Source of the DNA: an uncultured Planctomycetota bacterium
GTDB taxonomy: Bacteria; Planctomycetota; Planctomycetia; Gemmatales; Gemmataceae
Direction: 5' to 3'
Assembly (NCBI GenBank): GCA_963849325.1
Contig: CAWKHF010000006.1
Coordinates: 160,001 to 224,000, forward strand
Length of the DNA: 64,000 nt
In this document: positions 1 through 64,000 of the stretch, in pieces
Layout: every line of letters starts with the position of its first letter
How positions within the stretch are numbered: position 1 is the first letter of the stretch
Notes under the pieces: model-generated
The model's database searches: none
The model's input: the letters and a program-made list of their open reading frames with translations, nothing else
What the model was told of the DNA's origin: nothing
Program-made: the position numbers and the translations under genes

Positions 1-699
1 CGCCGTCTGCTGATGTACAACGCCCTGCTGCACCATCGCTATGGTGTGCCGGTGCATAGCGTGGTCGTGCTGCTGCGTCCGGCGGCCGATGGTCCCGAAC
101 TGACCAGCGAGCTGCGCTATCAGGGCCGGCCGCGACGCGGCCGGGTGCTGTTCCGCTACGAGGTCGTGCGCCTGTGGCAGCGTCCGGTACGGCGGCTGCT
201 GGAAGGCCATCGGGGTACGCTGCCCTTGGCGCCGCTGTGTCGTTTGCCGGAAAATGTATCCGCGGAGGATGCGCTGGCCGCAGTAATTCGCCGCCTCGAT
301 GAACGGCTGCGGCGTGAGGTGCCGCCGGAAGAAGCCGCGCTATTGCTCAATGCGACCTATGTGCTGATCGGACTGCGTGTCTCGCGTGAAGTGGCGGCCC
401 AGTTATTTCAAGGAGTGCGAAGCATGAGAGAATCCAGTACCTATCAGGCTATCCTTGACGAGGGCCGTCAGGAGGGCCGTCAGGAGGGCCGTCAGGAGGG
501 CCGTCAGGAGGGGCTTCAGGAAGGGGAAAAGAAGGGTATTCGCGGGATGATTCTGCGACAAGGGCAGCACAAATTTGGTTCGCCGAGCGACGTCACAACC
601 ACCGCCCTCACGGCCATCACGGACCTGGAACGCCTTCAGCGGATGGCCGATCGACTTCTCATCGTGTCTACCTGGGACGAACTGCTGGCGACGCCGTGA
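1..699 (+). CDS. Rpn/YhgA-like (PD-(D/E)XK) family protein with C-terminal DUF4351-like tail, 5' partial
   Basis: Frame is open from position 1. Contains PVHSVVVLL, LLPLAPL-like and MRESSTYQAILDEG(RQEG)n motifs typical of planctomycete Rpn proteins; 12-nt repeat ggccgtcaggag at ~463-510. Confidence 0.8.
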   Translation, partial: RRLLMYNALLHHRYGVPVHSVVVLLRPAADGPELTSELRYQGRPRRGRVLFRYEVVRLWQRPVRRLLEGHRGTLPLAPLCRLPENVSAEDALAAVIRRLDERLRREVPPEEAALLLNATYVLIGLRVSREVAAQLFQGVRSMRESSTYQAILDEGRQEGRQEGRQEGRQEGLQEGEKKGIRGMILRQGQHKFGSPSDVTTTALTAITDLERLQRMADRLLIVSTWDELLATP

Positions 700-2156
700 T
701 TACAGCAACTCACGGATGGGCTGGCCGTTCTCGACGACGTAGCGCGGCCGGCCGCTGGTGTCGGCGTAGGTCGCGTCCAGCGGCACGCCCATGTGCTGAT
801 AGATCGTCGCCGCCAGATCGCCGGGCGTGACCGGCCGTTCCTTGATGGTGCCGCCGTCCTTCTCGGTGGCGCCGATCACCTGTCCGTGGCGCAGGCCGCC
901 GCCGGCCACGGCCATCGACATGACCACCGGCCAATGATTGCGGCCATCCGTGCTGCCCTGCGTGCCCATCGTCGGCGTCCGGCCAAACTCCCCCATCGCC
1001 AGCACCAGCACGTTGTCGAGCAGGCCGCGTTCGTCCAGGTCGTCGACCAGCGTGGTGAGGAGATGATCGAACAGCGGCAAGAGCGGACGCAGTCCCTTCT
1101 GGATGCCGCCGTAGGGCGGGATGTTGTCGCCGTGCGTGTCCCAGGTGCCGGAGGCGGAGTGATAGCTGAGGTCCAGCGTCACGAACGCCGCCCCCGCCTC
1201 GACCAACCGCCGCGCCAACAGCGCCTGCTGGCACCACAGATGTTTGCCGTAACGATCGCGCACCCGGTCGGGTTCCTGCGACAGATCGAAGGCGCACTGC
1301 GCCCGCCGGCCGACGATCAGTTCGACCGCCTGCTGGCCGTAACGGTCCATCGCCTCCATCACGCCGGACGTGTCCAGATCGTTGCGCAGTCGATCGAAGT
1401 CCTTGACGAGCGTTCGCCGTTCGTGGATGCGTTCCTGGCTCAGTCCCAGCGGCAGACGGAACAGGTCGGCGTCGGTCATGCGGCCGGTGTCCTCGCCGAC
1501 GTTGGTGTAGATCGGCAGCCGGGCCGCCTGGTCGGCGATGAACGGATCGTACGGCTTGCCGAGGTAGCCGCCGAAGGCCAGGTGCGAGCGCGACTTCATG
1601 AAGGCGACATAGGGCGGCATGCCGGGGTGGTTCGGCCCGTGCAGCTTGGCGACGACCGAGCCGATGGCCGGGTACAGGCGGCCGCGCGGGTTGACGCGCG
1701 GAGCAGCCTCGACGTTGCCGGTCTGGAAGACCATGTTCGGCTCGTGATTGCTGTGGCGCGCATCGACGGAGCGGATCAGGGTGAAGCGGTCGAGCAGGGC
1801 GGCCATGCGCGGCAGGTGTTCGCAGAAGCGGACGCCGGGCAACTTCGTGGCGATGGTGCCGAAGGGACCGCGATTCTCCACGGGCCGATCCGGCTTGGGA
1901 TCCCAGGTGTCGATGTGGCTCGGCCCGCCGGTCATCCACAAGAGAATGACACTTTTGCCGTCCGGCGCGGTTCGTGCCTCCGAGACGGCGCGGCGCGCTG
2001 CCGCAGTAGGTCCGGCAGGCTGAGTCCGGCGAGACCAGCGAGTCCGGCCTTGAGCATATTGCGACGGCTCAGCAGCGTCAGACCTTCGCGCTGGAGCGGA
2101 CGGAAGCCGATGAAGGCGTGTTGATGCGCGTGGGCGCGGCGGCCGGGATCGTTCAT
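700..2156 (-). CDS. DUF1501 domain protein (apparent frameshift near 1950-1990)
   Basis: N-terminal SRRNMLKAG Tat-like motif in one frame; WMTGGPSHIDTWDPKP, WDTH, GEFGRTP and GRNHWP motifs in ORF 700..1941. Confidence 0.9.
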
Positions 2157-2327
2157 GGAGTCGCTCTCCGCCGAGGCAGGGCTAGAAAAAACTATACCCG
2201 TGGGAGGAGAGGGATGCAAGGATTGCCCGGAGCCGGCCCGCGCTTGACCGATTGCTGGCGGAGGGAGAGAATGAGGCGAGCAATGAGGGGGAGTTTCGGA
2301 AGGGTCCGACGGTCGGAGGAGGAGCCG

Positions 2328-2839
2328 ATGCCCGAAGCCATTTTGTCGCAGGTCATCCGGGAGAGCGCCGAATCGGCGCAGCGCGCTTCTCGCCGCCTCG
2401 CCAACTCTGGAGCGACGGGAGATTGTCGCACTCGTGGACTTTTCGTTGCGGCGAGCGGAGTTATTGCGTTCGGACTGGCAGGCTGTCAAGGAGCGCACTC
2501 GCGGCCGGCGTCGAGTCGGCGCGTTTACAGCTCGCGTTGCAACGACTTATCCAGGGCATCGAGGCGGAACAGCGCCTCGATCGCTTGCTTTTGGAGATGG
2601 CGGAACGTGATTCTCCTCCGGCTGAGGAGGGGACTACCAAGATGGAGGAGTTGCGTCGCGCTATTCAGGAGGTCGAGTCCATCGAGCGATCGGCGAGCCA
2701 TCTGCTCCGTTGGTTGCGGGCACCGCGCGGCCCGCTGGACGAGACCCTTCGGGAGCAATCCGTCCTCGACTTCGAGCGCGGCCATTTCGAGAGCGGCAAC
2801 GACATCCTCGCCCGCCTCCAGGCCGGCGGCGACCTGTGA
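2328..2839 (+). CDS. Hypothetical helical protein, possible antitoxin (apparent frameshift near 2410-2480)
   Basis: GGAGGAGG RBS before ATG 2328 (MPEAILSQ); the plausible C-terminus (FERGHFESGNDILARLQAGGDL) lies in another frame. Confidence 0.5.
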
Positions 2840-2854
2840 TGCGGAGGGGGCGCC

Positions 2855-3178
2855 GTGGCCTACACCGTCCAGTTCGCGGACGCCGTCAAAACCTACTTCC
2901 GCGAAAAAGTTCCCTCCCTGGCGCGATCCGTTCGGGTGAGGCTGTTCGCCCAGGTCGTCGGCGACCTCGCCGATCACGGCGAGGTCTTCCGCAACGACCC
3001 GTCCCGGTGCCTCGGTGAGGGTTCTCCTCATTTCCGCTATGAGCTTATCGTTTGGGACGTGGAGGGGGATGGCCGGGTCCACTCGTTCCGATTCATCGTC
3101 AGCGATGCGGCCGCGCCCTACGGGGTTCTCCAGGTCGTCTATGCGGAACACACGGGAGAAACCTCGCTGGGGCCGTGA
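2855..3178 (+). CDS. Hypothetical protein, possible RelE/ParE-like toxin
   Basis: GGAGG RBS plus GTG; 107 aa; MAYTVQFADAVK start and beta-rich C-terminus resemble the RelE fold; follows a putative antitoxin. Confidence 0.5.
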   Translation: MAYTVQFADAVKTYFREKVPSLARSVRVRLFAQVVGDLADHGEVFRNDPSRCLGEGSPHFRYELIVWDVEGDGRVHSFRFIVSDAAAPYGVLQVVYAEHTGETSLGP

Positions 3179-3232
3179 TTCTCCCCTGCCGAAGTCGTGT
3201 TGGCGGAGCAATACGGCGAAGGACACAGGGCT

Positions 3233-3901
3233 TCAACGGACGGTGAGCGTGTATTCGGGATGGCCGACCGCGTTGATGCGCTGGCTGAGCCGAAACGATT
3301 GGCCGAACACGGCCGACTTGAGCCAGCCATCGCGCTTGGGTGTCGCGGTGTAGCGCTTGGCGGTGCGGCGGAGGATGTCGAAGCGAACCGGCTCTTGCCG
3401 CGCGTCCACCAGCCAGTATTCGCGGATGCCGGCTTGCCAGTACGCCTGACGCAAGACAACCGTGTCCTTATGGACCGAACTGGAGCTGACGACTTCCAGG
3501 ACCATGTCGGGCGTGCCTTCCAGTTCCACGTGGCCCCCTTCCCATCCTTCGACCAGGTGGACTCGATCGCTCGCAAGGGTGGCATGGGAAACAAACATGG
3601 CATCCGGCACCCCGGAGGTGTTGGCCGCAATGTTGCTCAGCAGGGCCCCGTCACCCAGGAACAGACCCAGGTTCGCCGTCTTCACCAGATGACCTAGCGT
3701 GATCGTGAGTTCCGTCTTGACGAGAACGTGGGTGAAGATCTGCTGCTTGCTCATGTCGATCCACACCTCGCCCTTGAGATACCAGGCGCGGCCATCCTCG
3801 GGAAAGTCGTCGGCGTCGGCCCAGCGGCGAAACGATTCCAGGTCCACGACCCAGCTCGGGATGCTCACGACCCAGTTGGATTCATTAATCACCGTAATCA
3901 T
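3233..3901 (-). CDS. Uma2 family (PDDEXK) endonuclease
   Basis: PDAMFVS, PDMVLEVVSSSS and GIREYWLVD motifs. Confidence 0.9.
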   Translation of the reverse strand: MITVINESNWVVSIPSWVVDLESFRRWADADDFPEDGRAWYLKGEVWIDMSKQQIFTHVLVKTELTITLGHLVKTANLGLFLGDGALLSNIAANTSGVPDAMFVSHATLASDRVHLVEGWEGGHVELEGTPDMVLEVVSSSSVHKDTVVLRQAYWQAGIREYWLVDARQEPVRFDILRRTAKRYTATPKRDGWLKSAVFGQSFRLSQRINAVGHPEYTLTVR

Positions 3902-4008
3902 GGCTTCGCCCTTTCGTTCCGAGAACGAGATCGCTCCCATGATAACGAAAGAGCGGAGGAGCACCATCCGCTGTTGCTTTTATGTCGGATTTGACATAGA
4001 GTGCGCGA

Positions 4009-4371
4009 ATGGACGGCTCCCGGAAACCTCTGGCTTGGTTACACGGTGAGATTAAGACACCTCCTTTCTCGGCGGAAGCGCGGGTGGAGGTGGGAACATT
4101 GCTCCGGCTGCTTCAGGAGGGCCAGACGCTTAGCATGCCGCAGTCGCGGCCCATGCCGAGTGTTGGCCCCCGCTGCCACGAACTTCGCGTGAGGGATGGG
4201 CACAAAAATTGGCGAATCCTTTACCGACTGGACGCCGATGCCATCGTCATCGCGGAGGTATTCGCCAAGGCCACTCGTCAGACGCCTCGGCATATCCTTG
4301 ATACCTGCCAACGACGGCTACGGTTGTATGACGAAGCCGTGCGGAAGGCGAGAGAGAAGGAGAAGGAGTGA
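4009..4371 (+). CDS. Type II toxin, RelE/HigB (Gp49-like) family
   Basis: IKTPPFS, MPQSRPMPSVGPRCHELRVRD, WRILYR and FAKATRQTP motifs. Confidence 0.9.
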   Translation: MDGSRKPLAWLHGEIKTPPFSAEARVEVGTLLRLLQEGQTLSMPQSRPMPSVGPRCHELRVRDGHKNWRILYRLDADAIVIAEVFAKATRQTPRHILDTCQRRLRLYDEAVRKAREKEKE

Positions 4372-4685
4372 TGGATCGAGAGAAACAGAAGGCCCTGCAA
4401 GCGGCCGGCTTCCGGGTCGGAGATGCGGAGGACTTCCTCGAATTGACCGAGGAGGAGCGTCGCCTCGTCGAGCTGCGCGCCGCGGTCAGTCGATCTGTGC
4501 GCCGTCTGCGCGAAAAGCGGCACCTGACTCAACAGCAATTGGCCGGCAAATTGAAGTCGAGCCAGTCGCGGGTCGCCAAGATCGAGGCGGGGTCGGTGGA
4601 TGTCTCGCTCGATCTGCTGTTTCGCGCCCTGTTCGCGGTCGGCGGCGGTTTGGTCGATTTGACGGACCCGGTGGGCAAGACATGA
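4368..4685 (+). CDS. XRE-family HTH antitoxin (HigA-like)
   Basis: LTQQQLAGKLKSSQSRVAKIE HTH; overlaps the toxin stop codon. Confidence 0.9.
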   Translation: MMDREKQKALQAAGFRVGDAEDFLELTEEERRLVELRAAVSRSVRRLREKRHLTQQQLAGKLKSSQSRVAKIEAGSVDVSLDLLFRALFAVGGGLVDLTDPVGKT

Positions 4686-4869
4686 TGTCTTAACGGTTCC
4701 CGGTATCTTTTCCGCCCCGTATCACCGAATACGCCGAGATAGACCCATGCTGATCGAAGAAGCGCTCCGTTCCGCTCTGCACGCCAGCCGGGTCGTGTCG
4801 CTGTCGGTGGCCAACCCGCACGGCCCGTTCGGCTTGGTTCAGTTGGCGGCCGTAATTGCCGCTCATCGC

Positions 4870-4932
4870 GAGGCCGCTTCCGCTGGTGAAGGGAATGTCG
4901 GCCACCCAGAACTCACCGGGCTGGATAGTCAT
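4870..4932 (-). pseudogene. N-terminal remnant of a PemK/MazF-type toxin
   Basis: MTIQPGEFWVADIPFTSGSG matches the PemK N-terminus, but the expected KxRP motif and the rest of the fold are absent. Confidence 0.55.
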
Positions 4933-5128
4933 CGTACAGCCCTTCGTCTTCCGGGGCGTAGCCGTTGAGGAAGGCAGCGTGACTCCGCGCCGGCGGCCGA
5001 CGCACCGGCTGGACCCTGACACGCCAACGGCCCGGCCCAATACCGGCCACCAACGCTTCCGGCAGGCGCAGCGGCTCGCCCGGTTGCAGTTCGATTTCGT
5101 AGGTCAGTCGGACCAGTTCGTCTTTCAT
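4913..5128 (-). CDS. Small putative antitoxin
   Basis: 71 aa, GGAGG RBS, acidic tail FLNGYAPEDEGLYDDY; overlaps the start of the PemK-like remnant. Confidence 0.65.
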   Translation of the reverse strand: MKDELVRLTYEIELQPGEPLRLPEALVAGIGPGRWRVRVQPVRRPPARSHAAFLNGYAPEDEGLYDDYPAR

Positions 5129-5328
5129 CGGTCAAGCCCTCCGCATCCAGGTTAGCCTCCCGGCATCATTCTACCGTGGCTTCGACTTGTCGCCATTTCC
5201 CCGAGGCAAACTTTGACCTCGCCTCCCGATGTACTATGGTTCGGATGAGCCGTCCGCATCAATTCTTGACGAAGGGATGATGTGACGTGATTGACCGTGC
5301 TTCGTCGGCTGGTTAGAGGGTTGCGCCT

Positions 5329-6186
5329 ATGGAATTTAGCCTCTTGGTCCTCATCGGGCTTTGCGTATGCGTTGGAGGTTTTACATGGATGGGGTACCGC
5401 GAGGCGATGGAGAAGAGCCGCGAGGAGGAACTACAGGAAGCTGCTCAGCGCGAGGCAGAGCGGCGTGAGAATGCGAACTACCACCAAGGCCAAGAAGCAC
5501 TGGAGCGCGGCGATTTCGACCTCGCCTTGTCCTGCGCAAACGAAGAAATAAGACGCGATCCAGCACGCATCCGCGGACACCGAATGCGAGGGCAGGCACA
5601 CTACCACAAGGGCATGTACAAGCAGGCAATCGAGGATTACTGCCGCGCCCTCCATTTGGATGCAGAGGAAGGGAACCTCTACCGATTGCGGGCCGATTGT
5701 TACGCAGCGCTCCGTCTCTACTCCCGAGCGATCACGGATTACTCCGACGCCATCCGGTTGGACCCGGCCGACACCATAGCCATCGAACACCGCAAGGCCG
5801 CCTACGCCGAACGGGAAGCTCACGGCGATGCTTCACCAGACGATCTCCCCAGCGAATGTGCCATCATCACCGAACTACCTCCGGCCCGCGAGGAAGACGC
5901 CGGCGCGGATGACGACAATGATCTGCTCTCTGCTCCGCTCCAACGACCGGCGGTGAACGTCGTCCTCCCCGCCAAAGTCTTCAACCCACTCGCCTTGACG
6001 GGCTTCATCCTGGGCCTTGTGTCCGTCGTTCTGTACGCCATCGGGATCATCCCCATCCTCGGGATTGTGTTCAGCGCCATCGGCTTGGGCCGCTTCAACC
6101 CCCAGACGCAGAAGGCCAAGTGGATGGCCGGATGGGGTCTCGCCCTGAGCATCCTCTTTACGGTCATGTTCCTGATGCGGCATTGA
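5329..6186 (+). CDS. Membrane-anchored TPR protein with C-terminal DUF4190-like transmembrane domain
   Basis: N-terminal TM, TPR repeats (RGQAHYHKGMYKQAIEDY), C-terminal ALTGFILGLVS...GIVFSAIGL. Confidence 0.8.
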   Translation: MEFSLLVLIGLCVCVGGFTWMGYREAMEKSREEELQEAAQREAERRENANYHQGQEALERGDFDLALSCANEEIRRDPARIRGHRMRGQAHYHKGMYKQAIEDYCRALHLDAEEGNLYRLRADCYAALRLYSRAITDYSDAIRLDPADTIAIEHRKAAYAEREAHGDASPDDLPSECAIITELPPAREEDAGADDDNDLLSAPLQRPAVNVVLPAKVFNPLALTGFILGLVSVVLYAIGIIPILGIVFSAIGLGRFNPQTQKAKWMAGWGLALSILFTVMFLMRH

Positions 6187-6314
6187 ATCTCTGGTGGAAT
6201 CACCAAACCGGCATCCTGTCCTCCAACCCACGATTCCCAGACCATTGCTTGAGCATCTGTCTGTGGTATCCTGGAGGGGAAAGCAATGTTCCCCTAGCGG
6301 CGGAGGGCCGATCC

Positions 6315-6539
6315 ATGAGCACGGTCAATCTGACCTTTCTGATCCTCTTCGTGGTGATCTTGGCCGTGCTGCTGGCGAGTTCGCCGGTCCTTCGGGCCGT
6401 GTTCTGGGACACGCTCCGTCATCCCTTCACGCACAGCCGAATTGAAGTCCTCGACGGACAAGTGAAGGTCCATCATGAGGAATCGGTCTCGCCGTCCCAG
6501 ACGCCGCGCCCTCCGATACCACCTGTGGGAGCGAGATAG
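6315..6539 (+). CDS. Small membrane protein
   Basis: GGAGG RBS; MSTVNLTFLILFVVILAVLLA hydrophobic segment. Confidence 0.6.
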   Translation: MSTVNLTFLILFVVILAVLLASSPVLRAVFWDTLRHPFTHSRIEVLDGQVKVHHEESVSPSQTPRPPIPPVGAR

Positions 6540-6540
6540 G

Positions 6541-6783
6541 ATGGCCAGGAAGGCATCGTCTCCGAAGCCGCCCAATCTGGACGTGCCGGTCAGTTACAAG
6601 ACGGTGTTCTGGGTGGTTGTGCTTCTCGCCGTCCTCTCGCTGGGGTCCAGTCTCTATCTCGCCACCCGTCCGCCGGACTTGCAGACCGAGACGCTGAAGA
6701 AGGTTGTCGAGACCTGCGATACCACCTGGAAGATGTGCTGCGGCGCCATCCTCGGTTTGCTCGGCGGCAAGCGATTGCCTTGA
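6541..6783 (+). CDS. Small two-TM hypothetical protein
   Basis: Starts 2 nt after the previous stop; TVFWVVVLLAVLSLG and TWKMCCGAILGLLGGK segments. Confidence 0.65.
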   Translation: MARKASSPKPPNLDVPVSYKTVFWVVVLLAVLSLGSSLYLATRPPDLQTETLKKVVETCDTTWKMCCGAILGLLGGKRLP

Positions 6784-6794
6784 CCAGCCCTCTA

Positions 6795-8299
6795 TCAACG
6801 GCCCATCTTCTCTTGCTCCATCGAGGGCACGGTCGGATCACCAGATCGCACTCGTCCCAAGCCCAGGACACCGTACACCGCCGCCCCCAGTGCGATGAAG
6901 CCGACGCCGGCCAGCGCCTCCGCCTGCTGGTTGAGGAACATATTGACCAGCACGAACGCCGGCAGGATCACGTACAGCGCCGGCACCACCGGATAGCCCA
7001 GGCAGCGGTACGGCCGTTCGGCGTCGGGACGACGGCGGCGGAAGACGAAAATCGACACCACCGCCAGCGTCTCGAAGATGACGACGCCGAACATGGCGAA
7101 GTCGGTCAGACGATCGAAGTGCGACTTGCTCTCCTCCAGCCAGCCCATCCAGGTCAGAAACGCCACCGTGACGATTTGCAGCGACGACCAGGCGGCCAGC
7201 ACGACGATGGCCAGGGCCGGCGTGCGATAGCGAGCGTGGACAGCGCCCAGGGCGCGCGGGGCCAGGCCGTCCTCGCCCATCGCGTACAACAGACGCGGGC
7301 CGACCAGCAGATTGCCGTTGAGCGCTCCGAAGACGGAACACATCACCGCCGCCGAGGCCGCCGCCGCTCCCAGCGGACCCAGCAGACGCAAACTGAAGTC
7401 GGTCGCCACCGTCGTCTCTTTCAGCTCGGCCATCTCCACGCGCGGGATGACCAGGTAATAGGCCAGGTTGGCGCCCAGGTACAGGGTGATGATGATGGCG
7501 ACGCCGCCCAGCAGCGCCAGCGGCAGGTTGCGCTGCGGGCGGCGCACCTCCTCGGCCACCGGGGCGATGTTCTGCCAGCCGTGGTAGGCCCACAGTACCC
7601 CCAGATAAGCCGTCGCCAAACCGCTGAGCGACACTTGCCGCCAATCGTCCGGCCAAACCGGACGCAGGTTGTCGAAGCGCGGCGTCACCGGGGCCGACGA
7701 CCCACGCGGCGAGGACCAGGAACGGCAACACGGCGATGGCGGCCAGCGAGCCGACCTTGACCGTGGTAATCACCAGCTGGACCAGACCGCCCCAGCGCAC
7801 GCCGCGGACGTTGACCCAGGCCAGGACAGCCAGGATCGACACCGTTAACAGTCGCTGCGGCCAGAAGCCGAGCTGCGTGCCCGGCGGCAGACCGACCAGG
7901 CTTGTTGGAACGCCTCGTTGCGAAGGATGTCGTGCAGCGATTCGGTGAAGATGGTGGCCAGGGCCGCCAGCGAGGCGGAACGGATGATGCAGAAATCCAC
8001 CCAGCCCCACAGGAAGCCGGCCAGTCGGCCATATGCCTCGCGCAGAAAGACGTAGTTGCCGCCGGCTCGCGGCAGGAGCACGCCACCTCGGCGTAGGCCA
8101 GCGCGCCCAGCAGGACGAGCACGCCGCCCAGCACCCAGACCAGGGCGGCCAACCCGAAGTGGGGGACGTTTTCGGCGACCGACTGCGGCTTCTTGAAGAC
8201 GCCCGAGCCGATGACGGTGCCGACCACGACCGCGGTCGCCATCAGCGGACCCAGGGCACGCACCAGGCCCGACGACGAGGAAGCAGAAGATGGTTTCAT
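6795..8299 (-). CDS. APC family amino acid permease (several apparent frameshifts)
   Basis: VVVGTVIGSGVF, GALAYAE, PRAGGNYVFLREAYG, WAYHGW, AEEVRRPQRNLP and RPYRCLGYP motifs spread over several frames. Confidence 0.9.
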
Positions 8300-8848
8300 G
8301 GCCGACCAGTGTACGGCATCGGCGGGCCAAGCGGGAGTCGGTTTCGCCGCCCGCGGCGCACGCGAATGTCCCAGGAACAACGTGTCCCGACTGAATTCGT
8401 CCGACGCGATCGCCGATGAGATAAATAATTTTCCGCCGCCACCGATTTTTCCATCGAAGTCGTCTTGGCCGGAAGAGAGGCTCATTCTACACTTGCTCAG
8501 ATTCGCGGGTGGACTAGCGCAGCTGGGCGCTGGCGCGATCCGACACGAGGCAAGCAGCTTAGCGAGGTTCGCGCGAACGAGGCAAGCGGCACGAAGCCGG
8601 CGACCGGGCGGGTTGTGCCAGTTGGGACGAAGATACCTGACGAAATCGACGCGCGAGTCTGAATTTGTCTGGGTAGGGCTTGTATTTTGTGCGCTTCGCG
8701 TTAGCATCCGCGTGGATGTGAAGTGCCTTCGACAGCTGCCGACCGCCGGCGGCCTCCGCGACAGCCCCCGCGGACCCTGGAAACGAGGCGGATCGACGAT
8801 GTCGGAGTGTACGCGAGGCATCTGAGTCTTTTGGAGGCATCCTGGACG

Positions 8849-10301
8849 ATGAGTGAATCTGAAGAGCGCACCGGGTTCGAGCCGCGGCCCCTTCACGACA
8901 CCTGCCGCGGCTTCGAGGAAGAAGAACCTCCCGGTAAGCCCAGGCGCCACCCGCTCTGGCGCAACGTCCCCGACCACCTCTGGGACGACTGGCGATGGCA
9001 GTCGCAAAACGCCATCCGCTCCGTCCGGCAACTGCGCGACCTGCTCCCCTTCACGCCGGAGGAACTCGAAGCCATCGGCTCGCTCGAGGCCGAGTACAAG
9101 ACGGCCATCCCGCCCTACTACTTCTCCCTGATCGACCCCGACGACCCCAACGACCCGATCCGCCTGCAAGCGGTGCCCTCGCCGCTGGAGCAGCTCAATC
9201 CGTCGGGCTACGAGCTGGAGGACCCGCTCGAAGAGGACAAGGACTCGCCGGTGCCGGGCCTGACGCACCGCTACCCCGACCGCGCCCTGCTCGTCACCAC
9301 GCACGTCTGCACCATGTACTGCCGCTTCTGCACGCGCAAGCGGGCCACCATGGTGCGCGGCGGCTGGGACGCCATCAGCCGCAACGACGAGCGCATGATC
9401 GAGTACGTCCGCGACCATCCGGAGATCCGCGACGTCATCGTCTCCGGCGGCGACCCGCTGACGCTGCCGGCTGACCAAGCTGCGTTTCTTCCTGGACAAC
9501 CTGGCGGCCATCCCGCACGTCGATGTCATCCGCATCGGCACGCGCGTGCCGGTGACGCTGCCGCAGAAGCTGTACGATCCAGAGCCTGATCGACCTGCTG
9601 GCCTCGGCGGGCAAGGTGTGGATCCAGACGCACTTCAACCACCCGCGCGAGATCACGCCGGAGGCGGCCCGCGTCTGCCTGGCCCTGCTCAAGGCCGGCA
9701 TGCCGGTCAACAACCACACCGTCCTGCTCAAGGGCGTCAACGACTCGCTGGAGACGATGCGGTCGCTGATGCGGGCCTTGCTCCGCATCAAGGTCCGGCC
9801 GTACTACATCTTCCACTGCGACCCGGTCATCGGGGCCGGCCACTTCCGCACCTCGGTGTGGAAGGGCATGGAGATCATGGAAGGGCTGCGCGGCCACATG
9901 TCCGGCCTGGGCATCCCGACCTACGTCGTCGATAGCCCGCACGGCGGCGGCAAGATCCCGCTCATGCCCAACTACCTCGTGTCCGCCAGCGACGACGCCG
10001 TCGTGCTGCGGAACTACGAGGGCATGCTGGTCCGCTACCAGGCGGAGGACAAAGCCGCAAACGGTCCAGCCGACGCCGTCGCGCGGCGTGTCGTCGCTGC
10101 TGCAGGGGAGCAAGATCGGCCCTGATCCCCGAGGGCAACGAGCGCATGGCCCGCCGCGAGCTGACCGTCCTCACCAATCAACAAGCACCTACTTCGGACG
10201 ACGCGCACGACACAACGGCTGCTGCAACGGCTGCTGCGGCCAATGGCCACGCCGAGGAGTTGCTGCCGCTGGGCGTGCTGGCCAACGGCTGTGGCTCGTG
10301 A
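8849..10301 (+). CDS. KamA family radical SAM aminomutase (lysine 2,3-aminomutase-like; apparent frameshifts)
   Basis: WDDWRWQ, GLTHRYPDR, CTMYCRFCTRKR, SGGDPL, THFNHPREIT, YVVDSPHGGGKIP motifs; end position approximate. Confidence 0.92.
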
Positions 10302-10305
10302 ATTC

Positions 10306-10384
10306 GTCCGTGGTCCGAGCCGCGACCGTTAGCGGAGCGTGGGAACTGCACCGCTCCCTAACGGTCGCGGCTCGGACCACGGAC
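10306..10384. repeat. REP-like palindrome (family A variant)
   Basis: gtccgtggtccgagccgcgaccgttag...ctaacggtcgcggctcggaccacggac inverted repeat. Confidence 0.85.
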
Positions 10385-10398
10385 TTCAAGGATGAAGG

Positions 10399-11393
10399 AT
10401 GAAGATCGGCATCACTTACGACCTGAAAGCCGACGTCCCCGCCGGCGCCGACCTGCCCGACGACTTCCAGGAAGAGTTCGACAGCCCCGCCACCATCGAG
10501 GCCATCGCCGCGGTGCTGCGCGGCCTGGGACACGAGGTCGAAGCGCTCGGCGACGGCCGGGAGCTGCTCGAACGTCTGCTGCGCGATCCGCCGGACTTCG
10601 TGTTCAACTTCGCCGAGGGCCACGGCATCGGCCGCTGCCGCGAGGCGCGGGTGCCGGCCGTGCTGGAGATGCTCGGCATCCCCTACACCGGCTCCGACCC
10701 GCTCACCCTGGCCGTCACGCTCGACAAGGATTGCGCCAAGCGGCTGGTGCAGTCGGCCGGCGTCCCCGTGCCGCGTTGGACGGTGCTCGAACCGGACCAC
10801 GACCCGACCGCTCTGCCGCGGCTGCCGTACACCGCCATCGTCAAGCCGGCCTGGGAAGGTTCCAGCAAGGGCATCCGCGGCAAGTGCGTCGTCGATCGCG
10901 TGGACGAGCTGGTCGAGGCGGTGACGACCCTGCGCCGCGATCATCGCCAGCCGATCCTCGTCGAGGAGTACATCGCCGGCGAGGAGCTGACCGTCGGCAT
11001 CGTCGGCAACGATCCGCCGCGCATCATCGGCGTCCTGCGCGTGGTGCCGCAGCGGCCGACGAGCGTTTCGTCTACAGCCTGGAGGTCAAGCGCGACTGGC
11101 GAAGACAGGTCCGCTACGAGTGTTTGTCCGGCGGCAGGAGTCCGAGGCGGTGGCGGAGGCCGCTCTGCGGGCGTACCGGACCCTGGGCTGCCGCGACGTG
11201 GCGCGCATCGACTTCCGCCTGCACCAACGGCATGCCGTACTTCCTCGAAGTCAATCCGCTGCCGGGCCTCAACCCGGAGTCGAGCGACCTGGTCATCCTG
11301 TCGCGGCTGGCGGGCTGGAGCTACGAACGACTGATCGAGAGCATCTTGCGCAGGCCGTGGAGCGGACCCAACGCCTCCGAGCCTGAAGCGTAA
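10399..11393 (+). CDS. D-Ala-D-Ala ligase-like ATP-grasp protein 1 (apparent frameshifts)
   Basis: FNFAEG, GIPYTGSD, IVKPAWEGSSKGI, GCRDVARIDFR and FLEVNPLPGL motifs. Confidence 0.9.
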
Positions 11394-11446
11394 GCGAAGG
11401 GACGGCAACTCGGTTGCCGTCCCTTCGCTTACGCTTCAGGCTCGGA
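11376..11446. repeat. REP-like palindrome (family A)
   Basis: Perfect 34-bp arms tccgagcctgaagcgtaagcgaagggacggcaac and its reverse complement, 3-nt loop. Confidence 0.9.
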
Positions 11447-11634
11447 TAAAAACAGCGGCGCGGAAACCGTTACAGCCGTGACGATTGCCACAATCTGAGA
11501 CAACGACAACGAGTTGTCACGCTTTCGCATGGATAGGGGTTGCGACGTGGACCGCTCTTATCCAATACTTATCTCGTGGGATATTGTCTCATTGAGGAAA
11601 TCCTGATACCGACATTTGGTAGGTCCGTTTACTT

Positions 11635-12695
11635 ATGATCGCTGAGACGCCAGCCGCCGACCGCTCCTCTCCTACGCGGATCCTCATCCTGCACAACCAG
11701 CCGATCCTGCCGGAAGACCATCCCGACGCCGATTCGGAACACGAAGTCCTCTACACGGCCGAGGTCGTGCAGGGGATCTTGAGCGGAGGCCGGCTACGAC
11801 GTCGCCACGCTGGGCGTGTCGCGCGATCCGTCGGTCCTGCTGGACGGCCTGCGCGAGTATCGGCCGGACGTGGTCTTCAACCTGTTCGAGGGACTGGCCG
11901 ACTTCGGCGACACCGAGGCGCACGTCGCCGGCATCCTGGAATGGCTGGAGCTGCCGTTCACCGGCTGTCCGTATCAGACCTTGTGCCTGGCCCGCAGCAA
12001 GCACCTGACCAAGCACCTGCTGGCCGGGGCCGGCCTGCCGACGGCCCGCTTCTTCGTGGTCGAGGACGTGCCGGTCGAGGATTGCCCGCTGGACTGGCCG
12101 GTGATCGTCAAGCCGGCGACGCAGGACGCCAGCGTCGGCGTCGATCAGGGCAGCGTGGTGACCGACCTGGATCGGCTCAACGAACGCGTGGCATACCTGC
12201 TGGAGACCTACGGCCCGCCGGTGCTGGTGGAGGAGTTCATCCGCGGCCGCGAGTTCAACGTCGGCGTGGTCGAGGCGCCGGAGCTGCGCGTGCTGCCGGT
12301 GTCGGAGATCCTGTTCGTGGAGAAGGACCCGGAGTTCTGGCCGATCGTGACCTACGACGCCAAGTGGAAGCCGGGCACGCGCGACTACGAAGCGACGCCG
12401 CCGGCGTATCCGGCCCGTGTCTCGCCGCGCCTGCGCGACAAGCTGGAGACGCTGGCCCGGCAGGCGTTTCGCCTGCTGGGCTGCCGCGACTACGCCCGCG
12501 TCGATTTCCGGGTGCGCGGCAGCAAGCCGTACATCCTGGAGGTGAACCCCAACCCGGACTTCAGTCCGACGGCCGGCCTGGCCGGCGGCCTGACAGTCGG
12601 CGGGCCTCGCGCACGCGCAGTTCACGGTCGAGTTGGTGCAGCGCGCCCTCGCGCGCGGCGGCAAGGCCGCCACCGCCGTCCGCTGCGGTCCCTGA
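11635..12695 (+). CDS. D-Ala-D-Ala ligase-like ATP-grasp protein 2 (apparent frameshifts)
   Basis: VFNLFEG, LPFTG, IVKPATQDASVGV, GREFNV, GCRDYARVDFR and LEVNPNPD motifs. Confidence 0.9.
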
Positions 12696-12760
12696 AATGT
12701 CCGCTCCTTGTTCGCCCTCCCCCAAGGGGGTAGAGGGCGAAGGAAAAGTGGAGGCGCCGA

Positions 12761-13063
12761 TCATTGTTCACTTTGGTAAAGTTCCGCTTCCTCTTTCTGG
12801 AGGTCGGCACTTTGCTCGGGGGTGGGCAGGGCTTTGGCGGCGGCCTCCATCGCGGCCTCCTTGGTCGAAGCCCTCCCGGCCGGTCCCTCGCTGTCGGTGG
12901 GTTCCCGGCTCACCACGGGGTAGTTCGTCAGATACCATACCCAGGGCGCGGGGCCGTTCGGGTCATCACACTCGACCACGGCCGTAATACCCGTGGCTTC
13001 GTCCGTGGCCTCCTGGTGCTGGGCCATCCGCATTTCCAGCGAAGGTTTCCATTGCAGACGCAT
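12761..13063 (-). CDS. Hypothetical protein
   Basis: AGGAGA RBS; 100-aa ORF beginning MRLQWKPS. Confidence 0.55.
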   Translation of the reverse strand: MRLQWKPSLEMRMAQHQEATDEATGITAVVECDDPNGPAPWVWYLTNYPVVSREPTDSEGPAGRASTKEAAMEAAAKALPTPEQSADLQKEEAELYQSEQ

Positions 13064-13174
13064 GGCAGTCTCTCCTTGGGTTAGACGAATCTGTTCCCCT
13101 CTTGCTCTTGCCCTTCTTCTGACGGAAGGCACGACATTTGCATCCCGGCGGATTACACCTCCGATGGTCCTCCC

Positions 13175-13351
13175 TTACCCCCAAAACGACCGCCTTCTGT
13201 ACCCATGTCCCAGGAAAGAAAGCGCCGCGAGAATGAGGAAGACGACGAAGAGGATTTTCGCCCCCTCCCAGGAGAAATTGGCCACCCCCCCGTAGCCGAG
13301 GAAGGCAGCGACCAGGGCGATGACGAGAAACACGATGGCCAGGCGTAACAT
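13175..13351 (-). CDS. DUF1328 (UPF0391) small membrane protein
   Basis: MLRLAIVFLVIALVAAFLGYGGVA...AKILFVVFLIL; AAGGAGG RBS. Confidence 0.9.
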   Translation of the reverse strand: MLRLAIVFLVIALVAAFLGYGGVANFSWEGAKILFVVFLILAALSFLGHGYRRRSFWG

Positions 13352-13483
13352 GGTCAGATCCTCCTTCAAAAAGGTTGGGCTTCGTTGGCGAAGTGCCAGA
13401 CGTGCCCGCGATTGCCACTTCCGGATGGAACATACTCAAAACGTCCTCGCGCCATCCGTGCCGCTCCTCCTCGCGCCGGCCTG

Positions 13484-13675
13484 TCACTGGGTCTCGCCGG
13501 CGTGGAGGCGCACCCACACTTCCAGGCGATGGACGGCAACGTCGGCGGCGGCCTCGAAGCCCAGTCTCACTTTCCCGGCTTTAATGTCCAGCACCGTGAC
13601 TTTGAGGAGAGGGGCGAGGCCGTCGGTCCCTCCGACGACAACCACCTCCTGGCTCTTTCGGGTCAAAACCAACAT
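13484..13675 (-). CDS. csrA: Carbon storage regulator CsrA family protein
   Basis: MLVLTRK...VRLGFEAAADVAVHRLEVW. Confidence 0.9.
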   Translation of the reverse strand: MLVLTRKSQEVVVVGGTDGLAPLLKVTVLDIKAGKVRLGFEAAADVAVHRLEVWVRLHAGETQ

Positions 13676-14226
13676 GGCAGAACCTCCGTTTTCCTGATGG
13701 ACACACCCTCGATGAGCGCTTGGGAACGCACCAAGCGGCGTTCGCGCAGCAGCAGGATTTCCAGGCGCGCGAGGTCGATCGGCTTGATCAGGTAATGGTC
13801 AAAGCCCGCCTCGTCGCAGAGCCGACGGTGGACCTGGTCCGTCCAGCCGGTGATGGCGATCAGCAGAGTATCCGCGAAGGTCGCCTGCTGCCGCAGCTGT
13901 CGCGCCACCTGGCAGCCGTCCCTCTTCGGCATGGTAAGGTCCAGCAGCACGACATGAGGTTTACGAACAACCGTCATGTCGAGGGCGGCCGCGCCATCGT
14001 AGGCCGTCCGCGCCTCGTGCCCCCACAGGTTCACCAGCACGGACAAGCTGTCCGCGGCGTCTCGATTGTCATCGACGACCAGCACGTGGAGTGTCCGCTG
14101 GCTGTCCGCAAGGCGCGGCATCGAGTCGCCGCTCCGCCGCGCCGGCAAGACATCACCGGGCGGTAGCAACGACGCGCGGACGGCAGGACCGTCCACCCCA
14201 ACGGCTTCCAAACCGAGGCTCAACAT
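13663..14226 (-). CDS. Response regulator receiver protein
   Basis: VLVVDDN, VLLDLTMP, AITGW and LIKP motifs; AAGGAGG RBS before 14226. Confidence 0.88.
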   Translation of the reverse strand: MLSLGLEAVGVDGPAVRASLLPPGDVLPARRSGDSMPRLADSQRTLHVLVVDDNRDAADSLSVLVNLWGHEARTAYDGAAALDMTVVRKPHVVLLDLTMPKRDGCQVARQLRQQATFADTLLIAITGWTDQVHRRLCDEAGFDHYLIKPIDLARLEILLLRERRLVRSQALIEGVSIRKTEVLPCWF

Positions 14227-14238
14227 GCTAGGACCTCC

Positions 14239-14685
14239 TTATCGACCTTGCGTAGCGGGTCCGCTGCCGCTCCAGGTATCCGCGGGTACGCTGTGGGAGA
14301 GCAGGAACACCTGGACCACCGTGCCGCTGGTGAATACTTTCACCACCGTGCCGCTGGCCGTCTCCACTTCCGCGGCCGCCTCGCGCACCTCCACTCCCGT
14401 GATTCGTTTGATGTCCTGGCGCAGCGAATCCGAGGAGTTGGCGAACAGCTGCCGGTGGAATTCCTGCACCTGCGCGACGCCTTCCGAGCTCATGGCCAGG
14501 GTCTTCTCGGCCGGCGACAGAGCGCCTTGCAGCGTGATCACCAGCGTGTTGTCACTGAGGACCACAGTCACCGATTTGGGTGCGCGGCCTGTAGTCCGGC
14601 ACTCGAAATCGATCGCCGCCTGGGCGATCTGCTGGGCCGCCGAGACGGCCTGACCATCGGATTCAGCCCTGGTCGTAGGGACCAT
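14239..14685 (-). CDS. DUF2294 / MpsC family protein
   Basis: TGRAPKSVTVVLSDNTLVITLQGALSPAEK...IKRITGVEV. Confidence 0.85.
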   Translation of the reverse strand: MVPTTRAESDGQAVSAAQQIAQAAIDFECRTTGRAPKSVTVVLSDNTLVITLQGALSPAEKTLAMSSEGVAQVQEFHRQLFANSSDSLRQDIKRITGVEVREAAAEVETASGTVVKVFTSGTVVQVFLLSHSVPADTWSGSGPATQGR

Positions 14686-14722
14686 TGCGTCTCTCCCGCT
14701 AAGTCCGCCCCGGTCGGCCGAT

Positions 14723-14774
14723 AAAAAAAGCCGACGCGGTGGATCTCCCGGAAGGGAACCCACCGCGTCGGCTT
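14723..14774 (-). terminator. Intrinsic terminator in the 5' leader of the DUF2294 gene
   Basis: 15-bp arms aagccgacgcggtgg (14728-14742) and ccaccgcgtcggctt (14760-14774), followed by a U7 tract on the minus strand, ~37 nt before the ATG at 14685. Confidence 0.8.
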
Positions 14775-14990
14775 ACTCGTAAACGGACCCTCTGGCTCGG
14801 CCAGATTGCCCTTTAGCTAGTCATCCAACGCATTCACCTATTCGGATTGGAATAGGTTCGGTATGTTCATTGTAAGACTCGGAGTGGAGAAAGCAAGGGG
14901 GGCTTTCCGGTTCCGGACATGCCCTTTCCCAGTATCCTATCTTTCACGGGGCAGACCTTTCACGGGGATGGACCCGCCTTCGAGGTGATC

Positions 14991-15371
14991 ATGAAATCGC
15001 AGGGAGAGATCGAAGCCGCCATCGGCGAAGGGATCAGCCGCTTCGAGCAGGAATACATGGGTCGCGGCCCCAAGCACGTTCACGCCTACCTACTCGGCGA
15101 CCTCCTCGTGGTCCGCCTCCTGGGCGTTTTGACCGTGGCCGAACAGCAGCTGGTCAAGTCGCTTCCGGCCGAGAAGGGCCGCGACCTGCTCAAGCAAGTG
15201 CGCACCCATCTGGTCGAGACGGCGCGTCCGGTCATGGAGGAAATGGTCCAGGAGATCACCGGCATCAAGGTGGTGAGCCTGCACCACGACATCAGCACCC
15301 TCACCGGCGAGGAGGTCATGCTCTTCACGCTGGCCGAGTCGCCTCTGTTCCGTGAGGCAAGGAAAAAGTAG
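14991..15371 (+). CDS. DUF2294 / MpsC family protein (divergent paralog)
   Basis: MKSQGEIEAAI...EQEYMGRGPK...LHHDISTLTGEE. Confidence 0.9.
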   Translation: MKSQGEIEAAIGEGISRFEQEYMGRGPKHVHAYLLGDLLVVRLLGVLTVAEQQLVKSLPAEKGRDLLKQVRTHLVETARPVMEEMVQEITGIKVVSLHHDISTLTGEEVMLFTLAESPLFREARKK

Positions 15372-15473
15372 AGACCCCTCCAGCGAAGGGCGAAGCGGTG
15401 CGGGATGCCGCAGGGGAGATGCCGGCGACGGCGGGTAGAATGACCAAAGGGGAACTTCTTCGCGGAGGATGGT

Positions 15474-15794
15474 ATGATCCTGTCGGACTTTCTCACGCAC
15501 CATGCGGACGGCGAGATTACGTTGACCGGCCATCGCATCGGTCTGTACACCGTGGTGCGTCTGTACCGCGAGGGGCAGTCCGCCGAGCAGATCGCCGAGG
15601 AACTGGAGTCGCTGGGGTTGGCCCTGGTGTACAAAACGCTGGCCTTCTACCTGGAGAATCAGGCGGAAGTGGATGTTTACGTGGACGCTTATCGGGCAGA
15701 ACTGGACCGGCAGGCGCAGCTTCATCGAAAAGGCCCTGGCATTGAGGAATTGCGGCGACGTTGGCAAGAAAAGGGGTTGGGGACGCCGCCGTGA
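15474..15794 (+). CDS. DUF433 antitoxin, copy 1
   Basis: GHRIGLYTVVRLYREGQSAEQIAEE...VYKTLAFYLEN. Confidence 0.9.
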   Translation: MILSDFLTHHADGEITLTGHRIGLYTVVRLYREGQSAEQIAEELESLGLALVYKTLAFYLENQAEVDVYVDAYRAELDRQAQLHRKGPGIEELRRRWQEKGLGTPP

Positions 15795-16165
15795 TGCCTG
15801 TCCTTCGCTACGTCCTGGATGAGAACTTACGCGGCATTCTCTGGCAGGCCATCCAACAACACAACGGTCTCGGCGCCTTCCCCCTCGATGCTGTCCGTGT
15901 CGGCGATCCGCCGGACCTGCCTCTGGGGACGGTGGATCCGAACATTCTTCTGTGGGCCGAATGGGAGGGACGAATCTTCGTGTCTCTGGACAAAACGACA
16001 TTGCCGGGCCACCTGGCCCAGCATCTCCAGCAGGGCCGTCATTCGCCGGGGATTCTCATCGTGACGCCATCCAGCACGCTCGCGGAAGTCCTTGAATATC
16101 TCGTGTACGCCGCCTATGCCGGCAAGCCCATCGATTACGCGGACGGCATCACGTTCATCCCCTGA
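15794..16165 (+). CDS. DUF5615 PIN-like toxin, copy 1
   Basis: YVLDENL, GTVDPNILLWAE, GRIFVSLD and HSPGI motifs. Confidence 0.85.
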   Translation: MPVLRYVLDENLRGILWQAIQQHNGLGAFPLDAVRVGDPPDLPLGTVDPNILLWAEWEGRIFVSLDKTTLPGHLAQHLQQGRHSPGILIVTPSSTLAEVLEYLVYAAYAGKPIDYADGITFIP

Positions 16166-16195
16166 ACTTCGCCACGGCCCGCAACGGAGGACGCC

Positions 16196-16600
16196 ATGAT
16201 CCTGCCGGACTTTCTCACGCGCCACGCGGACAATGACATTCGCCTGACCGGCCATCGCATCGGCTTGTACACCGTGGTGCGCCTGTACCGCGAAGGGCAG
16301 TCCGCCGAGCAGATCGCCGAGGAGCTGCCGTCGCTGGGGTTGGCCCTGGTGTACAAAACGCTGGCCTTCTACCTGGAGAATCAGGCGGAAGTGGATGTCT
16401 ACATGGATACGTATCGCGCCGAACTGGATCGGCAGGAGGCGCTGTACGACAATAGTCCGGTAGCGCTCAAGATGCGGCGTCTCCGGGAATTGCTCCAGCA
16501 AGCCGATGAACGGTTCGGTTCCGAGCCGGGCTGGGCGACCGTTCCAATCCCGGAGAAGATTCGACGAATGGAGGAAGCAACCTCTCCTCCGGCGGTGTAA
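16196..16600 (+). CDS. DUF433 antitoxin, copy 2
   Basis: Same N-terminal domain as copy 1 with a longer, different C-terminus. Confidence 0.9.
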   Translation: MILPDFLTRHADNDIRLTGHRIGLYTVVRLYREGQSAEQIAEELPSLGLALVYKTLAFYLENQAEVDVYMDTYRAELDRQEALYDNSPVALKMRRLRELLQQADERFGSEPGWATVPIPEKIRRMEEATSPPAV

Positions 16601-16602
16601 CG

Positions 16603-16977
16603 ATGCCCTTACGCTTCGTGCTGGATGAACATCTGCGCGGCGGTGGCCTGTGGCGGATTATCCAGCAACACAACGCGCAGGGGCTGAACCTTCTCGATGC
16701 CGTCCGCGTGGGCGACCCGCTCGATCTCCCTCTGGGAACAACGGATCCGGATGTGTTGATCTGGGCGGAGCGCGAAGGCCGAATCCTCCTGTCGCGCGAT
16801 TTCAGCAGCTTGCCGGGACACCTCGTCCAGCATCTTCGGACGGGACGCCATGCGCCGGGGATCTTTCTCCTTCGCCCGCGTGCCTCGTTGTCTGCCGTGC
16901 TAGGAGACCTTGTCGTGACGGCTCACGCCGGCGATGCGGCTGACTTTCAGGACGCCATCCGCGTCATCCCGTTCTAA
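16603..16977 (+). CDS. DUF5615 PIN-like toxin, copy 2
   Basis: FVLDEHL, GTTDPDVLIWAEREGRILLSRD and HAPGIF motifs. Confidence 0.85.
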   Translation: MPLRFVLDEHLRGGGLWRIIQQHNAQGLNLLDAVRVGDPLDLPLGTTDPDVLIWAEREGRILLSRDFSSLPGHLVQHLRTGRHAPGIFLLRPRASLSAVLGDLVVTAHAGDAADFQDAIRVIPF

Positions 16978-17052
16978 TCGACCCCGGCGGTCCAGGATGG
17001 GATGCTCCGGCGATGGCGGGTACAATGAGGAGCCATTTTCGAGGAGCCTACG

Positions 17053-17457
17053 ATGGTCCTGCCGGACTTTCTCACGCGCCACGCGGACAATGACATTCGC
17101 CTGACCGGCCATCGCATCGGCTTGTACACCGTGGTGCGTCTGTACCGCGAAGGGCAGTCCGCCGAGCAGATCGCCGAGGAGCTGCCGTCGCTGGGACTGG
17201 CCCTAGTGTACAAAACGCTGGCTTTCTACCTGGAGAATCAGGCGGAAGTGGATGTTTATATGGACGCCTATCGCGCCGAGTTGGACCGGCAGGAGGCGGC
17301 TTATGTGCCGGGACCGGGGGCGCTCAAACTCCGGCGTCTCCTGGAGCTAGTCCGTGAAGCGGACTCGCGGTATGGCTCTGACCCGGCCTGGTCGGCCCTC
17401 GACATCATTGAGAAATTGCACCGACTTGGGGAGATCCCTCCCACGAATCCGGTGTGA
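17053..17457 (+). CDS. DUF433 antitoxin, copy 3 (no intact toxin partner)
   Basis: First ~80 codons nearly identical to copy 2; C-terminus diverged. Confidence 0.9.
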   Translation: MVLPDFLTRHADNDIRLTGHRIGLYTVVRLYREGQSAEQIAEELPSLGLALVYKTLAFYLENQAEVDVYMDAYRAELDRQEAAYVPGPGALKLRRLLELVREADSRYGSDPAWSALDIIEKLHRLGEIPPTNPV

Positions 17458-17630
17458 CGATGCCGTTGTGCTTGGAGTTGCGCGGAAACCGGCGAAGGGC
17501 ATCGCGAATTGTAACAACCCGCCGCGACAGAAAACTTTCGCCTTCGCCAATCGTCTTCCTTTTAGGAGGTCACGACGAACACGGCCCCAACGCTTGCGGG
17601 CGTTGACTGTCCCGAAGGAGGTACAACGTT

Positions 17631-18647
17631 ATGCGTCGTCTTCTCTTCCGCGTCGCCGGGCTGTGCCTGGCCCCGCTGACCGGGTTGGCCCTGGTCCACG
17701 CCTCCGAGCTGGACGGCAAACCCGCCGTCCGGCCTGTCAAACCCGCCACGCCTGCCACGGTATTCGTCCCGGACAAGGAGCTGACCTGCGGCTCGCACGG
17801 CACGCGCGTCGAGTTCGTCGCCACGCCCAGCAAGGCCGCGGCCATCGCCAAGAAAGAGCAGAAGCTCGTCTTCGTGCTGCACGTCTCCGGCAACTTTGAA
17901 GACCCGCGCTTCACCTGAAACAACGCCGAGGCGCTCCGTGTGAACGCCCTGGCCAATGCCGAAGTCGGCAAGTACCTCAACGAATACTTCGTCTCCTCCT
18001 TCCAGAAGGTCGCCACCTTCCGCATCGTCGGCGGTCAGAAACAGGGCGGCAACGTCGCCAGCTACTTCTGCGCTCCCGATGGCCGCGTCCTGCACGTCGT
18101 CGCCGGGCCGGTCAACGCCGACACCCTGCTGCGCGAAGCGAAGTGGGTCGTCGAGACCACCAAGAAGGCGATGGACGACGCCAAGGGCGACGGCCTGAAG
18201 TTCAAGGCGTTCTTCCGCAAGGCCCATGCCGAGCGCCTCAAGGACGAGCACGGCCTGACCGTCGAGCCGGTCACGTTCGATCCGCCGGCCGATGCGGACG
18301 AGAATGGCGCCTTGACCTACCGCGACCCGAGCGGCCGGCCGCTGGCGCCGAAGCTGCCGCCGCCGCCGATCGATGGGCCGGACGTTACCATTCGGCCGGC
18401 GCTGGCGCTGCAAAAAGCCGAGGCCAAGATGGCCGGCGCGCGTGCTCTGCTCGATCGCCGGGGCCGTCGCTGGGTGCTCGGCAACCAGGGCCGCGTTCAC
18501 GTGCTTCTGGCCGCCCACGCCATGAACAAGATCGAGACGATCTACGCCACCATCTTCGAGGGCATCCTCGGCGAGAAGATCTCGACCAGGCCCGTCGAGG
18601 TCGTCACGCCCTTCCCGTGGCTCAACCACCGCGGTAAGGGCGGGTAA
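17631..18647 (+). CDS. Putative exported thioredoxin-like selenoprotein (in-frame TGA at 17916-17918)
   Basis: ORFs 17631..17918 and 17940..18647 share a frame and are separated only by TGA plus 7 sense codons; signal peptide; hairpin just 3' of the TGA. Confidence 0.75.
17925..17953 (+). promoter_or_regulatory. Candidate bacterial SECIS stem-loop
   Basis: GCCG-A-GGCG-C-TC / loop CGTGT / GA-A-CGCC-C-TGGC; loop begins 19 nt after the UGA and has a G at its second position. Confidence 0.5.
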
Positions 18648-18666
18648 GGATCCGTCCCAGAATTCC

Positions 18667-18741
18667 TTCCTGTTTCGCCGCGACGCGCAGCGGAGCGCGG
18701 GAGACTCCCGCGCTCCGCTGCGCGTCGCGGCGAAACAGGAA
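18667..18741. repeat. REP-like palindrome (family B)
   Basis: ttcctgtttcgccgcgacgcgcagcggagcgcgggag and its reverse complement; core recurs at 32464. Confidence 0.9.
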
Positions 18742-18846
18742 GTCGCCGTTCGGCTTTCGTCTTGTCCCAAGCTCCCCCATCTGCTAGACCTTACGGCGTT
18801 ACGACGACGCCTCAATTCAACCAAGGGACGGAAGCGCGCAAGACGT

Positions 18847-19746
18847 ATGATCCCCATTGACCTGAGCGGGAAAACGGCCCTCGTCACCGGCGTGGGCGAC
18901 AACGAGAGCTTCGCCTGGTTCATCGCCAAGGCGCTGCAGGCGGCCGGCGCGCGCCTGGTGTTCGCCGTCCATCCGCGCATGATCCGCATCGTCGAGGGCT
19001 TCCTCAGCGGCGAAGCGCCCGACGACCTGGCCAGCCGTGCCCTGCCCTACGGCGGCGGCAGTCTGAAGGTCGAGAAGCTGCTGCCCTGCGACGTCGGCTA
19101 CGACACTCTCGCCGACGTGCCCGAGGCGACGCGCAACGACCGCCGATACAAGCGCGTCGAGGAGCAGCACGGCGATTACTCCATCGAAGGATTGATGAAG
19201 GCGGTCAAGGAATCGCACGGCGGCATCGACATGCTCGTCCACAGCGTCGCCTTTGCGCCGGAGATCAAGAGCAAGCTGATCGACACGACGCGAGCGGGCT
19301 ACTGGACGGCGATCAGCATCAGTGCTTACTCGCTGATCGGCCTGGTGCGGGCGGCGCTGCCGTTGATGGAGAATCGTCCGAGTGGAGCGTCGGTGGTGGG
19401 TCTGACGTACCTGGGCGGCGCACGGGTGGTGCCGCACTACGGCGGCGGCATGTCCACGGCCAAGGCGGCGCTGGAGATCGACGCCAAGCAGCTGGCCCAC
19501 AACGTCGGCGACAAGGGCATCCGCATCAATCTCATCTCGGCCGGACCCTACGCCTCGCGCACCGCCAAGGGCATCGGCGACATCCAGCAAATGATCGATT
19601 ACGCCGCCCAGCGTTCGCCGCTGCCGCGCGGCGTCACGCCGGAAGAGGTGGCCAACACCACCGTCTTCTTGTGCAGTCCGCTGGCCTCGGGCATCACCGG
19701 ACACGTCCTCTATGTCGATTGCGGCTACAACGTGATGGGCGTGTGA
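18847..19746 (+). CDS. fabI: Enoyl-ACP reductase
   Basis: GKTALVTGVG, LVHSVAFAP, LTYLG, YGGGMSTAKAALE and RINLISAGP motifs. Confidence 0.92.
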   Translation: MIPIDLSGKTALVTGVGDNESFAWFIAKALQAAGARLVFAVHPRMIRIVEGFLSGEAPDDLASRALPYGGGSLKVEKLLPCDVGYDTLADVPEATRNDRRYKRVEEQHGDYSIEGLMKAVKESHGGIDMLVHSVAFAPEIKSKLIDTTRAGYWTAISISAYSLIGLVRAALPLMENRPSGASVVGLTYLGGARVVPHYGGGMSTAKAALEIDAKQLAHNVGDKGIRINLISAGPYASRTAKGIGDIQQMIDYAAQRSPLPRGVTPEEVANTTVFLCSPLASGITGHVLYVDCGYNVMGV

Positions 19747-19761
19747 GCGGCCGCTTGCGAG

Positions 19762-19819
19762 CCGAGCCCGCGGCGTAAGCGAGGGTTGCAATCTTCCCTC
19801 GCTTACGCCGCGGGCTCGG
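19762..19819. repeat. REP-like palindrome (family A variant)
   Basis: ccgagcccgcggcgtaagcgaggg...ccctcgcttacgccgcgggctcgg. Confidence 0.85.
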
Positions 19820-19849
19820 AAGTAGAAGAACGGTTGGCGGTTGGCGACC

Positions 19850-20413
19850 TCAGGGAGCGGAGTTGCCGGCTGTCAGTCGGCCCGCGCCCGCGGCATTGCT
19901 GTTGCGAGAGCTGTTGGCGGTATTGGCCGTGTTGTTCCGCCGATTGTTGGTGATATTGGCCACGTTGCCGCGGCGGGATTTGTTGGTGGTGTTGGCGGTG
20001 TTGGCGGTGTTGGCCGCATTGGCCGCGTTGCTGTGGTGGGAGTTGTTGATGGTGGTCACGACGCGCGTGTGAGAGCTGTTGGTGGTGGTCACGACGCGGG
20101 TGCGCGAGTTGTTGGCGACATTGCGGGTGTTATTCGAGGTATTGGCGACGTTGCTGTGTCGGGTGTTGTTGGCGACGTTGCTGGTGCGGGCGTTGTTCGA
20201 GGTGTTGGCCACGTTGCTGGTACGGGCGTTGTTCGAGGTGTTGGCGACGTTGCTGGTGCGGGCGTTGCTCGGGACGTTGGTCACGTTGACGTACACGGTT
20301 ACCGGGTAGGCGTTGGCATAGGGGACGCCGGGGCCGTTGCAGGCCCGGACCTGCGTGCCGACCACGGCCACGATCGCCAGACTCACCAGCAGAGACATCA
20401 GAAACTTACGCAT
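19850..20413 (-). CDS. Secreted Asn/Thr/Arg-rich low-complexity repeat protein
   Basis: GAGGAG RBS; signal peptide MRKFLMSLLVSLAIVAVVGTQVRA; 12-aa (36-nt) repeats NARTSNVANTSN. Confidence 0.75.
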   Translation of the reverse strand: MRKFLMSLLVSLAIVAVVGTQVRACNGPGVPYANAYPVTVYVNVTNVPSNARTSNVANTSNNARTSNVANTSNNARTSNVANNTRHSNVANTSNNTRNVANNSRTRVVTTTNSSHTRVVTTINNSHHSNAANAANTANTANTTNKSRRGNVANITNNRRNNTANTANSSRNSNAAGAGRLTAGNSAP

Positions 20414-20564
20414 GGGAGGCTCCTCGCCGCAGTGCGGCATCAGGGGTGAGAAGAAGGACTTTTCCGGCTGACCATCGTTTCATCGCGGCCAGCCTGCTCG
20501 ACAGATTCAACGCGATTTCGATCCGAAGCGGACAAAACGCCGCGATTTTTTTCGCCCCGGCGTC

Positions 20565-21135
20565 TCAGCGAACGTAGAGGGCGATGGGTACGCCGTACTC
20601 GGGTCCGGCGAGGGACTGCGGCGTCGCATGGCGGATCAGAGCCAGTCCGCCCAGCTTGCTCTGCCAGGTGCCGTCGGTCGCCTGGATGGCCGCGTGCGTC
20701 ACGCGGACGATCCGGCCGGATTCGTTGCGCAGGCCGTAGACGACGACTTTCTGCACTCCCGATTGCCGGCGGAAGTCCAGCACCGACATCCGCCGATAGC
20801 CGGCCGAGCGGTACAGCTGATCCATGAATGCCAGCGGCGCGTTGGCCGGCCCCGTTTGCGGGTCGATCCAGCGATTGTGGATGCCCAGGGAGTGGGAGAT
20901 ACAGTTGTAACGGTCGGTCGCGGGGGCCAGCACTTCAAACGCGGAGCCTAGACGCGGGAAGCTCCTCCGATTGCTGGTGTTCTGCAGGCGCTGCCGCTCG
21001 GTCGCCAGACGGGTCTGGTTCCGCGCGGCGGCCTGGGCCGGAGGAGTCAGGCTCGCCGCCGAGCTGGAATCCCGCCGTGACGACAAGTGCGGCTGTCAGG
21101 AAGAGGATGCGGAGGGAAAGGGTCGTGCTTCGCAT
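20565..21135 (-). CDS. Secreted putative papain-fold Cys-His protein (apparent frameshift near 21075)
   Basis: Signal peptide MRSTTLSLRILFLTAALVV, then YNCISHSLG, VTHAA and WQSKLG motifs. Confidence 0.65.
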
Positions 21136-21295
21136 GGGAGGCTCTTGAAAGGGCCGCCGGGTTGACTCGCGACTCATCCGATCCAACGCAACACGGGCGG
21201 GGAGCGGACAAATTCGGGAAAATACGGGGATCAAACGAGCGACCCCGAGGCGTCAAGACGCCTCGGGGTCGAGAGGAGGGGAATGCGGAATTTCG

Positions 21296-21345
21296 GAGCC
21301 TGAAGCGTAAGCGAAGGTTGCTCTTCGCTTACGCTTCAGGCTCGG
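21296..21345. repeat. REP-like palindrome (family A)
   Basis: gagcctgaagcgtaagcgaag...cttcgcttacgcttcaggctc; contains the stop codon of the cphA-like gene. Confidence 0.88.
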
Positions 21346-23253
21346 AGAGGACAATCAACGTCGGACGGCGGCGCGGCCGCGACAGCGCCAGCGCCTCGCG
21401 GAAATCGATCTGGCGGCAGGACACCCCCGACTCCAGATAGCGGCGCATCAGCGCCATGGTGTCATCGACCAGATCGACCTGGATCAGCAGCAGCTCGCCC
21501 GGCCGAGCGATGGCCAGGGCGTGCTCCAGCGCCGCGATGGCGCCTTGCACTTCCTCGACGTGCTTGACGCGGCGACGGCCGGACAGCCCCTGGCGGAAGA
21601 GGGCGTTGATGGCGCCGGGCGGCCGGCCGCGGATGCAGTTCTCCTCCTCGTAGAGGATAACGCGGTCGAAGGCGTCGCCCAGCAGTTCGCCCTGCCGAAC
21701 CAGGTCGAACGTCGCGGCGGTCGCCGGCGGCGGAGTACACCGCCGAGCGAAACTTGTGCGGCATCGGCTCGAACGTCTCGATCAACGAGGCCAGCGACGA
21801 CGTGTTGTGGCCATAGTCCATGACCACGGTGGCGCCGTTGAACTCGAAGAGGTTGAAGCGAGCCGGCGTGTGCTCGAAGTCGGCGACGAACGACTCCAGG
21901 CCGGCGAGGATGACCTCGCAGGGCACGCCCAGCACCCAGGCGGCGGCGGCGGCGGCCAGGGCGTTCTCGACCTGGAAACCGACGTGTCCGCCGTGCGTCA
22001 TCGGCACGTTCTCCAGGCTGACCAGCGGGATCTCCTGCGCTCCTTCGGCGAGAATGACGCGGCGATCGCGGACGAAGGCGGCCCGGCCGCCGCGGCCGCG
22101 GTGCTCGGCCAGGACCGGATGATGACCGTCGCGCGCGAAGAAGACGACGGCGCCGGGACAGTGCGGCGCCATCTCCGCCACCAGCGGATCGTCGGCCTTC
22201 AAAATGGCGTGGCCGTCCGCGGCGACGACATCGACGATGGTGCGTTTGACGCGGGCCAGCTGTTCGACGGTGTCGATGTCGGCGATGCCGAGGTGATCGC
22301 CCTCGGCGATGTTGGTGACAATGGCAACGTCGCAGCGCATCGAAACCCAGGCCGGCGCGGAGGATGCCGCCGCGGGCCGTCTCCAGCACCGCCGCCTCGA
22401 CGCGCGGATCGCCGAGGATGACGCGGGCGCTGAGTGGGCCGCTGCAATCGCCGGCCTCGATGCGTTGGCCGTCGATGTAGATGCCCTCGGTGCAGGTCAT
22501 GCCGACGCAGCGCTGCGTCCGCGCCAGGATGTGCGCCAGCAAGCGCGTCGTCGTCGTCTTGCCGTTGACGCCGGTGATGGCGGCGATGGGGATGCGTCCG
22601 CTCTGTCCGCCGGGAAAGAGCTGATGGAGAAGATGGTCGGCGGGAGGCAGGTTGTCCGCCAGCGAGACGCGCTGCTGGCGGATGCCGTGGCCCAGGAGGA
22701 ACACGCCCGGCTCGTCGAGGCGGCACAGCGCAATGCGCCGCTGCCGCGCCGCTTGCACCAGGGCCGACTCGGCGGGGTGCGGCCGCAGACACTGGGCCAG
22801 CTCGCGCAGCCGGGACAGTGCGTTCGCCACGTCGAAAGGCCGATCGTACACGGCGGCCAGGCACAGGTCGCGGCCGGTCTCCAGGGCGGCGCGGCCGAGA
22901 TCCTCGTACTCGAATTCGAGGGCCACCTTGTAAACGCCGTCCTCGGACGTCTCGCGGGTGCGGCCAAAGCCGACCTCGGTGCCGGCCAGCGATTGCAATT
23001 CGAGGGCGACGTGTTCGAGGATGTGCGCCTGCCAGGTGCCGCGTCGCAGCCGCGCGAAGAAGCCGCCGCGCGTGCCAACGCTGCAGCGGTGCTCGATCAG
23101 GGACGGAAGCCAGCTTTGCAGCCGTTCGTTGAAGCCGGGTAGCTCGTCGGAAGGGGAGTCCTTGAGAGGCCCCAGATCGACCCACGCCTCCAGGACGGGA
23201 AAATTCGCCCAGATGTTGGGGCCATTTAATACCCGGACTCTCCGAAATTCCAT
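21329..23253 (-). CDS. Cyanophycin synthetase-like protein with N domain and Mur-ligase domain but no ATP-grasp domain (apparent frameshifts near 22335 and 21705)
   Basis: GPNIW, EHRCS...HILEHVALELQ, then directly GRIPIAAITGVNGKTTTTRL, LETARGGILRAGLGFD, DHLG, DYGHN, GDRRD. Confidence 0.85.
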
Positions 23254-23645
23254 GGGTGGTCCTCTATTACGAGAATAGCCCGCAGCGCAAGCGACGGATT
23301 TCTGGACCCGTCGCTGATGCTCCGGGCTGGTGGGACAATCGACTCGGAAATCCATTTCTCTGGCGCGTGATGGAGATGGCAGCAAACGGCATTCCTCTGA
23401 GGACGTACTCGACCTCAGCCGTAAGCCAGCCGTGGCCGTAACGAGGAGGCAGCCGGCGGAGGACGCTCCGCGGCGGCTGACTTTGCACGGCCAGCACCTA
23501 GTATAGAAAGAAGAGGCGTCCGCGGTCAGGGGGGCGTCTGCATTTGTCCGGCGGCGCCGCCACGCCGAACCCGCAAACCCCGAACGCGGCGCCGACTTTC
23601 GGCAAAGTACCCCGTCCGTCGTTAAAATAGGAGAAATGGGCAAAC

Positions 23646-25901
23646 TTGAACGAATCGAACGAAGTGTGGGAGGGGCTGCCGGCTGATCGCCGCAACGAGG
23701 TCTCCCGCCAGCTCGAAGCCGGCGAGACGCTGCTGGCGTGGTTCGAGCCGGACCTGGATCGACGACTGCGCTACGTCCGGGGACTGGTCGTGCTGACCGA
23801 TCGCCGCGTCCTGTCGCGTGAGGCGGGCCAATCTGATACGGACGTACACTGGCAGTCCTGGCCCCTGGCTTCGGGCGTCGCCCTGCGCACGACGGAGCAC
23901 GGCGGCTCGGGCATTCTGGAGTTGATCGACGCCACGGGCCGGTTGGCGCACTGGCGCTTCACGGCGGGGCGCGGCACGGCCGCGCAGCGACTGGCGCAAA
24001 AACGGGCCGCCTGGCGTCTCCGTCTGGAGGGCGGCGACGGGGCGGCGGTGACAGCCGTGTGTCCCAGCTGCGGGGCGGCCATCCGCTCGGAGGATGGCCG
24101 TTGCGAAGCGTGCGCGGCCGGGCCGACGAAAGCCTCGGTGTCCTCTCTGTTTCGCCTGATCGCCTTTGGACGGCCGCGCGTCGGCCTGGCCGTGCTCGGC
24201 TTCCTGCTCACCCTGGCCGGCACCGCCGCCAGCCTGGTGCCTCCCTACCTGACCAAGCCGCTGATGGACAATGTGCTCGTCCCGCATCAGGAGGGACGCG
24301 GAGGCGACTTCGGCCTGGTCAAGTGGTATCTGGCCGGACTGGTGGGCGCGGCGCTGTTGCATTGGCTGCTCGACTGGGCCAAGCTGTACGTGTTGGCCTG
24401 GGTCAGCGAACGCATCAGCGCCGATCTGCGCTCGCGGACGTATGCCCACTTGCAGCGTCTATCGGTGGAGTTCTTCGGCGGCAAGCGCACCGGCGACCTG
24501 ATCTCGCGCATCAGCAACGACACCGAACGCCTGTGCAACTTCCTCTCGATCAACCTGATCGACTTCGGCACCGATATTTTGATGATCGTCATGACGTCGG
24601 CGATCCTGCTCTCGCTCGATCCGCTGCTGACGTTGGCGGCGCTGTGTCCGTTTCCGCTGATCGTGTGGATGGTGGCGCGGGTGCGGGGCCGACTGCTGCG
24701 CGGCTATCGGCAGGCGGGGGCGGCGTGGGGTTCGATGACCAGCGTGCTGGCCGACACCATCCCCGGTATCCGCGTCGTCAAGGCGTTCGCCCAGGAAGGC
24801 CGAGAGATTGAGCGCTTCGACGCCAGCAACGAGCGCGTTTTTCACTCCGCCAATCGTCTGAACAAGGTCTGGTCGCTATTCGGACCAACCGTGTCACTGG
24901 CGACGACGAGCGGCCTGCTGATCCTGTGGGGCTTCGGCATCTGGCGCGTTTACCACGGCCCCGTCACGGTCGGCGTCTTGACGGCGTTCCTGGCCTACAT
25001 CGTGCTGTTCTACGCCCGCATCGAGTCGATGATCCGCATGGCCTCGGCGGTGCAGCGCGCGTCAGCCAGTGCTCAACGGATATTCGAGATCCTCGATAAA
25101 TACAGTAACGTGCCCGAGCCGGTACGGCCGGTCCATCCCGGACGCCTGGCCGGCCGCGTCGAGCTGCGCGGCGTGCGTTTCAAGTACGGCGCACGCGAGG
25201 TGCTGCACGGCCTGGACCTGACGGTCGAACCGGGCGAGATGATTGGCCTGGTCGGTCCCAGCGGCGCCGGCAAAAGCACGCTCATCAATCTCATCTGCCG
25301 ATTCTACGACGTCAGCGCCGGCGCCATCCTCGTGGACGGCACCGACGTGCGCTCGTTCCCGATCGAGGAGTATCGCCGCAACATCGGCATCGTGCTGCAA
25401 GAGCCGTTCTTGTTCTACGGCACCATCGCCGAGAACATCGCTTATGGCCGGCCGGACGCCACGCGCGAGGAAATCGTCGCGGCGGCGCGAGCGGCCCGCG
25501 CTCACGAGTTCATCCTGAAGCTGCCGTGTGGATATGACTCCCTGGTGGGCGAACGCGGACAGTCGCTCTCCGGCGGCGAGCGCCAGCGCATCTCCATCGC
25601 CCGGGCGCTCTTGATCAACCCGCGTCTGCTCATCCTCGACGAGGCAACCTCGTCGGTGGACACCGAGACGGAGCGCGAGATTCAGGCGGCGCTGGAGAAC
25701 CTGATCCGCGGCCGAACGACCATCGCCATCGCTCATCGGCTGAGCACGCTGCGCCGCGCCAACCGTCTCGTCGTCGTCGAGAACGGCCGCATCGCCGAGA
25801 TTGGCCGCCACGATGAGCTGCTCGGCGCGCGCGGCAGTTATGCCCGTCTGCACGAGGCGCAAATGGAACTGGTTCACGGGAGAGGCGCGAATGGAACATA
25901 A
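23646..25901 (+). CDS. Cyanophycin-associated ABC transporter (permease plus ATPase, with N-terminal extension)
   Basis: GPSGAGKST, LSGGERQR, ILDEATS; TM domain; CPSC..CEAC motif; adjacent to the cphA-like gene and DUF1854. Confidence 0.9.
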   Translation: MNESNEVWEGLPADRRNEVSRQLEAGETLLAWFEPDLDRRLRYVRGLVVLTDRRVLSREAGQSDTDVHWQSWPLASGVALRTTEHGGSGILELIDATGRLAHWRFTAGRGTAAQRLAQKRAAWRLRLEGGDGAAVTAVCPSCGAAIRSEDGRCEACAAGPTKASVSSLFRLIAFGRPRVGLAVLGFLLTLAGTAASLVPPYLTKPLMDNVLVPHQEGRGGDFGLVKWYLAGLVGAALLHWLLDWAKLYVLAWVSERISADLRSRTYAHLQRLSVEFFGGKRTGDLISRISNDTERLCNFLSINLIDFGTDILMIVMTSAILLSLDPLLTLAALCPFPLIVWMVARVRGRLLRGYRQAGAAWGSMTSVLADTIPGIRVVKAFAQEGREIERFDASNERVFHSANRLNKVWSLFGPTVSLATTSGLLILWGFGIWRVYHGPVTVGVLTAFLAYIVLFYARIESMIRMASAVQRASASAQRIFEILDKYSNVPEPVRPVHPGRLAGRVELRGVRFKYGAREVLHGLDLTVEPGEMIGLVGPSGAGKSTLINLICRFYDVSAGAILVDGTDVRSFPIEEYRRNIGIVLQEPFLFYGTIAENIAYGRPDATREEIVAAARAARAHEFILKLPCGYDSLVGERGQSLSGGERQRISIARALLINPRLLILDEATSSVDTETEREIQAALENLIRGRTTIAIAHRLSTLRRANRLVVVENGRIAEIGRHDELLGARGSYARLHEAQMELVHGRGANGT

Positions 25902-26391
25902 CGGATCGGTAAATGGTCAATCGGAAGCGCAGCCCTTCGGCCTGAGTCACGACGCCTGGGGTCGGCTCGTCTTGACCGACGCCGACGGCCAGCGGCATAG
26001 CGGCGTCGAGCCGGTTCGCGCCTTTCCGCTGTCGGACCCTCGGCACGGCGTCGCCCTGTGCGACGCCCACGGCCGCGAACTGCTGTGGATCGACGACCTG
26101 GACGCGCTGCCGCCGCCCTTGGCGCGGCGGATCGAGGACGAATTCGCGCAGCGCGAGTTCGTGCCGGTCATCCACCGCATTCGGCACGTGTCGTCGCCGA
26201 TGGAGCCATCCGAGTGGGACGTCGAGACCGACCGCGGCCGTACGCGCTTCGTGCTCAACGATGAGGAGGACGTGCATCCGCTCAACGAGTACCGGGCGCT
26301 GCTCACCGACGCGCACGGCATTCGCTACCTCATCCCCGATACGCGGCAGTTCGATGCCCATAGTCGGCGTTTGCTGGAGCGCTATCTGTAA
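25891..26391 (+). CDS. DUF1854 domain protein
   Basis: VEPVRAFPLSDP, REFVPVI, WDVETDRG and DAHGIRYLI motifs. Confidence 0.88.
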   Translation: MEHNGSVNGQSEAQPFGLSHDAWGRLVLTDADGQRHSGVEPVRAFPLSDPRHGVALCDAHGRELLWIDDLDALPPPLARRIEDEFAQREFVPVIHRIRHVSSPMEPSEWDVETDRGRTRFVLNDEEDVHPLNEYRALLTDAHGIRYLIPDTRQFDAHSRRLLERYL

Positions 26392-26568
26392 GAGAGCGTC
26401 AAGTCGTCTTTCGGAGCCGCAAGCGTAAGCTTCCGACTCGGAAAATGCCTTGGCCTTTTCTTGAAAGGTCGGCGGCCATCCGCTAGAATCATGTGATTTC
26501 CGAGATGTCCGGTTTGCTTCGCCATCGCCCGGCGGCCGGCTGCCGCCGTCGCAGCCCGGAGGAGATTC

Positions 26569-28227
26569 ATGGCCGCACTGCACGTCCTCAAAGGCCCCAA
26601 CGAGGGGACGATCATCCCCCTGGATGGAGACAAATTCATCCTCGGCCGCAATCCCGACTGCGGCATTGTCATCCCGGCGACGTCCGTCAGCCGCGAGCAC
26701 GCCCAAATCCTCCGCCTCCAGGGCCGCTACTACGTCGAGGACAAGCAGAGCCGCAACGGCACCTACGTCAACAACCAGGCCATCGCGGCCCGCACGCCGC
26801 TCAAACACAACGACCGCATCCGCATTTGCGACTTCCTGGCCGCCTTCGTGGACCAGGACAAATTCACGCCGCAGGAAATCGAAGCGGCCGGCGATTCCGA
26901 CGAACACGACGGCTCCTCCACCGTCGAGGCCATGCTCAGCCAGAGCAGCCATCTGCTGCTGGAGCAGCAGCCGGCCGAGAAGCTCCGCCATCTACTGGAG
27001 ATCAGCGGCAACCTCAGCAAGACGCTCGACCTCGACGCCCTGATGCCCAAGATCGTCGAGAGCCTGTTCCAGCTATTCCGCCAGGCCGACCGTTGCTTCG
27101 TCATCCAGGCCGAGGAGGGCAGCAATCGCCTGCTGCCGCGCGTGGTCAAGACTCGGCGGCCGCACGAGGAGACCAACGCTCGGCCCAGCCGCACCATCGT
27201 CCGCCGTTGCCTGGAGACGGCCCAGGCTTTCCTCAGCGACGACGCCAGCCGCGACGATCGCGTTCAGCTCAGCCAGAGCGTCGTCGATTTCCGCATCCGC
27301 TCGGTCATGTGCGTGCCGTTGTGTACGCCGGAGGGCAAGGCGTTCGGCGTCATTCAGCTGGACACGCAGGACCGCAGCAAGAAGTTCACGCAGGAGGACC
27401 TGAAGCTGTTGTGGGGCGTGGCCAACCAGGCGGCCATCGCCATGGAGAACGCTCGGCTGCACGAGGAAGCGGTGGCCCGCGAGCGCTTCAAGCGCGATCT
27501 GGAGTTGGCCACGCGCGTGCAGCACAGCTTCTTGCCCAGCAGTCTGCCCAAGGTGGCCGGCTACGAGTTCTTCGCCCACTATCAACCGGCCCAGGCGGTG
27601 GGCGGCGATTATTACGGTTTCATCCCGCTGCCGCAGGGACGGTTGGCGGTCGCCATCGGCGACGTGGCCGGCAAGGGCATCTCGGCCGCTCTGCTGATGG
27701 CCAAGCTGTCCTCCGACGCTCGCTTCTGCTTCCTGGCGGAGTCCAATCCCGGCCAGGCTGTCAGCAAGCTCAACGACCTGCTCTATCCATTCACCAGCCC
27801 GATGGACCGCTTCGTCACGCTGACCATCGCCGTGCTCGATCCGGCCCGCCACCTCGCCACGCTGGTCAGCGCCGGCCATCCGTCGCCGCTGCTCATCCGC
27901 AAGGGCAATCCCGCCTTGAACGATGCCGTGCCCAAGGCCACGGCCGGGCTGCCCCTGGGCATGATCGAAGGCTGTGCCTACGACTCGTGCCAGGTGGTCC
28001 TGCAGCCGGGCGACAACCTGATCCTGTTCAGCGACGGCGTGCCCGACGCCCTGGACGTGCGCAACAACCCCTTCTCCATGAAGGGCGTGCAGCGCGTCGT
28101 CCAGGAAGCCGGCGCCATCGCCGCCGACGTGCTCGGCGAACGCTTGGCCAAGGCCGTCCGCCAGCACGCCACCAACCGAGACCCCCACGACGACGTCACC
28201 CTCGTTTGCCTGGGACGAACCAACTGA
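26569..28227 (+). CDS. FHA-GAF-SpoIIE (PP2C) protein phosphatase
   Basis: ILGR..SREHA..SRNGT (FHA), RSVMCVPL (GAF), VGGDYY, DVAGKG, SDG and DDVT motifs. Confidence 0.93.
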   Translation: MAALHVLKGPNEGTIIPLDGDKFILGRNPDCGIVIPATSVSREHAQILRLQGRYYVEDKQSRNGTYVNNQAIAARTPLKHNDRIRICDFLAAFVDQDKFTPQEIEAAGDSDEHDGSSTVEAMLSQSSHLLLEQQPAEKLRHLLEISGNLSKTLDLDALMPKIVESLFQLFRQADRCFVIQAEEGSNRLLPRVVKTRRPHEETNARPSRTIVRRCLETAQAFLSDDASRDDRVQLSQSVVDFRIRSVMCVPLCTPEGKAFGVIQLDTQDRSKKFTQEDLKLLWGVANQAAIAMENARLHEEAVARERFKRDLELATRVQHSFLPSSLPKVAGYEFFAHYQPAQAVGGDYYGFIPLPQGRLAVAIGDVAGKGISAALLMAKLSSDARFCFLAESNPGQAVSKLNDLLYPFTSPMDRFVTLTIAVLDPARHLATLVSAGHPSPLLIRKGNPALNDAVPKATAGLPLGMIEGCAYDSCQVVLQPGDNLILFSDGVPDALDVRNNPFSMKGVQRVVQEAGAIAADVLGERLAKAVRQHATNRDPHDDVTLVCLGRTN

Positions 28228-28247
28228 TCGGCCGGAGAGATTGCGCC

Positions 28248-28571
28248 ATGACGGAACCCATCACGGCCCCCAAACCGCGCACGGTCCAGCGGACGAAACG
28301 GCAGCCGCCCTATCACGTCATCCTGCTCGACGACGACGACCACACCTACGAGTACGTCATCCGCATGTTGCAAGAGTTGTTCGCCCACTCCTACGAGACC
28401 GCCTATCTGATGGCGGTGGAAGTGGACACGACCGGACGAGTGATCGTGCTGACCACGACCAAGGAACACGCCGAGTTCAAGTGCGACCAGATCCACGCTT
28501 TCGGGCCGGACCCGCTCAGCTCGCGCGGCTGCGCCGGCTCCATGTCGGCGGTCATCGAACCCGCAGAGTAA
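28248..28571 (+). CDS. clpS: ATP-dependent Clp protease adaptor ClpS
   Basis: PPYHVILLDDDDHTYEYVIRML...EVDTTGR. Confidence 0.9.
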   Translation: MTEPITAPKPRTVQRTKRQPPYHVILLDDDDHTYEYVIRMLQELFAHSYETAYLMAVEVDTTGRVIVLTTTKEHAEFKCDQIHAFGPDPLSSRGCAGSMSAVIEPAE

Positions 28572-28578
28572 TGTAAAA

Positions 28579-28634
28579 GGGAATAGGGAATAGGGAATAG
28601 GGAATAGGGAAGAGGGAAGAGGGAAGAGGGAAGA
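28579..28634 (+). repeat. Heptamer tandem array (GGGAATA)4(GGGAAGA)4
   Basis: Directly visible; an inverted counterpart lies at 29019-29046. Confidence 0.95.
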
Positions 28635-28649
28635 AGGCGAGGGGCGACC

Positions 28650-29015
28650 GTGAGCGTGCAGTGTTATCGAGAATTGATCGTTTGGCAGAAAGCGCTAAAC
28701 CTGGCGAAGCTCTGCTATCAGGTGACAAAGAAGTTTCCGAAAGACGAACTTTTCGGAATAACCAGTCAAATCCGCCGTGCGGCCGCATCGATACCGGCGA
28801 ACATTGCCGAAGGCAACGGTCGGATGCACATCAAGGAATACCTGAATCACCTGAGCATCGCCAATGGTTCTCTGGCGGAGGTGGAAACACACTTGCTTCT
28901 CAGCCGAGAAGTCGAACTATTGTCCGAATCCGACCTTCAAGAATGTCTGGCATTGGCCAATGAAATCGGTCGGATGTTGACGGCACTGCGAACAGCGCTG
29001 GAGCGCCGCCTCTGA
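28650..29015 (+). CDS. Four helix bundle protein (23S rRNA IVP / bAvd-like family)
   Basis: YRELIVWQKA...FPKDELFGITSQIRRAAASIPANIAEG...ANGSLAEVETHL; lower GC than neighbours. Confidence 0.93.
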   Translation: MSVQCYRELIVWQKALNLAKLCYQVTKKFPKDELFGITSQIRRAAASIPANIAEGNGRMHIKEYLNHLSIANGSLAEVETHLLLSREVELLSESDLQECLALANEIGRMLTALRTALERRL

Positions 29016-29018
29016 ACC

Positions 29019-29046
29019 TATTCCCTATTCCCTATTCCCTATTCCC
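29019..29046 (-). repeat. Heptamer array (TATTCCC)4, inverted relative to 28579
   Basis: Directly visible; followed by T6. Confidence 0.95.
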
Positions 29047-31218
29047 TTTTTTCCTGGGGGCGATCGACGGCGAGGACGGCGGCGCCGGCGGCGTGGCGGA
29101 CCTCGTCGTCGGGATCGTTGATCATCACGTCGCGCAGAGTGCCGAGCTGTCTCAGGGCCAGCGCGCCGAAGCGCCCAGCGTCTGCGCCGCCTCGACGCGC
29201 ACGCTGGCGGGCAGAGAGCGCTGGCGCAGGATCCAGGCGACGTTGGGCAGGGCTGGCTGCGCATCGGTGCCAATGCCTTGCAGCGTGTGCAGGATGGCGA
29301 TGATGTACTCCTTGTCGCCGCGATTGATGACCCGAGCCAGGTGCGGCACTGCGTCCTTGGCCAAGGGACCATACAGCTCCAGGGCGTAAGCGACCGTGAT
29401 GCGGACGCTGATGTCCTCGCGGTCGTTGAGCAAGCGCGTCAGGGCGCGGACAACCTCGGACGCTTCGTTCCGTTCGCGGGCGCGTTCGGCGAGACGGCCG
29501 AGCGTGCGCGCGGCGGCCCAGCGGACGAACTTGTTGCGGTCGGATAGGGTGCGGATCAGGGCCGGGATCGCCGGCGCCGCCCGATCGCCGAAAGTCTCCA
29601 GCACGTCCAGCGCGGCCAGACGAACCTTGTAATCGGCATCGCTCAGCCCCGCCGTCATGGACTCGACAGTGCCCTGGAGGTTCCCCTCCAGCTGCGCCGG
29701 CGGCGGTGGCGCCTCGACCTTCGTGGCGACAAACGCCACCGGCGACACGACGGCGACCGGACGCGCCGGCTCCGTCGCTTGCAGCTTCACCGGCCGGCCC
29801 AGGGTCGCGGCTGGGGTCTGGTCGGCCAACGCCGGCGCGACCGGACGGGAGGGCAGTCCCAACCGCGCGGCCGCCCACTGCGAGGGCCGGGCGGAGGGAC
29901 GACGAGCGCCGCGCGCCGGGATCAAAGGCACACCGATGTCGGGGCCCTTTTTCGGCTCCGGGGTCGGTTCGGTCGGCAGCGGCCGCGGTGCCGGCAGCGG
30001 CGTCTCCTCCATCAGACGCGCCTTCTGCGACACCAGCACCAGCGTTTCCAAGAGATGACAGGCGGCGACCCGCAGTTCCGCGTCCGAGTCCCGCGCGGCA
30101 CGGTTCAACTCCGGTAGGCTCTTTTGCACCGCCGTCAGGATGGGACGATACGGCGGGAGACCGCTGGCGGGCAGCCTGCGATTGCCGGTCAGGTCGTCCA
30201 GGGTCGTCGCCGTTTTCTGGCAGGCTTCGAGGCTGGCGCGGCGCACCTCTCGATCCGAGTCCGAGCAGGCCGACGACGGCGGCCGGGAAGAGCCGCTCCA
30301 GACCCCGCAACGTCGGCTTGGGGTCGGCCTTGTCCATGCGCTGATAAACGAGATCGACCATGTGGGCCAGCGCCGCGCCGTCGCTCGCCGCGTGACGACG
30401 GCGACGCGCTCGGCATCCAGCAGCGGCCGCAGGATCGGCACCGTCACGAGCGGATCGGTCTCCAGCTCGCTCAGGGCTTGCACGGCGGCCACCTGCACCT
30501 GCGGCTGGGCGTCCCGCGTCGCCTTTTGCAGATCGGCGTCCAGCTCGCGCAGACGCTGACGCAGGAAACGCGAACCCATTCCGCCGCTCTTGCGCAACGG
30601 GTTCGTCGGAGCGACGCCCGGCAACTCGGCGTTGTCCTGGCGCCGAGCATGGGCCAAGATTTCGCTAACCAGGTTGGCGGCGGCGATGCGGTCGGCCGAG
30701 CGCTCGCTCCGCAGATAAAAGCGGATACGTCCCTCCAGACGTTCCAGGAGCGTCAGACGCACACTCCGCTTGATCTCGGCGGCGACCAGTTGCGTGGCCT
30801 CGGCGGCGTTGTCCTTGGCCATCGCCACCAGGTTCTCCACGTCGCGTTGGAAGCGGGCGTCGTCCGGCTGCCGCACCGCCGCCTCGACCTTGTCCAGCGG
30901 CACGGCCGTCCCCTCGGACAACTCGGCCGAACCCCACTCCGGCAGCAGCAGGACCCGCGCCACTTCGCCCAGCGAGGGCAGCTGCCGCGCCGCCTCCCGC
31001 AAATCGCGGCGGCGCTGGACCAGGATCTCGACCGGAATGGGATCGTCACTGCCCAGGGAGCGATCCTGGAGCAGCAGACGCTTAAACTCCTCGACCCCGT
31101 CCATGGGCAAAGGGACGGCGCCGGCTCGGCCGCCGACCAATCCGGTCAGGACGACAAGCAGAGCGAACCCCGGAACGCGGGAGGCCAGACCAGAGGAGAG
31201 CAAGGGGATTGGCTGCAT
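29039..31218 (-). CDS. Exported HEAT-repeat protein (apparent frameshifts)
   Basis: Signal-like N-terminus; HEAT repeats such as LSDADYKVRLAALDVL and DRNKFVRWAAARTLG. Confidence 0.82.
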
Positions 31219-31654
31219 GGCAGTCGTGCTCCTGACGGGGCCATTGCCCCGGGCGGAAAAGCGGACGCCGGCCGAATGCCTGCGCATTTCTCCCATTGTA
31301 ACAACGAGGGGGCGGATGCGCGGCATTTCTTCCTTGACATCGGTTATCCCCCTCGCCAACCTCTCCCGCTTCGCGTCAACCGCCGTGTCGGGCCGGACGC
31401 CGCCGAGCAATTCTAACGATTGCAACGATCTTGCCACCGGCCGCTCTGTACGACGATCACACAACTTGTTTGAAATCGTGACACCGAACCCGACCGCCCC
31501 GGATCGCGGTCCCGCCGGGCATCGCTGCGCAAATCTGTCCTAAGAAGTCATTTAGGACAAATCCGGTTCATCGGATCGATCGATGGCCGCTTGGCACCCG
31601 ATTCGCTCTTTTTATTCAGCGATTCGACCGGAGGCCGGTGATGGGAAAGAAGGT

Positions 31655-31972
31655 ATGCCGCAACTGCTTGAGAGTGTGAGATCGCCTCTTGTCCGCCTCT
31701 CCGGCAATTCCCTGCCGTTACGCAGTGTCCGGCCTTCTCTGCTCGATGTGCGTTTCACCGGCGATCCCTGGGTGGTCGATCATCAGGACGGCTCGGCTTC
31801 TGTCCGGCTGGACGACTATCGCCTGGCTCGGATTGAAACGCTGGCCGTCGATGTGCCCTCCCTCAATCAACTCTTGCTGCAACTCCGTCAGTGGCAGATG
31901 CGCCGCCGTCTGTATTGCCAGATGCGCGCGCGCCGCGGCGAAACGATCGTGCGCAGTCAATCCATCCAGTAA
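31655..31972 (+). CDS. Hypothetical protein
   Basis: AGAAGG before ATG; 105-aa ORF filling the gap; no motif recognised. Confidence 0.4.
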   Translation: MPQLLESVRSPLVRLSGNSLPLRSVRPSLLDVRFTGDPWVVDHQDGSASVRLDDYRLARIETLAVDVPSLNQLLLQLRQWQMRRRLYCQMRARRGETIVRSQSIQ

Positions 31973-32430
31973 TGTCCGACGAGGAGGCCGGCGCCGAAGG
32001 CCAGGGCCAGCAGCAGGATGGCCAGTACCGTCAGCCAGGTGGCCTGCGTGGGCGAGAGCACCAGTCCCGCCTGCGACCGCGGCGGCACGCTCGACGGGAG
32101 CGAGGGTGAAGGGAGGCGCTCGAATTCCGCGGGCGCCGGCAGACCCGGCGGAGGCGGGTTGCTCTCACGCGGAGGCGGCGCTTCGTTGGCCGGGCCTAGC
32201 AAAAACGCCTCGAAGTCGCTGCGCTCGAAGAGCGGGGGGGCCGTCGCGGCGGCGGCTTCCGGGGCCGGAGCGGCCGGCTTGTTCTTCGCGGCGGCTGGTG
32301 GTTCGGCCGTATCGGCGTGGGGCACGACGACCTGACCGTGGCAGGTCGGACACTCCACCGTCATCCCCGCCTTGCGGCGCGAGATGCCCATCAACTGGTT
32401 GCAGAAACGACAGCGAAATCGGATCGGCAT
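31957..32430 (-). CDS. Zn-ribbon membrane protein (planctomycete type)
   Basis: MPIRFRCRFC...VECPTC, Pro-rich linker, C-terminal TM. Confidence 0.8.
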   Translation of the reverse strand: MPIRFRCRFCNQLMGISRRKAGMTVECPTCHGQVVVPHADTAEPPAAAKNKPAAPAPEAAAATAPPLFERSDFEAFLLGPANEAPPPRESNPPPPGLPAPAEFERLPSPSLPSSVPPRSQAGLVLSPTQATWLTVLAILLLALAFGAGLLVGHYWMD

Positions 32431-32463
32431 GGGTGCGAATCTCTCGCCCAACCATCATTTCTT

Positions 32464-32529
32464 GTTTAGCCGCGACGCGCAGCGGAGCGCGGGGTTCTCC
32501 CCGCGCTCCGCTGCGCGTCGCGGCTAAAC
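32464..32529. repeat. REP-like palindrome (family B)
   Basis: gtttagccgcgacgcgcagcggagcgcgggg and its reverse complement. Confidence 0.9.
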
Positions 32530-32677
32530 GGGGAACGGGCGATGCAACTGTTACTTGACGGGGCGGCCCCCGACCCGCCAGAATATCTAAGTATATCCGG
32601 TCTGGTTCGGAATCGCTCTCTCCAGGCCCGCCCGAGGGACGTTGGTGCCTGTCTCAAGGAAAACTGGAGCGTGCCTC

Positions 32678-35101
32678 ATGCCAACTGTCTTCCGCGCCTC
32701 GTGGTGTCGCCACGTCCTCGGAGCCGCCTTACTGGCGGCGCTCGTGCCGCTGACCGCCGGACCTCGCCCCGCTCACGCCGACATGATCTTCCTCAAGGAC
32801 GGCTTCGCCATGGAAGGCCGCGTCAAGAGGGAGATGGAGTTGGAGTTCGACAAGGTCAGCAAGGACATGTACCACATGCCCAAGGGCTTCTTCTTTGTCG
32901 ATGACGGCCCGCGACACATCTTTTTCAGTCCCTCGCAGGTGCGGCTGGTTTATCCCAAGGATCCGCCCGTCGAGGAGAAGATTGTCCGCGCCGACACCCA
33001 ACACCATGGCGGCGTGCAGATTAACCCGAAGAAGCTGCCGGAGCTGCTCGAAGTAGTCACGGCACCGCCGTGGGACGAGCATTGGGACCGTCGTTTCCAG
33101 TTCCGCGCTCCCTCCCTCCCCGGAAGGAACGTTAGCCTCATCAATGTGCCGCAGCACATCGGCTTGCTGACGCCGTACTGGGCGCGGGTCGATTCGCCGG
33201 GGAATTATTTCTGGAGCTGCGCCTACCTGACGCGCGAGTTCGGTCCCGAGACGGTGCAGACACTGCTGGCGACGCATCCGGATTTCCAGGAACGCAAGGA
33301 CATGACGGCGGCGAAGCGCGTATCGCGGCGTCTGCGCAAGGCCGACTTCTTCGCCCAGGCCGGCTGGCTCGACCTCGCCGAGCGGGAGTTGGACCGCATC
33401 GTCTCCGACCTGCCCGGCGAGAAGGAGCGCGCCGAGGCCGCTCGCAAAACACTCCTCAAGCTCCGCGGCCGCGACGCCATCGAGGAGATCAAGCGCCGCC
33501 ACCTGGCCGGGCAGCACCAGCGCGTTCGTCAGCGCCTGGCCGACTTCTCGACCAAGGGCGTGTCGGAGAAGATGGTTGTCGAGCTGCAGGAGCTGAAGGC
33601 CGAGTACGAGAACACCGACCGGCTGCTGGCGGAGACGGGCCGGCTGCTGGACCAGGTGCGACGCGAGGCGCAAGGGGCGGACGGCAAGCAGTTGGCCGCG
33701 GCGGCCGCCGTCATTCGCGCCGACCTCGACTTCGAGAACGTCGGCCGGCTCGACGCCTTTCTGGGCCAGGCGCGTCAGGCGGAGCGCCTGCACAAGAAGG
33801 GCAAGCCGGTCGAGGTCGGCGTCGAGCAGTTGTTGAGCCTGGCCGTGTCCGGCTGGCTGCTCGGCAGTGCCTCGGCCGAGACCAGTTCCGAGACGGCCCT
33901 GCGCCTGTGGCGCGGCCGGGAGATGGTGCTAACCTACCTGCGCAGCGACGACGAGGGTCAGCGCCAGGCTCTCGTGCGGGCGCACCTGCGCGGCTCGAAC
34001 CGAGAGTCGGCCTCGCTGGACGAACTGATCCAGATCATCCGCCAGCTGCCGCCGATGGAGCCGGAGCCGAAGCCGGACGACAAGGTGGTCGAGCGCAAGG
34101 CCGACGGCGCGACGTACCTGTTGCAGCTGCCGGCGGAGTATCGGCACAGCCGGCCTTACCCAATACTGATCGTGCTGCACCAGGCCGGCGAATCCGCGCG
34201 CGACATGCTGAACCGTTGGGCCGAGTCGGCCGCGGAGCACGGCTACATCCTGGCCGCGCCGCAGTGGCAGGACAGCGGGCTGGGCGGCAGCTACGGCTAC
34301 AGCGAACGCGAGCACGCCACGGTGCTGGGCACGCTCAAGGATCTGCGCCGCCGTTTCAACGTGGACGACGACCGCGTCTTTCTGTTCGGCCTGGGTGAAG
34401 GCGGGGCGATGGCCTTCAACGTCGGCCTGGGCCATCCGGACCTGTTCGCCGGCGTGATGCCGATGGGGGCCGGGCCGCAGTACCAGGCCGAGATCTGCTG
34501 GCGCAACGGCCAATACCTGCCCTTTTACGTCATGCACGGCAACCGCGGCCCCAACGGCGACAAGATTCGCCGCCAGTTCGAGATCTGGGTGCAGCGCAAC
34601 TTCCCCATGCTGTGGATCGACTACCGAGGACGCGGCGTCGAATGGTTCGGCGGCGAGGTGCCGAACCTGTTCGATTGGATGCACAGCAAGCGCCGCGCTT
34701 TCCCGCTGCGCAAGCTCGGCACCGACGGCGGCGGCGGCAAGTTCGGCAACGAGTTCTACACCATGCGCGCCGGCGACAACCACTTCTACTGGTTCAGTGC
34801 CGACGAGATTGTGAAGCGGCGTTCGCCGGCGTCGCTGTTCGCCGAAATCCACCAGGAGACCAACCACATCCGCGTGACCACCTCCGGCATCCGTCACGCC
34901 ACCCTCTGGCTGGGCCGCAACAGCAAGGGCGAGGACATGATCGACTTCGATAAGCCGGTGACCGTATGGGCCAACTTTGCAGCGGTGTGGGCCAACCGCA
35001 AGGTGACGCCGAGTATCGAAGTGCTGCTGGAGGACCTGTACCAGCGCGGCGACCGCCAGCAACTGTTCTTCGCCAAGATTCCGCTGAAACTGATGCGCTA
35101 A
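32678..35101 (+). CDS. Large exported alpha/beta-hydrolase-fold protein
   Basis: Signal peptide ending PAHA; YPILIVLH, VDDDRVFLFGLGEGG and HPDLFAG motifs. The nucleophile elbow reads GLGEG rather than GxSxG. Confidence 0.8.
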   Translation: MPTVFRASWCRHVLGAALLAALVPLTAGPRPAHADMIFLKDGFAMEGRVKREMELEFDKVSKDMYHMPKGFFFVDDGPRHIFFSPSQVRLVYPKDPPVEEKIVRADTQHHGGVQINPKKLPELLEVVTAPPWDEHWDRRFQFRAPSLPGRNVSLINVPQHIGLLTPYWARVDSPGNYFWSCAYLTREFGPETVQTLLATHPDFQERKDMTAAKRVSRRLRKADFFAQAGWLDLAERELDRIVSDLPGEKERAEAARKTLLKLRGRDAIEEIKRRHLAGQHQRVRQRLADFSTKGVSEKMVVELQELKAEYENTDRLLAETGRLLDQVRREAQGADGKQLAAAAAVIRADLDFENVGRLDAFLGQARQAERLHKKGKPVEVGVEQLLSLAVSGWLLGSASAETSSETALRLWRGREMVLTYLRSDDEGQRQALVRAHLRGSNRESASLDELIQIIRQLPPMEPEPKPDDKVVERKADGATYLLQLPAEYRHSRPYPILIVLHQAGESARDMLNRWAESAAEHGYILAAPQWQDSGLGGSYGYSEREHATVLGTLKDLRRRFNVDDDRVFLFGLGEGGAMAFNVGLGHPDLFAGVMPMGAGPQYQAEICWRNGQYLPFYVMHGNRGPNGDKIRRQFEIWVQRNFPMLWIDYRGRGVEWFGGEVPNLFDWMHSKRRAFPLRKLGTDGGGGKFGNEFYTMRAGDNHFYWFSADEIVKRRSPASLFAEIHQETNHIRVTTSGIRHATLWLGRNSKGEDMIDFDKPVTVWANFAAVWANRKVTPSIEVLLEDLYQRGDRQQLFFAKIPLKLMR

Positions 35102-35119
35102 CCACGAAGACAAAAACCC

Positions 35120-35319
35120 TTTCACCACGGAAAAGACGGAAAAGACGGAAAAAGACAAAGACAAAATCAAGAGGGCGTGTCCGGGAATAAATGACGATTC
35201 GCGGCGGCTCGCAGGGTCGCGCGGTCCTGCGAGCCGCCGCGAAACGGAAATTATCCCCGGAGGCATTCTTGGTTTTGTCTTTGTTTTTTTCCGTCTTTTC
35301 CGTGTTTTCCGTGGTGAAA
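35120..35319. repeat. Composite fold-back: family C arms enclosing a family B-like GC hairpin (35198-35243)
   Basis: tttcaccacggaaaagacggaaaagacgg... and ...ccgtcttttccgtgttttccgtggtgaaa, with inner ttcgcggcggctcgcagg / cctgcgagccgccgcgaa. Confidence 0.85.
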
Positions 35320-35336
35320 AAGTTTTGTCCGTGGTG

Positions 35337-35825
35337 TCACTCGGCGCGGCGCACCGATACAATCGTGACGTCCTGCACCGGCACGTCGTCGTGCATGCCG
35401 CGCCGCCCCGTCTTGACGCCCTTGATCTTGTCCACCACGTCCATGCCCTTGACGACCTTACCGAAGACGCAGTAGCGCGGCTTGTCCAGGCCGCCCGAGT
35501 TGTCCACCACGTTGATGAAGAACTGGGCCGTGGCGCTGTCGGGGTCATTGGTGCGGGCCATGGCGATGCTGCCACGCACGTTCGACAAGCCGTTGCCCGA
35601 CTCGTTTTTGATGGGCGCCTTCGTCTTCTTCTGCTTGAGGCCCGGCTCGAAGCCGCCGCCCTGGATCATGAAAGTGGGGATGACGCGATGAAAGATCGTG
35701 CCGTCGTAGAACTCGTCCTCGACGTAGGACAGAAAGTTGGTCACGGTGACGGGCGCCTTGTCGCCGTCCAGTTCCAGCTGGATCGTACCGAGTGAGGTCT
35801 CCATGACGACGAACGTGCCGGGCAT
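35337..35825 (-). CDS. Cyclophilin-type peptidyl-prolyl isomerase
   Basis: [25 protein letters not shown] and SATAQFFIN motifs. Confidence 0.95.
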
Positions 35826-35862
35826 GACAAAGCCCTCCAGTTAGGGGTAGGCGGGGAGATGG

Positions 35863-36504
35863 TTACTTGTCGGCGCGGCGAACCGACTTGATGACAACGT
35901 CCTCCTCGGGCACGTCCTCGAAGACCCCGGGGATGAGTGCCTGGGTCTTGACGTTCTTGATCTTGTCCACCACGTCCATGCCCTCGATGACCTTGCCGAA
36001 GACGCAGTAGCGTGGCCGATCCAGTTTGGAGCTGTTATCGACCACGTTGATGAAGAACTGGGCGGTGGCGCTGTCGAGGTCGCGGGTGCGGGCCATGGCG
36101 ATGCTGCCGCGCACGTTCGACAAGCCGTTGCCCGACTCGTTTTTGATGGGGTCGCGGGTCTTCTTCTCCTTGGCCTTGACCTCCGCGGGGGTGCGGGCCT
36201 TGCCTAGCCCCTCCTCGAAGCCGCCGCCCTGGATCATGAAGTCCGGGATGATGCGATGGAAGATGGTGCCGTCGTAAAACTTGTCATCGACGTAGGCGAG
36301 AAAGTTCTTGACCGTGCCGGGCGCCTTGGCGTCGTCCAGTTCGATCTTGATGGTGCCCATCAACGTCTCCATGACGACGACGGGGTTCTTGGCGTCGGCG
36401 GCGACGGCTTCGCGCCTGTCGGCGGCGATCGTCGTGGTCTTGTCCTCGGCGCAGGAGGCGCCGGCCAGGGCGACACAGGCGGCGAGGAAAAGCAAACGTT
36501 TCAT
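35863..36504 (-). CDS. Cyclophilin-type PPIase with probable lipoprotein signal
   Basis: [18 protein letters not shown] followed by the same cyclophilin motifs. Confidence 0.93.
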
Positions 36505-36601
36505 GATCGAAAGTCTCCCGTGGAGTCAAAGGGTCAGCCCGGCGCACGGCGGACCACGCCCGGGAGACTGTTAGCAAACCGCATCCGGCTGGGGAATGCA
36601 A

Positions 36602-36698
36602 GGGAATAGGGAATAGGGAATAGGGAATAGGGAATAGGGAAGAGAGAGGAGGATCCTTCTTCCCTATTCCCTATTCCCTATTCCCTATTCCCTTTTTT
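36602..36698. repeat. Inverted heptamer arrays (GGGAATA)5...(TATTCCC)4 T6 with no gene between them
   Basis: Directly visible; same ends as those flanking the four-helix-bundle gene. Confidence 0.92.
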
Positions 36699-36701
36699 GA
36701 T

Positions 36702-37313
36702 TTAGCGGCGACGTCGGAGGAACAGGCCGAACAACGGCACGCCGATGCCGGCCAGCACGAGACTGGACGGTTCGGGATTGTGGTAGGAGACGTCGAAGTT
36801 GAAGACGACGCCCTGGAACGGGCCGGCGCCCGAGACCAATCGGAAGGAGTCGAACTTCACGTCGAAAGTGGGATCGCTCCCCGGAGCCGCGCTCGAGGTT
36901 AAAAGGGGGATCGTCGGCGTCAGGGTCGAACCGTTCTTCCAGACCTCGCCGTTGAGGGTGCCGGTGTAGACGAAGTCGCTCACCTTGCCGTTGGGGCTGG
37001 TGATTTTCAGATCGAGGGTGTAGGGCATGGCGGAGATGGGCAGCGGATCGCTGACCGGAGCGTTGCTGACGGTATACAGCCGGGTGGAGATGGAAGTCGT
37101 CGTGCCGGGGTTGCTGGTCACCGAGGAGCTGTTGCCGGGCATGGTGATGACGGTCTGATGGTTCGATTTGTCGAAAAAGGTGAAGGGCGGCTGGGCCGAG
37201 AACTGGTAACTCCAGGTGTTGCTCGCGGAGGAGGTGATCAGGCCGGCGCGGGCAGCGGGGCCGGCACACAGAAAGCAGGCGGCCGCCAGGCCAAGGGTTG
37301 CGGCGCGTTTCAT
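36702..37313 (-). CDS. PEP-CTERM sorting domain protein
   Basis: Signal peptide ending AARA; C-terminal NPEPSSLVLAGIGVPLFGLFLRRRR. Confidence 0.9.
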   Translation of the reverse strand: MKRAATLGLAAACFLCAGPAARAGLITSSASNTWSYQFSAQPPFTFFDKSNHQTVITMPGNSSSVTSNPGTTTSISTRLYTVSNAPVSDPLPISAMPYTLDLKITSPNGKVSDFVYTGTLNGEVWKNGSTLTPTIPLLTSSAAPGSDPTFDVKFDSFRLVSGAGPFQGVVFNFDVSYHNPEPSSLVLAGIGVPLFGLFLRRRR

Positions 37314-37571
37314 CGGAGGCATCCTTTCCTTCCAAGAGGGTTCCTGGCCCGCATTCCATGCGCGGGGGCAGGGAGGTTGAAAGTCGGCTGCGAAGTGACA
37401 GCGATGCTACAAGAAACCGCGTCGCCATGTCAACGCGGACTCGCCAATCGCGCACGCCTCCCCGACTCGCCCGGTGGGGTCTGTCTTGCGAAGAAAGCCG
37501 TTGACAGGTCCGGGACGGCTCTGTCACACTACGATCCACTCCCGACAACCCAGGGCAAGGAGGCCACCCTC

Positions 37572-39287
37572 GTGATCCGACCCTTGAGCGTTCATCTCCT
37601 CCGTGGCGTGCAAGCCGATTCCCTCCTGGAAGACCCGGCATTTCGGGCCGAGTGGCTGGGGCTGTGCCAGCGCTGTCCGTGGGCCACGGCGTACCAGCAG
37701 CCGGACTACGCGGCCGTCTGGTACGCCGTCTATCGCCGCCGCTTCGAGCCGATCCTGGTCCTGTCGCGGGACGGCGACGGCGCGCTCCAGGGTCTGCTGG
37801 CGCTGACCCTGTCCGCGCGGGACGGCGGCCTGATCGTCGCCGGCGGACGGCAGGCCGAATACCAGACGTGGATCAGTCCGCCCGATCTCGGAGGCGCGTT
37901 CGCCGCCCAAGCCGTGCGCGCGCTGCGGCGGAGCTTCCCGCGGGCTGTGCTGACGTTTCAATACCTCCCGCCCGGAGCGCCAACCGATTGGCTCGACGCC
38001 GCCGACATGCGGCGGATGTATCGATTGGCTTCGCATCGCCGGCCGCTGGTGCGCCTCCAGCGCGGCGAGGAGATCGAGTCTGTCCTCAAGAACAAACGGA
38101 CGCGCTATCGGCTCAAGCAACTCGAAAAAGCAGGTCCGCTGGAGTTCAAGCACATCACGGATGCGAGCGAATTCGCGGAGTTATTCGATACGATTATTCA
38201 CTATTACGACTTTCGGCAGGAGGCGATGTACGGTCTATCGCCGTTCCGCCACGACGATCTCAAGAAGGAATACACCCTCGCCCGCATGAGCAGCGGCACG
38301 GCTCGGCCGCACGCCACGGTGCTGACGGTCGGCGATCAGATCGCTTCGGCCCACCTGGGCGCCTGCACCGACAAGGAAGTCCACCTGGGCATTCTGGCGC
38401 ACAACCCGTTTTTGGCGAAGCATTCGCCCGGCAAGTTTCATCTGCTGTTCCTGGCCCGGATGCTGCGCGAGCAAGGGTACGAGCGCCTCGACCTCACGCC
38501 CGGCGACAGCTCCTACAAGGAGAATTTCGCCAATGACTGTGACGAGGTGCAAACCTTGACGCTGTTCCTGTCGCCGGCGCAGCGGACGAAGGCGGTCGTC
38601 CGCGAGCGCGTCGTCGGCGCCGTCGCCGGCGGCCTTCGCACCTGCCGCGTCGAACCGGGACGGGTCCGCGCGCTCGTCCACCATCTCACAGGCGCTCATC
38701 CGGTGCACACTCCCAGCCGCGTCCTGCGCCGTGCCCGGCAGTGGCTCGGGCGACAACAGGAGCTGCGCATCTACTCCCTGGAGACGGCGAGGGTGCCGGA
38801 CGTCCACGAGGCCACGCAGGTCCGGCGCGATGCGGTGGGAGATTTGCTCGACTATCAAGCCGCCGAGCCGCGGCCGTCGCGTCAGCGATTTTTATCCGCC
38901 GCCCTGGCGCGCCTGGAGAACGGCCTGCACGTTTACACGTTCGCGGAGAACGGTCGGCTCCAACATTTCGGCTGGCTCGTCGAGGCGGCGGAGCAATTTG
39001 TGCTCGACGAGGAGATGCAAGATTTTCGCTTTCCGGCCCACAGCGCGTACCTGTTCGACTTCCACACCGCGCCCGAGGCCCGAGGACGCGGCCTGTTCGG
39101 CCAATCTCTGCGGGCCATGCTCCGCGATGCGGCCCACCTACCGGAGACAGAGAAAATCTACATCTCGGTGCCGGCCGACAACGGCCCGGCGCGGCACGTC
39201 ATCGAGAAGGCCGGCTTCCGGCACGAAAGCTCGCTGTTCGAGGAAGTGCAGTTCGGGCGAGCGCGGCGATGGGCCTGTGTGTCCTGA
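37572..39287 (+). CDS. Two-domain GNAT protein (CelD/BcsL-like plus C-terminal GNAT)
   Basis: AAGGAGG plus GTG; WATAYQ, HSPGKFHL, LDLTPGDSSYK, PEARGRGL and NGPARHVIEKAGF motifs. Confidence 0.82.
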   Translation: MIRPLSVHLLRGVQADSLLEDPAFRAEWLGLCQRCPWATAYQQPDYAAVWYAVYRRRFEPILVLSRDGDGALQGLLALTLSARDGGLIVAGGRQAEYQTWISPPDLGGAFAAQAVRALRRSFPRAVLTFQYLPPGAPTDWLDAADMRRMYRLASHRRPLVRLQRGEEIESVLKNKRTRYRLKQLEKAGPLEFKHITDASEFAELFDTIIHYYDFRQEAMYGLSPFRHDDLKKEYTLARMSSGTARPHATVLTVGDQIASAHLGACTDKEVHLGILAHNPFLAKHSPGKFHLLFLARMLREQGYERLDLTPGDSSYKENFANDCDEVQTLTLFLSPAQRTKAVVRERVVGAVAGGLRTCRVEPGRVRALVHHLTGAHPVHTPSRVLRRARQWLGRQQELRIYSLETARVPDVHEATQVRRDAVGDLLDYQAAEPRPSRQRFLSAALARLENGLHVYTFAENGRLQHFGWLVEAAEQFVLDEEMQDFRFPAHSAYLFDFHTAPEARGRGLFGQSLRAMLRDAAHLPETEKIYISVPADNGPARHVIEKAGFRHESSLFEEVQFGRARRWACVS

Positions 39288-39298
39288 TCGATCGCCCT

Positions 39299-39961
39299 TC
39301 AAGGAGCCGATGGAGGCATCGGCCTCGGGAGCATCTGTTGCCGTACCCATTCGCGGAACTGTCGCGCAATCGTGGTGTCGTCAGTCTGCCCCCACGGAGC
39401 GAGAAAGGGTGGCAGGTCGGCGGAGGCCAGTTGCGGGAATGACAGGCTGTTGGAGCGGACCTGGTACGCGCCCGCATCGAGAGTATGAAACGCGATCCCT
39501 CCAGTGCTTAACCGCCAAACCTCCGGCACACCCAGGGCAGCGTAGATACTCATGCGGTCGATCGAGCTGCTGGTGACATCGACCTCGACGGCAAGGTCCG
39601 GCGGCGGATCGATGCGCAGGTTGAGATGACGTTTGCCCTGGACGCGCGGCATGTTGGCGATCCAGTAGCAGTTGTCGGGTTCCAATCCTCGACGCTTCCG
39701 TCGGCGCCGCAGGGTTACGGATCGACCGGCCATGCAGGGCAGGGCCAACTCGTCCGTCAACACATCGATGAGGCGACCCACCAGGTAAGCCGGTTGTTCG
39801 TGCTCCCGAAGGGGACTCCTGATTTCCAGGCTCCCTCGGTCATACGTGATGCGGAAACGGCGCTGCCCCTGCAAGGCCCGCAGCAGGCGCGTATAGGTGA
39901 GCCAGTCGATACCGTGCAGCACAGCCGGCGGAGGAGCGGCCGGACGAGCTATCGTGGACAT
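39299..39961 (-). CDS. Uma2 family endonuclease
   Basis: RITYDRGSLEI, GLEPDNCYWI, PPPDLAVEVD and YAALGVPEVW motifs. Confidence 0.92.
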   Translation of the reverse strand: MSTIARPAAPPPAVLHGIDWLTYTRLLRALQGQRRFRITYDRGSLEIRSPLREHEQPAYLVGRLIDVLTDELALPCMAGRSVTLRRRRKRRGLEPDNCYWIANMPRVQGKRHLNLRIDPPPDLAVEVDVTSSSIDRMSIYAALGVPEVWRLSTGGIAFHTLDAGAYQVRSNSLSFPQLASADLPPFLAPWGQTDDTTIARQFREWVRQQMLPRPMPPSAP

Positions 39962-40347
39962 GGATTCTCCCTCTCTGTGCTTGGGGGCGGCGGATCGCGG
40001 CCATCGATCCTCTACTCGATCCTACTCTCTCGGCGATGACTCGACCAGTTCAGCGGGCGCCCCTGCTACTTGTTGAACTCGTCAGCGCCCATGGAAAACA
40101 TGGAAAATGGTCCCGCAAAAGAAAAGAGAAAAAAGTGCCATGCTGGGTCATGAAACTTTTAAGGTCTGAAAGGGTTCCTGAAACCTCATTTGGCTTCCCC
40201 AGATCTCCCCCAGACGTTCCCCAGAGCGCCCCTTGATGATTCCAATGCGGTGCCAGACAATTGGCTCGGTCTATCCTAACCGAGTGCTGCATACGCCGGT
40301 ACCCGCCCGGAGCGGTCCCGGTCTCTTTTTCCCGAAGGAGGAACATC

Positions 40348-41809
40348 ATGTTGTCAATGCGAAGGTGGTTGCCAATCATCGCACTCGTCGTGACGGCGAC
40401 CCTCGGTTGGTGGTCTCGGGCCCAGGCAGAGACTCAAGTGATAGTCCGCGTCCGGCCCTCAGCAGGGTTCTCGCTGCTTACCACGGACGGCGGCTTGCCT
40501 ACGACCGCCAAGCTGACACCAGATCTAGCGGCCGTGGTAGGGGCCAAGGAGGGGAAAGCCAAATTCATCGGCCTGACACGAGATAGCCAAGCGGTCGTGG
40601 AACTGGCCGGCCAGATCGAGCCAGAGGAGGCCAGAGCAGCCCTCCTCAGCTCCTCAAGCGGAGTAGCCGTGGAGAACCTCGTCGATCAGCCCTTTGAGCG
40701 GGCCACTCAGTTGATCGCCTTCTACGTGGGCGAGAATGCGCCGAAGGAGACCCTAACCGGGCTAAAGATCATCGATCACCACCCGGAAGGCCACTTCGTC
40801 CTAGTCCAGTCGAAGGACGGCTTCACGGCCGAGCAGATCGAGAAACTGGTCGCCGATAAGCAAGTTCATCTCGTGCAGCCGAATTACCTGTACTACCTGA
40901 CCGCGGAGAAGGCCGAGGCTGCACTCGCCGCGACGAAGGTGCCCAACGACCCATTATACCCGTCCCTCTGGGGGATGCCTCACATTAACGCCCCGACGGC
41001 CTGGAGTAAGGCTCAGTCCTCTACGGTCCCCGTGTGCGTCATCGACTCGGGGATCAACATCGTCCACGAAGATTTGGCGAGCAACATCGTCGCGGGGTTC
41101 AGCAAGGATTTCACCCCGGACAACGACTTCAAGGACGGCATCGGCCACGGCAGCCACTGCACCGGCACCATCGCAGGGGTCGGGAATAACAAGAAGGGAG
41201 TCGCCGGCGTCATGTGGAAAGGCAAAGTATTCGGCGCCAAGAATCTTCAACAAAGCCGGCTCCTACGCTGGCGACAACCAGGTCATCAAGGCCATCGACT
41301 ACGCGATCGGCAAGGGGGCCAAGGTCCTGAGCAACAGCTGGGGGGGCGGGGCCGCATCTCCGGCCCTTCAGGCGGCCATCACCCGGGCCGAGAAGAAAGG
41401 GGTGCTGTTCATCGCCGCCGCGGGGAACCTCGGGAGCGACAACGATGCCCACCCGTTCTACCCGGCTTCCTACCCCAACAAGAACATCATCTCCGTTCTC
41501 GCCGTCGATAAGAACAACATGAAAGCCTCTTTCAGCGACTACGGCAAAAACAGCGTTCACATCGGCGCGCCGGGGGTCAATATCAATAGCACCGTGCCCG
41601 GCAACAGCTACGGCTACAAGAGTGGAACGTCCATGGCGACGCCGCACGTCTCTGGGGCGGTCGCCTTGACTTGGGGTCACCCAAAGTACAACCACTATAC
41701 GGCGACCCAGATCAAGACCTTAATTCTGAAGCACGCCCGCCCGTTGTCCGACCTATCGGGAAAATGCACGACCGGCGGAACCCTGGACATCGGCTTCCTC
41801 GGCCAGTAG
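40348..41809 (+). CDS. S8 subtilisin-like serine protease (apparent frameshift near 41240)
   Basis: VIDSG, HGSHCTGTIAG, AAAGN and SGTSMATPHV motifs; signal peptide. Confidence 0.93.
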
Positions 41810-42064
41810 CGGCCGGAGGATGCAAATGCTCACGGTCTGAGCCTTGTCCCATCCGCTGCCCGGCGCAGGGCCGTTCAATGCTTGTCGTAACTCTTTTGAT
41901 GTCGGTGGGAGGGTGGCCTTGCCTCCATCAATGGCAGAAGACTTACGGAAACATCGAACGGCCCTGCCGCTCGGAGGGCCAAGTCTTCACTTCGTCGCCA
42001 ACATCGGGTAGAATGCCTACCAGGTATCGCCCCTCGGACGGCGTTGCAAAGGGGAGGATGGACC

Positions 42065-42430
42065 ATGTTCGCGCTGACTGTCGGGCTACTGGGCTGGGTC
42101 GTTCTAGCCGCCGTTCCGGGCGTCGTGGGCGACTCGAAGGGAGGCGAGGCAAAATGCCCCGAGGCGAAAATGATTGAGTACAAAGGGAAGCTACGGCACC
42201 CTGTCTACGCCATCGGCGGCGAGACTACCGGCACCGTGATCGAAACCGCGGCCGCCACCTACGAACTGGATTTAGGTGGGAAGAAAGAATGGCAGAAGCT
42301 GGCTGCCTCCCTCAACGGGAAGCAGGTCGTCGTCACAGGCGTGCTGAAAACTGTTAAAGGAGTTGAAATTCCCGAGCGCCATGTTATTACCGTTAAGGAT
42401 CTGAAAGCAGCGGAGGAAAAGAAAAAGTAG
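42065..42430 (+). CDS. Small exported hypothetical protein
   Basis: GGAGG RBS, signal peptide, AIGGETTG...YELDL...GKQVVVTG. Confidence 0.7.
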   Translation: MFALTVGLLGWVVLAAVPGVVGDSKGGEAKCPEAKMIEYKGKLRHPVYAIGGETTGTVIETAAATYELDLGGKKEWQKLAASLNGKQVVVTGVLKTVKGVEIPERHVITVKDLKAAEEKKK

Positions 42431-42547
42431 GCGCACTGAGTGAAAAAATGGTGATGCTCTACGCAACTTTTTTATGTGCTGCACGTTGCGTTGAAACAAT
42501 TGCGAGTGGTCATTCGCTGGGAGAATCTACTCGCCCCGCTCCCGCAT

Positions 42548-43015
42548 TCAACCGCTCACGGGAGGAGTATTCAACTTCGCCTCAACCGCACTCCACGCAT
42601 CATTGACCACCTTCTGCGCCGCCCCACGGATCAGTCCGGCTGGCACCATCTTGAGCAATCCGCCCAGCGTTTGGACCTCCGCCGTCCAGCGGACGCGCGT
42701 GCCGGCCCCCTGCGGAGCGAGAGCGACCGTCGCCTCCACGTCGGCGGAGCTGCCAATGCCCTTGCTGGCGATCAAGTAGCGCGCCGCGCTCGGGGCGACG
42801 GCATCGACCACGCGCAGCTCCACGTCCAGCGTGCCGCGCACGAACGAGAAGCCAGGACGCAGCACCAGCACGGCGCGGTCGGACTGTTGCTCCGTGACCG
42901 ACTCCACATCCGGGATGCACTGCACCAGGAAGCGGGCGTCGGTCAGTTTCGCCCACACCTCGGCCGGCGCCTGCGGAAAATCTTTCTCGCCCTCGAATCG
43001 CACCATGACGGCCAT
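42548..43015 (-). CDS. CoxG/SRPBCC family protein
   Basis: APAEVWAKLTDARFLVQCIPD...GTRVRW. Confidence 0.85.
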   Translation of the reverse strand: MAVMVRFEGEKDFPQAPAEVWAKLTDARFLVQCIPDVESVTEQQSDRAVLVLRPGFSFVRGTLDVELRVVDAVAPSAARYLIASKGIGSSADVEATVALAPQGAGTRVRWTAEVQTLGGLLKMVPAGLIRGAAQKVVNDAWSAVEAKLNTPPVSG

Positions 43016-43124
43016 CCTTTCGCAACGGGCCTGTTTCCATTCTACGGACGGTAATTCTTGTTGCGGCGCGGGCCGTTGCCTTTATACTCGCCGGAAACGA
43101 TTCTCGCCCCCCACGGAGATCCTC

Positions 43125-44513
43125 ATGCGTCCTTACACTGCTTTGCTGGGCGTGCTGGCCCTGGCCGGATCCGTCACGCCGCTGACGGCGGCCGAACGGC
43201 CGGCTCGCAACGTCGTCCTGCTCGTCGCCGACGACCTCGGCTTTCAGCTCGGCTGCTACGGCGACAAAAAAATCCGCACGCCGAACATCGACGGCCTGGC
43301 GAAAAACGGCGTGCGCTTCACGCATGGCTTCGCGGCGGTGTCGTCATGCAGTCCCAGCCGTTCGACGCTGTACACCGGGCTGCACACGCACACCAGCGGG
43401 CAGTACGGCTTGGCCCACAACAGCCACAATTTCCACACCCGCGACAACGTCCAGAGCTTGCCTGGCCTGCTCAAGAAGAACGGCTATCGCTCCGGCATCA
43501 TCGGCAAGCTCCACGTCCTGCCGCCGTCGGTCTATCCCTTTGATGTCGAGGTACACAAAGACCTCGGCGGCAATCGCAGTGTGGCCCGCATGGGCGAGGA
43601 GGCCCGGCGGTTCTTCCGCGACTGCGGCGACAAACCGTTCGCCCTCGTCGTCGGTTTCTCCGATCCGCACCGCTCGGCCAAGAACTTCGGCAACGAGAAC
43701 AAGTACCCCGGCGTTAAGGAAGTCCACTACGAACCCGACGACGTGACGGTGCCTTACTTCTTGCCGGATCGTCCCGAGGTACGCCGCGAGCTGACGGATT
43801 ATTACCAATCGATCAGCCGGCTCGATCAGGGCGTCGGCTTCGTCCTCGACGCCCTGCGCGAGAGCAAGCACGCCGGCGATACGCTCGTCATCTTCCTCAG
43901 CGACAACGGCCCGCCGTTCCCCGGTGCCAAGACGACGCTGTACGAACCCGGCGTCCATCTGCCGCTGATTCTCTCGTCGCCGGAGCAGAAGCGGCGCGGC
44001 GTGACGAACAACGCCCTGGTGAGCTGGATCGACATCCTCCCCACCATCCTCGACTGGGCCGGCGTCAAGGCGCCGCCGGCACTGACCGGCCGCTCCGTGC
44101 TGCCCATCCTCGAAGAGGAGGATCCCAAGGGCTGGGACGTGGTTTACGGCTCGCACCAGTGCCATGAGGTGACGATGTATTATCCCATGCGCATGGTCCG
44201 CACGCGGACGCACAAGTATCTTCGCAACCTGGCGTACAAGCTCGATTATCCATTCTCGACGGACCTGTATGGCTCGCTGACCTGGCAGGGCATCCTGCAG
44301 CGCGGCGACAAGAAGCTGGCCGAGCGCGACATCGATAACTATGTCCATCGACCACTGGAGGAGCTGTATGACCTGGAGACGGACCCGCACGAACTGAAGA
44401 ACGTGGCGGCGGACCCGAAGTACGCCGAGGTACTCAAGGACCTGCGCGAGCGCCTCAAAACGTGGCAGGTACGGACGCGCGATCCGTGGCTGGTGAAATA
44501 TCGCTACGAGTGA
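43125..44513 (+). CDS. Sulfatase (N-sulfoglucosamine sulfohydrolase-like)
   Basis: NVVLLVADDLG, CSPSRSTLYTG, GKLHV, SDNG and EELYDL motifs. Confidence 0.93.
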   Translation: MRPYTALLGVLALAGSVTPLTAAERPARNVVLLVADDLGFQLGCYGDKKIRTPNIDGLAKNGVRFTHGFAAVSSCSPSRSTLYTGLHTHTSGQYGLAHNSHNFHTRDNVQSLPGLLKKNGYRSGIIGKLHVLPPSVYPFDVEVHKDLGGNRSVARMGEEARRFFRDCGDKPFALVVGFSDPHRSAKNFGNENKYPGVKEVHYEPDDVTVPYFLPDRPEVRRELTDYYQSISRLDQGVGFVLDALRESKHAGDTLVIFLSDNGPPFPGAKTTLYEPGVHLPLILSSPEQKRRGVTNNALVSWIDILPTILDWAGVKAPPALTGRSVLPILEEEDPKGWDVVYGSHQCHEVTMYYPMRMVRTRTHKYLRNLAYKLDYPFSTDLYGSLTWQGILQRGDKKLAERDIDNYVHRPLEELYDLETDPHELKNVAADPKYAEVLKDLRERLKTWQVRTRDPWLVKYRYE

Positions 44514-44514
44514 A

Positions 44515-44628
44515 GAAAACATTTAACCACGGATAACACGGATAACACGGATAAAATACAAAAGACAAGACAACTCTTTTTCTTTTTTTTATCCGTGTTA
44601 TCCGTGTTATCCGTGGTTAAATGTTTTC
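44515..44628. repeat. Family C palindrome with 9-nt tandem units, probable bidirectional terminator
   Basis: aaccacggataacacggataacacggataaaa...ttttatccgtgttatccgtgttatccgtggtt between convergent genes. Confidence 0.88.
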
Positions 44629-45829
44629 AAACGTGGCGAGTGCCAGGGCCATGCGGCAGCCCGCCAGGAACAACGGTACGTCCACGTACTCCTCGATGGT
44701 GTGGATGTTGTTCTGGCCGGCGCCGAAGGTGACGGTCGGGATGCCGTGACGCACCAGCCAGTTGGCGTCGAGTCCGCCGTTGCCCACGCGCAGCGACGGT
44801 TGCAGGCCGGCCCGCTCGGCGGCGGCCTTCGCATGACGCACGACCGGGGCGTCGTCCTTGAGACGGAACGGATGATAGTCGAGCCGGGACGTGAACTGGA
44901 CCTTGGCCTTGCGGCCCTTGTCGTCGGTGATCCGCGTCGCGGCGGAAGCGAAGGCGGCGCGGTAGGCGCGGGTGATGGCACGGGCGAAACGGGCGTCGTG
45001 GCTGCGCGATTCGCCGTGAAGGTGGACGTAATCGGTGACGACGTTGGTCGCCTCGCCGGCACACTTGCCGTCCCGGCCGGCGAAGCGGCCGACGTTGGAC
45101 GTGCCGTCGCCGTCGGGCTGATGCACCTTGCCGAACCAGCCGCCGCGCTGGACCTCGGCCAGGGCCAGGGCGGCCACCATCGTCGCCGAGATGCCCTGCT
45201 CGGGATGGACGCCGGCGTGAGCGGCGCGGCCGTGGATCTCCACTTCCCAGCGCTCGGCGCCGACGGCGCCGACGGTCAGCTCCGCCGGCGAACGGCCATC
45301 GACGTTGAAGCCCAGGACGGGACCGCCCAGGTCGGCCGGGTCGAGATGGCGAGCGCCGAACAGGCCGCTCTCCTCGCGCACGGTGAACAGCAGCGTCAAC
45401 GGCGGATGCGGCAGCTTGTTTTGCCGTAGCGTCGCCGCCAGCGTCACCAGGCAGGCGACGCCGGTGCGGTTGTCGCCGCCCAGCGCCGTCGCGCCTTGCG
45501 GCGCGAATGCGGTCCTTCGACGCGCGCACCGGCACGGCGCCGGCGCACAGGGGCACCGTGTCCAGGTGCGTGGCGAACAGCAGGCGCGGCCCCGGCCGCG
45601 TGCCCGGCAGGTCACGAGCAGGTTGCCCGTCTGCGTCGGCAGCGGGATGCGCTCGTGGGCGTCGTCGTGACGGATGGCGCGGCGCGGCACGCCGACGGAC
45701 TCCAATTCGCGGGCCACCTCGCGGGCGATGGCCTTCTCCTGCGCCGGTGATGCCCTCCACGGCCAGGAATCGCATCAGGCGGTCCAGCGCCGCGCCCTCG
45801 TCGAACGTCAGACCGATAGAAGATGACAA
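44617..45829 (-). CDS. M20/M25/M40 metallopeptidase (peptidase T-like; apparent frameshifts)
   Basis: HLDTVP, LGGDNRTG, REESGLFGA, AHAGVHPEQG, GGLDAN and HTIEE motifs. Confidence 0.9.
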
Positions 45830-45877
45830 AGGAGACCTCCAAAAGCATTGAATCGACCGGTGGGCGGCACGCTTGAC

Positions 45878-45905
45878 TTGCCAAGGCGACGCTTCGGTTT
45901 ATAAT
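45878..45905 (+). promoter_or_regulatory. Sigma70-type promoter
   Basis: TTGCCA-16 nt-TATAAT immediately upstream of the riboswitch. Confidence 0.65.
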
Positions 45906-45917
45906 ACGAAGCCATGT

Positions 45918-46050
45918 GTAGCCTAATCCCGCGCCGTCCGTGTGGGAACGGGGGAACCATGGGCCGGCCCGCGCCGGCCTTGGGGCTCAGGTTCGCGCCG
46001 CGAACCGGGGTACTTTCAAGCCCTGCCCGACAGCTAACCTCGTCGGCCGA
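45918..46050 (+). ncRNA. c-di-AMP (ydaO/yuaA) riboswitch
   Basis: Hallmarks AATCC, GGAACGGGGGAACC, TTGGGG and CCCGACAGCTAACCTCGTCGGC appear in the expected order, upstream of a KimA/YdaO-like transporter. Confidence 0.88.
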
Positions 46051-46151
46051 CCAGCGTCTCCCTGCTGGCCTCATTTGAAAGGGCACACCTGTCCCGGCGG
46101 TCCCGACGAAGAGCCCTCGTTTGTCCCGACCGCTCGCCGAGAACCATCCTC

Positions 46152-48833
46152 ATGACGACTCCTCCCCCCGGCGGTCCTTCGGACGGCCGAGCCGAGCCGC
46201 CCAACGCGGCCGGAACCTTCACGCGCCGTCTGCTGCGGCCAGCTCAGGTCATCATCGTCAGCAGCGTGATGTTCACCTTCATCAGCTACTGGCGCACCGC
46301 CGCCGTCGTCCTCTGCGACCTGGCCAGCACGTCCTACTACATCGGCGGCATCGTCGAGCAGTCCATCGGCTCGGCCGCCCCGTGGTTCATCCTCGGCGTC
46401 ATGTTCTTCAGCTACGCCGTCCGCTCGGTCTACATCGAGAGCTGCACCCTGTTCGTCCGCGGCGGCGTCTACCGCGTCGTCCGCGAAGCGCTGGGCAAGT
46501 TCATGGCCAAGCTCGCCGTGTCCGCCCTCATGTTCGACTACATCCTGACCGGGCCGATCAGCGCCGTCTCCGGCGGGCAGTACATCATCGGCCTGGTCCT
46601 CGAAATCGTGTCGCGCTGGTTCGGCATGACCATCGACCCCGACGCGCGCGACTTCGCCAAGCGGCTCGGCTCGGTCCTCATCGCCACCCTCGCCACCCTC
46701 TACTTCTTCCGCAAGAACATCATCGGCATCCACGAATCCAGCGAAAAAGCGCTGAAAATCATGATCATCACCACCGTCATGGGCGTGGTGATGCTGACGT
46801 GGTGCGGCGTGACGCTGGCCGTGCATGGCGCCGCCCACTCCAAGGACGGCACGCCCAACACCGTCAGCCCGACGCCGGACTTCCACTCCAAGCTCAACCC
46901 GACCACCAAGGAGATGGAAGACCCGACGGGGTTCTTGAAGCACACGAGGGCGGCGCAGGCGCTGCGCGACGTCAGCGGCAAACCCCCGACCGACTGGCTG
47001 GGCCTGATCGGCCTGTTCGGCATCTTCATCGCCTTCGGCCACTCGATCCTGGCCATGAGCGGCGAGGAGACGCTGGCCCAGGTTTACCGCGAAGTCGAGT
47101 CGCCGAAGCTGAAGAACTTCAAGAAGGCCGCCTTCATCGTCTTCCTCTACAGCCTGGTGTTGACCGGCGGCATCAGCTTCCTGGCCGTGCTGCTCATCCC
47201 CGCCGACGTGCGCATGCAGGACTACTCCGACAACCTCATCGGCGGCCTGGCGATGAACGTCATCGGCCCGTTGTGGGCGCAACTGCTGCTCAACGGCTTC
47301 GTGGTCGTGGTCGGCTTCGCTGATCCTGGCCGGCGCCGTCAACACGGCCATCATCGGCTCCAACGGCGTGCTCAACCGCGTCGCCGAGGACGGCGTCATG
47401 CCGGAGTGGTTCCTCAAGCCGCACCCGCGCTACGGCACGACCTACCGCATCCTCTGGCTCATCGTCGGCTTGCAGCTGTTCACCATCTGGGCCAGCTTCG
47501 GCGACGTGCTGCTGCTGGGCGAGGCTTACGCCTTCGGCGTCGTCTGGAGCTTCGTCTTCCAGGCGCTGTCGATGGTGGTGCTGCGCTTCGCCGATCCGAG
47601 GCCGCGCGAGGCCAAGGTGCCGCTCAACGTCCGCGTTGGCCGCTACGAGGTGCCGGTCGGCCTGATCGTCATCCTGATCATTCTCCTGGTGTCGGCGGTG
47701 TGCAACCTGCTGACCAAGGAGGTGGCCACCATCGGCGGCCTGATCTTCACGGCCATTTTCTTCACCCTGTTCCACGTCTCCGAGCGCTATCACGAGAAGC
47801 GCCGCCTCGGCAAACAGCACGAGCACATCGAGCAGTTCAACCAGGAGACGACCGGCGAGGTGACGGCCGGCAGTCTCGGCCTGACCAAGACGTATCGCAA
47901 GCTGGTGTCGATCCGCTCGCCGCACAACCTGTTCATGCTGGAAAAAGCGCTGGCCGAGACCGACCCGGAGACGACCAGCATCGTGGTCATGACGGCCAAG
48001 CTGATGCCGCTGGGCGGCTCCGAGGACGAGCAGCCCGACCTGGACGCCTACGATCAGCAGCTGATGACGGCCGTGGTGCAGCTGGCCGAGAAGGCCGGCA
48101 AGCAGGTCAAGCCGCTCATCGTGCCGACCAACAATCCGCATCCACGCCGTGCTCAAGACCGCCAAGGACTTGCAGGCCCACGAGCTGATCCTCGGCGCCT
48201 CCAACCGTTACACGGCCGACGAGCAGATGGAGCAGATCGCCTTTTACTGGATCAACCTGCACGGCGGCAACCCGGCGCCGCTGACGGTGCGCATCCTCAG
48301 CCGCGAGCGCGACATCTACCTCGACCTGGCCGGCGGCAATCGCATTCCCAAGATCAGCGAGCGCAAGGCGCGGTCGGTGGCCGAGCTGCGCGCCGCCGGC
48401 GTCGGCGTCGATCGCGTGCTGCTCATCCACGACGGCAGCCCGGCCAACAGCGACCTGTTCCAGGGCGTCTTGACCATGCTCGACGCCGCAGGTGGTGCTG
48501 GGCGTCGTGCCGGTGGTGCCGCCCGGCTCGGAGCCGCTCAACGGCCACGGCGTCGTCCATCAGGACGAGGAACGCGCCCGCCAGCTCGGCCGCGAACTGC
48601 AGGTGATCGAGCTGCCGGTGCCCGACGGCCCGGCCATCGTCGAGCGCGCCAGCAAGGACCAGTACGATCTCGTCATCCTGCCGCTGTCCGACGAGGCGCC
48701 GAACAATCCCCTGGGCGCGCTCGACGCCCGCGCCAGCTACATCCTCCGACACGCCCACTGCCGGGTGTTCCTGGCGGCCCACCCGGTCATCCCGCAGGAA
48801 GTCGTCGATAAAACGCCCAGCCGCGCTCCGTAG
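46152..48833 (+). CDS. APC family (KimA/YdaO-like) transporter with C-terminal USP-like domains (apparent frameshifts)
   Basis: DLASTSYY, RGGVYRVV, ALMFDYILT, AMSGEE and YAFGV motifs; long cytoplasmic tail ending HAHCRVFL. Confidence 0.85.
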
Positions 48834-48920
48834 CGGGCAGCTCGGAAATCGGGTAGGCTGGAGAGGAACCGTGATCGGGCAAATGCCCTCCTTGGAGCGG
48901 CCTCAACGGCCGGGAGAGCG

Positions 48921-49130
48921 ATGAATTCATACACGATCCTCATCGAACGGTGTCCGCGGACGGGATTGTATGTCGGTTCGGTGCCTGGATTTCCTGGCGC
49001 ACACACTCAGGGCGAGACACTGGACGAATTGCAAGAAAACATGCGGGAAGTCCTTGCCATGTTGTTGGAAGACGGCGATCCGGCCTTGGAAACGGAGTTC
49101 GTCGGCGTGCAAACCATTCGGGTGAGTTGA
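48921..49130 (+). CDS. hicB: HicB family antitoxin
   Basis: YVGSVPGFPGAHTQGETLDELQENMREVL. Confidence 0.9.
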   Translation: MNSYTILIERCPRTGLYVGSVPGFPGAHTQGETLDELQENMREVLAMLLEDGDPALETEFVGVQTIRVS

Positions 49131-49133
49131 GCG

Positions 49134-49352
49134 ATGCCCGTGCCCGTCCTCAAACCCCATGAAGTGGTATCGATTCTCGAACGCCTGGGTTTCGTGGAGG
49201 TCCGCCAGCGGGGCGCACACAAACAGTTCCGTCATACGGACGGACGAGGGACGACGGTGCCTTTTCACAAAGGCCGAGACATCGCCCCGCCGTTGTTGCG
49301 CCAGATCGCTCGGGACATAGGGATGACGGTCGAAGAATTCGTTCGATCGTGA
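49134..49352 (+). CDS. hicA: HicA family toxin
   Basis: LERLGFVEVRQRGAHKQFRH...TTVPFH. Confidence 0.9.
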   Translation: MPVPVLKPHEVVSILERLGFVEVRQRGAHKQFRHTDGRGTTVPFHKGRDIAPPLLRQIARDIGMTVEEFVRS

Positions 49353-49378
49353 GGAACGACCCCAAACGAGGAATTTCC

Positions 49379-51474
49379 ATGCGAATGCGGCGATGGTCCT
49401 TGGTTGTCCTCAGCGCGGCGCTCTTGGGCGTCGCCTCGCTGCGGGCCGCGGAGACGGCGGCGCCGGCGCCGGAGCAAAAGCGACAGGCCGAGGCGCGGAT
49501 GCGCCGCGACCTCACCTTCCTGGCCTCCGACGAATGCGAGGGTCGCGGACCGGGCACCAAGGGCATCGACAAGGCCGCCGACTACATCGCCGCCGAGTTC
49601 AAAAGGGCCGGACTCCAGCCCGGCGGCGAGGACGGCAGCTATTTCCAGCCGTTCACCCTCAACGCCAACGTCCTCGACAAGCCGGCCCACCTCACGCTCA
49701 AGGGGCCACAAGGACAGGAGATCGAACTGCGGCAGGGCGTCCACTTCTGGCCGATGGGCCTGGGCGGAAGCGGCGGCGACCGAGGGCCGGCCGTCTTCGC
49801 CGGCTACGGCATCACCAGCACCAAGGCGAACTACGACGATTACGAAGGGATCGATGTCGCCGACAAAATCGTCGTCCTGCTGCGCGAGCGCCGAGTTCGG
49901 CCGACAAGGACCGGGCCCGCGAGCTGATGAACGGCGCCCCGTTCACTCGCAAGATCGCCAACGCCGAGAAGCATCATGCGGCGGGCGTCCTGATCGTCAA
50001 CGACGCCGACGCCGCCCACGACGGCGACGATCTGCTCGACTTCAACTACACCGCCTTCGGCCGCAGCACGGCCAAGGTCCCGGTTTGCCACGTCCGTCGC
50101 CGTGTGCTGGAGAGGATGCTGCCCGGCGGCGCCGACGCGCTGACGGCCGTGGAGAAGGACATCAACCGCGAACGGAAGCCGCACAGCCGAGAGCTGACCG
50201 GCTGGACGATCGGCGTGGACGTGCGTTTGCATCGCGGCAAGATCGACGTCAAGAACGTGGTCGGCGTCCTCGACGGCTCCGGGCCGCTGGCCGATGAAAC
50301 GATCGTGGTCGGCGCCCATTACGATCATCTCGGCTACGGCGGCGTCAGCAGCCTGGCCGGCCTGAAGAAAATGGCCATCCACCACGGCGCCGACGACAAC
50401 GCCTCCGGCACGACGACGATGCTGGAGCTGGCCCGTCGCTTCGCGGCCCTGCCCAAGCGGCAAGGACGGCGTCTGGTGTTTCTCGCCTTCAGCGGAGAGG
50501 AATTAGGGCTGTTCGGCTCGGCCTATTACTGCAAGCATCCGCTGTATCCGCTCAAGGACACGGCCGCCATGTTCAACCTCGACATGGTTGGCCGGCTGCG
50601 GACGGACAAGGTCAGCGGCAAACCCAAGGTGCTCACCGAGGGCAGCGGCACCGCCAAGCCCTTCCGCGAACTGCTCGACGACCTGGCCCGCAAGTACGAC
50701 TTCAAAATGGTCAACAAGCCGAGCGGCATGGGACCGAGCGATCACGCCTCGTTCTGCGGCCAGGACGTGCCGGTGCTGTTCTTGTGGACCGATTACCACG
50801 ACGATTATCACCGCCCCAGCGATACGGCGGACAAGATCAACATCGCGGGCATGCGGCGCATCGCCGATTTGAGCCAGGATGCCATCGCCACGCTGACGCA
50901 CATGGATCGGCCGGCGTACATCAAGGTCAAGACCGCATCGGCCCGGCCCTCCAATGGACCGCGCCTGGGCATCATGCCCGGCGACGGCGGCGGCAAGGGC
51001 GTCCGCATCGAGGAGGCGGTCGCCGACGAGCCGGCCGCCAAGGCCGGATTGAAGAAGGACGACCTCATCGTCTCCCTCGCCGGCAAGCCGGTGCGCAGCC
51101 TGCAAGACCTGCTGGCCATCCTCAAGAATCAGAAGGCCGGCGACACCATCGAGGTCGGCATCGTCCGCGATGACCGGCCGATGACGGTCTCGGTGAAGCT
51201 GGAAAGCCCCTACGCCAACATGCCGCGCCTGGGCATTCGTCCGAGCTACAGCGACGAGGGCGAGGGCGTGCTGCTGGAGGGCGTGACCGACGATCTGCCG
51301 GCCGCCCGAGCGGGACTGAAGAAGGAGGACCGGATCGTGCGCATCGCCGGCAAGCCGGTCAAGGATCTCGAAGACTACATGGAGATCCTGGGCGGCCAGA
51401 AGAAGGGCAGCACAATCGAGGTCGGTATTATCCGCGATGGGAAGACGATGACGGTGCGGGTGAAGTTGGAATAA
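49379..51474 (+). CDS. M28 peptidase with PA domain and two PDZ domains (apparent frameshift near 49890)
   Basis: LASDECEGRGPG, GAHYDHLG, GADDNASG, FSGEELGL, SDHASF and two RLGI-P PDZ repeats. Confidence 0.92.
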
Positions 51475-51483
51475 ACGGATTCT

Positions 51484-51541
51484 CTTCCGAGCCGGAAGCG
51501 TCAGCGAAGAGTGCTCTTCGCTTACGCTTCCGGCTCGGAAG
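51484..51541. repeat. REP-like palindrome (family A variant)
   Basis: cttccgagccggaagcgtcagcgaagag / ctcttcgcttacgcttccggctcggaag. Confidence 0.88.
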
Positions 51542-51563
51542 GTGCGAACGAAGTTCGTTTTGT

Positions 51564-52444
51564 TTACTTGCCCTGTCCGAACCAGCGTCCCATCAATCCC
51601 TCTTTGCGGGAGGGGATGGCGGGCGTTGGGGCCGGCGCGGCCTGCCCGCCTCCGGGAGCGGCGCCGCGGCGTGTGCTGACGTCTCTGCAGCTTGTCCTTG
51701 AGGTCTGCGAGCCGAACCGAGGAGACGGCGCCATTGTTGCGTTCCAGACGCTCCAGATCGCGGCTGACCTCGTTGCGCAGCCGCTGCAAGTCGTTGCGTT
51801 GCCGGGCCATCTCGGCGCGTTCGCGGGCCATGCTGATCTCCATCTCGCGCATCTGATCCATGACCGCCTGCTCGTCCTCCTGCAGCTGTCGGCGTTCGCG
51901 TTCCAGCTCCTCGCTGAGGGCCAGCAGCTCTTCCTCGCACGGGGCGACGCCCTGGTGCGGCGCGGCGCGGCCGCCTGCGGGCCGGCGGCCTCGGCCTGTT
52001 CGAGAGCGGTCTGCATCTCTTGCAGCTGCGTGATGCAGCTGACGGATCAATTCGTTTTTCTCTTCCAGGACCGCGTTGTATTCGCGGATCTGCTGTTCGA
52101 GGTCGGGCTGAAGCTGCTGGGCGGCCTCCTGCAAGGCCTGCTCCAGTTCGGCACAGAGGGTGGCGCAGCTGGGCATTCTCCAGACGCAGCTCTTGCATGG
52201 GGTCCACCTCCGCCATGCCGTCGGCCCGGTCGCGTCGGGCATCGGCGCGGACGGCGGCGTCCTCGGCCAACCGTTCCGGTTCCTCGAAAGACCCCTGGGC
52301 GTCGTCCCCGGCGGCGTGTAAATGCAACGGGCCGGCCGCGGCTGGTCGGCCGGGGAGACCGCCGTTGGGTCCGCCACGGTGCGGCTCCGGGAGGGGGAGA
52401 GGTCTGACCATGTGCCCTGTTCTCCGCTCGGGTTCGGCTGCCAT
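51564..52444 (-). CDS. Coiled-coil hypothetical protein (apparent frameshifts)
   Basis: EEELLALSEELERERRQLQEDE...MARERAEMARQR heptads spread over several frames; C-terminus KEGLMGRWFGQGK. Confidence 0.7.
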
Positions 52445-52585
52445 CGCGGCCGTCCTCGTCCCGGCCGCGTCGGGACCACGGGCGCGGTCCCGCGCAACTA
52501 TAGCTCGCAAATCGCTGCCCGGGCGCCGATTCCTGCGCCGCCACTGCCATCGAACCGTCACTTTGATTACATCTTCGTCAACTTC

Positions 52586-52614
52586 TTGACTCCGCTTTCA
52601 TCTTTCCTCATACT
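52586..52614 (+). promoter_or_regulatory. Sigma70 promoter of Gly/Met gene 1
   Basis: TTGACT-17-CATACT. Confidence 0.7.
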
Positions 52615-52888
52615 TACCAATGGTGCCTCGCACCCCGCCCGCGCGTGGCCCCCACGCTACACCAAACCAGCCCCCCGGCGGCCCCCGGGCATCGCCCATC
52701 AGGCCCGTTGTCCAACCGAGAACACGCGGACTCCGCTCCGCTGTCAAGCCCTTGTCACTCCATCCGGCCGCTCCGCGGACGTCGCCAAGCTGCCGGTCGC
52801 TGTTTCGTTCCGCGCCTTGAGCGTTGCGAGCGCGGCCATCGAGGCGCCGCCGCTCGCCAACCCGGTTTCCTCCTTCTCCGAGGGTCGC

Positions 52889-53394
52889 ATGCATTCCACT
52901 CGTTCGTTGAAAGTCGCTTACGTCGTGGCACTGGGGTCTCTGGTCCTCCTGCTGTCGAAGCCCCGTCCCGTCGAGGCCCAGCGCGCGGGTCGCGCCCATG
53001 CTCCAAACCGTCGATCGCATGATGATGCCGTCCATGATGAACGCTGCGCATGATGCTCATGGGAGGCAGCATGGGCGGCATGATGGGCATGATGGGCGGC
53101 ATGATGGGCATGCGTGGCGGCATGATGGGCATGCGTGGCGGCATGATGGGCGGCATGATGGGCGGCATGATGGGCGGCATGATGGGCGGCATGGGCATGC
53201 GCGGCGGCATGATGGGCGGCATGGGCATGCGCGGCGGCATGATGGGCGGCATGGGCATGCGCGGCGGCATGATGGGCATGGGCGGCATGGGCGGCATGAT
53301 GGGTGGCATGATGATGGGCGGCATGGGCATGGGCGGCATGATGGGCTTCGCCGGCAAAGGCATGGGCGGCTTTAACGGTCGCAAAGCTCTCTAA
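52889..53394 (+). CDS. Secreted Gly/Met-rich protein, copy 1 (two apparent frameshifts near 52990 and 53045)
   Basis: MHSTRSLKVAYVVALGSLVLLLSKPRPVEA|QR...APMLQTV...(GGMM)n...GFAGKGMGGFNGRKAL. Confidence 0.8.
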
Positions 53395-53541
53395 AACGTC
53401 GCGCCATCCTTGAGGATTCTGCTCCTCAAGCCGCTTGCGACTCGGCGGTGCAGCGTCCCACGCGAAGCCGCAAGCGGTCTCCGGGGCGAGGGTGCGCCTC
53501 TCACACTTTCGTTAATAATTCTTAAGGTTGCTGTCTCCTTC

Positions 53542-53570
53542 TTGACAGTGCTTTCCCACTTTTTCATACT
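53542..53570 (+). promoter_or_regulatory. Sigma70 promoter of Gly/Met gene 2
   Basis: TTGACA-17-CATACT. Confidence 0.75.
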
Positions 53571-53656
53571 TGCATTGTAGCTTGACTCGTTAACCGCATC
53601 GAGCGGCGACAGGCTGTCGTCTCCATGCTCTCCTTCTTCCTCTTCCGAGGGTCGTC

Positions 53657-54169
53657 ATGTTCTCCTGTACCCGCCTGCTGAAAGTCGTCTACCTCGTGGC
53701 TCTGGGGGCCGTGGTGCTCCTGCTGTCCCAACCCAAGCCCGCGCACGCGCAGCGCTCCCGCGTCGCGCCGATGCAACAGCAGGTCAATCAGATGATGATG
53801 CCCTCCATGATGCAGGCGCGCATGATGCTCCAGATGGGCGGCATGGGCGGCATGGGGATGATGGGCATGGGCGGAATGATGAGCATGGGCGGCGGCATGA
53901 TGGGCATGCGGGGCGGCATGATGGGCATGAGCGGCGGCATGATGGGCATGATGGGTGGCATGATGGGCGGCATGGGCATGCGTGGCGGCATGATGGGCGG
54001 CATGTCCATGATGGGCGGCATGTCCATGGGTCGAGGCGGCATGATGGGCATGGGCGGCATGGGCGGCATGATGGGCGGCATGATGATGGGCGGCATGGGC
54101 ATGGGCGGCGGCATGATGGGCTTCGCCGGCAAGGGCATGGGCGGATTCAACGGCAAGAAGGCCCTCTGA
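53657..54169 (+). CDS. Secreted Gly/Met-rich protein, copy 2
   Basis: Intact 170-aa ORF; signal peptide ending PAHA|QRS; tail GFAGKGMGGFNGKKAL. Confidence 0.88.
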   Translation: MFSCTRLLKVVYLVALGAVVLLLSQPKPAHAQRSRVAPMQQQVNQMMMPSMMQARMMLQMGGMGGMGMMGMGGMMSMGGGMMGMRGGMMGMSGGMMGMMGGMMGGMGMRGGMMGGMSMMGGMSMGRGGMMGMGGMGGMMGGMMMGGMGMGGGMMGFAGKGMGGFNGKKAL

Positions 54170-54196
54170 GCGCTCGCCTCTTTTTCGCGAACTCCC

Positions 54197-54232
54197 AACC
54201 GCGCCGGCGTTCCTCCGCCGGCGCGGTTTTTC
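54197..54232 (+). terminator. Intrinsic terminator after Gly/Met gene 2
   Basis: aaccgcgccggcg-ttcctc-cgccggcgcggtt followed by a T run. Confidence 0.75.
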
Positions 54233-54300
54233 GTTTGGCTCTCTCTTCGCGTCGCCGGATGGCGCGTCTCCTGCTCGCCCCGTTTCGGCCCACCAAGTCC

Positions 54301-54329
54301 TTGACTAAACCTTTCCTTTTCTTCATACT
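54301..54329 (+). promoter_or_regulatory. Sigma70 promoter of Gly/Met gene 3
   Basis: TTGACT-17-CATACT. Confidence 0.75.
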
Positions 54330-54433
54330 GGAGCGAAGGCGTAAGCGCTTCCGCTGGCGCCACGGAGTGTACCTCGAGGATGCCTCCGTGCGGGAGGCGT
54401 CGAAGCTCCCTTCCTCGATTTGTGGAGAGCGCC

Positions 54434-54979
54434 ATGAGTGGCTCCATTCGTTGGTTTCAGGTTGCCTATGTGCTGGGTCTATCCGCCGTCGTCCTGTTGC
54501 TGTCGCAGCCTCGTCCGGCCACGGCGCAGCGATCCATGGTCGCGCCGATGCAACAGCAGGTCAATCAGATGATGATGCCCTCCTTCCAGCAAGCTCAGAT
54601 GATGCTCCAGATGGGCGGCATGGGTGGCATGGGCATGATGGGCATGGGCGGCATGATGAGCATGGGCGGCGGCATGATGGGCATGGGCATGGGCGGCATG
54701 TCCATGATGGGCGGCATGAGCATGGGCGGCGGCATGATGGGCATGCGCGGCGGCATGTCCATGATGGGCGGCATGGGCATGGGCGGCATGTCCATGATGG
54801 GCGGCATGATGATGGGCGGCATGGGCATGGGTGGCGGCATGATGGGCATGCGCGGCATGTCCATGATGGGCGGCATGTCCATGATGGGCATGAGCGGCAT
54901 GGGCATGGGCATGGGCGGCGGCATGATGGGCTTCGCCGGCAAGGGCATGGGCGGATTCAACGGCAAGAAAGCCCTCTGA
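54434..54979 (+). CDS. Secreted Gly/Met-rich protein, copy 3
   Basis: GGAGAG RBS; MSGSIRWFQVAYVLGLSAVVLLLSQPRPATA|QRS; same tail. Confidence 0.88.
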   Translation: MSGSIRWFQVAYVLGLSAVVLLLSQPRPATAQRSMVAPMQQQVNQMMMPSFQQAQMMLQMGGMGGMGMMGMGGMMSMGGGMMGMGMGGMSMMGGMSMGGGMMGMRGGMSMMGGMGMGGMSMMGGMMMGGMGMGGGMMGMRGMSMMGGMSMMGMSGMGMGMGGGMMGFAGKGMGGFNGKKAL

Positions 54980-55108
54980 ATTGTCCGCCATTTCCTCTCG
55001 TTCGCGCACGCGCCGGCCTCTTCGCCGGCGCGATCTCTTTTCCTCCTCGCCGGCTCGCCGTCGTTTTCGCCGCCGTCATAAATTTCCAGAATTACGCGAT
55101 CTTTCTTC

Positions 55109-55136
55109 TTGACGTATCCTTTCTTTTCGTTAAGAT
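55109..55136 (+). promoter_or_regulatory. Sigma70 promoter of Gly/Met gene 4
   Basis: TTGACG-16-TAAGAT. Confidence 0.65.
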
Positions 55137-55483
55137 TGGTGGAAAGGAGGGAACGGCCTGGCGAGCGTCGGGCCGAACATTCTCTCGGCACCTTGACGAA
55201 AGGACTCACCCCAACCATCATCCCGAAACCTCTTCGTTGTGGTTGCCTCTCGGGTTTCCCGACCCGGCCATCCTGGCCCTTCCGTGACAACTGCCTGTCA
55301 TCCCGCTGGCCGAAAGAAACAAGGCCACGGAAAGTTTGACCTGAAACGGTGTTGCTCCTCGACCACGCCCCGGGCGGATGGTGTTCCTCCGCGGCGCGGC
55401 CATCAACGCGGATGGCGTGCGACGTATCGCGCGGGTCGCCAATGCGTTTGACGTCGAAGGCCCTTTTCTTCCTGGAGATCTTC

Positions 55484-55984
55484 ATGCTTGACTCCGTTCG
55501 TTGTCTGCGTGTTAGCTACGTCCTGATGTTGGCGACGGCCGTCCTTGTGCTGTCGCGGCCGGGAGACTCTCGCGGCCAACGGTCGCAGATCGCGCCCATG
55601 CTGCAAACCGTCAATGGCCAGATGTCGCAGTCCATGTCGCAAACCCGCATGATGCTCATGGCAGGCGGCTCGTCCCTGTCGGCGGGCATGGGCGGCGGCG
55701 GCATGAGCGGCGGCATGGGCATGAGTGGCGGCATGAGCGGCGGCATGGGCATGAGCGGCGGCATGATGGGCGGCATGGGCATGAGCGGCGGCATGATGGG
55801 CATGAGCAGCATGGGCATGGGCGGCATGAGCGGCATGGGCATGGGCGGCATGGGCGGCATGATGGGCATGAGCAGCATGGGCCGAGGCGGCATGGGCATG
55901 GGCGGCGGCATGGGCATGGGCGGCGGCATGATGGGCTTCGCCGGCAAGGGCATGGGCGGTTTCAACGGCCGGAAAGCTCTCTGA
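55484..55984 (+). CDS. Secreted Gly/Met-rich protein, copy 4
   Basis: GGAG RBS; MLDSVRCLRVSYVLMLATAVLVLSRPGDSRG|QRS; same tail. Confidence 0.88.
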   Translation: MLDSVRCLRVSYVLMLATAVLVLSRPGDSRGQRSQIAPMLQTVNGQMSQSMSQTRMMLMAGGSSLSAGMGGGGMSGGMGMSGGMSGGMGMSGGMMGGMGMSGGMMGMSSMGMGGMSGMGMGGMGGMMGMSSMGRGGMGMGGGMGMGGGMMGFAGKGMGGFNGRKAL

Positions 55985-56119
55985 GCCGGCCCACGATTTC
56001 CGCTTTTTCCTCGGACGCGCCGGCCCTTGTTCGCCGGCGCGATCTCCTTTTCTTCCCCGCTCCCGTCCGGCGCCTTTCGCCGGTCGCCGTCCCTTTCCAG
56101 AATTACGCGATCTTTTTTC

Positions 56120-56147
56120 TTGACATGTCGTTCCCTTCCGGTAACAT
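56120..56147 (+). promoter_or_regulatory. Sigma70 promoter of Gly/Met gene 5
   Basis: TTGACA-16-TAACAT. Confidence 0.65.
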
Positions 56148-56437
56148 CAATGCAGACGAGGAACCGGCTTGGCGAGCGTCGCCGAGTCGTTCTCTCGGCA
56201 CCTTGACGAAAGAACGCAACGCGACTGTCATCCCGAGACCTCTCTGTTTGGTTTTCCGGCTGGTTTTCTCGATCTGGCTCCTCTCGCTCCTCCACGACAA
56301 CGACCTGTTTTCCCGCCGAGCGAAATAAGCAGGGCGAACCGCGCGGTCCCTCCCGGTTGGTGCCGCGCGGCGGATCGCGGCGGTCCCGGAATGCGTTCGA
56401 ACGTCGAAACGCCCTTCCTTCTCTTCATGGGGATTTC

Positions 56438-56916
56438 ATGCTTGGTTCCGTCCGTTGTCTGCGCCTTGGCTACACCCTGATGTTGGTGGCGACCGTCCTC
56501 CTGCTGTCGCGGCCGGGAACGTCCCGGGCCAGCGCTCCCGGATCGCGCCCATGCTCCAGCAGGTCACGCAGCAATTCTGGCAACCGCAAGTCATGCAAAC
56601 GCGCATGATGCTCATGAGGGGCGGCATGAGCGGCGGCATGAGCGGCGGCATGAGCGGCGGCATGATGGGCGGCATGATGGGCGGCGGCATGATGGGCCGC
56701 GGCGGCATGATGGGCGGCATGATGGGCGGCGGCATGATGGGCATGAGCAGCATGGGCCGCGGCGGCATGATGGGCGGCATGGGTCGCGGCGGCATGGGCA
56801 TGGGCGGCATGGGCGGCATGATGGGCGGCGGCATGGGTGGCGGCATGGGCATGGGCGGCATGATGGGCTTCGCCGGCAAGGGCATGGGCGGATTCAACGG
56901 CAAGAAAGCCCTCTGA
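56438..56916 (+). CDS. Secreted Gly/Met-rich protein, copy 5 (apparent frameshift near 56520)
   Basis: MLGSVRCLRLGYTLMLVATVLLLSRPG / GQRSRIAPMLQQV...GFAGKGMGGFNGKKAL. Confidence 0.82.
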
Positions 56917-56928
56917 GCCGCCCGCGTA

Positions 56929-56980
56929 GCCGCTGGCGGCTTAGCGTTCGCCGTTGCCCGCTAAGCCGCCAGCGGTTTTT
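56929..56980 (+). terminator. Hairpin / terminator after the Gly/Met array
   Basis: ccgctggcggcttagcg...cgctaagccgccagcgg followed by T5. Confidence 0.7.
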
Positions 56981-57058
56981 GGCCTCGCCTTGACACTCCG
57001 CGAGCGTTGTGCGACCTTCTTCGGCCGGCCTGTCGTCCGAGCCAAGGAGGGCCATGCC

Positions 57059-59618
57059 ATGGACGGTCGATCCGCTTCGGCGTCTGCCCCGCCTCCGTTT
57101 TCCGCACTCCTCTCCGCTGAATTTTCCTCTTCCTCTTTGCCGGCGCCGAAACGTCGTCGCTGGCATTTGTCGCTGGTCTTGCCGGCCTACAACGAGGAAG
57201 CCGGCATCCGTCAGGCCGTCGCCGAGGCGTGCGACGGCGCTGGCGGAGCTGACCGCCGACTACGAAATCCTGGTCGTGGACGACGGCAGCCGCGACGACA
57301 CCGCCGCCATCGTGGCCGAGATGGCGGCGACGCGGCCGCGCCTGCGGCTGCTGCGTCACGTGTCCAATCGCGGTTACGGCGCCGCCCTGCGTACCGGCTT
57401 CGCCGCGGCGCGCTTCGAGCGCGTGGCCTTCACCGACGCCGACTGTCAGTTTCACCTCGCCGACCTCGGCCGTCTGCTGTCGTTGTCCGAGCGTTTTCCG
57501 CTGGTGGTTGGCTGGCGGCAGGCGCGGCAGGATCCGTGGCGGCGCCGCTTTCTGTCGCGCGGCTACAACCTGCTGACACGGACCTTGCTGGGCACGCGCG
57601 TGCGCGACTGCGACTGCGCCCTGAAGGTGTTTCACCGCGACGTGCTCGCCGCACTGCTGCCGGAGACGAACACGTTTTTCGTCAACGCCGAGATGCTGGC
57701 CAAGGCACGTCAGCTGGGCCTGGACGTGGCCGAGGTCGGCGTGCGTCATCGGCCGCGCCTGCGCGGAGCGAGCAAGGTGTCGTTGGGCGAGGTGCCGCGT
57801 ACGCTGGCGACGCTGGTGCCGTTCTGGTGGTCGCGGGTGCTGTTCGCGGGGGATGAGCGATTTCTCCCCTCTCCCCCGCTTCGGGGGAGAGGGGTAGGGG
57901 GTGAGGGGGCAGCGTCTCCCCCTCACCCCCTACCCCTCTCCCCCGAAGCGGGGGAGAGGGGAGAAAGAAGACGGAGCGGACGCTCGCTGGCACTTCTCGT
58001 GCTCCTCGCCGCGACCCTGTTCTTTCTCCGTCTGCGCGCCCCGCTGCTGGAACCGCAGGAGCCGCGCTACGCCGAGATCCCCCGGCAGATGTTGCAAGAG
58101 GGACGTTTGCTGGTGCCGGTGCTGCACGGCCAGCCGTACCTCGACAAGCCGCCGCTGCTGTACTGGCTGGTGATGGGTAGTTACGGCCTGTTCGGCGTCC
58201 ACGACTGGTCGGCCCGCCTGGTGCCGGGCCTGGCCGGCGTCCTGACGGTGCTGCTGACCTACGGCTGGGGCCGCCGCGCCGTCGGCGAGCGCGCCGGATT
58301 GTGCGGGGCGCTGGTGCTGTGTCTGTCGGCCGGCTTCGTTTATCGCCAGCGCATGCTCAACATGGACAGCCTGCTGTGCCTGTGGGTGACGGCCGCCCTG
58401 GCGTCGGCCCACCGGGCGCTGACGACCGGGCCGCTCCTGCGGCGGCGCTGGGGGCTGACGGCGGCCGTCGCCTGCGGCCTGGGACTGCTGACCAAGGGTC
58501 CGGTGGCCCTCGTCCTGATCGGGACGCCGCTGCTGCTCTATCGGTGTCTGGAGCCGCGTTGCGCCCGCGTGTCCTTCCGCGCCGCGGCCCTGTTCGTGCT
58601 GCTGGCCGTGGCCGTGGCGGCGCCGTGGTACGTCGCCGTTATGGTGCGGGAGCCGGACTTCGCGTATTCCTTCTTCTGGCGACACCACGTCGAACGGTTC
58701 CTGACACCGTTCGACCACGAGAAGCCGGCCTGGTTTTACCTGCCCGGCCTGCTGGCCGGTATGCTGCCGTGGACGCTGCTGTTGCCGGGGTTTGTACGTT
58801 ATCTTGCCCGGCGTTCGCCGCGCGCCGCTCGGCGTCGTCCGGCCGCGCTCGGATTCTTTCTGCTGTCGGCCCTGTGGTGTGTGCTGTTCTTCTCGGCCTC
58901 CGGCTGTAAGCGACCCGCGTACATTCTGCCGGCGATGCCGCCGCTGGCGCTGGCGCTGGGCTGCTACCTGAACGTCCTGGTTCCGCATGGCCGCCGTCTG
59001 TCCGGCGCCGGCTTGCTGCTGTTGTGGCGCTGGCGCTCGGCGGCGGCGTCGGCGGGCGACGATGCTCGTGCTGGTGCTGGCCCTGGGGATCGTCGCCGCT
59101 GGCCGGCCGGCAAGCAGATGTCTGCGTCCTGGCTCTGGCCTTCGTGCTGGAGGTCGCTGGCCGCTTGCGGCTTGGCGCTAGGCTGTACGCGGCGCATCTC
59201 GTGGGGCGTCTGCGCCGCCGTCACCTTCGTCGTGCTCGGTCTGGGGGTCTACCACTTGCAGCCCGCCTACAATCGCCAGTTCGCGCTGCGCGGCCACCTG
59301 CGCGGCGACACCGACCTCGCCGACGGGACGCGCCTGCCGGTCGTTTGCTATCCGCAGCGCTGGGATTCGGTCAGCTTCTACCTGCCCCGCGCCGACGTGC
59401 GCGTGTACACGCTGGAGCAGCGGCGGCAGATGCTGGCGGACCTGCGCTCGCGGCCGCGGACGCTGTTGCTGGTGAAGTCCGGCAAGGTACTCGATGATCT
59501 GCTGCGCGAGTTGTCCGACTCGATCGAGTTCGTGGCGCACGGCCGGCCGGGAGTCGTCACCGCCGGCTGGGTGCGTCCACGCCGCGAACCGTCCGAGGCC
59601 GCCTACGCACGGCGCTGA
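57059..59618 (+). CDS. GT2 glycosyltransferase fused to ArnT/GT39-like membrane glycosyltransferase (apparent frameshifts)
   Basis: LSLVLPAYNEE, VVDDGSRD, NRGYG, TDADCQ; then EPRYAEIPRQM, YLDKPPLLYW, LTKGPV and KRPAYILP motifs. Confidence 0.88.
57861..57966. repeat. Perfect 49-bp inverted repeat (8-nt spacer) inside the glycosyltransferase ORF
   Basis: tttctcccctctcccccgcttcgggggagaggggtagggggtgaggggg and its exact reverse complement; read as LPSPPLRGRGVGGEG...PHPLPLSPEAGERGE. Confidence 0.92.
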
Positions 59619-59631
59619 CACCGCGTCGCCT

Positions 59632-59705
59632 TCCGAGCCTGAAGCGTAAGCGAAGAGACGACAACTTTTGCATGCCGATCCCTTCGCTTACGCTTCAGGC
59701 TCGGA
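59632..59705. repeat. REP-like palindrome (family A)
   Basis: tccgagcctgaagcgtaagcgaag...cttcgcttacgcttcaggctcgga. Confidence 0.9.
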
Positions 59706-59790
59706 CAAACCCTACTCGCCAAGTCGCAAGCGGCTTGCGATAATGGCCCTGCCCACGGACATCCCCTCATCCCCACCGGAGATCCGCACC

Positions 59791-60994
59791 ATGACTCTTC
59801 CGCACCGTCGCGCCGTCCTCGCCGGCGGACTGGCCGGCCTAGCTTGCTCCGCACTGTCCGGCGCCGAGCCGCGCGCCGCCAAGGACGCCCTCAAGATCAC
59901 CAAGCTGGAAACCTTCCTCGTCAAACCGCGCTGGCTGTTCCTCAAAATCCACACCAACGCCGGCATCACCGGCCTGGGCGAGCCCATCCTCGAAGGCCGC
60001 GCCCGCACCGTCGCCGAGGCCGTCAAGGAGATCGAGCCGTACCTGATCGGCAAGGATCCGCGCAGGTCGTCCACCACTGGCAGGCTATCTATCGCCACGC
60101 TTTCTATCGCGGCGGGCCCATCCTCACCAGCGCCCTGAGCGGCATCGACATCGCCCTGTGGGACATCAAGGGCAAGGCGCTGGGCGTGCCGGTCTACGAG
60201 TTGCTCGGCGGACCCACCCGGCAGCGCGTGCGCGTTTACGCCCATGCTCGCATCTCCCGAGAAGCTGAAGGAGCTGAAGGACAAGGGCTTCACCGCCTTC
60301 AAGACCGGCCCGGCCAAGCGACGGCCGGCGCGCTACGTCGAGACGCCGGCCGAGGTGCGCCACGTCGCCGAGCGCGTTCGCCGAGCTGCGCAAGGCCGGC
60401 GGCGACGACGTGGACATCGCCATCGACTTCCACGGAGCCATCAGTCCCGCCACGGCCAAGCTGCTCATCAAGGCGCTGGAGCCATATCAACCCATGTTCA
60501 TCGAGGAGCCGTGCCAGGCGCAGAACCACGACATCATGGCCGAGATCGCGCGCGGCACGCACCTGCCCATCGCCACCGGCGAGCGCGTCTTCACCAAATG
60601 GGGCTTCCGCGAAGTGCTGGAGAAGAAGGCGGCGACGATCTTGCAGCCGGACCTGTGCCACGCCGGCGGCATCACGGAATGTCGTCTCATCGCCGGCATG
60701 GCCGAGGCGTATTACGCCGCCATCGCGCCGCACTGTCCGCTCGGTCCCATCGCCCTGGCCGCCGGCGTGCAGCTGGCCGCGTCCATTCCCAACTTCGTCG
60801 CCCAGGAACAGGTCACGCTCGGCGACGGCTATCTCAAACGGCCGTTCGCGCTGCGCCAGGGCTATCTCGATCTGCCGACGGGACCGGGGCTGGGCATCGA
60901 GCTGGACGAGCACGCCCTGGCCGACAAGATCGATCACGATTGGAAGAACCGCGAGGAGTACGACGCCGACGATGGTTCCGTGGTCGATTGGTGA
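59791..60994 (+). CDS. dgoD: Galactonate dehydratase-like enolase-superfamily enzyme (apparent frameshifts)
   Basis: [58 protein letters not shown] and DDGSVVDW motifs. Confidence 0.85.
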
Positions 60995-61014
60995 TCCGCT
61001 GGGAGTGCCTGAGG

Positions 61015-61254
61015 TTATTCGCGTGGCCGATCTGCTGCCGCGACGGGAACCGACTGCCGATCCGCGTTTCTCGCGATGAGCCGCTGTGCCGCGGCCAGGA
61101 GCTGATCGTCCTCGACGTCCCAGATGGCCTCTGCTTCCGGACACCCGGCAGCAGTTGTCAAATTCGCTACCAACTGCCCCAACCGCCATTCCGGGAACAA
61201 CTGACGAAGACGGGCGACGGCTTGGAGCAGAGCATCGGAGGTCGTGTGACTCAT
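61015..61254 (-). CDS. Small hypothetical protein coupled to the ParB-like gene
   Basis: ATGA overlap with the upstream gene; [13 protein letters not shown]...[10 protein letters not shown]. Confidence 0.7.
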
Positions 61255-61553
61255 GGCAACAAGTCTCCCACGGAGGGATACGAGCCAACGGGAATCGACA
61301 GATCATCGATCACTTCGACGCGAACCAATACCCCTGGCAGCAGTTTCGCCACGCGGGTCGCTCGAGTCACGCCGTCACTGATGACCAATTGTCCATCGCT
61401 CCCGCGGCTTACCAGGAGAGGAGGCATTCCGGCGATAGCGTTACCAAACCGGGCGATTTGCCGATGAAGTTTGACCGGATCGGCTCCGGATCGCCGCGTG
61501 CTGGGAAGCCGAAGGGTTTTCGGATCGACATCCAGAAATACCGTCCGATTCAC
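61251..61553 (-). CDS. Small ParB/Srx-like domain protein
   Basis: MPPLLVSRGSDGQLVISDGVTRA resembles the ParB/Srx (I/L)xDGxxR motif; GTG start inferred. Confidence 0.6.
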   Translation of the reverse strand: MNRTVFLDVDPKTLRLPSTRRSGADPVKLHRQIARFGNAIAGMPPLLVSRGSDGQLVISDGVTRATRVAKLLPGVLVRVEVIDDLSIPVGSYPSVGDLLP

Positions 61554-61769
61554 GACTTCACTGTAGCAGAAAGGGGAGGGATGCGGAAGCGCGGGCCGGG
61601 AGGAAGCCAGCCCCGCTGCCGGACACCCCTGCTCCCCAGCGTGTGGAAAACCGAGCGCGGCCCTTGCGTGGGTCGATGCCTTCGTGGACAATGAGGCGAC
61701 ACTTTCTCCCCCTTGTCTGGATCGAAGAAATCTGGGCGAAGGGACGGCGACCGTAATCAGGAGTGGCCC

Positions 61770-64000
61770 ATGTTTCGCAGCCGGTGCGCGGGTTGGTTCC
61801 GTTCGTGCCTGATTGTGGGGATGGCATGTCTCGTGGTGCAAACGCCCCTATCCCGAATGCTCCGGGCCGAACCGCCGAAACCAGCGCTGACACCGGAACA
61901 GCAGCAGCAATTGGAGAAGGCGAAGCGTCTCCAAGCGGAGGTAGTCGCACTCTCCCGGCAGGGCCGATACCGTGAGGCGGTTGATCGGGCCCGCCAAGTT
62001 GCCGAGATCTGCAAGGAGTTGCTGGGCGAGAAGCATCCTCTCTACGCCACCTGCCTGAACAACCTGGCCCAGCTGTACGACTCCCAGGGCGACTACGCCA
62101 AGGCCGAGCCGTTGTTTCGCCAAGCGCTGCAAATCCGCAAGCAGGCGCTGGGAGAAAAGCACCCCGACTACGCCACCAGCCTGAACAACCTGGCCGGCCT
62201 GTATCAGTCCCAGGGAGACTACGCCAAGGCCGAGCCGCTGTACCGACAGGCCGTGGAGATCCTCAAGCAGGCGCTGGGCGAGAAGCACGTCGCCTACGCT
62301 ACCAGCCTGAACAACCTGGCCGAACTGTACCGCTGCCAGGGCGACTACGCCAAAGCCGAGCCGCTGTGCCAACAGGCTGCGGAGATCCTCAAGCAGGCGC
62401 TGGGCGCAGAAGCACCCCTCCTACGCTACCAGCCTGAACAACCTGGGTCTGCTGTACCAATTCCAGGGCGACTACGCCAAGGCCGAGCCGATGCATCGAC
62501 AGGCGACGGAGATCCTCAAGCAGGCGCTGGGCGCAAAGCACCCCTCCTACGCCAGCAGCCTGAACAACCTGGCCGGGCTGTACCAATTCCAGGGCGACTA
62601 CGCCAAGGCCGAACCTCTGTACCGACAGGCGCGGGAGATCATCAAGCAGGCGCTGGGCGACAAGCACCCCGACTATGCCAGCTGCCTGAACAACCTGGCC
62701 CTGCTGTACAAGTCTCAGGGCGATTACGCCAAGGCCGAGCCGATGTACCGACAGGCGACGGAGATCAAGAAGCAAGTGCTCGGCGCGAAGCACCCCCTCT
62801 ACGCCACCAGCCTGACCGGCCTGGCCCAGCTGTACCAGTCCCAGGGCGACTACGCCAAGGCCGAACCTCTGTACCGACAGGCGCTGCAAATCCGCAAGCA
62901 GGCGCTGGGAGAAAAGCATCCCGACTACGCCACCAGTCTGAATGAACTGGCCTTGCTGCACCACTCCCTGAGGGACTACGCCAAGGCCGAGCCGCTGTAC
63001 CAACAGGCGTTGGCCATCCGCAAGCAGGTGCTGGGCGCGAAGCACCCCGACTACGCCGCCAGCCTGAACAACCTGGCCATGCTGTACTCTTCTCAGGGCG
63101 ACTACGCCAAGGCCGAGCCGCTGTGCCGACAGGCGCTGGCGATCAACAAGCAAGTACTAGGCGAAAAGCATCCTGGCTACGCCACTGACCTGAACAACCT
63201 GGCGGAGTTGTGCCGCTGCCAGGGCGACTATGCCAAGGCCGAGCCGCTGTTTCGCCAGGCGCTGGAGATCCTCAAGCCGGCGCTGGGCGAGCAGCACCCC
63301 TCCTACGCTACCAGCCTGAACAACCTGGCCGGGCTGTACCAATTCCAGGGCGATTACGCCAGGGCCGAATCGCAGTGCCGGAAAGCTCTGACCATCACTC
63401 GCGGCAACCTCGAACTGGCCGCCACCGTGCAGTCCGAGCGGCAGCAACTGGACGTGCTCGAGAAGGTGCGCTACACGCTCGAACGTCTACCTGTCGGCGG
63501 CCATCGCGGCCCGGCAATCCGCCGAGAGGATCTATGAGCCGATCTTGACCTGGAAAGGAGCCGTCAGCCTGCGGCAACAAAACCAGCGGCTGGCGCGGCG
63601 TCATCCCGAACTGGCGGACGACTTCGCTACCCTGGATCGCGTCGCCTCCCGTCTGGCCGCCCTGGCCCTGGCCGTGCCCGTGCCCGACCCCAAACAGCAG
63701 CAAGCACGTCACGAACAAATCCAGAAACTCACCAAGGAGAAGGAAGACCTGGAGAGCCAACTGGCTCGCCGCAGCGCCGACTTCCGTACCGAAAAGGAGC
63801 TGCGGCGGCTGATGCCGGCCCAGCTGCAAGCCGCCCTCCCCGAAGGAACCGCCCTCCTCGACTTCCTCCAATACAGCCATTGCACGCCCTCTACCCAGAA
63901 GAAAGGGCAATGGCAGGTAGAGCGCCGACTGGCGGCCTTCGTGGTCCGCCGCGACGCGCTGGTGCGCGTGGACCTCGGCCCGATCCAGCCCATTCAGGAG
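61770..64000 (+). CDS. TPR-repeat (kinesin-light-chain type) protein, probably with a CHAT domain, 3' partial (apparent frameshifts)
   Basis: Signal peptide; about 11 42-aa repeats LGEKHPDYATSLNNLAxLYxxQGDYAKAEPLY; then LTWKG and LQAALPEGTALLDFLQY linker typical of TPR-CHAT proteins. Confidence 0.85.

Follow-up and report, generated by a model that had tools for sequence, protein, structure and literature searches.

Abductin, the elastomer of the bivalve hinge ligament, has a repeat motif of the type GGFGGMGGGx, and the FG-type domains of FG-nucleoporins are cohesive sequences of the 'sticker-spacer' kind. SilE and PcoE, which sit in sil and pco clusters, are small, exported, disordered and Met-rich proteins carrying Met/His motifs, and thioether-only binding of Cu(I) by motifs of the MxM/MxxM type is established chemistry. 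The methionine-rich periplasmic peptide MrpX of Azospira suillum is described as 20% Met, with charged residues making up a further 44%, and as encoded in a yedYZ-mrpX operon under SigF (PMC4436054). The Gly/Met-rich tails of GroEL are described as abductin-like and as populating PPII conformations, and MD simulations in the same account suggest that they contact hydrophobic patches of the client protein (PMC12571646); Met-rich regions are reported to mark insoluble, cross-linked matrix proteins of molluscs (PMC7591529). Here we describe a family from Gemmataceae that shares features with each of these systems.

The five-gene array

The window (the whole stretch of 64,000 nucleotides that was analysed) contains five co-oriented paralogs, a feature that is far beyond chance, laid out as follows:

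52586..52614, + strand, promoter-like site of copy 1, TTGACT-17-CATACT
52889..53394, + strand, copy 1, reading frame interrupted twice in the assembly (2 nt lost near 52984, 1 nt gained near 53045)
53542..53570, + strand, promoter-like site of copy 2, TTGACA-17-CATACT, 10/12
53657..54169, + strand, copy 2, intact ORF of 170 aa
54197..54228, + strand, terminator-like hairpin 3' of copy 2, 13 pairs plus T-run
54301..54329, + strand, promoter-like site of copy 3
54434..54979, + strand, copy 3, intact ORF of 181 aa
55009..55032, + strand, terminator-like hairpin 3' of copy 3
55109..55136, + strand, promoter-like site of copy 4, with a second site at 55193-55221
55484..55984, + strand, copy 4, intact ORF of 166 aa
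56016..56041, + strand, terminator-like hairpin 3' of copy 4
56120..56147, + strand, promoter-like site of copy 5, TTGACA-16-TAACAT
56438..56916, + strand, copy 5, reading frame interrupted once (1 nt lost from the G-run at 56526-56528)
56958..56975, + strand, terminator-like hairpin 3' of copy 5
57009..59618, + strand, GT2 + PMT/PMT_2 fusion glycosyltransferase of 869 aa, downstream of the array

The initial annotation had read this region as five tandem paralogs, and its coordinates, signal peptides, mature start, Gly/Met bodies and tail all stand; however, the ORF is uninterrupted only in copies 2, 3 and 4, the breaks in copies 1 and 5 having been silently read through. Copy 1 spreads over three frames, one for the signal peptide, one for the N-module and one for the body plus tail. 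Pfam domains are truncated, or divided between frames, in at least six other conserved genes of the window, and because this damage to neighbouring housekeeping genes is of the same kind, the breaks in copies 1 and 5 are probably assembly indels. Ten members of the family are encoded in this genome, five of which are frame-broken in the assembly (two in the window and three on contig C1); if the breaks were genuine, part of the family would be decaying here. Promoter-like sites precede all five copies, with seven sites found against 0.9 expected in shuffles. Only 15 sites of the type TTGACN-N16-18-CATA[CA]T exist across the 8.16-Mb genome, 5 of them in front of family genes. Hairpin/T-run sites lie directly 3' of copies 2-5. 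The glycosyltransferase gene is a positional neighbour of the array that is conserved within the genus, and a functional link between the two is only putative.

Architecture, tail and distribution of the family

All members follow a common plan, with a signal peptide ending in A/G followed by Q, an N-module of about 30 residues, a body of variable, low-complexity sequence (about 50-170 residues) and a C-terminal motif of 17 residues, in proteins of 130-200 aa. In the five copies the signal peptides end in VEA, AHA, ATA or SRG, followed by QR, and the mature start reads QR(S/A)x(V/I)APM(L/Q)Q.V. The Sec-type anatomy proposed in the initial annotation holds by inspection: a basic n-region (R6/K9) and a hydrophobic core come before a P at -6, position -3 is A/S/V and position -1 is A/G. 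This agrees with the pattern for export by Sec and cleavage by SPase I, which consists of a basic n-region, an h-region of 12-15 residues and small residues at -3 and -1. The Gln after the predicted cleavage site is invariant in the 21 aligned members (21/21), and the proteins probably carry a Sec-type signal peptide that is cut before this residue. The bodies of the five copies span 81-104 residues, of which G+M make up 82-94% (G 45-54%, M 33-45%), as in the 93-aa body of copy 1 (G+M 94%), and Met accounts for 23-32% of the precursor in the three intact copies; the body of copy 4 is richer in Ser (G 49%, M 33%, S 15%). An AF2 model of copy 2 shows a signal-peptide helix at residues 4-23 and weak helices at 39-62. 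In the body pLDDT stays under 50, from which this part is predicted to be intrinsically disordered, low model confidence being no proof of disorder.

Mean pairwise identity among the five copies is 49% in the signal peptide and 54% in the N-module, and rises to 92% over the last 22 residues. Over the final 17 residues, GFAGKGMGGFNG(R/K)KAL-stop, the five copies agree in everything but the R/K alternation, and the consensus across the family is GGFAGKG(M/F/L)GGFNGxxxL-stop. Among 41 distinct DNA versions of the tail, a set that was itself selected by a tail pattern, most fixed residues are encoded by 2-4 synonymous codons, although the Ala at position 3 is always GCC. Because the residues are kept while the codons vary, the tail is, as read from these sequences, under selection at the protein level, as the initial annotation had suggested. 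When proteins were chosen solely by their N-terminus, 33 of 52 had the tail; of the remaining 19, most break off within the repeat body or run into text of a shifted frame, which is what truncation or frame-shifting of the records would produce. No NCBIfam match was obtained to the known C-terminal sorting signals PEP-CTERM, GlyGly-CTERM, LPXTG and T9SS CTD, and the tail does not have their form: such signals consist of a motif followed by a membrane-spanning helix and a basic tail, or of a CTD of about 80 aa, whereas the protein here ends 4-5 residues past GGFNG without a hydrophobic helix. As the initial annotation proposed, the tail may nevertheless serve in sorting, processing or polymerisation, and the invariant Gln may cyclise to pyroglutamate.

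The initial annotation recognised no family in these proteins, and indeed no Pfam, NCBIfam or PDB entry matches them (0 Pfam/NCBIfam families at E ≤ 1), all 27 database relatives being 'hypothetical' or unnamed. Searches of 1.84 billion proteins yielded 79 matching cluster representatives (E ≤ 1e-3). The family recurs in other genomes: it is present in all 10 same-genus genomes (10/10) and, by inspection, in three other genera of Gemmataceae (G097, G068 and G137), but in 0/400 other Planctomycetota genomes searched. These searches point to an undescribed and unannotated family found only in Gemmataceae. In 71 complete mature members Gly averages 35% (range 19-45) and M+F+L+I+V likewise 35% (range 26-46). 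Acidic residues number only 42 of 9235, with none at all in 38/71 members, and K+R number 391 (about 4%), so that charged residues total about 5% and the body has a small net positive charge. The body is described by the absence of Cys, with 3 Cys in the same 9235 mature residues, and His occurs 0-2 times per protein. The hydrophobic partner of Gly is Met in this genus and Phe, Leu or Ile in paralogs and relatives; two paralogs of the same genome, both intact and carried on another contig, keep the ends but have bodies rich in G/F/N in one case and in G/L/F in the other. As Met swings from 0 to 40% among the 71 members, with Gly and total hydrophobics constant, these sequences indicate that Met chemistry is not the conserved feature of the family.

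A putative envelope material and its alternatives

Based on these observations we tentatively propose, at a little under an even chance, that these proteins make up an envelope material of cationic, disordered Gly/hydrophobic chains that cohere with one another and have conserved ends as handles. Of the roles suggested in the initial annotation, the matrix or condensate-like one fits best. The chains, which we infer to be abundant, intrinsically disordered and self-cohesive, would be exported and cleaved and would build up a soft material, elastic or gel-like, that is located in the periplasm, within the envelope or extracellularly. Gly would provide the 'spacers' and the hydrophobic residues the weak 'stickers' between them, and the two conserved ends would serve as handles for assembly, anchoring or cross-linking. 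The Met-rich version of this genus might additionally buffer oxidants or bind Cu(I). A look for co-occurring enzymes or transporters had also been suggested there; the glycosyltransferase adjoins the array within the genus, but no partner gene conserved across the family was found.

The same annotation had also offered Met-centred functions (Cu/Ag binding, an oxidant sink or a sulfur store), and these are weakened as the core role by the variation in Met content, by the G/F- and G/L-rich paralogs and by the lack of msrPQ or copper genes nearby. A sacrificial periplasmic oxidant sink, in which exposed Met would be oxidised by HOCl/ROS and then restored through a periplasmic methionine sulfoxide reductase, has a precedent in MrpX with YedY/MsrP (PMC4436054), and the predicted export, the Met content of precursors and bodies, and the six Oxidored_molyb-domain proteins and one MsrA encoded in the genome would all suit it. 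We nevertheless consider it unlikely, as none of the six Oxidored_molyb (PF00174) genes, which lie on contigs C2, C10, C4, C5 and C12 (at 21 kb), adjoins the arrays on C6, C1 or C12 (447 kb); the neighbours here are unrelated, whereas MrpX is described as part of an operon with yedYZ, and charged residues are about 5% against its reported 44% (PMC4436054). Moreover, many members, including the two same-genome paralogs, have 0-2% Met with the same ends. This replacement of Met by Phe or Leu also speaks against a periplasmic Cu(I)/Ag(I) sponge, with thioether-only MxM/MxxM sites binding soft metal ions in the manner of SilE/PcoE or the Mets motifs of Ctr1. MGM, MMGM and MxxM patterns are dense in the bodies, but His is nearly absent, NCBIfam gives no match, and no cop, cus, pco or sil gene was detected among the window ORFs scanned against Pfam or in a scan of the neighbour clusters that recur at related loci, which makes the sponge slightly less likely still than the sink. 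For the Met-rich branch a redox-sink or Cu(I)-sponge role is possible, though with no genomic support; as Met is costly, its 33-45% share of the body may signal selected Met-specific chemistry in this genus.

The composition also agrees with the C-terminal Gly/Met segments of GroEL, and by analogy with its GGM tails the chains might form an extracytoplasmic chaperone-like 'hydrophobic brush' holding unfolded or hydrophobic clients. This appears improbable, given the absence of any link to folding machinery and an organisation in tandem, multi-copy genes with conserved ends that suggests bulk material rather than a catalyst. Slightly less weight again goes to a glycine-rich factor that the cells would secrete to inhibit or outcompete their neighbours, such as an antimicrobial; a cationic, acid-free, Gly/hydrophobic composition and a multi-copy, diversifying family would accord with it, but there are no immunity, export or processing genes nearby, the signal is of the Sec type and not a double-glycine leader, and the size is 130-200 aa. 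The least probable explanation, to which we assign very little weight, is that the genes are non-functional, being decaying repeats or lying opposite Pro/Met/Ile-rich antisense ORFs that are the true products. It could draw on the three frame breaks in two of the five window copies, on those in three members on C1 and on the length of the antisense ORFs (209-296 aa). Against it, conserved neighbouring genes are also broken, intact ORFs of the family (orthologs and paralogs) recur in assemblies of related genomes, synonymous codons vary beneath the fixed tail, and the signal peptides, promoters and terminators all lie on the + strand, which GC3 likewise favours (0.87-0.93 against 0.78-0.81 on the antisense).

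Returning to the envelope material, a bolder form of the proposal, which we regard as unlikely, is that this sticker-and-spacer family condenses into a cohesive hydrogel or elastomer in the unusually large periplasm of Gemmataceae or at envelope pores. Bacteria would then have, outside the cytoplasm, an equivalent of FG-nucleoporin barriers or abductin rubber. The invariant N-module and the Lys/Phe tail would provide cross-linking or anchoring points, and paralogs of differing stickiness would set the properties of the material. Proteins with bodies of 33-45% Met are almost unheard of. Here they occur in multiple copies within one family whose ends are conserved, whose promoters are strong and consensus-like, and in which sister proteins carry Phe or Leu in place of Met. 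This exchange is a natural experiment implying that what is selected is Gly plus a flexible hydrophobic residue and no acid, and not sulfur chemistry. If a cohesive phase or elastic layer does exist, it would be a rare case of a low-complexity structural material in bacteria, and it could also be relevant to the enlarged periplasm of Gemmataceae and to their envelope, which is atypical and poorly understood. The simple sequences also offer themselves for biomaterial or phase-separation studies.

Relationship to described systems

Like MrpX, a periplasmic protein with a signal peptide and unusually high Met (PMC4436054), the window proteins combine a predicted signal peptide with abundant Met (23-32%). 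They differ in having Gly at 30-46%, in a Met content that is not conserved family-wide and in the composition of Met plus charged residues, and no yedY/yedZ (msrP/msrQ) neighbourhood was found near the arrays. SilE and PcoE resemble them as small, exported, disordered and Met-rich proteins, but the family has almost no His, no metal-resistance genes among the scanned window ORFs and no match to the SilE/PcoE profiles of NCBIfam/Pfam (0 at E ≤ 1). The (GGM)n tails of GroEL and the G/M region of Sis1 are comparable as flexible, hydrophobic Gly/Met low-complexity segments (PMC12571646, PMC11978752); these are short cytoplasmic appendages of folded chaperones, whereas here the G/M tract would be the bulk of a separate exported protein.

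The likeness to abductin and silk is one of composition and architecture. With abductin the family shares a body of Gly plus Met/Phe and a predicted non-globular, extracellular state, and its tail GGFAGKGMGGFNG resembles the abductin-type repeat. On its own features it is set apart in being bacterial, in its size, in its conserved N-module and C-tail, and in an interchangeable hydrophobic partner (M, F, L, I). There is no homology to spidroins or FG-nucleoporins, the terminal modules, of about 30 and 17 residues, are very small, and the proteins would be exported by Sec; from sequence alone, however, the G/F-rich paralogs with their GFNGFG repeats resemble the cohesive FG-type domains, and conserved terminal modules around a fast-evolving Gly-rich repeat core recall a spidroin-type design.

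Architecture and reading frames of the window copies

The genes described here belong to a real, undescribed family that is restricted to one lineage; its cationic Gly/hydrophobic proteins are conserved at both ends and predicted to be exported and disordered. The five paralogs reported in the initial annotation (copies 1 to 5) are present, co-oriented on the + strand, at its start positions, 52889, 53657, 54434, 55484 and 56438, and all of them carry a signal-peptide-like segment at the N-terminus followed by the mature start QR(S/A)x(V/I)APM(L/Q)Q.V. The claimed near-invariant tail was likewise recovered, the last 17 residues reading GFAGKGMGGFNG(R/K)KAL before the stop in 5/5 copies; mean pairwise identity is 49% in the signal peptide, 54% in the N-module and 92% over the last 22 residues. 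Gly plus Met indeed make up 82-94% of the body (G 45-54%, M 33-45%), which is 81-104 residues long. The count of five genes needs a qualification: copies 2, 3 and 4 are open throughout (170, 181 and 166 aa), but copies 1 and 5 are frame-broken. Relative to its paralogs copy 1 is spread over three frames, with 2 nt missing near 52984 and 1 nt extra near 53045, and copy 5 occupies two frames, with 1 nt missing within the G-run 56526-56528.

Split or partial Pfam domains, comparable to the breaks in copies 1 and 5, also occur in ordinary conserved genes of the window:

Window genes with split or truncated Pfam domains (Pfam scan)
6798-7769
8705-10122
10396-11331
18526-19743
46038-48603
59643-60991

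For example, one amino-acid permease has Pfam positions 1-285 and 281-423 in different frames, the enolase-superfamily gene lies in three frames, and the ORF scan recovered only partial domains for a second permease and for lysine-2,3-aminomutase-like, D-Ala-D-Ala-ligase-like and short-chain dehydrogenase genes. The assembly itself comprises 14 contigs and 8.16 Mb with an estimated completeness of 84.7%; within the genus completeness is 74-85% in few-contig genomes versus mostly 91-97% in many-contig ones, and the lower values fit indel-rich long-read assemblies. Furthermore, one family copy on another contig of the same genome (C1) shows at least 5 frame changes in about 600 nt with a perfect tail, which would be unexpected in an old pseudogene and favors assembly error for this copy. 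Based on the broken neighboring genes, the completeness pattern and this perfect tail, we consider that the frame breaks probably reflect assembly error, with genuine decay as the less probable account; the window copies, with 3 breaks over about 2.6 kb, are however more densely broken than the neighboring genes. A sequencing-run search found small shares (0.05-0.06) matched in soil metagenome contigs and listed no RNA runs with the array. In the four runs compared coverage was essentially of the repeat bodies, with the frame-break sites outside what could be judged, and two short contigs from one run extended into the copy 1 and copy 5 leaders. The assembly appears rich in indel errors, and reading frames called from it should be treated with caution.

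Distribution and conserved ends of the family

Scans of the copies against Pfam and NCBIfam returned 0 families, in keeping with the earlier failure to recognize one. In the PDB a profile search picked up nothing beyond weak, low-complexity similarity to phage phi92 gp138 (E 0.023-0.13), which was discarded, and we did not find a description of such a family in the literature on Planctomycetes and Gemmata/Gemmataceae. The genome encodes 10 members, namely the five in the window, three on contig C1, all frame-broken, and two intact tandem genes on contig C12:

Family members outside the window
C1, ~74428-76100 and 566465-567140, - strand: G/M-rich members of a second subfamily
C12, ~446938-447630, + strand: paralog 1, intact, G/F/N-rich body (GFNGFG repeats)
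C12, ~447770-448450, + strand: paralog 2, intact, G/L/F-rich body

The mature start of the second subfamily reads QFRG.MPP.P.MP...N.M(T/S)D(K/S)(A/T)GGF.

With copy 2 as query 9/10 same-genus genomes were matched, and a profile of 21 aligned sequences (A1) matched 8/8 of those sampled, including, through a contig-end fragment, the one missed by copy 2. Both searches combined thus recovered the family in 10/10 same-genus genomes, bearing out its conservation beyond this genome, and in many-contig assemblies the ORFs are intact over their full length and often lie 3-4 in tandem. Related loci come from MAGs recorded as 'Gemmataceae bacterium' or 'Planctomycetota bacterium'. In a family-level sample the profile matched 13/200 other Gemmataceae genomes; inspection identified true members in three further genera (genomes G097, G068 and G137), with a candidate match in G014. 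The match in G062 (locus L044, G062:C30) was rejected as a family member, as its Gly/Met tract is internal to a protein with a 1564-aa frame. This very large, exported-looking protein, for which the locus shows a frame of at least 1134 aa, has an internal pure Gly/Met tract of about 130 residues. No match at E<=1e-6 was obtained in 400 genomes of other Planctomycetota. Of 1.84 billion cluster representatives only 79 matched at E<=1e-3, a number that falls to 34 at E<=1e-10, and a collection of 5.8 billion proteins yielded 27 matches, all labeled 'hypothetical protein' or unnamed and lacking a Pfam domain.

The signal peptide conforms to the consensus M.S..R.LKVGY.L.L...V.LLS.P....A/G, with M1, Y12, L23 and P26 invariant in the 21 aligned sequences. 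An invariant Q, part of QR or, in the second subfamily, of QFR, directly follows it; next is an N-module of about 30 residues, and the family-wide C-terminal motif is GGFAGKG(M/F/L)GGFNGxx(A/P/G)(L/F/I)-stop. Across 41 distinct DNA versions of the tail 2-4 alternative codons are in use for most fixed residues, with the Ala at position 3 always GCC. This codon variety under a fixed tail implies conservation at the protein level rather than recent gene conversion, and upholds the selection on the tail proposed earlier, although the invariance of this set is partly circular, as its versions were picked by the tail pattern. When representatives were picked by the N-terminal motif alone the tail was present in 33/52; most of the remaining 19 stop within the repeats of the body or end in sequence read from a shifted frame, resembling truncated or frame-shifted records. 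Structure prediction with AF2 and the A1 alignment (mean pLDDT 53, pTM 0.19) produced a confident helix at 4-23, corresponding to the signal peptide. Helices at 39-46 and 48-62 were modeled with low confidence, and the body and tail were left unstructured (pLDDT <50). A complex prediction of the N-module with the tail scored 0.00 and gave no answer, and is counted neither for nor against an interaction.

Expression signals and gene neighborhoods

A scan detected a sigma-70-like site upstream of all five copies, 87-347 nt from their starts, with 7 sites observed versus 0.9 ± 0.8 in shuffles. Hairpin/T-run sites lie directly 3' of copies 2-5, terminator-like sites not being enriched by count (5 versus 3.7 expected). 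The rare promoter type TTGACN-N16-18-CATA[CA]T, found upstream of the first C12 paralog, has only 15 occurrences genome-wide when both strands are counted, with about 4 expected from base composition; 5 of these 15 sites are upstream of family genes, and a looser version precedes 26 of the 43 family genes at all loci. Long Pro/Met/Ile-rich ORFs on the antisense strand of the array were rejected as products, given the + strand signal peptides, promoters, terminators, conserved stops and higher GC3 (0.87-0.93 versus 0.78-0.81 on the antisense strand). Copies 4 and 5 have long leaders that resemble each other, measure about 290-350 nt and may be regulatory; each has a further promoter-like site, of the form TTGACG:

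Second promoter-like TTGACG sites
55193-55221: copy 4
~56200-56235: upstream of copy 5

An Rfam scan of 52000-57500 gave only a sub-threshold miRNA match, and hence no known leader RNA in this region.

The neighbors in the window encode a sulfatase, an M20 peptidase, a permease, an M28-PDZ-PDZ peptidase, a fusion glycosyltransferase (GT2-PMT), an enolase-type enzyme and a TPR protein:

Neighboring genes and elements
49393-51474, + strand: M28-PDZ-PDZ peptidase, 693 aa
57009-59618, + strand: GT2-PMT, 869 aa
57861-57966: inverted repeat within the GT2-PMT ORF

The sole recurrent neighbor is GT2-PMT, which immediately follows a family gene or array on its downstream side in the window and in four other same-genus genomes (G003, G004, G006 and G008), and also at related loci L029, L030 and L035, which are possibly from the same genomes. 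The adjacency represents conserved gene order, since further downstream genes are syntenic too and GT2-PMT is absent beside the other arrays and beside members from other genera. The GT2-PMT ORF contains a perfect inverted repeat (49 nt, 8-nt loop), in frame within the GT2/PMT interdomain linker and translated as ...PSPPLRGRGVGGEG..PLPLSPEAGERGE....; the 25 genomic occurrences of its 30-nt core point to a REP/MITE-like palindromic element able to sit inside coding sequence. The domain make-up of the M28-PDZ-PDZ peptidase, a Peptidase_M28 domain and two PDZ domains at the C-terminus, is unusual. This protein was rejected as a reader of the tail on synteny, there being no ortholog near family genes elsewhere, and an apparent recurrent neighbor cluster including it was due only to shared PDZ/trypsin domains.

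Body composition, possible roles and comparison with known proteins

In 71 distinct complete mature sequences Gly is near 35% (19-45%) and M+F+L+I+V near 35% (26-46%), with Met ranging from 0 to 40%. Acidic residues number 42 of 9235 and are entirely lacking in 38 of the 71 proteins, with totals of 391 K+R and 3 Cys. In the C12 paralogs one body is of the GFNGFG type (24% Phe, 1% Met) and the other of the G/L/F type, both between the same ends as in the window copies, and members from G137 have GQIGGF-type bodies. As Met varies so widely while Gly and hydrophobic residues remain steady, the sequences indicate that selection retains glycine plus a flexible hydrophobic residue in an acid-free, slightly basic context, and not methionine as such.

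We tentatively favor cohesive or elastic envelope material as the most likely role. Met-specific chemistry would be a secondary specialization of the genus: a redox role of this kind appears unlikely, and a metal-related one a little less likely still. The ORFs scanned in the window and in the neighborhoods of related loci include no copper genes, and the genome's six PF00174 (molybdoenzyme) loci and single msrA are far from the arrays. With regard to the pyroglutamate proposed at the N-terminal Gln, the genome, at 84.7% completeness, yielded no type-I glutaminyl cyclase (PF05096).

MrpX is described as an exported peptide, 20% of whose residues are Met and 44% charged, which is co-transcribed with yedYZ and oxidized by hypochlorite (PMC4436054). 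The present family differs from MrpX in both composition and operon context. The Gly/Met tails of GroEL are described as abductin-like and in part PPII (PMC12571646), and passages on Met-rich regions tie these to insoluble, cross-linked mollusc matrices and mention Met-Lys cross-links for collagen IV (PMC7591529). By analogy, the invariant Lys of the tail makes comparable Met-Lys cross-linking conceivable in the Met-rich branch of the family only.
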